Shown here one piece after another: positions 1-58,757 of a stretch of 58,757 nucleotides of DNA. The stretch is from positions 1-58,757 of the forward strand of contig NIVC01004129.1 in assembly GCA_002269645.1 (NCBI GenBank), given 5' to 3'. This stretch comes from Macrostomum lignano. Its lineage: Eukaryota. Within the stretch, counting starts at the first letter, position 1; every line of letters starts with the position of its first letter. The notes below the pieces were generated by a model. That model was given only the letters and a program-made list of their open reading frames with translations. It was not told the origin of the DNA and did not search any database. The position numbers were made by a program, and so were the translations under genes.

Positions 1-1195
1 GTGTGCAATAGTCTATGACAATGGGTCCATCGCTATGCGGTCCGGATGTGAGTGATGCAAAGAAATAAAATGATTTGTCTGAGACAATTTAGGGACGCAA
101 ATCATCAAAAGCAAACAGGAGTTTCTCTAGTCTAGATGCTGGTTTTGTATCCCAGGTTTTTGTCAAGAAATGATTTCGGAGAGTCAGACTCAGAAGACCG
201 ACCGGCTAGCAAGCAAAGTTACGGAGAAATTTCTGTTGCTCCCACCTCTTTAGTGTATTTTCTCTCTGGAATGCCCGTTTTCAAACACTCAAAACATCAG
301 ACCGTTCTTAGAGGGTGAACTTCCTATCTGTATTTTGCGAGTGTTACGTCCTTTTATTTTAATGGCTGTGTTGTGTCACGACTTTCGTAGTCATTTCTTC
401 AGTTCATCCGCCTCGTCGTCTGTTTACTCCTGTTTTCTCTCCCTTTTTGTCTAGTTCAGTCCTGCCATTCTTATCTCTCTCCCTAGCGGCCTTCTGATTG
501 GCTCTTCAATCTAGGGCTCTTTCCCCAGTCGCCCACCCACCCCTATTTGTTATCAGCACGCGACCCTCCTAATTAAATGTTTATCTGGCCCTGCACTGCA
601 ATGCACTCACTTTAATCAAATCAAAAGTGCATCCAGTGCTTTATTATTTTCTGCACAAATACTCGTAGTTAGTGTGCTATACAGGCTGTACACAGGCCTC
701 AGATGCAAGCCACCTAACTGCCTACCTTGCAAATGTTATACGATGCTCGCCTCCCCTCCTGCGCAAATTTCAGTGGGCCAGCCCATCGCCCCGCTGAAGC
801 AGCTGACAGTAGCTGTAGGCCAAAAGGCGGCGGCATCGGCGGTCGTCCCAGTCAGACTGCAGCAGCCAGTCGGGAGTAGCGAGCTGACGGTCGCTCAGAC
901 CGGTCTGTACCAGCTGGACACTCAGGTCACTTTCGTTGAGCCAAACTACGGTGATAACGTTGGAGTCTACCTGTCAATCAACGGACGCTGCGTTGCTCAA
1001 TGCAACAGGTATTGCGCAATTGACTTACAGCCCGCTTCATCTTCGCAGCTCAGCTGTCCCATATCGATCATTCGGAGGCTGGATGCTGGTTCGAAAATTT
1101 CCATCAAAGCTGACCCGTTGCTGCGGGTGGCAACAAACCCTGCGGAGACCTACTTGAGAGTGTCCAGGCTGCCCCTAAAGACAGTCGAGTTTTAA
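1..1195 (+). CDS. TNF/C1q-fold ligand-like gene, 5'-partial (TNF-like paralog 1)
   Basis: ORF 674-1195 has TNF-homology strands: LTVAQTGLYQLDTQVTF, VYLSINGRCVAQC, SCPISIIRRLDAGSKISI, ETYLRVSRL. Possible exons are <1..47 (donor GTGAGT at 48, phase 1) and 669..1195 (acceptor TAG at 666-668, phase 1), with an optional in-frame 39-nt intron at 735-773. The N-terminus lies outside the window. Confidence 0.6.
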
Positions 1196-1474
1196 TATTA
1201 TTAATAATCATTAACTTGCTTTATCTGCAACTGCTGTTCATTAACTGTTAAATTGCTCTGCTATCTCGGCACTAATGTATTCAATCACATACGTAAATGT
1301 AGGAAACAAAGGATTGCTCAGTTTTAATTTAATTACTTATGTTAAATCATGGTAATACGCTCGTAAATCTAATTCAATATTCATTTTGAGTTATTATGAT
1401 TCTCTGAAGTACATTCAGAGCTAACTGGGTTTTGAATTTCAGGCTGAAAGAGGATTTGAGTGAGAAAGGTGGAA

Positions 1475-2350
1475 TAGAGGGGCACTGAGACAGATGTGAG
1501 AAATTAGGGGGGAGGGATGAGAATGGAGGGTTGAAAAGGAAGGGATGAGAAGGGGAAGGGTTGAGAAGGAGGGGACGAGAAGTGGAGGGGTGAGAAGGGG
1601 GATGAGAAGAGGGGTGAGAAGGGAGGGATGAGAAGAGAGGTATGAGGAGGGAGGGGTCAGAACTAAGGGATGAGAAGGGAGGGGACGAGAAGGGGAGGGG
1701 TGAGAAGGGGGGATGAGAGAGAGGTGTGAGGAGGGAGGGACGAGAAGGGGGAGGGGTGAGAATGGAGGGACGAGAAGGAGGGGACGAGAAGGGGAGGGGT
1801 GAGAAGGGAGGGACGAGAAGGGGGAGGGGTGAGAATGGAGGGACGAGAAGGAGGGGACGAGAAGGGGAGGGGTGAGAAGGGAGGGACGAGAAGGAGGGGA
1901 CGAGAAGGGGAGGGGTGAGAAGGGAGGGACGAGAAGGAGGGGACGAAGGGGGGATGAGAAGAGAGGTGTGAGGAGGGAGGGACGAGAAGGGGAGGGGTGA
2001 GAATGGAGGGACGAGAAGGAGGGGACGAGAAGGGGAGGGGTGAGAAGGGAGGGACGAGAAGGAGGGGACGAAGGGGGGATGAGAAGAGAGGTGTGAGGAG
2101 GGAGGGACGAGAAGGGGGAGGGGTGAGAATGGAGGGACGAGAAGGAGGGGACGAGAAGGGGAGGGGTGAGAAGGGAGGGACGAGAAGGAGGGGACGAGAA
2201 GGGGAGGGGTGAGAAGGGAGGGACGAGAAGGAGGGGACGAGAAGGGGAGGGGTGAGAAGGGAGGGGTGAGAAGAGAGGTGTGAGGAGGGAGGGGTGAGAA
2301 CTAAGGGATGAGAAGGGAGGGGTGACAAGAGGGGCTAAGGATGGGAGGCA
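1475..2350 (+). repeat. Polypurine GA-rich tandem repeat (about 14-16 bp, gagaaggggagggg(t/ac) variants)
   Basis: Directly visible, almost purine-only plus strand, between two convergent genes. Confidence 0.95.
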
Positions 2351-2916
2351 GAGGGAATATAAAGAATTATTCTCCTCAGAATGTTTTCTCTTAAACAACA
2401 AAGAGACGAAGTCGCATGCAGTGGATTTCTGAACTGCCGCAGAAAAGTTCCGTTAACCGTTCTGTGCAGTGCGTTTACTTTTCAATTCTCTTAGTGAGAG
2501 AAATACAAGAAATAAAAAGTATGGAGGGCGATATTTTGTCCGGCCTGTGTTCAGGAATGTTGAGCAGATTGCGCAGGTGTTACAGGTATACAGGTACAGG
2601 CATACAAGTCTTTATTTAACCGGAGCAAAGTATAAAAAATAAAGCATTGTATATCTTTACTCTGTTGTGGGTGTCGGGTTGGGAGCGGTGAGGTACGAGT
2701 TACAAATCCTCTTCAAGTTGTCGGTAGGCTTCAAATAAATTAGGTATAGTGAAAGAAAACTTTAATAATAAGTTAATAAAAACATGTCGTTGGTCAATGT
2801 CGTAATTAAAAAAGTATTAAAATTGTGTTTTTTGTTAAGAAAAATTATCTTAGATAAGCAACTAAAGTACAAATTGAACTAACTGAGGCATATAATATGA
2901 GTACTGTACTTTTGAT

Positions 2917-5900
2917 TCAGGGCATCGAGGCCGTGTCCCGAGTAGCATCCGTGCAGCGCTGAGAAGCAGTTGCTAATGGCGGCGATGCAGAAACCGCTGC
3001 GGCGGCTGCTGCAGCAGCGGTTGATGAAGCCGCTTCGAAAGCTTCAGCTTCATTGCACAGCATTTGAGCAGGAGATCGAGGTGGCGCTTCTTGGCACGGT
3101 TGCTCAACGGCTAGCCCGGCCTCGGGTTGCTCAAAGAAATAGTTTGAGTTGATATTTGACACCACAGTTGTTTCTGTGTTGCTTTTATTCTTGCTTTTAT
3201 CTGACTTCTTCTGGCTGACTTTCTTTGCCTTCGCCGATTTGTCCGGCTTCTCGGGCTGGTAGTAGTCAGGGAAGGTAGCAAACATTTCCACTCGGTTGTC
3301 GTTGACGTAAATCTCCGTGCAGTTCCTCTTGTACAGTTCGCTGACTGGCTCGTAGATGTCCACCTCCTCAGCTTCTGCAGGGAGGGTGGCAGGTTGGGGA
3401 GGGGTAGCGAGGAGATGCGACTGGCGACGAGATTGGCGATGGAGTTAGCGAGGGAGTTAGTGAGGGAGTTAGTGAGAGAGTTAGTGAGGGAGTTAGTGAG
3501 GGAGTTAGTGAGGGAGTTAGTGAGAGAGTTAGTGAGGGAGTTAGTGAGAGAGTTAGTGAGGGAGTTAGTGAGAGAGTTAGTGAGGGAGTTAGTGAGGGAG
3601 TTAGTGAGAGAGTTAGTGAGGGAGTTAGTGAGGGAGTTAGTGAGGGAGTTAGTGAGAGTTAGTGAGGGAGTTAGTGAGGGAGTTAGTGAGAGAGTTAGTG
3701 AGGGAGTTAGTGAGGGAGTTAGTGAGGGAGTTAGTGAGGGAGTTAGTGAGGGAGTTAGTGAGGGAGTTAGTGAGGGAGTTAGTGAGAGAGTTAGTGAGGG
3801 AGTTAGTGAGGGAGTTAGTGAGGGAGTTAGTGAGGGAGTTAGTGAGGGAGTTAGTGAGGGAGTTAGTGAGGGAGTTAGTGAGGGAGTTAGTGAGGGAGTT
3901 AGTGAGGGAGTTAGTGAGGGAGTTTGCGAGGGAGTTAGTGAGGGAGTTAGTGAGGGAGTTAGTGAGAGAGTTAGTGAGGGAGTTAGTGAGGGAGTTAGTG
4001 AGGGAGTTAGTGAGGGAGTTAGTGAGGGAGTTAGTGAGGGAGTTAGTGAGGGAGTTAGTGAGAGAGTTAGTGAGGGAGTTAGTGAGAGAGTTAGTGAGAG
4101 AGTTAGTGAGGGAGTTAGTGAGGGAGTTAGTGAGAGAGTTAGTGAGTGAGTTAGTGAGGGAGTTAGTGAGGGAGTTAGTGAGGGAGTTAGTGAGGAGTTA
4201 GTGAGAGAGTTAGTGAGGGAGTTAGTGAGGGAGTTAGTGGGGAGATTTATAAGCGAGGGTTTAGCGAGTGACTTTTAGCAGGTAGGGGAAATTATTTTAG
4301 TGAAAATCTACATAGAAATATTCTAAGCCACAAAAAGTTGCATGAGCAGAGCTAGAGAGCTAGACCAGAAACAAAGAGTTAAAAAAGCAACTCCGTGTCT
4401 CACCGTTAGGCACGCCCAGAATCTTGGCCTTGCCAGCGCGTTTGTCGCCGTTGAAGCAGCCGACTGTGTAGCAGAAATCCGCTCGCCGCTCCAGGCCGAG
4501 CCTGGCGAACACGGGCTCGATGATGTCCCTCACGGTGCCGGTGGGCTTCACGAACACCACCATGTTGCTGGACCAGATGTCTTGGAAGGCAAACTTGTAC
4601 TTGTCGTTTGCCTGCGAGACATTGTCGGGGGGCGGGGGTTACTTTTGGGTTTCCAGGACCAGGCTGCTGATCCCACATGATTGACAAGCTCCTCGATACC
4701 TGACAAGATCCTCGATACCTGACAAGATCCTCGATACCTGACAAGATCCTCGATACCTGACAAGATCCTCGATACCTGACAAGATCCTCGATACCTGACA
4801 AGATCCTCGATACCTGACAAGATCCTCGATACCTGACAAGATCCTCGATACCTGACAAGATCCTCGATACCTGACAAGATCCTCGATACCTGACAAGATC
4901 CTCGATACCTGACAAGATCCTCGATACCTGACAAGATCCTCGATACCTGACAAGATCCTCGATACCTGACAAGATCCTCGATACCTGACAAGATCCTCGA
5001 TACCTGACAAGATCCTCGATACCTGACAAGATCCTCGATACCTGACAAGATCCTCGATACCTGACAAGATCCTCGATACCTGACAAGATCCTCGATACCT
5101 GACAAGATCCTCGATACCTGACAAGATCCTCGATACCTGACAAGATCCTCGATACCTGACAAGATCCTCGATACCTGACAAGATCCTCGATACCTGACAA
5201 GATCCTCGATACCTGACAAGATCCTCGATACCTGACAAGATCCTCGATACCTGACAAGATCCTCGATACCTGACAAGATTCTCGATACCTGACAAGATCC
5301 TCGATACCTGACAAGATCTCGATACCTGACAAGATCCTCGATACCTGACAAGATCCTCGATACCTGACAAGATTCTCGATACCTGACAAGATCCTCGATA
5401 CCTGACAAGATCCTCGATACCTGACAAGATCCTCGATACCTGACAAGATCCTCGATACCTGACAAGATCCTCGATACCTGACAAGATCCTCGATACCTGA
5501 CAAGATCCTCGATACCTGACAAGATCCTCGATACCTGACAAGCTCTTCGATGCCTGAGAAGATATTCGATACGGTGAGAAGATACTCAATGATTGACAAG
5601 ATCTTCGATGACTGACAAGATTCTTAAAGACTGAAAAGATTAACGATGATTGACGAGATACTTGATGACTGACACAAAATCCCCAATCTCTGACACAAGA
5701 TCCCCAATCACTAAAACATGATCCATAAAGACTGAGACGGTCTGAAGCCCACCGCAGATTAACCAACCAGCTTACCTTTGGCATCGTGCCAAGAGCCTTA
5801 CCGGCGGCCAATTTCTTCATCTTCTTCCTGTACGCCAGGTAATCTTTCCACCGCTTCTCGGAGTTGTTCTTCTTGAACCGCACGGAGAAGCGGATGAGAT

Positions 5901-6373
5901 CCGGGTAGACTGGCACCGGTTCCGCGCCCTTCTTGCCCTTCTTTTTAACTGCTGCGGCCAGGTAGTCCGCTATCTGCTTCTGCCGCTTCACCTGATCGTT
6001 ATAGGAGATGCCGTAGTCGACATTGCGCCACCTGTCAATCAAACGCTGAGTCGGATGCTCGTGCGCTTTGATCAGCAAGAAATTGGTCTCAATGCTGTTT
6101 TTGTCAACCTCCTTGAGAGCCATGTTGAGCAGTTTTCGCATGCGCCTGGCGTAGGCAAACGTTTTCTCGTAATCGTCAATCATGCAGCGATCTGAAGGAG
6201 AGTTTACTGAGCTTTTTAATGAAAGAAGTTTTAGGACACCAGCAGCCTCCATCATCACCTTGCTCCTCGATTATTTCCGGTTCCTCAATGTATTCGGTGG
6301 ACACTTTGCCCTCCTCGATAAGTTTGGAGGTGTCGATGATCTCCGTGGGGCGGGACATGGAGTTCTTCACCAT
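2917..6373 (-). CDS. Uncharacterised 398-aa protein, possible RBD/ubiquitin-like domain; 4 exons
   Basis: Exons 6373-6259, 6191-5776, 4611-4404 and 3374-2917. All introns are GT-AG with matching phases (1,0,1); total 1197 nt, open. The segment [22 protein letters not shown]...[21 protein letters not shown] resembles Raf-type RBD patterns, which is weak evidence. Confidence 0.75.
3435..4240 (+). repeat. 12-bp minisatellite (gagttagtgagg)n in intron
   Basis: About 65 copies filling intron 3375-4403. Confidence 0.97.
4682..5730 (+). repeat. 19-bp minisatellite (cctcgatacctgacaagat)n in intron
   Basis: About 45 near-perfect copies to about 5560, then degenerate copies to about 5730; lies in intron 4612-5775. 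Confidence 0.97.
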
Positions 6374-6431
6374 GGCGTCGCGCCTGGGAGGCAGCGGTTG
6401 AGTTTGCAGTGAGATCGGGTCAGATTTAGTT

Positions 6432-6756
6432 TGATTTAATATAATAATGATAACAATAATAATTGATTACACTTGGCCCAATTAGGCCAGATTGCAACCG
6501 ACAGCTCAGCCGCAGCTATTGCGCGGCGCATCTGAAGGCTGCGTACGGCTGTTCAGTCCAAGGACTGGGGGGTCGCCACACACCCTCAATTACCCCAGCT
6601 AATGCTGGCACCCATTTTACAGCTGGGTGAACTGAAGCAATGCAGAGTTAAGTGTCTTCCTCAAGAACAAAACTGTTACAGTGGGATCGGGAATCGAACC
6701 CCCGACCTTCAAGTCGTGAGTCCGACGCTCTAACCACTAGGCTGCAACCCACAGTT
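6432..6756 (-). mobile_element. tRNA-derived SINE with CORE-like central domain
   Basis: Minus strand shows A-box TAGTGGTTAG, B-box GGTTCGATTCC, then gaggaagacacttaactc...ctgtaaaatggg (CORE/MIR-like) and a TAT/TGT-rich tail. A 10-bp flanking direct repeat agatttagtt occurs at 6422-6431 and 6757-6766. Confidence 0.8.
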
Positions 6757-6830
6757 AGATTTAGTTATAGTGGAGTTAGACTTAGAAGCATTCAGTCAGC
6801 TCACTGATGAAGATGAGGTGAGATAGGAGA

Positions 6831-8416
6831 TCAAATTGAGGAGGAGGTTGAGAGGCGGATGAGGAGTCCGGCCATCAAGAGAGCTGAGAAAGCAGACAGA
6901 CAGGCATATGCGATGGCAACAGTTGAAAAAATGACATGTAATTTAGTAACAATCTTACCTTTTGCAACTGAGCTAGTATTTTCCAAACCTGAAAAAGATA
7001 ATTAGCAATAATTGTAAATGATTAATTCTGCTGATCCAGTATTGCTATAACTCACTCCACACAGTCAGGCGAACTCACTAGTTCGGTCTGACAGGTCCGA
7101 CACGACCTCGTAATCGGCTGACGCGCTGTTGCTTGAAGGCAGCGCGGGTCCGCTGGCGCCGCCACCCACTGCAGCCCGTCTGGCCTCTCGCTTGCTGTTG
7201 TTGGTCTGCAAGTCCAGCCGAGTCCTCGCGCTCGACCAGCCGGACGACGGCTCGAAAGTCGACATAGTCAACGTAGACGTACCTTCGACGAAATCCATGG
7301 GCGATTGAAACGTGGGCTCGTCTTGATTTTCGGAAATTTTATCAGCCTCTCTGGCCATCGGCTCGTTCATCCACAGGCCAGAGAGGCCCGTGTACTTTGA
7401 TGTTGCCGCCTTTGGCGGCGCGGCGGCGCTGCTGTTTGATGTGGCGGTGGGGGGGGGCTTCGGGTCAGACTGAAATTATAGTAATTATCTCTAGAACTAG
7501 AACCGGTATGAAGTTTGTAATTTAGTTTTACTAGATTGAAAAACTAATAAATACATAGTGTGGTGTCTTAATTTATAGGCCTCACCTTCCTGTCCTCTGG
7601 GTCCTCCACTATGCCTCACCTTCCTGTCCTTTGGGTCCTCCACTATGCCTCACCTTCCTGTCCTCTGGGTCCTTCACTATGCCTCACCTTCCTGTCCTCT
7701 GGGTCCTCCACAATGCCTCACCTTCCTGTCCTCTGGGTCCTCCACAATGCCTCACCTTCCTGTCCTCTGGGTCCTCCACAATGCCTCACCTTCCTGTCCT
7801 TTGGGTTCTCCACTATGCCTCACCTTCCTGTCCTTTGGGTCCTCCACTATGCCTCACCTTCCTGTCCTCTGGGTCCTCCACTATGCCTCACCTTTCTGTC
7901 CTTTGGGTCCTCCACTATGCCTCACCTTCCTGTCCTCTGGGTCCTCCACAATGCCTCACCTTCCTGTCCTATGGGTCCTCCGCTATGCCTTTCATTTAAG
8001 GCACATATTCTTGTCCTCTGGGTCTCGGCTCTGTCCTAACATGGTACTCAGCCAAGCCTCTGAGCTCTCCCAACTGACTGACTCACCTAAGAGCAGGCGG
8101 TCTGGCCGCAGCCGAAGAACCCAGCCGATCGCAGTTGCGCCTTTTCAGCATGATCCGAGTCAGAGCTGGCGCAGAATTCGGTTCAGAAATCAAAGCGGCG
8201 ACTTGTGCTAGCTGTCGGTTATTACGAGTGCTGAAGCCGTCTTCTTGGTCGCGTTGGAGCATGAACTAGTTGGCAAAGTGGCCTTGTTGCTGGGCGATTA
8301 CAATTCCAGGCACGAACTGCGCGGCAAGGTGTTTGAGCTCAGTAACTTGCTCAGGCGAGCCGCACAGCGGCGGAGACCCCAGCACAGGATTTTTAATGGC
8401 CAGCACTGGCCATAGA
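6831..8416 (-). pseudogene. Possible degenerate or mis-assembled gene, Ser/Thr/Ala-rich with hydrophobic C-terminus
   Basis: Exons 7469-7079, 6988-6959 and 6883-6831 splice in consistent phases and end ...SSVAKALLMAGLLIRLSTSSSI*. Upstream exon 8416-8087 (donor GTGAGT) has one in-frame TAG at 8266-8268 and joins only if the G9 run at 7449-7457 is really G10. Confidence 0.3.
7578..7990 (+). repeat. 34-bp minisatellite (cctcaccttcctgtcctctgggtcctccactatg)n
   Basis: About 12 copies directly visible. Confidence 0.95.
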
Positions 8417-8577
8417 CTATGGGGTTTTATTTCAGAGTAAGGTGATTCTCGCGCTATTTACTAAAGTGCATTTTGATCAACAGTCCCCAGACTTTCAGAA
8501 AAATGCTGCATGCATTTACAAATAATTGCCTGAATCAGGAAATATAGTCTTGCTAGTGTACTCACAGTGGATGTAAT

Positions 8578-9100
8578 GAGCAGAATGGACTGCTAATCTA
8601 GTCTAAATCAGTAAGGAATAGAATGGATTGCTAATCTAGTCTAAATCAGTGAAGGAATAGAATGGACTGCTAATCTAGTCTAAATCAGTAAGGAATAGAA
8701 TGGACTGCTAATCTAGCCTACATTAGTGATGAATGAATAGAATGGATTGCTAATCTAGCCTACATTAGTGATGAATGAATAGAATGGATTGCTAATCTAG
8801 CCTACATCAATAAATGAGGGAATAGAATGGATTGCTAATCTAGCCTACATCAGTGAAGGAATAGAATGGATTGCTAATCTAGCCTAAATCAGTGAAGGAA
8901 TAGAATGGACTGCTAATCTAGCCTACATCAGGGAAGGAATAGAATGGACTGCTAATCTAGCCTACATCAGGGAAGGAATAGAATGGACTGCTAATCTAGC
9001 TTACATTAATAATGAAGGAATAGAATGGACTGCTAATCTAGCTTACATCAATACAAAATACAATGGCTTAAAGCAATACAATGGACTGCTAATCTAGCCA
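8578..9100 (+). repeat. About 39-bp minisatellite (gaatagaatggactgctaatctagcctacatcagtgaag)n
   Basis: About 13 variant copies. Confidence 0.93.
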
Positions 9101-10506
9101 ACACGGGTGCAATGAGTAGAATATGGCCAAATATGGCAAGGCGGAAACGCGCAGGCAGCGGATTTCCTAATCCTGGAGTGCGCACTGTATCGAACAGTAT
9201 TTGCGCAGGCCGCGGTGCCCCGCATGGAAACAGCGCAAATGAGTAAAAATAGCTCCTGTTTACATCCCTCATTCCACCCCCGTACGCTCGTATGCGATTG
9301 GTATTTCCGGCCGGCATCCGCGACTTGCACTTTGGCACTGGAAATGCCGGTGTTACACTTTAGACTATCCGGAGTTTTTTGTCTGGCCCGGATCTCCGAA
9401 CGCACTTACGATATCCGCCCGGATACTGCCATGCAAGCAAAAAACCTGCTTTGTTTTCTCCTTTCCGGATATCTTGAGCTGCTTTGCATTGTCTGGGCAC
9501 TTTGAGATAGATGTCTCTCCCGGGCTTAGATTCTTTAGATTTTTAGACTGCATCTTATCTGCCCCTCCCAAGCACTCTGAGTCAGTCCCATTCATCGCTT
9601 AATGGTGTGTCCTTCTGCCCCACGCATTCACATGCGCCTTATCTTGTAAATAGTTTGACCAACTTGCCACCGCAATCTTTATTCACCGCGGACAATTCAA
9701 GACCCAGGACATTTCAAAGCCCAATTGTGTTGTGCCTTGGATTATCCAGGGTAGGTTATCGCAAAGCGACAATAATTTTGCTTTGCGATGTCCCCCGGAC
9801 AAATTAAGACCCCGGTGAACAGTAAAGCCTAACACCGGGTGAAATGCTGCGATCCCAGCAGCCAATCAGATTCGTTTCAGGCAAAACAGGGAGGAGACAG
9901 CAGAGGGAAGTTCCCAACTTTGGAAAGGATCTAGGAAATAGGATATTCTGCGCTTTGAAGCCGATCAGATAATTAATTATCTCCTACTAAGCCATTATAT
10001 TCAGTGACTCAATGACTGTTCTGTTCTGCCAGAGCACGCGGGCGCTATGGCAGAATACGGATCTTTATCAATTTATTATTATTTTCAAGACGGACAAAGC
10101 ACCCTCCCCCCCAGCCAACGAAATAGTTAAAACTACGAGTAGAATGCTCAGTGCCCTAACGCAATTCTATGTCTTACTGTTTGTTGGAAAGAAATTGAGA
10201 TGCGCTCTGCAATCGTACCTCGGGCTGGGGGTGGGGGGTTGCACAGGTATTGCAGAGCTTGCAGGATCTGAAAAATAGCGAGTGAGAATTTTTGTTAGCC
10301 AACAAGTACGCAATATTCTATTTTTAGAACGGAAAAAACACGCGGGATTCCCAGGGTCTACTCAGTGTATATTGGCCGGCTGAAGTTCCCTATTTTATTT
10401 GTCTCTATAAAAGAAGCTCAGGCGACCATTAGTTTGTGCCAAGGAGAGTAATTTGCTTTGCAGAGTCAAGTCATCAGGTGAGAATTTCAATAACGATTAG
10501 CAAAAA

Positions 10507-11401
10507 ATGGCAAAGCAGGGAAGGCACAACCTTGTCCTGGTGCTGGTTGCACTGTTGAGTCTGGGAGCCATCTGCTTCTCTGTGGTCGTCCTCATCAATT
10601 TGAAGCTGCACGAGGGCAGTCTGGAGCATGTGAGCTGCTGGGATCTCTGTCCGATAGTGCACTATATTGAGTCCTATTAACAATTACTCGAATTTTGTTG
10701 CAGAAAAGCATCCACTTGGTAATTGACAAGAAGCAGCTGCATCGTTGCCCGACGCCCAAGAAAAATCTTGTCCCATGCGAGGCTGGGCCCAACGAGTTTA
10801 AAACTAAAGGTGAGAGTTCGTAAATAATTCTTCACCGACAGTAGAAATCATAGTTTTTATTTGTTAACAATGCCGCTCTTCAGAAGGAAACCTGGGCCCG
10901 TTGAGGTGCCTGGACGACTATTACGACCAGGAAGGCGGCGTGAACACCTGCGAGACTGCCAGCGATACGTTCCACCTGAACGGCGAGAGCAACGCGGTTG
11001 TGGTGCAGAAGCCAGGGATTTATCGAATCTATGGACAGGTGAGGATGTTGCCCAGGAGTTTGGGGAGCATGCTGTCAAGATCCCACCGCTCTGTCATCCA
11101 CACTAATCAGGAATCTGTTATCACCATCTTGCAGGTGTCATTCAAAGACAGAAGCGACTCCGCGGTTGTTGTGGTGCTGCGGATCAACAATTACAACTTT
11201 GTGCAGTGCCACCAGCAGAACAGGCAGCCGGCCAGCAGGGACGGCCGACAGGCCAATGCGCCATATACTACTTGCACCGTGAGCGGCGAGCGACGGCTGA
11301 GGGAGGGCGACCGGGTCGGGTTGTTCATTCCCGAGAGCCTGCGCACGGTCAACTGCTACCACAAGACCACCTTCTGGGGCATGGTGCGAATGGCGGACTG
11401 A
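10507..11401 (+). CDS. Type II membrane TNF-superfamily ligand (eiger-like), 216 aa, 4 exons
   Basis: Exons 10507-10629, 10704-10809, 10884-11038 and 11135-11401 (GT-AG, phases 0,1,0; 651 nt). N-terminal TM LVLVLVALLSLGAICFSVVVLI, then KSIHLV, VVVQKPGIYRIYGQVSF, TCTVSGERRLREGDRVGL and TFWGMVRM, which are classic TNF-homology-domain strands. Confidence 0.88.
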
Positions 11402-12721
11402 CTGGCCGAAGCAGCAGCTGATGAAAACCATTGAACAGGGACTGAACTAAAGGCTTTATCTGCTTGTTCTTCACCCGAGCATATTGCAGCTAAGATGTGT
11501 GATTACTGCAGTACTACCAATGTACACCGCATGTACACCGCATGTACACCGCATGTACACCGCATGTACACCGTACTCATTTACACATGCTTCATCAGAA
11601 ATTATAAGCTAAAAAATCTAATCTGTACAAATTCGATTTTTTGTGTATGAATTTATCTAAGTTTGTGCCAGAACATTTTAGACGTGACCTTAAATAAATA
11701 AATATTGTCCTGATTTTCCTGCGGACTTGAGACTGTTAGAAATTTTATCAATCAGAATATTATCAAATATTTTTGCTCAAGCTGCACGTTCAAAATACAT
11801 GTACGGATCTACTAAAGTTCAGGGTGTTCTCGATCACAGCAGGCCTTACAAGCAGAAGATAAGAAAACTTGAAACTTTAAGCTTTAATTGAGGCTTCAAA
11901 TAAACTGTAGTGCTTATTTGGTCTGTTTATTGCAGAGCTGTGCCTCACACTTCTGACTACAAGTAGAAGACAATTGTAAACAGCCGTCAGGATATATTTT
12001 AACATCCGGCTCTTCAAAGCGCTTATTTTTGGCGCACTCTGTGCTTCAAAATAGAATCTAATCTACCTTTTCAGGTGCTCATATCAATGGTCTATTATCA
12101 ACCGTCAGCATGTCTCAGCAGGTATTCGAACATTGTACAATGGGCAAGAAAATCTTTTTTTAGACCTGACTCAAGTAACGACAGGGCTGCACACAGACAA
12201 GTAGTCCATAGTTGGCTCTTTTAAAACGATAGAAAAGTTCGCTAGAGTATCTTTTAGGGTTTTTTTCATTAGATTAGCGGATGAGCTGTGCGAGTTACTC
12301 AGGCACTGGCTGGCATTGGGCATGCACTATCAGTAACTGGCAGGCTCCGGGATGCTAAGGACTGCTCAGCTCAAGTAGGTAGGTTAAAAACCATGAGGAT
12401 TCTTGATGACTAATGAGATAATAGCATTTTTAATGAGATACTTTATGTAGAAGGATGCTTCTCAATGAGATATGAGGATTCTGGATGTGATATATGAGCA
12501 TTCTCAATGAGATATATGAGCATTCTCAATGAGATATATGAGCATTCTCAATGAGATATATGAGCATTCTCAATGAGATATATGAGCATTCTCAATGAGA
12601 TATATGAGCATTCTCAATGAGATATATGAGCATTCTCAATGAGATATATGAGCATTCTCAATGAGATATATGAGTATTCTCAATGAGATATATGAGCATT
12701 CTCAATGAGATATATGAGCAT

Positions 12722-12917
12722 TGTGGCGGCCAGACTGGTGCCCGCCTGTGCACAGGCCCCTGTGCGCCTGGCTGCTGGGGAGTTTTGCCCAGCCAGCCAG
12801 TTCGCTCTGACTCACACCTCCCTATTCTCTCAAGTATAAAGACTATGCTTAAACAAATATACACAAGATCTTTTGCTCGCTTGCTGCTTTTCAAGCTTCC
12901 ACTCGCAAGCCGCTTCA
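12722..12917 (+). repeat. 5' LTR (196 bp)
   Basis: Matches the 3' LTR except for 2 substitutions and a 17-bp gap. Confidence 0.95.
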
Positions 12918-12947
12918 TTGGTGAGCCCTACGCAGCCATTTCGTGCA

Positions 12948-13517
12948 ATGGCCCAACAAACCGACTCTGCTGTGTCCCTGAAGCTGCCCACGTTTTGGGC
13001 GGCCCAGCCTCGAGCCTGGTTCATCCAGGCCGAAGCTCAGTTTACCCTGAGAGGCATCACTCAGGACGAGACCAAGTACGCCCATCTGGTCGCAGCTCTT
13101 GACCAGCAGACAGCAGAGCGCCTGCTCGATGTGCTCGAGGCTTCTCCGGAGGCGAAAAAGTACGCGTACGCTCAGCTAAAGGAGCGCCTCAACAGCACTT
13201 TCGATTTGACTCCTCAGCAGCGACGCCATGACAACCGTCAGTTTCGCGGACCCCGGGCAGCAGCGCAGGAAGCAGACAAGCTCTGGGCCAGCCGGCCGCA
13301 GCTGGTGGCGGCCTCCGTCCAGCAGCCGGCGGCAGACCCAGCCCAGCAAGCCCAGCCGGCAGTCTTTGCGGCCAGGAAAGGCGCCAGACAGAGACGGCCC
13401 CAGCAGCACCGCCCGGACGACGGCCTGTGTTTCTTTCACCGTCGTTTCGGTGCGAAAGCCCGCCGCTGTGAACTCCCGTGCAGCTTCCAGAGAAACGGGC
13501 AGGCCGGCCGTCAGTGA
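12948..13517 (+). pseudogene. gag: Gypsy gag, internally deleted
   Basis: MAQQTDSAVSLKLPTFW...WFIQAEAQF N-terminus and CFFHRRFGAKARRCELPC Zn-binding C-terminus are present. The middle helical region appears missing near 13227, with a frame switch near 13251-13255. Confidence 0.85.
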
Positions 13518-13519
13518 AC

Positions 13520-16500
13520 AGCTCGACGGCCGGCAACACCAGCAGCCTGCTCCTCATCCCGGATGTGCCGAGGCGCCGAGGTCAGCATTTTCCCCGTCGC
13601 CGGTTCCGACGCCCGCCTGCACTCGCCAGGCCTGCCGCTTTTCGCAGCCAACGGCAGCCTCATCCGAACCTTCGGCACCCGCCAGCTCACGTTGGACCTC
13701 GGCATCCGGCGCTGCTCCTGGCCGTTCCTTCTGGCCGAGGTCTCCCGCCCGCTGATCCGCGCCGACTTTCTGCGGCACCACGGCCTGCTGGTGGACCTGC
13801 CGCACCGGCGCCTCCTGGACGCCCGCTCGCTCGCCAGCGTGCACCTGCTGGACGGCGCGGGGCCCGGACTGCAACTCGCCGCAGCCGCCACCGCGGACCC
13901 GTACAGCCAGCTGCTGGCCGAGTTCCCCGCCCTCACCGAGCCCAGTTTCCAGCGGGCTGCGCCACGGCACGGGGTGGAGCACCACATCCCGACGCAGGGC
14001 CCGCCGGTCCATGCCCGCCCTCGCCGCCTGCCGCCGGACAAGCTGGCGGTGGCCAAGGAGGAGTTTCGGCTCCTGGAGCAACTCGGCATCGTTCGCCGGT
14101 CCAACAGCCCTTGGTCCTCGCCGTTGCATATGGTCCCAAAAGCCTCCGGTGGCTGGCGGCCCTGCGGCGATTTCAGGCGGCTCAACGACGCCACGGTGCC
14201 CGACCGCTACCCGGTGCCGCACATCCAGGACTTCTCAGTGCGCCTAGCCGGCTGCTCGGTTTTCTCCAAGATCGACTTGGTTCGTGGCTACCACCAGGTG
14301 CCCGTGGCTGCAGCCGACGTGCCCAAGACCGCCGTCACCACCCCGTTCGGCCTCTTCGAGTTCCTGCGAATGCCATTCGGTCTCAAGAACGCCGCCCAGG
14401 CCTTCCAGCGGTTGGTGGACTCCGTCTGCCAAGACCTGGACTTTGTCTTCGCCTACATCGACGACTTCCTGGTCGCTAGCCACAGCCCACAAGAGCACCT
14501 GGAGCACCTGCGGACGCTTTTCCAGCGCCTGGCGGACAACGGTCTGATCATCAATCCGGCCAAGTGCGAGTTCGGCTGCAGCGAGATCGACTTCCTCGGC
14601 CACCGGATCAGCGCCCAGGGAGCCGTGCCGCTGCCCGCCAAAGTCGACGCCATCGCCAGATTCGCACCGCCAGCCACCGTCAAGGGCCTGCAGGAGTTCG
14701 CCGGCATGGTGAATTTCTACCACCGCTTCGTGCCGCGCGCCGCCCAGCTGCTGCGCCCCATCCATGCGGCCATGGCCGGCAAAGAGAAGTTCGTCCGGTG
14801 GACGCCCGAGCTGACCGCCGCTTTCGATGGAGCGAAGCGGGCGCTGGCCTCCGCCGCCATGCTGGCGCACCCGCGGCCAGACGCGCCCATCGCCCTCACC
14901 GTCTACGCCTCCGATACAGCGGTCGGGGCAGCGCTCGAGCAGCGGGTTGGCAGCGCCTGGCAGCCGCTCGCCTTCTTCAGCCGGCAGCTGCGCTCGCCCG
15001 AGCAGAAGTACAGCGCGTTCGACCGCGAGCTGCTCGCCCTGTACCTGGCGGTCCGGCACTTCCGCTATTTCCTGGAGGGCCGCGCATTCACCGCTTTCAC
15101 GGACCACAAGCCGCTGGTCGCCGCCATGTCCAAGATGTCCGACCCGTGGTCCGCCCGACAGCAGCGCCACCTGGCCTACCTGTCAGAGTTCACCACGGAC
15201 ATCCAGCACGTGGCGGGCAAGGACAACTCGGTCGCAGACGCTCTGTCCCGCTGCACGGTCTCTTCCGTGCAGCCCCGGCTGCTTCCCGGCGTGGATTTCG
15301 CGTCCATGGCCCAGGCGCAGGCGGCCGATACGGCCAGTCAGGCGGACGCCAGCCTCCAACTTGAGCCGCTGCAGCTCAGCCCCGGTGTCGCCCTGCTCTG
15401 CGACATCTCCACAGGCCGGCCGCGCCCGTTGGTGCCGAATTTCAGACGCCCCGTCTTCGACGCCATCCACGGCCTCGCCCACCCGTCCGTCCGCAGCACG
15501 CGGCGCCTCGTGGCCGCCAAATTCGTGTGGGCCGGCATGAACAAGGACGTTAGCCGGTGGGCCCGGTCCTGTGTCGCCTGCCAGACGGCCAAGGTGCACC
15601 GGCACGTCGCCGCCCCGGTTGGCAATATCCGCGTCCCGGACCAGCGCTTCGCCCACGTGCACGTCGACCTGGTGGGGCCGCTGCCGCCTTCGCAAGGCTT
15701 CACGCACCTGCTGACCATCGTGGACCGTTTCACCCGGTGGCCGGAGGCGATCCCGATGACCGACACCTCCGCGGCCGCGTGCGCCTCCGCCTTCATCGCC
15801 CACTGGATCGCCAGGTTTGGAGTGCCAAGCGACATCACCTCGGACCGCGGCTCGCAGTTCACGTCGCTGCTGTGGTCCAACGTCTCACGGCTCCTCGGAA
15901 TGCAGCTCCACCGGACAACGGCTTTCCATCCGCAGGCGAACGGGCTGGTCGAGCGTTTACACCGGCAGCTGAAGTCCTCCCTCATGACGCGACTGGCCGG
16001 ACCAGCCTGGGTCAGCGAGCTGCCCTGGGTGCTGCTTGGCATCCGGACGGCCCCCAAGGAGGACCTGCCGGCATCGTCGGCCGAGCTGGTCTACGGAGCG
16101 CCCCTCTGCGTGCCTGGCGAGTGCCTGCCGGCGACCACGAACAGTTCCTCGCCCGGCTCCGCGGCGCCGTCCAGGCATTCCGGCCGACGCCGACGTCCCG
16201 TCACGGCAGCCGCCCCACAGCTTGGCCGGCCGCCCTCGACGCCTGCCAGTTCGTTTTCGTCCGGCGCGACGGCCACCGCCTTCCGCTGCAGCGACCTTAC
16301 GACGGCCCGTTCAAGGTCCTCGAGCGGGACGCCAAAGCTTTCCTGCTGGACCTGGGCACTCGACGCGACCGAGTGTCAGTGGAGAGACTGAAGCCAGCCG
16401 TCATCGACGCGGTCGACCCGTTCCCGACGCCGGCCCTGCGACCGAGAGACCGCCCACTGCGGCTACCCGCTGAGCCGCCCCCAGCGCACTCTGCCGCCGA

Positions 16501-16620
16501 CCCCGCCTCTTCAGCTGGCGACATTGCGCCGGCGGCCCAACGCACTGCTGCTTTCCCCAGCCGCCAACTGCCACCTCGCCGGTGCCGTCCGAGCCCGGCG
16601 GCCTTGGCCGAATAGCTCGG
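13520..16620 (+). pseudogene. pol: Gypsy pol (protease, RT, RNase H, integrase), disrupted
   Basis: RT motifs [20 protein letters not shown] and YIDD; integrase HHCC and D,D,E ([21 protein letters not shown]). Protease D-T-G is missing at about 13570, RNase H shows V-Y-A-S in place of D-A-S at 14904, and there is a frameshift at about 16130. Confidence 0.92.
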
Positions 16621-16638
16621 TGCTGGGGGGGGGAGCTC

Positions 16639-16851
16639 TGTGGCGGCCAGACTGGTGCACGGTTGAGAGCGGGGCCCGCCTGTGCACAGGCCCCTGTGCG
16701 CCTGCCTGCTGGGGAGTTTTGCCCAGCCAGCCAGTTCGCTCTGACTCACACCTCCCTATTCTCTCAAGTATAAAGACTATGCTTAAACAAATATACACAA
16801 GATCTTTTGCTCGCTTGCTGCTTTTCAAGCTTCCATTCGCAAGCCGCTTCA
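16639..16851 (+). repeat. 3' LTR (213 bp)
   Basis: Direct repeat of the 5' LTR with an extra acggttgagagcggggc. Confidence 0.95.
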
Positions 16852-17959
16852 GCATTCTCAATGAGATATATGAGCATTCTCAATGAGATATATGAGCATT
16901 CTCAATGAGATATATGAGCATTCTCAATGAGATATATGAGCATTCTCAATGAGATATATGAGCATTCTCAAGGAGATATATGAGCATTCTCAATGAGATA
17001 TATGAGGATTCTCAATGAGATATATGAGCATTCTCAATGAGATATATGAGCATTCTCAATGAGATATATGAGCATTCTCAATGAGATATATGAGCATTCT
17101 CAATGAGATACATGTAGACGATTCTCAATGACATAGGAGGACGACTCTCAATAAATTAACGAAGACTAAAAGCAACTTTGGCATTACAAGTGCAGTTAAA
17201 GTTAGTTAATTGATATCAAATAAACGTTAACTAATGTTGTTGGCGCCAGTAGTATATTTTATCTTAAACATGGCAATAAATTTGATTTACTAATCAATAA
17301 AAAATTAGTACATACGGTACTAATGTAAACAAAAAAATAAGTTGTACGTAATAAAGTATCAAAAATGCAAGAAAAAATCAGCGCAAAAAACGAAGTAACG
17401 CTTGCCGAAAGTTTCATAAAAACGCTACTCGCTACTGTTACTAGCTGTATTGAGAAAATTAAAAAATTAATTTGTGCAAAAAAGATAAATAACTCAAGTC
17501 AAGAAAATACAGTATAAACAATTTAAATGATCACACTTGCATGCAACTCAGCAGTAAACAGAAAAGCACCTAAAGTACACAAAAGCAACAAAAACTGAGA
17601 TTTGGAGTTTGAAAACATTTAGAACGATCGAACCAACGAGCAGACACGCTAATCAAGACACATTGAAGACGGGAGGAGCCTCTGTACAAATATAGAGACA
17701 ATTTTAATCAATTTTACTTGTATATTTAAACCAAAAATATCAGAGTAACTAGATGTGTCACTCGCAATTGAAGTTGTGAAAAATTAAAGCGTCTATTCTT
17801 TATTCAGTAGTTTGTCTGCGCATTGTCAGTAGAATTTAACGTGCTAGCTAAAATTTTATTTCCTTCCTCGGGGTTTGTGACTTTAGGGATTAAGGAGCAT
17901 ATGGGGTTAAGAATGAACAACAAGCATTTAACTTGATGTACACAAGTGAACGCAAGACG

Positions 17960-18675
17960 GGCGAAACTCAGCCTGGGGGGCAGGCCCAATCTAGCTCAGC
18001 CAATGAGAGAGCAGTAAGTAAGGAGAGAAATCAAGGTTAGACCGACGAAACTTAGCCTGGCGGGGGGCAGGTCAAATCTACGAGTAGCTCAACCAATGAG
18101 AGAGAGCAGTAAGGAGAGAGGTCAAAGTAGACGGACGAAACTCAGCCTGGGGGGGGGGCAGGCCCAATCTAGCTCAGCCAATTAGAGAGCAGTAAGGAGA
18201 GAAAAGTTAGACGGACGAAACTCAGCCTGGGGGCAGGCCCAATCTAGCTCAGCCAATGAGAGAGCAGTAAGGAGAGAAAAGTTAGACGGACGAAACTTAG
18301 CCTGGGGGGGCAGGCCCAATCTAGCTCAGCCAATTAGAGAGCAGTAAGGAGAGAAAAGTTAGACGGACGAAACTCAGCCTGGGGGCAGGCCCAATCTAGC
18401 TCAGCCAATGAGAGAGCAGTAAGGAGAGAAAAGTTAGACGGACGAAACTTAGCCTGGGGGGGCAGGCCCAATCTAGCTCAGCCAATTAGAGAGCAGTAAG
18501 GAGAGAAAAGTTAGACGGACGAAACTTAGCCTGGGGGGGCAGGCCCAATCTAGCTCAGCCAATGAGAGAGCAGTAAGGAGAGAAAAGTTAGACGGACGAA
18601 ACTCAGCCTGGGGGGGGGCAGGCCCAATCTAGCTCAGCCAATGAGAGAGCAGTAAGGAGAGATCATGGTCAAAGT
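17960..18675 (+). repeat. About 75-bp tandem repeat with two CCAAT motifs per unit
   Basis: Unit gacggacgaaactcagcctgggggcaggcccaatctagctcagccaatgagagagcagtaaggagagaaaagtta, about 9-10 copies. Confidence 0.93.
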
Positions 18676-19308
18676 TAGAGACAAGCGGGCAATAGGAAAG
18701 CCCAACTGTTAATCGGCCTTGCTGGGGGCACACGCAATGAATTTACTCGTAAGTGCAAATTCAAGTAGAGTGCAGATGCTAACATTGCTATTTTAGTGGG
18801 TCTGCTAGTAAAATTCCAGAAGCGATTGCTACTGAATTCAAAAGAGTAGGTGAGCGCATCTTTGCGAGTGACATATCCAGTTAATATACTAGCGAAAACT
18901 ACGAAGATAGCTTTTCTTTCAACACAAATAGCAATGGCGTTTCTATAGGACAGAGAAGAAAATGCTGAACTGTTCATACATTTTCAAGCTTTGCAAGTAT
19001 TAATATATGAATTAAAAAAAAACTACATTTATTTGGGGCTTGTGCACACGGAAATTGATCGGGGAGTTGTCGTGCGATTCATACCCATGAGGGCCAACCC
19101 CCAAGGCACAGAGAGTGTACATCGCGAATATTTACATTTTTAATCCACCACTGTATTCTTTCTAGCTCCTAGTCATCTCTTTTAGTTACAGAAAAGAGAC
19201 ACATACCGTTGTATTAAGCAGGGATCGCTGAGTTTGGAATCTTGGAAGCACATGTAAAGTACGCGGTGTCATGAATCAAGCAGCTGAGTGGCTCTTTGTG
19301 GCTCACCC

Positions 19309-20121
19309 TTAGGCCACGCCATCGCCCTCAGGCTTAGGCAGGGTGCTGTGATGTCGGTGCAGCCTCTTATTTCCTCGGCGTCGACTAACCGCCACCGGAG
19401 AAGCTGACTGCTGCTCGTCGCCGTCAACTTCGCCATCATCAGCAGAAGCAGCGTCATCATCATCAGCACTGCCCAGCAGCCCGGCGGCCTCCCCGCCAGT
19501 GTTCTCCACGCCGCCAGTCAACATCGTGGTGGCATCGGCAGCCGTCGTTGTCGCGTTAATTTCGTCGCCATCGTCATCGTCATTGTCGGCGTTGCCGTAT
19601 GGTTGTCGCCGACGACAACGACTTGACGAAGCCATGCGCCGGTGCTTGGCCAGGCTGGCAACCCGGCGACAGGCGATCATGAGCAGGAGGGCCAGGCCGA
19701 GAGCGCCGTTCAGCAGCCACACCAGCAGCAGCTGCGGCCGGTACAGAGAAGTCCTGTACACCTTGACCTCGGCCGTGGCGTTGGCGTCCGAGTCAGCCAG
19801 CAAGCACAGGTAAATGCCCGAATCGGACTCGGCCAGATTCCAGCCAATCAGGGTGCCGTTGGATGAGACAAAGTTCGAATTGTTGCAACTGTCGGGCAGG
19901 CGCCAGACCAGCTCGGACAGGGAGTGGCCGGCCGATTGCAGCGCCGCGGAGATGCGGCATTGAATGGTGAGGTTGGAACCGACCTGACGCGACTGCTGAA
20001 AGGGGATCGTCCTCAATGTTGGTTCCGGCTTGTCTGCATCGGCTGCCGATTGGCCAGTAGCATAGAGCAGCACTATGAGCAGTGGCTGGAGAACTAATTT
20101 GCTGATGAGACGGGCACTCAT
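19309..20121 (-). CDS. Type I membrane protein: signal peptide, single Ig domain, TM, acidic tail (270 aa)
   Basis: ATG at 20121. Ig motifs LTIQC, LVWRLP and DSGIYLC; TM LLLVWLLNGALGLALLLMIAC followed by basic RRVA..KHRR. Intronless CDS. Confidence 0.85.
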   Translation of the reverse strand: MSARLISKLVLQPLLIVLLYATGQSAADADKPEPTLRTIPFQQSRQVGSNLTIQCRISAALQSAGHSLSELVWRLPDSCNNSNFVSSNGTLIGWNLAESDSGIYLCLLADSDANATAEVKVYRTSLYRPQLLLVWLLNGALGLALLLMIACRRVASLAKHRRMASSSRCRRRQPYGNADNDDDDGDEINATTTAADATTMLTGGVENTGGEAAGLLGSADDDDAASADDGEVDGDEQQSASPVAVSRRRGNKRLHRHHSTLPKPEGDGVA

Positions 20122-20149
20122 TCGATAAGCATCTGCAGAATAGAGCAAT

Positions 20150-20848
20150 ATGTTTAGACGATATGTATCAAACGTAAAAATCTAGCCGATATGTATCGAA
20201 AGTAAGAATTTCGCCGATATGTATCGAAAGTAAGAACCTCGCCGAAATGTATCGAAAGTAAGAACCTCGTCGATATGTATTGAAAGTAAGAATCTAGCCG
20301 ATATGTTATCGAAAGTAAGAATCTAGCCGATATGTATCGAAAGTAAGAATCTAGCCGATATGTATCGAAAGTAAGAATCTAGCCGATATGTATCGAAAGT
20401 AAGAATCTCGCCAGAATGTATCGAAAGTAAGAATCTGGCCGATATGTTTCGAAAGTAAGAATCTAGCCGATATGTATCGAAAGTACCAATCCAGACCAAA
20501 GGTCGGCAAACTCCAGCCTGCGGGCCACATGCGCCTGCTCTATACTCGGCCCTCGGGTCCATTGAAACTTCACAATAGCAATCCGGCTCGCTTAGCGTTT
20601 GTGTCTCCCTCAGCTCTCTTTTCTTTTTTTTCTCCTTTCCTGCCTAATCTCTCCCATCTCTCCCCTCCTCTCCCACTTTCTCTCTCATCTCCCCTCTCAC
20701 TTCTCTCTTCTCTCTCTGGCCTGCAGTCATGCACTAGATTCTATATCCGGCCGAAGTTTGCCGAACCCTGATCTAGACGATATGTATCGAAAGTAACCAT
20801 TTAGACGATATGTATCGAAAGTAACCATTTAGCCGATATGTATCGAAA
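20150..20848 (+). repeat. About 28-bp minisatellite (gccgatatgtatcgaaagtaagaatcta)n, interrupted by a MITE
   Basis: Copies on both sides of 20497-20770; the unit contains the hairpin cgata-tg-tatcg. Confidence 0.92.
20497..20770. mobile_element. Non-autonomous hAT (Charlie-type) MITE, 274 bp
   Basis: Imperfect TIRs caaaggtcggcaaact / agtttgccgaaccctg; 8-bp TSD atccagac / atctagac; the first about 100 bp align with 34102-34210. Confidence 0.85.
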
Positions 20849-21444
20849 CAAACACTTAGCGGATGAAAGCGAATGACAATCTATATTAAAGTGTGGGAAA
20901 TTTCTGTTTAGCACTCGAAAAATTGTATGCACGCTGACACTAATTATGAAACCGAAATAAAAAATTAGGACTATTAATATCTGGTGCTAACATACGATAA
21001 AATTTGCGGTTTTATTCGTCTTAGCTCGTATCATCGTTGAAAGAAGCAGAAAACGCGTGTGTGGTTTCTGGTTAACAGAAAATTAAACTTGTGATCGATT
21101 ACTTATAGTACTACGAATTAAAATATTATAATCAAAATTTCAGTAAAAACAAATCTTTCTGATTGAAAAACTTTAATACAAAAATACAGTTAAGCTGCAA
21201 TAAAGTTTTAAGACAGCTTGTTAGGATTTTTTTACAAAAAATGTTCGAAGTTATAAATTTTGAGATTCAAAAATGCCAATTAAAGTGTTTAATACAAATA
21301 TCAGCTGATTTTCGAATCTCGTTAAAAGCTAAATATTTTCTTGAAACCATGGCAACATTTATGTACTTAATACAAAGACTCAATTACAACAGAAACGCAT
21401 TAAACTCTACAAAATGAAAATCTGTCTACGGATTCCTCTACGGG

Positions 21445-21521
21445 CGTCTGTCTGTCCGTCTGTCCGTCTGTCTACCTGTCTGCCTGTTTAGCGCATTGGT
21501 GTCTGTTTATCTGTCTTGTGC

Positions 21522-21560
<39 letters not shown>

Positions 21561-21577
21561 GTCTGTCTGTTTGTCTG

Positions 21578-21620
<43 letters not shown>

Positions 21621-21656
21621 ATGTCTGACTACTGTCTGTTTGTCTGTGTCTGTCTG

Positions 21657-21709
<53 letters not shown>

Positions 21710-21781
21710 GACTGTCTGTATGTCTGTCTGTCTGTCTGTCTGTCTGACTGTCTGTATGTCTGACTACTGTCTGTTTGTCTG

Positions 21782-21866
<85 letters not shown>

Positions 21867-21867
21867 T
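21445..21867 (+). repeat. (TCTG)n microsatellite
   Basis: Direct observation. Confidence 0.97.
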
Positions 21868-21945
21868 TCTAAAGCCAAAATGCAAATCAGGTCACCAACA
21901 CTGCCGCAGTCTCCAAGTCTAGATTAGATCAACAATCGCCCAGCA

Positions 21946-22437
21946 TCAGACAATAGCATTGGCTGCAGAGTGGCGAGTGAGGACCAGAGACAGAGTGCAC
22001 AGCACAGCCACAGCCACAGCCAGGCCGCCATCAATCGAGTAGATCACAGCTAGCATGGCGGCATAGCTGGGCATCTCGTACACCAGCACGTAGGCCGTAG
22101 CCGACAGTCCGCAGGCGGCCAGACTGCAATTATAATTGCCCGTATCCGACAGGCTGGCATTGGCGCACACCAGGCTGCCGTTTACAGACGAGATTCGACC
22201 GTTCAAACCGACTGGCGAGCCGCCCGGCGACAGCCACTGCAGCGAGCTGGCGGTGTAGTTTGCCGCGCAACCGGCTGACGGCAGGCTGCAGCTGACGGTG
22301 AACGGCCGGCCGACCTCAGCCGAGGTTTGCGCAGCCGACGGGGTCAGCGCTGGCGGCGCGGCGGCATCTTCGGCTGTCGCCAATGAGACGACGACGGTAA
22401 AGATGACGAGTAGATTGAGGAGAGTCTGGATAAGCAT
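21946..22437 (-). CDS. Type I membrane protein: signal peptide, single Ig domain, TM, very short tail (163 aa); paralog of 19309-20121
   Basis: ATG at 22437 (MLIQTLLNLLVIFTVVVSLATA). Ig motifs FTVSC, LQWLSP, SSVNGSL and DTGNYNC; TM MLAVIYSIDGGLAVAVAVLCTLSLVL. Confidence 0.85.
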   Translation of the reverse strand: MLIQTLLNLLVIFTVVVSLATAEDAAAPPALTPSAAQTSAEVGRPFTVSCSLPSAGCAANYTASSLQWLSPGGSPVGLNGRISSVNGSLVCANASLSDTGNYNCSLAACGLSATAYVLVYEMPSYAAMLAVIYSIDGGLAVAVAVLCTLSLVLTRHSAANAIV

Positions 22438-22509
22438 TTCCCGGCCTGGCTTTTGGAGTTGGGAGCGGCAGCTGAAGCTGGAATTTTGATTTTTGTGAAG
22501 GATCATTTT

Positions 22510-22855
22510 TAATGAGTGAATTATGAGATTTTAGACCTCAAAAATATGAGTGAATCATGAGATTCTAAACCTGAATAATAAGTGAATCATGAGATTTTAA
22601 ACCTGAATTATGAGTGAATCATGAGATTCTTAACGTGAATCGTGAGTGAATCATGAAATTCTAAGCCTAAATTATGAGTGAATCATCATGAGATTCTAAA
22701 CCTGAATCATGAGTGAATCATGAAATTCTAAGCCTAAATTATGAGTGAATCATCATGAGATTCTAAACCTGAATAATGAGTGAATCATCATGAAATTCTA
22801 AGCCTAAATTATGAGTGAATCATCATGAGATTCTAAACCTGAATCATGAGTGATT
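22510..22855 (+). repeat. About 31-34-bp minisatellite (atgagtgaatcatgagattctaaacctgaat)n
   Basis: About 10 variant copies just upstream of the Ig paralog 2 start. Confidence 0.9.
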
Positions 22856-23289
22856 GAGACTGACGCTAAAAAGAAACTTTCGAACGTTTAAATGACAAAT
22901 AAAATGAGTTTTCTATTTAAGCAAAAATACTAACAGTTGTCTGTTTCAGATTTTTTATTTTATTGAATAACCACGAGGAAACCTGCACTGCACTCCTGTA
23001 GGCAATTACTCTAACTGTAGAGATATTGCATTGGCCCTGTTGGCATTATAGGAAAGATAAACAGACGGCCGACTTCATAGCTTAAAAGTACATTTTCCTG
23101 CACATAAGCCTCGGCTTTAGCAAGAAGTATCTAGCAAACTAATTTCCTCAGTTGCACATTTTCATGAAATTTAAACTGTTTTATTCGAATACAATGAGAT
23201 AATACGAGCCAATTAGGTTCCAATTAGGAAGCAGTGGACAGAGGAAATTGAAGCAGCTGGAAGGTGAGATTAGGAACTTCGAAAAAGCA

Positions 23290-24040
23290 GTCCAGGCTTG
23301 ACCCAGAAAGTCCAGGCTTGACCCAAACGGTCCAGAATTGACCCAAACAGTCCAGGCTTGACCCAAACGGTCCAGGCTTGACCCAAACGGTCCAGGCTTG
23401 ACCCAAACGGTCCAGGCTTGACCCAAACGGTCCAGGATTGACCCAAACGGTCCAGGCTTGACCCAAACGGTCCAGGATTGACCCAAACAGTCCAGGCTTG
23501 ACCCAAACGGTCCAGACTTTATCCAAACAGTTCAGGCTTGACCCAAACGGTCCAGGCTTGACCCAAACAGTTCAGGCTTGACCCAAACCGTCCAGGCTTG
23601 ACCCAGACAGTCCAGGCTTGACCCAAACGGTCCAGGCTTGACCCAAACAGTCCAGACTTGATCCAAACAGTTCAGGCTTGACCCAAACCGTCCAGGCTTG
23701 ACCCAAACAGTCAAGGCTTGACCCAAACGGTCCAGACTTGATCCAAACAGTTCAAGCTTGACCCAAACAGTCCAGACTTGATCCAAACAGTTCAGGCTTG
23801 ACCCAAACCGTCCAGGCTTGACCCAAACAGTCAAGGCTTGACCCAAACGGTCCAGACTTGATCCAAACAGTTCAAGCTTGACCCAAACCGTCCAGGCTTG
23901 ACCCAAACAGTCCAGGCTTGACCCAAACGGTCCAGACTTGATCCAAACAGTTCAGGCTTGACCCAAACCGTCCAGGCTTGACGCAAACAGTCCAGGCTTG
24001 ACCCAAACGGTCCAGGCTTGACCCAGACAGTCCAGGCTTG
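23290..24040 (+). repeat. 20-bp minisatellite (tccaggcttgacccaaacgg)n
   Basis: About 37 copies. Confidence 0.96.
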
Positions 24041-25013
24041 ACGTCAAACAGTCTTAGGTTGAGTTTGATCAAGACACTTCAGAGATATTCCAGAGACATT
24101 TTAGCACATTTTATTCACAATGATGTCAGTAGGAATTAAATAGTACATGCAAGTACACAGAAGCATCCAAAATACAAGTAGGCACGAGTATTTACTTTCT
24201 GTATAATATAACACCTGGTTGACAATAGGCACACACAAAATCAATATTAATACTGCAACCATTAAAGATTAAAATCAATAATTTATTTAATTAAAACAAC
24301 TCAAAATAAAAGATGATATCGCACCAAGATAGGTAATTACAGCAGAGTAAAGATGTCAGATTATAGCTCATTAGTGACATGCGTCAAGCGGTGACTAGAG
24401 CACGGTCGGTATGAGACAAGGTAAAATGCAATTCGAAAAAAAGATACAACTACGGTCTTTATGCCGCCGCTGCACTTAATTAAAACCACCGCTACACTCT
24501 AAATGTGTAGCTGAGACTTTGGGGCCGGGGTTGACGCGTACGACATTCTAGCAACTCTTACGATTCTACAGCTCACGTGATGCGCTCCTGACACAACAGT
24601 CGCCTCTCTGTCGTATTACAGTCGTTTGATCGAGTCGCTAGAGTCGATAGCGAGTTGTTTGCAATGTGACTCTTTAGCGATTCTTGTCACGATAACGTTT
24701 TCAACGGGAAGGACAACCCCCTAGGCACAGACAGTGTGGGCCTGACGATTAGACAGTCCGGGGCCGCTGTACACCCCGTGTGAGCTCATGCCCAGAGCCT
24801 ACAAACTAATAACCACTGACTAAATGGGAATATCGAGAATTAGCGAGCGGGGGGGGATAGAGGGACAATGAATAGAAACCACAACAGCCAGAGTGATAAA
24901 ACGCAGTTTTAAGCCGCAAAACCGGATGCCATGAGTACTTAATAGCCGATATGTATAGAATATATATATAAATCATTTACACAAGCAATCATATTTACAC
25001 AGGATAGGAAATC

Positions 25014-29820
<4,807 letters not shown>

Positions 29821-30462
29821 ATTGACAGCTTGTGATTTGCCGTGTTTAATTGATTTGGAATGTCTATTTTATTCAGCTCTTTCTTGCGCTGTCAAAGCCT
29901 GCAATAAATCAAATTATTGTTTTAACCGTTGATACGCTTCAAGATTTAAAGAATGCTTAAAAATTCTGATTACACTTTTAGAAAGCGTTTGAACGTTCGA
30001 ACATAAAAAATCTCTTTTAAATAGCCTTTGTTTAGTCAAGTACTGCCAAGTATTTCTTAACAGGTGCCCGTGCACTTAAAAATGCCATGCAAAAGCTTTG
30101 AAGATGATTTCAGCAATTTAATTTGCCGCGAAAGTATTGACACAATCCATAAACTTGTTCATGACAAAGGAACGAAAGGAAAACTCATATTATTAATGCA
30201 GAAAAGTAGCTCTCCAGCCTGGAAGCACCGCCAAGTTCAATCTCTTACGAGAGTGCGTCAGTTAAGTAAAAAATCAAGGCAGGTAAAACAGCAAGCAAAT
30301 GAATGCCACTACAGAGCAGATTGATGCATAGATTGCTTATGCATTCATTCTTTATTTCTTTGCATTTTAGGGCGCTCATATTTAAGCCGAAAAGTATACA
30401 TCCGAATTATCAACAGGATAAAAGAGTTCCAAGTTCGGATTGACATCACAATTCCAAAACAT

Positions 30463-30768
30463 TTAGCCGAATCGGTATCTCCAATCTAACAGGTTGTACC
30501 TTCTAGTATTCGGCACGCGAGGCAGCGGCTTCAGGTAGGACAGCTGAGACGAGACCAGAAACGAGCGCGGCGACGATTGTCCGAAATAGCCGTTGCGACG
30601 CGCCAGATGGCCGTCCTGCATAGGGCGCCACAGACTGGCCCAATTCTCCACCTTGTTGGCGTAGTTCAAAGTCGCCTTCTCCTCATTAGACTGTTGAGCA
30701 ACGGCATTGCAATCGGCCGTGTTAACGATAAGAACAACGAATAGCAGAAATACGTCTAGACAGCGCAT
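30463..30768 (-). CDS. Candidate secreted neuropeptide precursor (C-terminal RFamide), 101 aa
   Basis: ATG start, hydrophobic signal peptide MRCLDVFLLFVVLIVNTADC, two RR dibasic sites, ending RR-YNLLDWRYRF-G-stop. Confidence 0.75.
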   Translation of the reverse strand: MRCLDVFLLFVVLIVNTADCNAVAQQSNEEKATLNYANKVENWASLWRPMQDGHLARRNGYFGQSSPRSFLVSSQLSYLKPLPRVPNTRRYNLLDWRYRFG

Positions 30769-31479
30769 TGTTCTTAATTACCAACAAGATAAGAGGTGAC
30801 AGGCGACTTCAAATGAAGCCCGATTCGGACCGACTATTCAAGCTTGAAGGCCACTCATTTATAACCAAATCTTTCTGCTCTTCAGTTGTTTTGTCGAATA
30901 GGAAAATCCAACCAATAGGAATACCGGATGAAGCTAGGGATGCTGACCATTTGACTGGCAAATGATTTGCGCCAATTAGGAGACCATCATTAGGAGACCA
31001 GTTGCCGGAACGCGTCCAAACACCCTTGCAGCTGCTTTCAGTGCGACATCAGGAAGAAAAGTATCATTTTTTCAGAACAGTTAAACGACTCGGATATTCT
31101 CAATGGCTTGGGTTATATCGATGCCAAATTTGCTTGTTTGATTGGTGTCTTTTTTACAGCAAGTTCCATACCACCCATAGGCATATGACAACAGAAATAT
31201 CATGCCCTTTTAACGGATTGAAGCAAGGCAAACGCGCAAAAACTTAAGAGTGTTTTTGGTCAATTTTTATATGCAAATTAAATGCAAATCAACTCAGGCA
31301 AAATACTTGTTTCAAAGACTCGCATGGACTGCCATGAATTTCTCATTCATTCGCATCATGTAAAATTTTTGGGGATCTTTCAAAACTATTATTGCTTTGA
31401 TCTTGATTTGGTAAATTTTATGACCTAATGGAACGTTAGTCCATGTCCCACAGTTTAAAAAAGCGCTCGTGCCTAGCTG

Positions 31480-32620
31480 GATAAAATCTAGCTAGAAAAC
31501 ATCCAACTGGAAAACATCTAGCTGGAATGCATCTAGATGCAAGAAACATCTAGCTGAAAAATTTATAGTTGGGAAGCATCTAGGTGACAAACATCTAGCT
31601 GGAAATAACTAGTTGGGAAACATCTATGCGGAAAATATCTAGTTGGGAAACATCTATGCGGAAAATATCTAGTTGGGAAACATCTATGCGGAAAATATCT
31701 AGTTGGGAAACATCTATGCGGAAAATATCTAGTTGGGAAACATCTATGCGGAAAATATCTAGTTGGGAAACATCTATGCGGAAAATATCTAGTTGGGAAA
31801 CATCTATGCGGAAAATATCTAGTTGGGAAATATCTATGCGGAAAATATCTAGTTGGGAAACATCTATGCGGAAAATATCTAGTTGGGAAACATCTATGCG
31901 GAAAATATCTAGTTGGGAAACATCTATGCGGAAAATATCTAGTTGGGAAACATCTATGCGGAAAATATCTAGTTGGGAAACATCTATGCGGAAAATATCT
32001 AGTTGGGAAACATCTATGCGGAAAATATCTAGTTGGGAAACATCTATGCGGAAAATATCTAGTTGGGAAACATCTATGCGGAAAATATCTAGCTGGGAAA
32101 CATCTATGCGGAAAATATCTAGTTGGCTAACATCTTGATAAAAACATCTAGCTGGAAAATATCTAGTTGGGAAACATCTATGCGGAAAATATCTAGTTGG
32201 GAAACATCTATGCGGAAAATATCTAGTTGGGAAACATCTATGCGGAAAATATCTAGTTGGGAAACATCTATGCGGAAAATATCTAGTTGGGAAACATCTA
32301 TGCGGAAAATATCTAGTTGGGAAACATCTATGCGGAAAATATCTAGTTGGGAAACATCTATGCGGAAAATATCTAGTTGGGAAACATCTATGCGGAAAAT
32401 ATCTAGTTGGGAAACATCTATGCGGAAAATATCTAGCTGGGAAACATCTATGCGGAAAATATCTAGTTGGGAAACATCTATGCGGAAAATATCTAGTTGG
32501 GAAGCATCTATGCGGAAAATATCTAGCTGGGAAACATCTATGCGGAAAATATCTAGCTGGCTAACATCTCGATAAAAACATCTAGCTGGAAAATATCTAG
32601 TTGGAAAAAATCTAGCTGGA
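31480..32620 (+). repeat. 30-bp minisatellite (catctatgcggaaaatatctagttgggaaa)n
   Basis: About 30 near-perfect copies with degenerate flanking units. Confidence 0.97.
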
Positions 32621-33299
32621 ACGAGTCAAGACGAAAAGATATTTCAATTGTAAATATAAAAATGCATTTTAGCAGAAATATTCGTGCCTATTAAAGCATC
32701 GTTACCAAATATAAGTTCAGGCTTTCGCGCAGGAAAGCATCGCCATATGGACTTTACTTGTAGATGCAGTATAAACAAACTGTTATTGAGTCCAGAATAT
32801 TTTGCGACGATAAACCAAATTAAAAATATTTTTGTGGTGCAAAGGACGAATTTTCTGACGCAGTTTGGGAAGAAAGTTGAGTAGCCGACTTAAGCTGAAT
32901 TTTCCCACTGGCCAGGCAACCCCGTTCCCGTGGGACTCCAGGTGGAAAAAAAAGCTTTGAATATTTAAAAAAGAAAAATTTACTTGCTAGGCTTTAAAAG
33001 TAACTAGCGACGGCTTTGAAGAAGAAGCAGAAGAACATCAAGGCCGCGATTGAGCAATTCAACACTCGAAATCTTTTAACAGCTTAACGGCTTAATTTTC
33101 CATCTTTCTTGGATTGCTAAATCCGCCGCATCAACCTGAAGCGGCTGGGTAGAGGCAAAAAAATTCTGTTTAAAATTGAAATGACAGCCAAAAGGAAGAA
33201 ATTTCTATCAGATACTTGCTGTTTCTACTAGTCATAGATAGGCCAAAGACATTTAAAACATGATCTTTCAAGAAACCTATCTATGAAAAATGTGTTGAT

Positions 33300-33845
33300 A
33301 TGTCTGTCTGCCTGTGTGTCTGTCTGCCTGTGTGTCTGTCTGTCTGCCTGTGTCTGTCTGTCTGCCTGTGTGTCTGTCTGTCTGCCTGTCTGCCTGTGTG
33401 TCTGCCTGTCTGCCTGTGTGTCTGCCTGTGTGTCTGCCTGCCTGCCTGCCTGTGTGTCTGTCTGTCTGCCTGTGTCTGTCTGTCTGTCTGTGTGTCTGTC
33501 TGCCTGTGTGTCTGTCTGCCTGTGTGTCTGTCTGTCTGTCTGCCTGTGTGTCTGTCTGTCTGTCTGCCTGTGTCTGTCTGCCTGCCTGCCTGCCTGTGTG
33601 TCTGTCTGTCTGCCTGTGTCTGTCTGTCTGTCTGTGTGTCTGTCTGCCTGTGTGTCTGTCTGCCTGTGTGTCTGTCTGTCTGTCTGCCTGTGTGTCTGTC
33701 TGTCTGTCTGCCTGTGTCTGTCTGCCTGCCTGCCTGCCTGCCTGTGTGTCTGTCTGTCTGCCTGTCTGCCTGTGTCTGTCTGTCTGCCTGCCTGCCTGCC
33801 TGTCTGTCTGTCTGCTTGTGTGTCTGTCTGTCTGCTTGTGTGTGT
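33300..33845 (+). repeat. Compound (TCTG/CCTG/TG)n microsatellite
   Basis: Direct observation. Confidence 0.96.
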
Positions 33846-34101
33846 ACACCTCTGCACATCTGCCTATTCAATAATTCATCATTTAATCAAATCCATCCAT
33901 CTACAGTATAGACTAATCTATTCATCCTTCCTGTATCTACCCATACCATATGCATACTAATCAAGTTATCAAAAAAATTCTACTACTAGTTTAGAAACCT
34001 GGCGTTTAACTGAGATATTGAAAGTTTCAATAAAGAAATAATATGATTAGAAAAATATAATACGCTATCGACTTAGTAAGTCGAAATGAGAGGCTCTAAA
34101 T

Positions 34102-35442
34102 CAGGGGGTCAGCAAACTCCGGAACGCGGGCCACATGCGGCTAGCAAAGCCTTTCTTTCCGCCCTCGGGTCCTTTGAAACTTAATATAATAGCAATCCGG
34201 CCCGCTTAAGGTTTGCCTCTTCTGAGTTCCTTTTCTTTTCTTTTCCCATCTCTCCTCTCCTCTTATCTTCTCTCCTCTTCTCTCACCATGGCTCTGATCT
34301 CGCTTCTCACCTTTATCTCTTCTCTCATCTCTATTACCTTTTCCTCTCTCATCTGGCCCGCAGTTAATGATCTAAAGACCCTATCTGGCCCGCAGTTAAT
34401 GATCTAAAGACTCTATCTGGCCCGCAGTTAATGATCTAAAGACTCTATCTGGCCCGCAGTTAATGATCTAAAGACCCTATCTGGCCCGCAGTTAATGATC
34501 TAAAGACTCTATCTGGCCCGCAGTTAATGATCTAAAGACTCTATCTGGCCCGCAGTTAATGATCTAAAGACTCTATCTGGCCCGCAGTTAATGATCTAAA
34601 GACTCTATCTGGCTCGCAGTTAATGATCTAAAGACTCTATCTGGCCCGCAGTTAATGATCTAAAGACTCTATCTGGCCCGCAGTTAATGATCTAAAGACT
34701 CTATCTGGCCCGCAGTTAATGATCTAAAGACTCTATCTGGCCCGCAGTTAATGATCTAAAGACTCTATCTGGCCCGCAGTTAATGATCTAAAGACCCTAT
34801 CTGGCCCGCAGTTAATGATCTAAAGACTCTATCTGGCCCGCAGTTAATGATCTAAAGACTCTATCTGGCCCGCAGTTAATGATCTGAAGACTCTATCTGG
34901 CTCGCAGTTAATGATCTAAAGACCCTATCTGGCCCGCAGTTAATGATCTAAAGACTCTATCTGGCCCGCAGTTAATGATCTAAAGACTCTATCTGGCCCG
35001 CAGTTAATGATCTAAAGACTCTATCTGGCCCGCAGTTAATGATCTAAAGACTCTATCTGGCTCGCAGTTAATGATCTGAAGACTCTATCTGGCCCGCAGT
35101 TAATGATCTAAAGACTCTATCTGGCCCGCAGTTAATGATCTAAAGACTCTATCTGGCTCGCAGTTAATGATCTAAAGACTCTATCTGGCTCGCAGTTAAT
35201 GATCTGAAGACTCTATCTGGCCCGCAGTTAATGATCTGAAGACTCTATCTGGCCCGCAGTTAATGATCTAAAGACCCTATCTGGCCCGCAGTTAATGATC
35301 TAAAGACCCTATCTGGCCCGCAGTTAATGATCTAAAGACCCTATCTGGCCCGCAGTTAATGATCTAAAGACCCTATCTGGCCCGCAGTTAATGATCTAAA
35401 GACTCTATCTGGCCCTTGAGGTTAAAAGTTTGCCAACCCCTG
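34102..35442. mobile_element. Non-autonomous hAT (Charlie-type) element carrying a 32-bp tandem array
   Basis: TIRs cagggggtcagcaaact / agtttgccaacccctg; perfect 8-bp TSD ctctaaat at 34094-34101 and 35443-35450. Confidence 0.92.
34370..35415 (+). repeat. 32-bp minisatellite (atctggcccgcagttaatgatctaaagactct)n inside the hAT element
   Basis: About 32 copies. Confidence 0.97.
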
Positions 35443-35914
35443 CTCTAAATCGAGGATTCGAACCCACGCAGACATGTAAAAGCAAACCATCTTTCTATTA
35501 TAAACACAGTATAAAAAGTGGGGAAAGGAGAAGAGGTGTTAAATATGTTGAATTATATTATGTATGAAAATAATTTTATTTAATTTGCAGTTTTCAAGAG
35601 AGACAAAAATGCACACACAATATTAGAATACTGTACACAGTTGAGACGACAAGCTGCATAAACAAATTTTACTTTTTACACAAACTCAAGCAAACTCATT
35701 CTTAGAGACAGAGAATCGTATATCCTTCGTCGAGCCCAACTCTCATACCTATCAGATTAGTGTCAGCCTGTTTACTTCATCTCCTATTAATAACCAATTA
35801 ATCCAGTCAGCTGAAGTAGGAGACTTACTAAGCCTAACAGCATGTTTTTGAACGTCACATGCCCGTTGCAAACTTGTAGCTCATCAGCTGTGGGAAGACA
35901 AACATCTTTAATGG

Positions 35915-36500
35915 GGATCTTAGTGACCCGATAATCGGGATCTCAGTGACCCGATAATGGAGATCTCAGTGACCCGATAATGGGAATCTCAGTGACCCGA
36001 TAATAGGGATGCCAGTGACCCGATAATGGGAATCTCAGTGACCCGATAATGGAGATCTCAGTGACCCGATAATGGGGATCTCAGTGACCCGATAATGGGA
36101 ATCTCAGTGACCCGATAATGGAGATCTCAGTGACCCGATAATGGGGATCTCCGTGACCCGATAATGGAGATCTCAGTGACCCGATAATGGGGATGCCAGT
36201 GACCCGATAATAGGGATGCCAGTGACCCGATAATGGGAATCTCAGTGACCCGATAATGGAGATCTCAGTGACCCGATAATGGGGATCTCAGTGACCCGAT
36301 AATGGGAATCTAAGTGACCCGATAATGGGGATCTCAGTGACCCGATAATGGGGTTCTCAGTGACCCGATAATGGGGATCTCAGTGACCCGATAATGGGGA
36401 GCTCAGTGACCCGATAATGGGGATCTCAGTGACCCGATAATGGGGAGCTCAGGGACCCGATAATAGAGATCTCAGGGACCCGATAATGGAGATCTCAGGG
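35915..36500 (+). repeat. 23-bp minisatellite (gtgacccgataatggggatctca)n
   Basis: About 25 copies downstream of CCDC97. Confidence 0.96.
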
Positions 36501-36628
36501 AGATCTTAGCGGCCCTACAATAGGATAGATTCAGTATTACAGAATGAGGACCCTAACTGACAATAGTGGGATCTGCAAAAGTTCGCATGGCAACGAGAAG
36601 TGAGCAGCTAGTGGACTTAAGGATTCGG

Positions 36629-38534
36629 CTAGCTGGGCTCCTCGGAATCGAAGTAGCGATCCTCCTCGTCCCGCTCAAACTCGCCGGACAAATCCAAGCC
36701 GTCGTCCCGGTCGACCTGGCCGTAGTCAAAGTACTCAACGTCCTTTCCGGCCAAGAAGCGACGCTGCATCAACGCCAAGAACTCCGAACGAAGCAGCTGA
36801 CGCTTGCGATCCGGCAGGAATCTGCCGCCGATGCCGCCGGCCTCATTATCACCATCATCCTCCTCCTCCTCCTCCTCGTTGTTCGATGAGTTGTCAGAAT
36901 CCGCTGCGGCCGCGGCTTCGTATCTACGGTTGGTAATTGGAATGGGGATTTCTATTCATTCAGAATGGGGATTTCTATTCATTCAGAATGGGGATTTCTA
37001 TTCATTCAGAATGGGGATTTCTATTCATTCAGAATGGGGATTTCTATTCATTCAGAATGGGGATGTCTATTCATTCAGAATGGGGATTTCTATTCATTCA
37101 GAATGGGGATTTCTATTCATTCAAAATGGGGATTTCTATTCAGTCAGAATGGGGATTTCTATTCAGTCAGAATGGGGATTTCTATTCATTCACAATGGGA
37201 TTTCTATTCATTCACAATGGGGATTTCTATTCAGTCAGAATGGGGATTTCTATTCAGTCAGAATGGGGATTTCTATTCAGTCAGAATGGGGATTTCTATT
37301 CATTCACAATGGGGATTTCTATTTATTCACAATGGGGATTTCTATTCATTCAGAATGGGGATTTCTATTCATTCAGAATGGGGATTTCTATTCATTCAGA
37401 ATGGGGATTTCTATTCATTCAGAATGGGGATGTCTATTCATTCAGAATGGGGATTTCTATTCATTCAGAATGGGGATTTCTATTCATTCAAAATGGGGAT
37501 TTCTATTTAGTCAGAATGGGGATTTCTATTCAGTCAGAATGGGGATTTCTATTCATTCACAATGGGGATTTCTATTCATTCACAATGGGGATTTCTATTC
37601 ATTCACAATGGGGATTTCTATTCAGTCAGAATGGGGATTTCTATTCAGTCACAATGGGGATTTCTATTCATTCACAATGGGGATTTCTATTCAGTCAGAA
37701 TGGGGATTTCTATTCAGTCAGAATGGGGATTTCTATTCATTCACAATGGGGATTTCTATTCATTCCGAATGGGGATTTCGATTCATTCAGAATGGGGATT
37801 TCGATTCATTCAGAATGGGGATTTCTATTCATTCAGAATGGGGATTTCTATTCAGTCAGAATGGGGATTTCGATTCATTAAGAATGGGGATTTCGATTCA
37901 GTCAGAATGGGGATTTCGATTCATTAAGAATGGGGATTTCGATTCATTCAGAATGGGGATTTCTATCCTCTATTTTTATGCTTTGGAAAAGGTTGAGACT
38001 GGCATCAGGTAAGGTATCTCAAACTCTAACAGCAGTAATCAACCCTAAATTATGAGAACTCAGCAACCCGAACCTGGAATTCTCCTCCAGCCGGACGCAG
38101 TGCTGAGTAAGGAAATGCGACATCACGCTCTCTCCGTCGCCTCCGGCAGCAGCAGCGGCGGCGGCGGCCGCTGAACTCTGCCGATGGACGTCCTCGCGGG
38201 TCAAGTACCGGCCGATGTACTTGTGATACAGGTAGGGCTCTCGGTTGCGCATGCTCTCGTCCGAGAAATACTCGCCCTCCGTTGCTAGGCGCTGCATCGC
38301 TTGGAATCGCCGATTGCGCAGGCGCTGCGTACGGCCTGTAGGCCGGCTGGAGCGGCAGCGGCGCCGCCATTCCGCCTCTGCATCCGGGTTTACATCCGGG
38401 TTCATATCCGGGTTTACATCCGGGTTCATATTCGGGTTCATATCCGAATTTACATCCGGGTTTACATCCGGGTTCAGTTCCGCTTCAATACCAGCGGAAG
38501 CTGAGTCGCAGGCAAAAGTTTTCTCAATTTCCAT
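36629..38534 (-). CDS. CCDC97: CCDC97 (DUF2052) ortholog, at least 251 aa, 2 exons identified
   Basis: Exons 38534-38074 and 36923-36629 (phase 2). Motifs RLRNRRFQAMQRL..GEYFSDESMRNREPYLYHKYIGRYL and LRSEFLALMQRRFLAGKD.EYFDY..VD.D..LD......RDEEDRYFDSEEP match remembered CCDC97 motifs. A further 5' exon is possible. Confidence 0.9.
36937..37965 (+). repeat. 23-bp minisatellite (cagaatggggatttctattcatt)n in CCDC97 intron
   Basis: About 44 copies starting about 15 nt from the 3' splice site. Confidence 0.97.
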
Positions 38535-39254
38535 CGGACACTACACATCGGATGCTTCAATTATAATTCAGTAATCATTCGACGCAGAAATTCCAATTAA
38601 CAAACTTTTATATTCTTACTCTTAAATAATCTTCAATGCAATTAAGGGGAAAATAACTACTAATATGAATAAGTCTTCTATTAGTAATATTATTAGAGGA
38701 AACTAAAAAACACAGATCAATAAGTTAAAGATTACACACAAGCATTGACAACACATTTATTAATGAACAGTGTAAACATATTACTAATTATATTACATAT
38801 TGTAAGCACAGACTGCTATGTACAAGTATTAAATAGGTAGTACATGAATAAAAATGATACATAGTTTAAATACGCACTCAATTAGCATTTTCCGGCAAAA
38901 GCGAAAGAAACGATTTATTGAAAGCGAATAAAGCTACAATAAATATTGGATTATTCCTATCAGAACTATATTAATTTAAAAAGGGGCAACGTAGGACTTA
39001 CTGGTTTAGGTAGTATTGACTGACCGATAACACTAAATATTAACTAATTAATTATTTCAAACACTTAAAGGTTATTCTCAATTCAGAGCCTAACAAATCA
39101 TATTATTAAACGGCATTATAAATACCCGATAGTAAAGTTGCTCGTGTAATCACCAGGGATGCAGTAAATCCGAGAAATTATACTCGTACTTTAAACTAAT
39201 GAACACAAAGAAACAAGAAGCAATTTCAGTGACACTACCAGGTACCAAAAGGTG

Positions 39255-39550
39255 AGTTCAGATGGGACTGGGGCTACTCAGATTGGACTGGGGCTACTCA
39301 GATTGGACTGGGGCTACTCAGATGGGACTGGGGCTACTCAGATGGGACTGGGGCTACTCAGATGGGACTGAGGCTACTCAGATTGGACTGGGGCTACTCA
39401 GATTGGACTGGGGCTACTCAGATGGGACTGAGGCTACTCAGATGGGACTGGGGCTACTCAGATGGGACTGAGGCTACTCAGATGGGACTGAGGCAACTCA
39501 GATGGGACTGGGGCTACTCAGATGGGACTGGGGCTACTCAGATGGGACTT
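39255..39550 (-). repeat. 20-bp minisatellite, reverse complement of the 26808-27222 unit
   Basis: (gatgggactggggctactca)n, about 14 copies. Confidence 0.95.
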
Positions 39551-39778
39551 GCGAAAGTTTGCGAGCTTTCGGGCACAGAAAGGCGCACAATGAACCAAAA
39601 TGATCTACTTTAAAACCGAGATCACAGACAGATCACTATTAAAGCGAGAGCCATACAATCGGCACATGGACAAACAGATTAAATGCACATTTTTAAACAC
39701 AGAGTAAACCCAAAACAAAACAAATTGGAAATTGAAACTCCGAGGAAAGTAGATACGTTGCTGCTTGTATTTTTGTTC

Positions 39779-42700
39779 TCAAAACCGACGATCGTAAAAC
39801 TGACGCGATTGGATGCCGCCGAAGCCACCGTATGCGCCGCTGCCGCCCCGACCGCCGCGGCTACCGCTGACGCCGCCTCCCCGCTGCGTCGGGGAAGGCG
39901 GCGACCGAAATCTCGCCGCGCCGACGTTTCCATTCATTCTCGAAGCTGTTGTTGAAGTGGACGCCGGCCGCTGCTGTTGAAACGGCCTTGGCGGCGGCCG
40001 GTTCGATGGCAGGCGATTCGAATATGGCAGCGGCGGCGGCGGCGGCGGCGGCCCGTTTCTGCTACTATTATTATTACTAAGATTAGCAATGCTACGATTT
40101 GATGAAGCCGGGTGCGGATGCTGCCTGGCAAATAGCGCCGATCTATTATTAAGCAACGTCGCCGGAGGTCGCTGCGGTGGAGGTGGCGGCGGCGGCGGCG
40201 GCGGCGGCGGTGACGGCGACGGCGGGGACGCCGAAAGCTTCTTGGGCGGCGGCGGCAGGCTGCTGGGGTGCGGCAGAGGGTTGACTCGGCGACTAGCGGA
40301 ATTGATGTTCGTAGAAGAGGGCGGCGCCATCCGGCGCATGTCGACATCCTGATTGGAAGAAGCTGCTGACGCCGACGACAGCGAAAGAGGCTGATGCCAG
40401 CGTTCGTCAACGTCGCCGAGAGAGCCATCGTGGCAGTGCCGCGGCCTCCGCCACAATGACTCCTCAGGATTAATCGAATCGTCTTCAAGATCTATCGAAG
40501 TCCGTTTAATCGTTCGCTTGGCTGGCTGCTCAACCAGCTGATCGAACGGCACGGACTCAGCATTCCGCTGAAATGGTAAAGCAGATCGTCGCTCATCGAT
40601 GTCGGTTTCAGCAACAGTCGAACAAGGAGGCGATGCAGCCTGCGGCGGAGATGGCGAAGCCGGCGCTTCCAGCAGGCGCAGCGGAGGCGGCGTCGAAGGA
40701 GGCGACGGAGACATTGGCGCGGGTTGCGTCGGGTCTCTGGCTGTCGCAGCTGCCGCTATCAGCGACTCGGGAGGCGGCAGAATCGAAGCGACCTTCTGCG
40801 GCACTGTCGCCGATTGAGGCGGCTGCGGAGGCGGCGACGATGTCGTCTGAGGAGAAGCCGGCGACGTTAAATCGTTCAGCTTGAGCAGTCTCTGCCGTTC
40901 GACATTATCTCTTAGATTGCTAATCTGTTGCTTTAACTTGCTGATAAACTGTTGAGTCTGCTGTTTCTGCTGTTGCAGTGGAGGCGGCGGAGGCTGCGAA
41001 GGAAGAGGTCGGGGCCGTTTCCGGTCGTCAATGTCGGCAGAATCAGGGGTAAAACGACGTTTTATTGAAGAGGTCGACGCATTGCCGGTGCCAGCGCTAG
41101 CAGAAGCAGCAGCAGAAGCAGCAGCAGAAGCAGCAGCAGAAGCAGCAGCAGAAGCAGCAGCAGCAGTAGCAGGGGCAGCAGGTTTTGGATCCGGCAGAAC
41201 AGGCAGATCCAACAGCAGATTGTCGTGATAAGAGATCGGCGATTGGCAGGCATTATCGACATTATTATCCTTGCTCTCCTCGCCGCTATAGGCGTCAACA
41301 TCGTCATCTGGCGAGTCGGGCGGCTCGTCGAACACCAGCTTGTCGGGCGGCGGAAGAGACGGATCATCGTCATCATTAACATTCGCCGGAGGAGGCGTCG
41401 GGCTGTGGATAGCTTCTATCGGCGATCGCCGCCGCTGCTCATCGACTGAGTTGTCGTCGGTTGGCTTCAGATTCGATGTCGACGGTTTCGGCAGCAGCTC
41501 CTTCAGCGGCAGATAGACCAGGCCGGGCATGCCGACCCGGGCTTGCAGATCGCGACGCTGTCCGGCGGCCTGCCTGGCCAGGTGGCCGATCCGATCGGCC
41601 GCTGTCGAATAGGTTGCATAGCAACCGCGCCGATCCGAGCGGCACTCTGCAGCCCAGTAGGCGCCGACGCCGCCGTGCGGCTGCGGCAGCCGGTGCCACT
41701 GGTCCAGACGGCTGTAGTCGAAGAAGCAGTCGGATCTGGGCAGCGGCAGCCACACAATGACGTGCAGCTGATGCCTGCCCGGGTCAGACAGTTTCCTGGC
41801 CAGCCGGCCGAGGTTAAGCCGCTCGGCTGGCCGGCTGTCCGAGGGCACTAGGTAGCACAGGGGCAGGCGGCCGTCCCGTCCGCTGCTGGCCGAAGTTAGC
41901 GGGCAGAGAAGGGCCCGGCGGCTCAGCACTAACTGATTGCACAGTCGAGCCAGCGGATGCGTGCTGTCGGGAGTGGCCAGACCGACCAGGTAGCTCACGT
42001 GACCGGCTGCTGCTGCTGCTGCTGAGGATTCGGAGTCGATGGGGCCGGCCGCCGCGGTGACTTCTCGAGATCCACGAATTTTGAAACCGGACAGGCTGGA
42101 CAGCAGATCGTCGAATTCGATGAAGCGGACCTGGGGGGGGGGGGGGGGAACGGCGAGCCGTAGTAACGATTCCATTAGTGGGGATGAAGGGGGCTGGAGA
42201 TCTTACCGTTAAGGGGCATGCGACCTCTCCAGTTCTATGAGGGGGCATGCGACCTCTCCAATCTCTATGAGGGGTCATGCGACCTCTCCAATCCCTATGA
42301 GGGGTCATGCGACCTCTCCAATCCCTATGAGGGGGCATGCGACCTCTCCAATCTCTATGAGGGGTCATGCGACCTCTCCAATATCTATGAGGAAGCATGC
42401 GACCTCTCCAGTTCTATGAGGGGGCATGCGACCTCTCCAATCTCTATGAGGGGTCATGCGACCTCTCCAATCCCTATGAGGGGGCATGCGACCTCTCCAA
42501 TCTCTATGAGGGGTCATGCGACCTCTCCAATCCCTATGAGGGGTCATGCGACCTCTCCAATCCCTATGAGGGGGCATGCGACCTCTCCAATCTCTATGAG
42601 GGGTCATGCGACCTCTCCAATATCTATGAGGAAGCATGCGACCTCTCCAGTTCTATGAGGGGGCATGCGACCTCTCCAATCTCTATGAGGGGTCATGCGA

Positions 42701-45700
42701 CCTCTCCAATCCCTATGAGGGGGCATGCGACCTCTCCAATCTCTATGAGGGGTCATGCGACCTCTCCAATCCCTATGAGGGGGCATGCGACCTCTCCGAT
42801 CTCTATGAGGGGTCATGCGACCTCTCCAATCCCTATGAGGGGGCATGCGACCTCTCCAGTCCTCCCTATGAGAGGGGATTCGACCTCTTGAGTCCTATGG
42901 CCGGGGGACATGCGACCTCTTGAGTCCTATGGGGGACATGCGACCTCTTGAGTCATATGACCTCTTATGGTCCTTTAGGGGGGTCATGTAGTTTTTATTA
43001 TAAAGAAAGACCTTCCCATGGTCTCTCAGGGGGGCATGCGACCTCGAGCGGTGCTAGTAGCCACACACACCTGCAAATTGCCGCCATCCTGCTGCAGACA
43101 GGGGAACACAAACGGCACAGCTTCCAGCGATACCAAATCCAGGTAGAGGCTGGCCAAGCCGGGCAGCTCGAGGCCCAGGCTGAGCTGGCCAACCAGGGTG
43201 CCGCCGCCTGGCCGGCTGGCAACAAACGGCAAACGACCGGGACCCGAAGGCCGGCTGGGCTGATGAAGCATGCCGGATTTCAATCGGTCAACTTGATTTG
43301 GATAGTTGGCTGATGAAGCTGACTGCTGCTGCATCAAGTCCGGCTTTGATTGCTGCGCCTGTTGCTGCTGCTGCTGCTGCTGGGAGGCGACAATCCGGCC
43401 GGAGAATTCGTAGCGCACAGCGGCTACCGGCACGGCCTGGCGAGGCCGGTCGAGCAAATCAAAATCCTCAGAGTATTCGAATAGGAATACCTGCGCAAAG
43501 GTTCGAGTGCAAGTAAATGTGTAGGCGAGCATGCCTTTTAACCGCTGCCGCAGGACTGATTGGGTGGACAAACAGTGTCCCACTGGTCTGCATTAATGAC
43601 TACTAGCTTGTCCACCCAATGACCCACTAGATTGTCCACCCAATGACCCACTAGCTTGTCCACCCAATGACCCACTAGCTTGTCCACCCAATGACCAACT
43701 AGCTTGTCTACCCAATGACCCACTAGCTTGTCTACCCAATGACCCACTAGCTTGTCTACCCAATGACCCACTAGCTTGTCTACCCAATGACCCACTAGCT
43801 TGCCCACCCAATGACCCAGTAGCTTGTCCACACAATGACCCACTAGTTTGCCCACCCAATGACCCACTAGCTTGTCCACCCAATGACCCACTAGCTTGTC
43901 CACCCAATGACCCACTAGCTTGTCCACCCAATGACCCAGTAGCTTGTCCACCCAATGACCCACTAGCTTGCCCACACAATGACCCACTAGCTTGTCCACC
44001 CAATGACCTACTAGCTTGTCCACCCAATGACCCACTAGCTTGTCCACCCAATGACCCACTAGCTTGTCCACACAATGACCCACTAGCTTGTCCACCCAAT
44101 GACCCACTAGCTTGTCCACCTAATGACCCACTAGCTTGCCCACACAATGACCCACTAGCTTGCCCACTTAATGACCCAGTAGCTTGTCCATCCAATGACC
44201 CACTAGCTTGTCCATCCAATGACCCACTAGCTTGTCCACCCAATGACCCACTAGCTAAGTAAAAACCCGACCTGGCTCGAATGAAAGGCATCAGGCAGCG
44301 GCAACTGCTCCAGACCGTCGGCCCGGCCTCGCCGACTAACGTGACAGTCGAACTGGGGCTGCGGCTCGGCCACGCTGTCCCCCTCGGCCCAGCGGCAGAC
44401 GCGGCAGCGAAGGTAGCGCAGCACCAGCAGCCAGCCGGCCGGTTGCAGGCCGCGTTTCGGGCAGGTGCGATCGACGTATTGGCACAGGCTGACGCCGGAT
44501 TCACCCGTTGCTAGGCGACTATCCGGCAGGTTGCCCTTAGCAACGCCGCGTTCGGCTATAGCCCGAGCCTCGGCTTCGGTCGCCACGGCCAGATAAGCGA
44601 GCTGCTCCGTTGGACCAGAAGTCGAAGCAGCCGCAGCGCCGGTCCCTGCCGAATCGTCGCTGGCCGTTTCCATGGTAACGGGGCCGCCAGCGCCGGAAAA
44701 CATGGCGGCTTCCGCTTCGGCGGCTGCGGCAGCTTCGCGCATTTCTGCTCGTTTGGCTCGGTACTGCGGAGAGCGGCGGATATGATCGACTCTCAATTTG
44801 GCATCGACTTAAGGAAACAAGTCTGAATGTTCTTCAACTTACATGCCTTTAACATTCACATTCCCCAATCTTCACATTCCCCAACCTTCAAATTCCCCAA
44901 CCTTCACATTCCCCAACCTTTACATTCCCTAATCTTCACATTTCCCAATTTTCACATTCCCCAACCTTCACATTCCCCAACCTTTACATTCCCCAATCTT
45001 CACATTCCCCAATCTTCACATTCCCCAACCTTCACATTCCCTAACCTTCACATTCCCTAACCTTCACATTCTCCAACCTATACATTGCCCAACCTTCACA
45101 TTCCCCAACCTTCATTCTGCAACCTACACATTCTCTAACTTTCTCATTTCTCACCCTTCACATTCTCCACCCTTCACATTCCCCAACCTTCACATTCCCC
45201 AACCTTCACATTCCCCAACCTTCACATTCCCCAACCTTCATATTCCCTAAGCCGCCTAACCATAGGGGATTTTGAAGTTGTGGGATTGCAGAGGAGACTG
45301 CATTAAAACAGATGGGAAATATAAAGCGCCAAGCCCAGTGCATATAATGTTCCCAAAATGAAGTCATCATTGCTGAAAGGATTTGACTAACTTCTTCATT
45401 GAGCGCGTAGTTTTCAATCATGAAGGCCTCCTGCACGCGAAACTGCCGCTCCTGCTCCCGGCTGAGGAAGCTGGCGCGCAGCTGGCGCTCGATCTCGGTC
45501 TTGAACTCCTTGGAGTCGGGGCTGACGCGGCGGAGAATCTCTATGGGGGAAGGGTATTTTGGCGGTGTGTTGATGAGCAGTGGAACTGAAGGTTTGAAGC
45601 GGTTGAGGCCCGGAAAATACGAGCTATAAATCTACAAGGGTAGCGGTGACCGAGCAACTGGGGATCTGGGAAGGTGGCCGAGCAGCTGACACACTGGGAG

Positions 45701-46581
45701 GCTGGCACAGCAACTAACACTCTGTGAGGCTGGCCCAGCAACTGACACTCTGGGAGGCTGGCCCAGCAACTGACACTCTGGGAGGCTGGCCTAGCAACCG
45801 GGGATCTGGGAGGCTGGTACAGCAACTGAGGATCTGGGAGGCTGGCCCAGCAACTGAGGATCTGGGAGGCTGGCTGAGCAACTGAGGATCTGAGAGGCTG
45901 GCCCAGCAACTAAGGATCTGGGAGGCTGGCCCAGCAACTGAGGATCTGAGAGGCTGGCACAGCAACTGAGGATCTGGGAGGCTGGCTGAGCAACTGAGGA
46001 TCTGGGAGGTTGGCCCAGCAACTGAGGATCTGAGAGGCTGGCACAGCAACTGAGGATCTGGGAGGCTGGCTGAGCAACTGAGGATCTGGGAGGCTGGCCC
46101 AGCAACTGAGGATCTGAGAGGCTGGCACAGCAACTGAGGATCTGGGAGGCTGGCTGAGCAACTGAGGATCTGGGAGGCTGGCCCAGCAACTGAGGATCTG
46201 GGAGGCTGGCACAGCAACTGAGGATCTGGGAGGCTGGCTGAGCAACTGAGGATCTGGGAGGCTGGCCCAGCAACTGAGGATCTGGGAGGCTGGCCCAGCA
46301 ACTGAGGATATGGGAGGGTCGCGGTAGCCCTTTTCTCTCACGACTGTTTATCTTTCTCATTTCGAAATGAAGATCAAATTCAAACTATTGATTGAAGTTC
46401 ATTAATTTGAGATTTAAAGAAACTTAGCACACACTCCAAGCTCCCCATCCCGCTCACCTGCCGGATTTTGCACCCGCTTGGGAACGCGTAGCGCCTTCAG
46501 CACAGAGAAGTCGACAATCTTCTCGGCAGCCTCAAACGGCACCTCCTCTGCTCCGCGTTTCGAAGGATGCTTCTGCATCAT
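39779..46581 (-). CDS. TASOR: TASOR/FAM208-like protein (DUF3715 pseudo-PARP, SPOC-like domain, long disordered tail), about 1196 aa, 5 exons
   Basis: Exons 46581-46458, 45540-45392, 44763-44272, 43544-43071 and 42130-39779 (GT-AG, phases 1,0,0,0; 3591 nt open). Motifs LRVPKR, VSPDSKEFKTEIERQLRASFL, AFMIENYALNEEYRAKRAEM, EQLAYL, GVSLCQYVD, PQPQFDCHVSR and AQVFLFEY...RPRQAVPVAAVRY follow the remembered DUF3715 order. The start codon is tentative. Confidence 0.8.
42210..42950 (+). repeat. 30-bp minisatellite (atgcgacctctccaatctctatgaggggtc)n in TASOR-like intron 4
   Basis: About 23 copies with higher-order periodicity. Confidence 0.96.
43600..44255 (+). repeat. 24-bp minisatellite (cactagcttgtccacccaatgacc)n in TASOR-like intron 3
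   Basis: About 27 copies. Confidence 0.96.
44845..45250 (+). repeat. 16-bp minisatellite (ccccaaccttcacatt)n in TASOR-like intron 2
   Basis: About 24 variant copies. Confidence 0.93.
45650..46312 (+). repeat. 28-bp minisatellite (ggctggcccagcaactgaggatctggga)n in TASOR-like intron 1
   Basis: About 23 copies; same family as 27658-27957. Confidence 0.95.
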
Positions 46582-47477
46582 AGACAGCAGGTCGATGGAC
46601 CGCTGGATGCCCTACTGCTGCTGCTGCTGCTGCTGGCAAACATCTTCAACCAATAGCCAGATGTTGCAGTCGTTTAACTAATAAAAAACTACAAAAAGCT
46701 TATCTTCCTACTCATATGCAAATCGTTTAGTAATAAGAATCGATCGTTAACAACAACCTTATCTTTAAATGTCGAGTCACATTTTAATCTGCAAATAAAT
46801 TAATGAAAAGGTTAACTAAAACAGACGGGGTAAACGGCGCGAGTAACTATACCTGAATTTGTATTTTAGAATACATCGTCATCTGATTAGGGCCTAACGT
46901 ACTAAGCTTTATAAATAAAAAGCCGTTTAAAAAATAAAAAACTGAAGACAGCTGAAGAGTGCACAAATTTTGCCAAAGATGTTTGTTAAATTTGCATTTA
47001 ATAAATAAAAGAACATGCCGATTGATTGACGCGCCTTCACAAAACAGTCGGTCAACAGATTGCAAACTATAGAAAACTACTACTAGTAGGAGACGAAGAA
47101 TATTGTAAGCTATTTTGCATCGCAGCACGCTAAACAAGCAGGATTATAGAAGGCCTACTACACTATATGGCCAGATTCAATATTTGGTAAATAAGAATAG
47201 TAGGCAGTAGCTTATATGCATAAAGATACTATTAAAAGAAATTCTACTCGTCTATTATATTAATTATTTTACTACTAAAGTGCGAGTAGTAAGAGCAGTC
47301 CAAAGAATAATATGACAATGGAATTTAGCTAATTTTAACGCTCACCGAGATACACCATGAGTACAATACTAGATTATAGCTTAATTACCTGTTGCTGCTT
47401 TGCTTCACTGGCAAATTTTAACAGGTACAGTTTTCATATACCTTCATTCCACAAATGAGTGGGAGATAAGGGAGGAG

Positions 47478-47760
47478 AGGAGATAAAGTAGACATGAGAC
47501 AGATAAGGTAGATGTGAGACAGATAAGGTAGACATGACACAGATAAGGTAGACATGAGACAGATAAGGTAGATGTGAGACAGGTAAGGTAGATGTGAGAC
47601 AGATAATGTAGATGTGAGACAGATAAGGTAGACATGAGACAGATAAGGTAGGTAGATGTGAGACAGATAAGGTAGACATGAGACAGATAAGGTAGGCATG
47701 AGACAGATAAGGTAGGCATGAGACAGATAAGGTAGATGTGAGACAGATAAGGTAGACACG
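47478..47760 (+). repeat. 20-bp minisatellite (gagacagataaggtagacat)n
   Basis: About 14 copies. Confidence 0.94.
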
Positions 47761-47871
47761 AGGGAAAAACACATTGCTACCCTCCACTCAATCAGTCATG
47801 CATCAAATATGATAGATAGCAGAGTAAAACACGAGCTGAGGCAGTCAGGTGCATACGCAACAGCCTCCCAG

Positions 47872-50800
47872 TCACTCCGAACAGTCGGTAAGCAGTTCCA
47901 CAATGACCGGCTCCAGCCAGTCGCCGCGCATCAGAACTTTACAACCGATAGCCTTAGCAAACCTGCGCAGTCCGTCAGCCCTGAGCCCGGCCTCGGCCTG
48001 GCTAAATCTGTACAGCTCGCCCGGCTGGCCAAGGTGCAAGCGGAGCCGGTACCAGAACAGCGCCTCCATTAGGGCCGTGCACACCAGCTGACAGCTCAGG
48101 GCATCGCGCGGTGCCCGCCTGACCAGGGCTTCGTAGCCGCCGCCGCCGCTGGACACGAAGGCGAACCAATCGCGGCAGTGGAACAGAGCGTCTAGCAGGC
48201 GACGGATGCTGTGATAGGCGGCCACGTGTTTCTCCGTGATCTGGCGGCAGCGAGGGTTGGGGAGATGCTGGCTTGAAAATGCATTCCAGTGAATAAGAAG
48301 AGATCACCTACTACTGAGTAGACCCGACAAAAACGGCACCCCAGAAGCTTGCTTGCATCGCCCCAGAATCGTTTCACAGTCGTTACAGGTAACACAGGTA
48401 AAACAGAAAAGAAGTGACTCCAGACGATTCTAAAACGACAAAATGTCACCCAGACGGAGCTTCTGGACCTTCAACAGGTGGCACCAGCCACCCTGCTGCG
48501 AATTAGTCTAGTTCCGCTAATCAAGCCTCCACAGTGGGCAAATCTCAACTGCTGGACATCCTCAACTCGTAGTCTTTTAAGCATTCTCATCCCCTTTGTA
48601 GTTCGACGGGCGGAAAAATGGCTTGGTATTCCTACTGTTAATATTGAAATGCTATCAGTTAAGTTCTAATCTTTAACTTTCACCGTTGTATATCGATGGG
48701 TTTTACTACTAATCCTATTAACCGCCGCTGCCCCTCTAGTCCTACATCGATTGCGTCATCTCAAAGTTCTCACCGCGGCCACGTGACTCGGCCGCAGCTC
48801 CAGCGGCTCCCTGTGGCAGCGCAGCAGAGCGGTCAAATAATCGCGCTTAAAATCGCGGAAGATTCCAACACGACGGCAGTGCTTATCGAAGCTGGCTTCG
48901 GTCCAGCTCGTCACCAGGGCGATGTTCTTCAGGCTGGTCTCCAGGCTGGGCTCCAGCGCGATCTCCGAGGCCACCGTCCGCAGCTGCTCCAGCGCGGTGA
49001 ACACTGAGCGCAGATACGGCACGCTCAGCTTAGACCGTCTATCGCTGACAATGCGCTCAATGACGCCTGACCAGAACTGGTTCAAGCCGGTCCTCAGCAC
49101 CGTCACGCCGCCGGACTCGTCGGCGCTATTATTGGCGCCGTCCCGACTGTCTGTCAGGAATTCAACAACGGCTTGGGACAGCAGGTTGGCGGAGAAGGCG
49201 TTCCAGCCGTTGAATGCAAAACGGCTGGCCCACATGTCCAGGGCGCCGATCAGCGAGGCCTCGTCCGGGTTCAGCGAATCCGCATTGCGACGAGCTTTGC
49301 CGTTGTTGCCGTCTCCGGCCGCCGGTTTCGACTTCGGCAGGTCCTCCGCCGTTGAACTTTTCGTTGACGAAATTGGCAAAGTTGGCGGCGGCGGAGGCGG
49401 CGGCGGCGGCCGGTGGACGCTGAACTCCAGCAGGCTGTAGCGCTGGCCAAGGCGCCAGTCAATTCGACAGTCGGCAAAAGCGGCCGACGTCAACGAAGCT
49501 TCCGGCGGAGTGGCGTCGGCGACGATCTCGGCATCCAGTCGGACAGTGTAGGCTGGCGGGCTTGGCTTTTGCCCGGACACTGCGGCCAGGCAGACACGGC
49601 GCAGATTGGCTTCGTCAAGGAGGCCGGACGAGCCACTGCCGGCAGTCAGCAGCTGCTGTCGGAGTGCCGATTCCGATGGCCAGCTGCTGGCGCCTGCAGC
49701 GGCAGCGGCGCTCTTGGCAGCGGCGCCTCGTCTTCGAGTCTTTGTTGGCGACACGTTGCCGCCGCTGCAGCCGGCGCCACCGAGAACGCCGAGCTCGACG
49801 GCAGAATTGACGCAGGCAACGCCGAGCGGCCATTCGACGGTGCCGCGGCATCGAGCTAGCATGTCGTCGATTTGACGTCGAAGTTTCGACGCACTGGCGG
49901 CATCAGCGTTAGCTGACGACGAAACTAGTTCAGCGACAAGCCGGCTGATAGCGGCGCGGCCGTGGCGAGCCCAGGCCACGGGCGGCTGGCCGCGATACTT
50001 CAGCAGCTCCTCGCTATCAACTTTAGGCAGCTGGTCGTCTGGCGGCAGCGGCAGACTGTCGTCCGGGTCGTTTAGCAGCCAACGGGCCAGAGGATCGGGC
50101 TTTGGCTGAGGAGTCAGCGGCTCAAGCAGGCACTCGGCGATGGCGTCCAGAGCCGGGCGAAGCTGCTCTGCCGAGTTGAAGGCCTCGGCCAAGGCTCGGG
50201 CGTCGTCTAGACGTCGACGAATACTAGCGGCCGAGGCGATCTGGCGACGCGGATGCGGGGTCAGGTGCAGGATGACGAGGCATTCGATAAGGGCGGCGGC
50301 CAGGGCGGGCCGCGCGTAGGCGATGGCGGCGGCTTTGGCGGCGGCCTCCGCTTCGGCGGCCGCCTTGGCAGAGGCTTCCGCTTCCGGGTCGGGCTTGACC
50401 GCTTCCGTCTCGGCATTGTCGGCAGCCGAATTGTCAGCCTCGGCCTCGCCCTCCGCCATTGACGATTTCTCAGCCTCGGCTGGAGCGGCAGCGGCCGCAG
50501 CGGCCACGGCTGCCGCCCTCTGTTTGGCCAGCTCCCGAGGCAAATTATCCAGAGCCGATCGGATCCGATCGATAGCTTGATCGAGGCGCCATACCGATTC
50601 GTTATTGTCGCCGACATCGTCTTTGCCCTCGGCGTCGGCTTTGCCAGCGTCGGCGTCCAAATCGGTGAGCAGACAAGCAGCGATAGCGTCGCGAACGACG
50701 GCTACAACGTTGAACGGCAGTTGTACAGTCGGAAAGGTCGGAAGTTCGAGCTTCTGCTCGGTTAGTCGGACTAGCTGAGACAGCATCGGCTGGGACAGGC

Positions 50801-51542
50801 CGGCTTCGCTGGACCAATCGGCGGTCTGGCAGATGCTTGAGAACAGCTGCTGAGGGGGCAGCTGCTCCGCCAGGCTGGCCAGGTTGCCGGCCAGCTGGGC
50901 GGCGGACTCGGCCAGCTGGAAGCCGAAGCCGCTGGCCAGCCGGTTAACTTCGGCGAGGGCGTCGCCAACCTGACGAAGCGACGGCATGCGCGGATTGGCA
51001 GCGTCGAGCCGCTGCACCGGCAGGTGGCGCACGTAAAGGCGGAGCAGGCGGCTGAAGCAGGCGGACAGCAGGTCGACGGCGGCTTCGGCGACTGCGGATG
51101 CAGCGTCGCTCTCTTCGGCCAGACAGTCGGCCAGGCAGCATTCCAAACGGTCGGATCCGGCTGCCAAGAATCGGACAAAAGCGTCCGGTCGGGCGATGAG
51201 TCGGACAGCGTCGGCGCTGAAATCGGACAGGCGGGCCTTCAGGCCGGCCAGCTGCTCAGAGTCGGCGTCCGACGGTTCAAGGAGCTCCAAGAAGGCCCGG
51301 TCAGTTGGCGGCCTGGGCGACGAGGATGTCAACAACAGTTTCATGCGTTTAGCCGGCGTCGCGCTGTCTCCGTTTTGACTAGCCTGAGTCTTGGTTTCCC
51401 CATCGGAGTCTTTGTTTGAGTCGGCCTTGCGCTTCTGGCCGGCGGTGGCAGCGGCGGCCGCGGCAGTGGCCGATGTCGTCTCGTCCGGCTTGGTGCTGGC
51501 GGCTTCCGCGCCAGTCATGCTTTCGTCTGTTGGTTCGGACAT
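47872..51542 (-). CDS. Uncharacterised, mostly helical, probably nuclear protein (928-aa ORF; about 1054 aa with a putative second exon)
   Basis: Long ORF 51542-48756 with ATG in good context and NLS-like KRKA and PAKRMK. Donor GTGAGA after 48774 can splice in phase 0 to the acceptor at 48268-48270, adding exon 48267-47872. No family recognised. Confidence 0.75.
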
Positions 51543-51669
51543 GGCTGTCTCTTATCTAGCTGGGAGATTGCAGAAATTCATAACGTAACTAGGAGTTTAA
51601 TTTACTACGATACATATCGGCTCGCTTAAGGCAATAAACATGCATCAAGTGATAGTACAAAAATTCACT

Positions 51670-53350
51670 GGGTTGCCTCATTGGTTGTGGTTGCCTGACT
51701 GGTTCTGGTTGCCTCACTGGTTCTAGTTACCCCACGAGGTTGCCTGACTGGTTCTGGTTGCCTCACTGGTTCTGGTTGTCTCATTAGGTTGCCTGACTGG
51801 TTCTGGTTGCCTCACTGGTTCTAGTTACCCCACGAGGTTGCCTGACTGGTTCTGGTTGCCTCACTGGTTCTGGTTACCCCACGAGGTTGCCTGACTGGTT
51901 CTGGTTGCCTCACTAGGTTTCCTAACTGGTTCTGGTTGCCTCACTAGGTTGCCTTACTGGCTCTGGTTGCCTCACTGGTTCTGATTGCCTCACTAGGTTG
52001 CCTCACTAGGTTTCCTAACTGGTTCTGGTTGTCTCACTGGTTCTGGTTGCCTCACTAGGTTGCCTTACAGGCTCTGGTTGCCTCACTAGGTTGCCTCACT
52101 GGTTCTGGTTGCCTCACTAGGTTTCCTCACTGGTTCTGGTTGCCTGACTAGGTTGCCTTACTGGCTCTGGTTGCCTCACTGGTTCTGGTTGCCTGACTAG
52201 GTTGCCTTACTGGCTCTGGTTGCCTCACTGGTTCTGGTTGCCTCACTAGGTTGCCTTACTGGCTCTGGTTGCCTCACTAGGTTGCCTCACTGGTTCTGGT
52301 TGCCTGACTAGGTTGCCTTACTGGCTCTGGTTGCCTCACTAGGTTGCCTTACTGGCTCTGGTTGCCTCACTGGTTCTGGTTGCCTGACTAGGTTGCCTTA
52401 CTGGCTCTGGTTGCCTCACTAGGTTGCCTTACTGGCTCTGGTTGCCTCACTAGGTTGCCTTACTGGCTCTGGTTGCCTCACTAGGTTGCCTTACTGGCTC
52501 TGGTTGTTTCACTAGGTTGCCTCACTGGTTCTGGTTGCCTCACTAGGTTTCCTCACTGGTTCTGGTTGCCTCACTGGTTCTGGTTGCCTCACTGGTTCTG
52601 GTTGCCTCACTGGTTCTGGTTGCCTCACTAGTTCTGGTTGCCTCACTGGTTCTGGTTGCCTCACTGGTTCTGGTTGCCTCACTGGTTCTGGTTGCCTCAC
52701 TGGTTCTGGTTGCCTCACTGGTTCTGGTTGCCTCACTAGGTTGCCTTACTGGCTCTGGTTGCCTCACTGGGTTGCCTTACTGGCTCTGGTTGCCTCACTA
52801 GGTTGCCTCACTGGTTCTGGTTGCCTCACTAGGTTGCCTCACTGGTTCTGGTTGCCTCACTAGGTTGCCTCACTGGTTCTGGTTGCCTCACTGGTTCTGG
52901 TTACCTCACTAGGTTGCCTCACTGGTTCTGGTTGCCTCATTAGGTTGCCTCACTGGTTCTGGTTGCCTCACTGGTTCTGGTTACCTCACTAGGTTGCCTC
53001 ACTGGTTCTGGTTGCCTCATTAGGTTGCCTCACTGGTTCTGGTTGCCTCACTGGTTCTGGTTACCTCACTAGGTTGCCTCACTGGTTCTGGTTGCCTCAC
53101 TAGGTTGCCTCACTGGTTCTGGTTGCCTCACTGGTTCTGGTTGCCTCACTAGGTTGCCTCACTGGTTCTGGTTGCCTCACTGGTTCTGGTTACCTCACTA
53201 GGTTGCCTCACTGGTTCTGGTTGCCTCACTGGTTCTGGTTACCTCACTAGGTTGCCTCACTGGTTCTGGTTGCCTCATTAGGTTGCCTCACTGGTTCTGG
53301 TTTCCTCACTAGGTTGTCTTACGTGGGTTGCCTCATGTGGGTTGCCTCAC
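51670..53350 (+). repeat. Compound 18/13-bp minisatellite (ggttgcctcactggttct / ggttgcctcacta)n
   Basis: About 1.7 kb of interleaved units, directly upstream of the 928-aa ORF. Confidence 0.96.
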
Positions 53351-54214
53351 TGATCGGCCGCAAAGCTAAACATCTATACAGCTGGTTAACAAAACAGTAA
53401 GAAGCAAATTACAAAGAGCAACATTTTATAAGCCGTTTTTTTTCAGGTACCGTTGCAGTATAAAAAATAATAAAATAGAAACGATCAATGACCATTATTG
53501 CAGCGGAGAATAGATTTTTATTAGCAAAATATATGATAGATAAAAGAAGTACAGCGGAACGTTAACAAAAATACATGGAGAAGCTTTAGCGCATATTAAT
53601 AATTGCTTGATAGAAAACTCATGCGGTTCGATAGTAAAAAAACAGCTGAGAACAATTAATACAGTGCAGCATAATACAGGAATATAGTTAAATAAAATAG
53701 GTAAAATAAACGCAGCATACTACTTTCAGTCGCCGACTTGAATTAATACGAATCAAATGAAATGTTATATATATAAAGCATAAGCATGTATTTAAAAAAG
53801 AGGCTTGTCAATTTTAAAAAACGGATCGATTGTGTATAAATAGAATCAGATAAACACTTACTGATAAGCGCAACCATTTACAGTGCAAAGCGTATAATTA
53901 CCGGTAATTGGCTAATATACACTTCAATTTTTGGGATATTGTGAACAATCGAACACAGAATTGAACGCTTATTTCGCGAATAGAATATGTTTTATTACAA
54001 TTAATAAAGTAAAATAAAACTGTTACAATGTGCGTAAAGATGCACGTAAAAATGCCCCTATAAAAATGCTCAACTTGTTTGCGTTATAAAAATATAGCAA
54101 TTATTATAAGAATAATTAGCAGTACGTAAGGGATAGACTATTTCCCTAACGCATACTTTTCTAACCTGTTATTAATTTAATCTGCCTAAATCTGAAAGTT
54201 TAATAACCACAAAT

Positions 54215-54730
54215 CCTGCAAAATCCCATTTTCAACAATCCATAAATCCCATTTTCAATAATCCATAAATGCCATTTTCAATAATCCATAAATCTCCTTA
54301 TCAACAATCCATAAATCCCATTTTCAGTAATCCATAAATCCCATTTTAAACAATCCATAAATCCCATTTTCAATAATCCATAAATCCCATTTTCAACAAT
54401 CCATAGATCCCATTTTAAACAATCAATAAATCCCATTTTAAACAATCAATAAATCCCATTTTAAACAATCAATAAATCCCATTTTAAACAATCAATAAAT
54501 CCCCTTATCAACAATCCATAAATCCCATTTTCAGTAATCCATAAATCCCATTTTCAACAATCAATAAATCCCACTTTCAGTAATTCATAAATCCCATTTT
54601 AAACAATCCATAGATCCCACTTTCAGTAATCCATAAATCCCATTTTAAACAATCCATAGATCCCATTTTCAACAATCAATAAATCCCATTTTCAACAATC
54701 CATAGATCCCATTTTCAAATAACCCATTAA
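54215..54730 (+). repeat. 23-bp minisatellite (aaatcccattttcaacaatccat)n
   Basis: About 22 variant copies. Confidence 0.95.
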
Positions 54731-54776
54731 TCCCAAGTCATTGCTGCACACAAGCCAACCAGTCTGAATTCATAAA

Positions 54777-56682
54777 TCAAATCTCAGAGCAGCGCTTGCC
54801 AGTGAGCGGGTAGGGCTCCATAACCAAGCCAGGCAGACGCGCATAGGACAAAGGCTGACAGGCCACTTCAGACGCTCGCGACAATCCAGCCGAAGAGGCA
54901 CCAGCAGCCGCGGACGCCGCTGTGGCCGACTTTGTCGCATTCGCGGTAGCTGTCGCAGATTTAGTAGTCGGAGCCATCGAGTAGGCGCCCCGGCTGCCGA
55001 TAACGCTGAAACCAAGCTTGGACAGCAGGCCCGTCAGCTTGCGGAACCGCCGACGTTTGATCTCGACGTGCTTGTCGGAGGCGGCGGCGGCGGCGCGGCG
55101 GCGCATCAGCTTGCTAGTCTTACATCGGGTCCGAGTTGATCGGTGAAACACGTCGGACAGTCGGTGCGGCGGCGTCAGCAGCACCGCCGGTTGAAGCTCC
55201 AAAGTCAACGATGGCGGCCGAGGAGCCGGCGTCTGCAGTCGACGAACAGGTGTAGATGTTGAAGCGTCAGACGGAGACGGTTGAGGCGTCTGGCTGAGGC
55301 GGTGCTGCTCATTATTCTGCTCCTCGTTGCACTGCTCAGCAGCAGCAGTAGCAGCGGAGCGAAGATCAAAGCGGATTTGCCGCCTCGGCTGCTGCTGAGC
55401 CACTGAGCCGGTCGATACGTCCGCGGCGGCCGCAACATTGGTGGTCGAAATGAACGAAGCCGACATGGTTGGCCCAGCCCGCCACCGCCAACAAAGGAGG
55501 CTCCGCCAAATAATTTCAAACGTTTCCGACGCCCCCGAACATCGTCGGATCTTCTAGTTCGCGGCGCTTTGCTTTGCGCTTAGAGGCGGTCTCGTCGCTC
55601 ACTGGCGCGGGAGCCGCGGCAGGCCGTCTGCAGGGCAGTTTATCGCGCAGCCGGGCCAGGATTCGATCCAGTTCCACTTCGATGACGGACTCCAGCAGTC
55701 GGTGAGTAACTGGAGGATGCAGCGGCGACGACGTCAGGGTCAGCACGTCGACTGAAAGGTCGCTCCAGCGACGCCAGGCGCGCGAACTGTGTCGGCGCTT
55801 GTAGAGACGGATTGGCGACGTTGTCGTCACAACAGAACTGTAGCTGGGGCACCAGGGCTACCTGCAGTTGAATTAAAACTATTAATTGTCCATGTTCTGT
55901 ATTGACTATGCTCAAGCGATTCCTACTGATTTCCGAAGGCAATTGAGTAGATATAAACGGTTCTTAAACAGTTGACAGGAAGAATCTCTTTGAGAAGGTT
56001 GAGATTATCCTCATTCCCTAAGAATCTCCCTCTTATCCCCCTAAGAATCTCCCTCTTGTCCTCCTAAGAATCTCCCTCTTGTCCTCCTAAGAATCTCCCT
56101 CTTGTCCCCCTAAGAATCTCCCTCTTGTCCCCCTAAGAATCTCCCTCCTATCCCCCTATGAATCTCCATCTCATCTACTAACAATCTCCCTCTCATCTAC
56201 TAACAATCTCCCTCTCATCTACTAACAATCTCCCTCTCATCTACTAACAATCTCCCTCTCATCTACTAACAATCTCCATCTCATCAACTAACAATCTGCA
56301 TCTCATCCACTAAAAATCCACTAGAATCAATAACAACAGAAATCCCAGACGATACCAGTGAGACCCTCAGTAGATAGCAACATAACTTATTAAAATATCC
56401 CAGGCATTTCCATCCCGTTGAACAAACCTCGACAAAGCAGTGCACCAGAACGGACACAACCAGGCGCCTGCAGTGCGCCGGAGTTGGCGCAGAGGCGCGC
56501 AGTTTCTTCAAACTGAGACTGACGGCGTCGCACAGGGCGGCTCGAGTTTCGGGTCGGACGGCGAGCGTGTGTAGACTGGGACCAGCCCACTGCCAGAGGG
56601 GCAGCAGGTCACGAAGCAGCTCCCGAGACTGGCAGCGGAGCTGGCTGCAGCTGTCATCATGACTCGAAGCCAGCGTATTCAT
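54777..56682 (-). CDS. Uncharacterised gene, structure only partly resolved
   Basis: GC-rich coding-like segments 56682-56428 (donor GTTTGT, phase 0), 55857-55516 and 55466-54777, with NLS-like KRKAKRR and KRRRFRK. The last two segments are not in frame and no clean intron joins them. Confidence 0.45.
56020..56300 (+). repeat. 22-23-bp minisatellite (ctaagaatctccctcttgtcctc / ctaacaatctccctctcatcta)n
   Basis: About 12 copies in the putative intron 55858-56427. Confidence 0.92.
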
Positions 56683-58757
56683 TTCGCTACCAGCAGGCGA
56701 TTATCCAAAATATTTTTACTTACTTTTCTTTGCAATTGACGACTCTTTTAGCTTATTCTTTAAAAGTACATTCTTAGACTTTCAATGCTGCCTTTCTGTC
56801 GATCCGGTCTCGGGAGGCTGAAGGTGGATTTTTTTTACTTTTAGCTAATATCTAGTTGACATCTAGCTGATATCTAATTTTCTAATTTACATCCAACGGA
56901 CGAGCGTATCTAGCTGGTATCTAGACTACATCTACCTGATATTTAGTTTGCATCCAATATCCAGTCCACATCTAGCTGATAACTAGTCTACATCTAGCTG
57001 ATATTTAGGGTATCCTGAAGACCATAATGAGATGACCTAAATGGCGCTACATGAAAATAACGAATACAAAGAAAGAACAAAGCAAATAATTCCAGAATAC
57101 AAAATTCAAAGTATAATTATTACATGCTCAAAGCATGGACAACCAAATAGAGAACGCCGAACTTGAAAAAAAGTTCGCTAAAAGCCGGTTTCTGCTGCAC
57201 TCGCGAGTTTCCCAAGCTATTTTTCATGAAATGCTACCGGATACCGACAAGCCAGCGAGGTTCCAACAAAACTTCAGATGTTTCTATTGCACTTTTAAGT
57301 AATTTTCTAGTACGTTTTTTTGTAATTCCAGAAGGTGAGATACGTTCGTATTGTCAATTTATCGTATTGTCAAAAACCGGTCTCAAGCGAAATTTTCAGG
57401 ATTTGCGAGTTCAGCGTCATTCTGCTTTGGCAGCCATGGCTCACAATCTGACAGAGACTAAATATCATACTCAAAACACTTAGCCACACAAAACCTTGAC
57501 AAGTAAAAAGCAAAGTCAAAAAATTTTTTAGCACCAAATTGCACAAGAATTCATAAAAAATAAGTCATAAAGATGGGAAGAAAAATATCCGGAGCGAAAT
57601 TCTTTGTTGAAACATGAAAATGCTTTAGCATAGCATATGCATGGTGTCGTAATAATAACAGATAAATTTGGAAGAGGAGAAAACCAGGCAGATTTAAGCC
57701 AGAAACCACACGAGTTTTTAAAGAGATTTGCTAGCAAAGCGAACTTATATAATAAATTAGTAAAAAATATCAAACGTTTGTGAAATATAATACTCCTATA
57801 TTATAACATTTCAATTTTTCGTCTTTCTTTTTTTCTTCTAGACACTCATATGATTCTAGCTACTGTTATTATTTAAGCGCGAGTTTACTAAAACAGTTTT
57901 GATTTTTTAAAGCACTGATTTAATTACCTGTAGAACCTTATTAATGATTTATCTCCCTAATCAAAATGGTCCTTTTTGGGTTGGTAAAAATTCTCAATGG
58001 ATTTACAAACATCGTAGTCTGTATCGAAAGCCAACAGGTCATTAACCTCTCTAGAAGAGATTGAATTCCGAGGCGCACGCTTACGCTGCAACAGTGCTCG
58101 GCGGGCTCCTGTCCCAAATTCACAAAGTTTCTTGGATAGTTTCCAGTTAAGTTTCTTGCAATAATCTTAAGGTAGTTTAAAAGGTATTTTTTAAGTTTTC
58201 CGACATGGAAGGAAAAGATAAATAATCTAAGTCATTGTCGGCCGATTCTCCGTTCAGGAATGATATCTTGTACGCTTTTTGCGCGCATGAATGGATGTCT
58301 ATGGCAAAATCTCACTGAAAAAGCATTAGGCGCAGAAATGCATTCCTGCACGATGACTCATCCGACGTTGGGATTCCTTTACGTTCACTCTTGACCGTGC
58401 AGGAATCATTCAATGAGAGCTCATGGTTCATGGTGTCTGTAATATGTATTAGTAGTCCTTAACTATGGATGTACTGATGATGACCATGACCAAATCCTGT
58501 CCGGACTTGTTCCGAGATCCCGACTCCAAAAGTTTGTCCCATTCAATCACTAGTGCGTGCTCTGCCAAAGAGCGAAAATATTTCCAAGACAATTTATTCT
58601 CGTAATTTCGTAAATTCACTTTGTATTAAGAGCTAAGATGGATCTTATACTGTATAAGCTTCTAGTAGCCATTGTATTGACGGAATTTCCTAGATCAGTC
58701 AAGACAGGTCTCAATTCAAACCTTTATAACAAGCAACTGAGGTAGAAATTATTGTTT

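Follow-up and report, generated by a model that had tools for sequence, protein, structure and literature searches.

A TASOR-like pseudo-PARP gene with minisatellite-bearing introns in the flatworm Macrostomum lignano

TASOR is the scaffold protein of HUSH, a transposon-silencing complex of vertebrates. HUSH silencing depends on the DUF3715 (RDTS) pseudo-PARP domain, which TASOR shares with the piRNA-directed methylation factor TEX15 and which can be swapped between the two proteins (PMC10578480). In TASOR, Y305 is needed for silencing and for H3K9me3 deposition (Douse et al. 2020, PMC7532188). TASOR-like proteins have been described throughout Metazoa (Schopp et al. 2023, PMC10578480), and TEX15 has been reported to be vertebrate-specific (PMC10578480). 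We analyzed a window of 58,757 nt of genomic DNA from Macrostomum lignano (contig NIVC01004129.1, assembly GCA_002269645.1), in which five exons on the minus strand join through canonical GT-AG sites into an open frame of 1178 aa. Within the DUF3715/RDTS pseudo-PARP family, the encoded protein belongs to the TASOR-like branch, of which it is a flatworm representative. In our preferred reading, to which we give a probability of roughly 0.7, the locus is an intact TASOR-like pseudo-PARP gene whose product would, by homology, serve as a nuclear transposon-silencing scaffold.

The coding sequence comprises 3537 nt and is uninterrupted across the five exons, all four introns read GT...AG, and an in-frame TAG lies 13 codons 5' of the ATG of exon 1. 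The exons are:

46458-46581, minus strand: exon 1, 124 nt; ATG at 46581, donor CAG/GTGAGC, phase 1
45392-45540, minus strand: exon 2, 149 nt; N-terminal helices of the pseudo-PARP (EILRRVSPDSKEF...ENYALNEE)
44272-44763, minus strand: exon 3, 492 nt; DUF3715 core with Leu149, Ser183 and the family-invariant His232
43071-43490, minus strand: exon 4, 420 nt; last PARP strands with Tyr261 and the RPR loop
39779-42130, minus strand: exon 5, 2352 nt including the stop codon; remainder of the post-PARP module, helical stretch and tail

Each junction has its own line of evidence. The exon 1/2 junction is read through in UniProt entry A0A1I8GLY0; this model, like a second public one, stops precisely at the donor of exon 2. 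Across the exon 4/5 junction, A0A1I8I998 uses the same acceptor and is 100% identical on both sides (43271-43101 in exon 4 and 42130-41561 in exon 5). The exon 2/3 and 3/4 junctions restore the gap-free family motifs L-x3-[FY]-x2-KR-x-E-M-[KR] and AF-x-[ST]-Q-x-[YF]-x-[YF]-E-Y. Overall, the exons of the window are 99-100% identical to M. lignano UniProt fragment models, in agreement with the "flatworm-like" origin proposed from the letters alone. The original prediction was also right about five exons in frame, but not about the length of about 1196 aa, probably owing to a slightly different choice of boundaries. Judged by its sequence, the gene at this locus is intact, spliced and protein-coding.

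The first four exons encode the domain that places the protein in its family:

43389-46542, minus strand: pseudo-PARP (DUF3715/RDTS) domain, aa 14-289, exons 1-4

Sequence and structure searches both bore out the prediction of a TASOR-like DUF3715 pseudo-PARP. The Pfam profile PF12509 (DUF3715) matched aa 148-276 at 32.9 bits (E 7.9e-8), above its gathering cut-off of 28.5, and the best sequence match in the PDB (phmmer) was TASOR 6TL1 (E 1.2e-8). The same structure came first in a Foldseek comparison using an AlphaFold model built with a TASOR-family alignment (E 5.5e-17, TM 0.85, rmsd 2.1 A, 24% identity), with active PARPs nine orders of magnitude behind at ~1e-8. In this model pLDDT exceeded 90 over the PARP part; a first AlphaFold run, based on a two-sequence alignment, had a mean pLDDT of 30.6. 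The product of exon 2 aligns with residues 5-59 of the 6TL1 chain, and that of exon 3 carries an Ala-rich insertion (aa 101-142).

Catalytic residues were mapped through the 6TL1 alignment onto L184, Y217 and Y305 of Douse et al. 2020 (PMC7532188). As in vertebrate TASOR, which has the same fold, the PARP His position is occupied by a leucine (Leu149, TASOR L184), within the LAYL that had been singled out. The Tyr position, which is Tyr217 in vertebrate TASOR, is Ser183, within the likewise correctly quoted GVSL, and the Glu position falls, by analogy, in a hydrophobic VFLF strand. TASOR Tyr305 and the RPR loop are kept: FEY(261)SEDFDLLDRPRQ aligns with FYEY(305)GFDELRRRPRH of the extended beta8-beta9 loop, and E260, Y261, P271 and P276 are conserved in the family. 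With His replaced by Leu149 and Tyr by Ser183, the N-terminal PARP fold is predicted to be unable to bind NAD+.

An exhaustive phmmer search of 1.84 billion representative sequences returned 166 matches, about 150 of them metazoan DUF3715 proteins matched via the PARP part; these included proteins from Lingula, Capitella, Saccoglossus and Branchiostoma, hagfish and fish TASOR, and trematode "TASOR pseudo-PARP" proteins, and 41 family matches had E <=1e-10. Word-indexed homology searches, whose candidate lists were taken up by low-complexity words, gave M. lignano proteins only. The best non-flatworm matches were invertebrate TASOR-like proteins of the kind described by Schopp et al. 2023 (Lingula XP_013408776, Saccoglossus XP_006818571, Branchiostoma XP_035677781), with a pseudo-PARP 29-33% identical to that of M. 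lignano; the PARP domain scored 80-90 bits against TASOR-like proteins and ~45 bits against TEX15. These proteins and the M. lignano protein have in common a folded module after the PARP domain and the loss of catalytic residues. In contrast to them, the M. lignano post-PARP module is unrecognised by an HMM of the TASOR SPOC-DomI region, and the protein, with 1178 aa compared to their 1200-3800 aa, ends in a disordered RGG tail.

In a neighbor-joining tree of PARP domains, the protein fell into a flatworm clade (bootstrap 89%) together with the M. lignano paralogue A0A1I8H023 and trematode proteins (Schistosoma mekongi A0AAE2D1N1, Opisthorchis viverrini A0A074ZVA5, Calicophoron daubneyi A0AAV2TUV6). 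This clade lies beside the SPOC-bearing TASOR-like clade, with TEX15 separate. The TEX15 domain (PF15326) is absent from the 1178-aa protein and present in two control proteins, and orthology to TEX15 was rejected on the basis of this absence and the separate clade. Where the original prediction went too far was in novelty: a 2023 paper had already reported invertebrate TASOR-like proteins (PMC10578480), and flatworm homologues already bear names in UniProt ("TASOR pseudo-PARP domain-containing protein" for the trematode homologues, "DUF3715 domain-containing protein" for the M. lignano paralogue). With both groups on record, the current picture of the family is unchanged.

Following the PARP strands, exon 4 encodes a polyQ linker (aa 290-340) and then the first strands of a second folded module:

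41726-43223, minus strand: post-PARP beta-rich module, aa 345-530, including intron 4; candidate diverged SPOC

A SPOC-like segment had been proposed here, and the quoted stretches GQLSL, LARLCNQLVLSRRALL and CYLVP are all present. We consider that aa 345-530 are probably a strongly diverged SPOC domain. An iterated TASOR SPOC-DomI HMM located SPOC-DomI immediately behind the PARP domain in 92 of the 156 family members, and both the position and the secondary structure of the M. lignano module are compatible with SPOC. Its strands and helices are alike in the two AlphaFold runs; in the second run, TASOR SPOC sequences were overlaid on the module in the alignment, so the fold obtained there cannot count as independent evidence, and the first strands reached a pLDDT of only 50-60. 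With the whole model as Foldseek query, the best 50 matches listed were PARP structures only.

Profile comparisons provide the sequence signal. Against TASOR-family profiles they gave P values of ~0.002-0.03, always for the LARLCNQLVLSRRALL segment and in the same register. The hhalign score to TASOR SPOC was 21.5, compared to 13.2 ± 2.3 for column shuffles (reached by 1 of 200), and a half-SPOC HMM aligned in one and the same register with the 1178-aa protein (P 0.0016) and with the paralogue (P 0.013). The trematode relatives, whose SPOC-like half is more recognisable than that of M. lignano and follows the PARP domain at a distance of ~450 residues, match the TASOR SPOC profile with E 3.6e-5 and 71% probability. 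Direct hhalign comparison of the trematode and Macrostomum post-PARP regions was not significant (P 0.14-0.21), with the short comparison choosing the expected segment.

Alternatively, the module may be a flatworm-specific fold unrelated to SPOC, with a role that is not HUSH-like, for example as an RNA-binding or chromatin adaptor. This would fit the results of several searches: in the 1.84 billion representatives the post-PARP region matches M. lignano proteins only, its conservation being confined to the paralogues; an HMM of the Macrostomum region has no matches beyond Macrostomum; the SPOC-DomI HMM gives no match to the protein at E 10 with filters on (0.6 bits without filters) and fails to reach the other Macrostomum proteins; Pfam SPOC has no match in the 1178-aa protein; and matches of the module in the PDB sequence search are at chance level. 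Furthermore, DomI, DomII and PIN were not detected, and many family members have no detectable SPOC. Nonetheless, we consider this alternative unlikely, as the same segment is singled out, in one register, by three different profile comparisons (P 0.0016 to 0.21, with only the two TASOR-family comparisons within 0.002-0.03 and the trematode-profile value of 0.21 not significant alone), trematode members of the clade keep a recognisable half-SPOC, the module sits at the place of SPOC in its relatives, and the critical PARP loop tyrosine is conserved. The profile signal for the proposed SPOC-like segment is weak and short of conventional significance but consistently placed; neither the SPOC-DomI nor the Pfam SPOC model matches the protein. 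As for DomI, which binds MPP8 in TASOR, the SPOC-DomI HMM (365 positions) has no match outside the short SPOC segment, and one can therefore not assume that a HUSH-like complex is assembled.

The remainder of the protein consists of a short helical segment (aa 531-608), which is conserved, and a disordered tail of 570 aa (aa 609-1178; 19% Pro, 14% Ser) with a Q-rich helix. Two motifs were read from the tail sequence:

41006-41062, minus strand: bipartite NLS-like motif KRRFTPDSADIDDRKRPRP, aa 752-770
39815-39883, minus strand: C-terminal RGG box RGGGVSGSRGGRGGSGAYGGFGG, aa 1145-1167

The first may function as a nuclear localization signal and the second may bind RNA. We found no Pfam or PDB sequence match to DomII/PIN or to the Periphilin-binding helix in aa 609-1178, and the PDB sequence search of the tail, like that of the post-PARP region, gave chance-level matches (SH3-linker peptides, Sin3b). 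A Pro/Ser-rich tail in place of a PIN domain is what had been anticipated. Compared to vertebrate TASOR, then, neither DomI, nor the Periphilin-binding helix, nor DomII/PIN is detectable.

By homology, the protein would be a nuclear scaffold for co-transcriptional, RNA-directed transposon repression, in which silencing would be effected by the pseudo-PARP domain, partners would dock onto the SPOC-like module, and the RGG tail, which is of low complexity, would contact nascent RNA or promote self-association. A bolder proposal, which we regard as improbable, is that flatworm TASOR-like proteins are a compact HUSH in a single polypeptide, made up of a pseudo-PARP, a diverged SPOC and an Arg/Gly/aromatic-rich disordered tail. 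If so, the RGG tail would take on the RNA-binding and self-association job of Periphilin, and nascent transcripts could be silenced without MPP8 or Periphilin. The RGG tail is, however, specific to this paralogue: the sister gene product A0A1I8H023, 40% identical across its PARP and post-PARP modules, lacks it.

The protein could also resemble TEX15 of the mouse germline in working downstream of nuclear PIWI-piRNA complexes, and not be an autonomous, HUSH-type sensor of intronless transcripts. In flatworms, stem cells and germline depend strongly on PIWI proteins, which we count in favor of this possibility, together with the lack of a detectable MPP8-binding DomI or Periphilin-binding region and the functional interchangeability of the two DUF3715 domains mentioned above. 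We give it a slim chance: the TEX15 domain is missing, the PARP domain is nearer in score to TASOR-like proteins than to TEX15 and stands apart from the latter in the tree, and the sequence contains no link to PIWI.

In public models, exons 1-2 are fused with the upstream gene under the misleading name "CULLIN_2", exons 4-5 form an "uncharacterized" fragment, and exon 3, which encodes the DUF3715 core, is covered by none of the retrieved protein models. The fusion is made through the following site:

46643-46644, minus strand: splice acceptor ttgaag/ATGTTT, 62 nt 5' of the ATG, joining the upstream gene to exon 1 in public models

A0A1I8GLY0 reads ...DWLEP/MFASSSS... across this acceptor, which we consider a candidate SL trans-splice site; M. 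lignano is known to use trans-splicing and to produce multi-gene precursor transcripts (PMC5730564). The immediate value of our analysis is in annotation, as a corrected gene model. A correct full-length model, combined with the RNAi and transgenesis available in M. lignano (PMC5730564), makes it practical to test RDTS transposon silencing outside vertebrates.

The public models derive from copies that differ from the window by single-base indels near two junctions, and the M. lignano assembly contains near-identical duplicates, with 180 Mb of duplicated blocks at at least 95% identity (PMC5730564). Both could speak for a non-functional duplicate, a decaying paralogue, in the window. We find this very unlikely, however, given that the 3537-nt frame is open over five exons with its GT-AG sites and family motifs intact, and that the indels seen in the other models, none of which occurs in the window, fall within homopolymer runs of the kind where assembly errors typically arise. 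Last, despite the PARP fold, an active mono- or poly-ADP-ribosyl transferase was rejected as extremely unlikely, as no intact H-Y-E (or H-Y-[ILV]) triad exists (His and Tyr being Leu149 and Ser183) and the NAD-free TASOR domain, not an active PARP, is the best structural match by nine orders of magnitude.

The introns of this TASOR-like gene are largely made up of minisatellites. As predicted, each of the four contains a tandem array, one per intron, accounting for 63-85% of its length:

45653-46317, no strand assigned: intron 1 array (intron 45541-46457), 28-bp unit x23.8, 73% of the intron
44851-45247, no strand assigned: intron 2 array (intron 44764-45391), 16-bp unit x24.9, 63% of the intron
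43595-44256, no strand assigned: intron 3 array (intron 43491-44271), 24-bp unit x27.6, 85% of the intron
42212-42948, no strand assigned: intron 4 array (intron 42131-43070), 30-bp unit x24.5, 78% of the intron

The gene had been described as hidden by these introns. They do seem to be the reason why public models of the locus are fragmentary, but the trait is genome-wide: the whole window contains 30 minisatellite arrays that make up 31% of its length, which is ordinary for this genome, and we therefore rejected minisatellite introns as a gene-specific property. The introns of the paralogue A0A1I8H023 are without minisatellites. The intron 4 array has a higher-order period of 239 bp, and a 29-bp unit closely similar to that of intron 1 forms a separate array at 27656-27954.

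We read the region 46700-42100 and then spliced it by script, which gave a TASOR-like gene of five exons:

46581-46458, minus strand, exon 1
45540-45392, minus strand, exon 2
44763-44272, minus strand, exon 3, with the DUF3715 core (the Pfam family of the TASOR pseudo-PARP domain)
43490-43071, minus strand, exon 4
42130-39779, minus strand, exon 5

The exons join in frame as originally predicted, with GT...AG borders in all four introns and an open coding sequence of 3537 nt; the product, however, is 1178 aa long rather than about 1196 aa. An in-frame TAG lies 13 codons 5' of the first ATG. Tandem Repeats Finder detected one array per intron, with units of 28 bp (x23.8), 16 bp (x24.9), 24 bp (x27.6) and 30 bp (x24.5) that make up 73%, 63%, 85% and 78% of introns 1-4, respectively. 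Because these arrays fill all four introns, the six-frame ORF list at this gene holds only fragments and repeat-derived pseudo-ORFs, as had been supposed.

A homology search retrieved two M. lignano UniProt entries. One of them, A0A1I8GLY0 (named ‘CULLIN_2 domain-containing protein’), fuses exons 1 and 2 to an upstream gene:

47872-51542, minus strand, upstream gene (928-aa ORF 48756-51542 plus exon 47872-48225), no Pfam match

Its exon 1/2 junction is identical to ours, and its sequence ends at the donor of exon 2. A further entry, A0A1I8I998, came from the exhaustive search; it shows 100% identity to the window on either side of intron 4 and shares the intron 4 acceptor of the spliced model, and its donor lies 2 nt away from ours, following a single-base difference in a C-run. 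At junctions 2/3 and 3/4 two strongly conserved family motifs are restored gap-free, the basis here being motifs rather than transcripts. The window belongs to M. lignano, and the five-exon model is well supported. None of the retrieved public protein models contains exon 3, so the locus is publicly annotated only in fragments. An acceptor at 46643, 62 nt 5' of the TASOR-like ATG, is joined to the upstream gene's last exon in two public M. lignano models, A0A1I8GLY0 and P0004, and the fusion frame is closed by a TAG in the window. Both genes may be transcribed as a single precursor that spliced-leader trans-splicing then resolves, an arrangement described in M. lignano (PMC5730564).

DUF3715 was the sole Pfam family reported for the protein (32.9 bits; gathering score 28.5), and the TASOR pseudo-PARP structure 6TL1 was the top PDB sequence match (E 1.2e-8), which bears out the domain identity read from the DNA. 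A 497-aa construct without low-complexity loops, searched exhaustively with phmmer against 1.84 billion representatives, matched 166 proteins at E <=0.001, about 150 of them in the PARP part. They include proteins of Lingula, Capitella, Tubulanus, Owenia, Mizuhopecten, Saccoglossus, Branchiostoma and Acanthaster, TASOR of lamprey, hagfish and fish, and proteins of Schistosoma, Opisthorchis, Calicophoron and Heterobilharzia that UniProt names ‘TASOR pseudo-PARP domain-containing protein’. AlphaFold, given a 51-sequence family alignment, modelled the PARP part with pLDDT >90 throughout, and a Foldseek search with the whole model ranked 6TL1 first (E 5.5e-17, TM 0.85, rmsd 2.1 A), with active PARPs at E near 1e-8. 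Through the 6TL1 alignment we mapped residues onto those of Douse et al. 2020 (PMC7532188). The PARP His position (TASOR L184) is Leu149 and the Tyr position (TASOR Y217) is Ser183, so the reading of LAYL and GVSL as lost catalytic residues was right and an active PARP enzyme is excluded. In TASOR, mutating Tyr305 abolishes H3K9me3 deposition (Douse et al. 2020, PMC7532188); here this residue is kept as Tyr261 and the RPR loop is retained too, and TASOR Tyr295 corresponds to Phe251.

In a bootstrapped neighbour-joining tree of 46 PARP domains, the protein and the paralogue A0A1I8H023 from M. lignano formed a pair (92%), which was joined first by a short protein, P0007 (70%), and then by the four trematode proteins (89%). 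This flatworm clade adjoins a large clade made up of vertebrate TASOR and the TASOR-like proteins that bear SPOC. Two Pfam-confirmed TEX15 proteins fall elsewhere in the tree and reached only ~45 bits in the exhaustive search. Sequence comparison places the gene in the TASOR-like lineage and not with TEX15.

The original prediction also held that a SPOC domain follows the pseudo-PARP domain, and here the evidence is divided. An HMM of SPOC-DomI, the two domains that follow the pseudo-PARP in TASOR, was iterated from the corresponding hagfish region and, among 156 family members, found them in 92, immediately behind the pseudo-PARP, but matched neither our protein nor the paralogue. Pfam SPOC had no match in the protein, nor did a PDB sequence search with the post-PARP module (aa 345-530) give anything above chance level; in the exhaustive search of 1.84 billion representatives, matches to this region were confined to M. 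lignano proteins, and Foldseek with the whole model had only PARP structures among the matches listed. On the other hand, the weaker tests all pick one segment, DSTHPLARLCNQLVLSRRALLCPLT, in one register: unfiltered hmmsearch (0.6 bits, P 0.013), hhalign (P 0.03; score 21.5 against 13.2 +/- 2.3 for column shuffles, with 1 of 200 shuffles reaching 21.5) and a half-SPOC HMM including trematode sequences (P 0.0016, and 0.013 for the paralogue). Global MAFFT aligned a strand-helix-strand-strand pattern (LCYLVPS with FLFLLSS, LHVIVW with LQALFVF), and both AlphaFold runs gave the module the same strands and helices, the alignment behind the better model having carried TASOR SPOC. Trematode clade members match the TASOR SPOC profile (E 3.6e-5, probability 71%), so the flatworm lineage did possess SPOC. 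The module is likely to be a diverged SPOC, and we regard it as a candidate. DomI and the C-terminal DomII/PIN were not detected in the protein, in keeping with the predicted lack of a PIN-like domain.

Residues 609-1178 had no family or structure match in Pfam or the PDB sequence search. This tail is Pro/Ser-rich as predicted (19% Pro, 14% Ser) and carries:

aa 752-770, bipartite NLS-like motif
aa 782-816, Q-rich helix
aa 1145-1167, terminal RGG box, which the paralogue lacks

TASOR-like proteins occur throughout Metazoa, invertebrates included (Schopp et al. 2023, PMC10578480), and flatworm homologues are already auto-annotated in UniProt; the gene is a better-modelled member of a known protein type. 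By homology, its product would most likely act in the nucleus as a scaffold of co-transcriptional silencing, and the pseudo-PARP domain would be its essential effector module, as has been shown for TASOR, where the domain is exchangeable with that of TEX15 (PMC10578480). Beyond domain identity, this account of the mechanism is inferred.

The window also contains:

38019-38534, minus strand, ORF with CCDC97-like C-terminal domain (Pfam PF09747, E 3.7e-19)
25014-29820, minus strand, wolframin-like gene exons (Pfam WC-rich and WCOB in ORF 25014-25841)
19309-22506, minus strand, two ORFs with immunoglobulin-domain matches
13563-16391, plus strand, intact Ty3/gypsy-type pol ORF of 942 aa, within 12343-17230

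The paralogue gene (L001 6949-11015, NIVC01004496.1; A0A1I8H023/PAA47320.1) is more compact and, unlike the TASOR-like gene, has introns without minisatellite arrays. Since the 58.8-kb window holds 30 tandem arrays (periods 4-77 bp) that together take up 30.6% of it, and simple and tandem repeats form 15% of assembly Mlig_3_7 (PMC5730564), about half the share seen here, the minisatellite introns are a trait of the genome. The paralogue's own tandem repeats are coding (30-bp units, L001 9699-10159, giving a PVSA/PDPQVSA-rich tail), and its two public protein versions differ at the C-terminus. The 28-bp unit of intron 1 (45653-46317) is ~93% identical to a 29-bp unit at 27656-27954 within the wolframin-like gene, and the 20-bp unit at 39258-39549, just 3' of the TASOR-like stop, is the exact reverse complement of that at 26807-27227. 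Minisatellite families thus occur at separate loci, and the arrays appear to have spread as dispersed families.

The wolframin-like gene has multi-pass membrane-like ORFs upstream and minisatellites in its introns too. The CCDC97-like ORF lies directly 3' of the TASOR-like gene and contains a coding 12/24/36-bp repeat (PDVNPDMN...). A (GTCT)n microsatellite (21446-21870) separates the two immunoglobulin-domain ORFs, and similar tetranucleotide runs occur at 25787-25989 and 33301-33834. The pol ORF encodes RT, RNase H, an integrase zinc finger and an integrase core in a stretch of 68% GC. On either side of it, at a distance of ~4.4 kb from each other, are two arrays that share the 22-bp unit TTCTCAATGAGATATATGAGCA and probably lie inside LTRs. 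The element is likely a young retrotransposon, and it sits 23 kb from the putative silencing gene.
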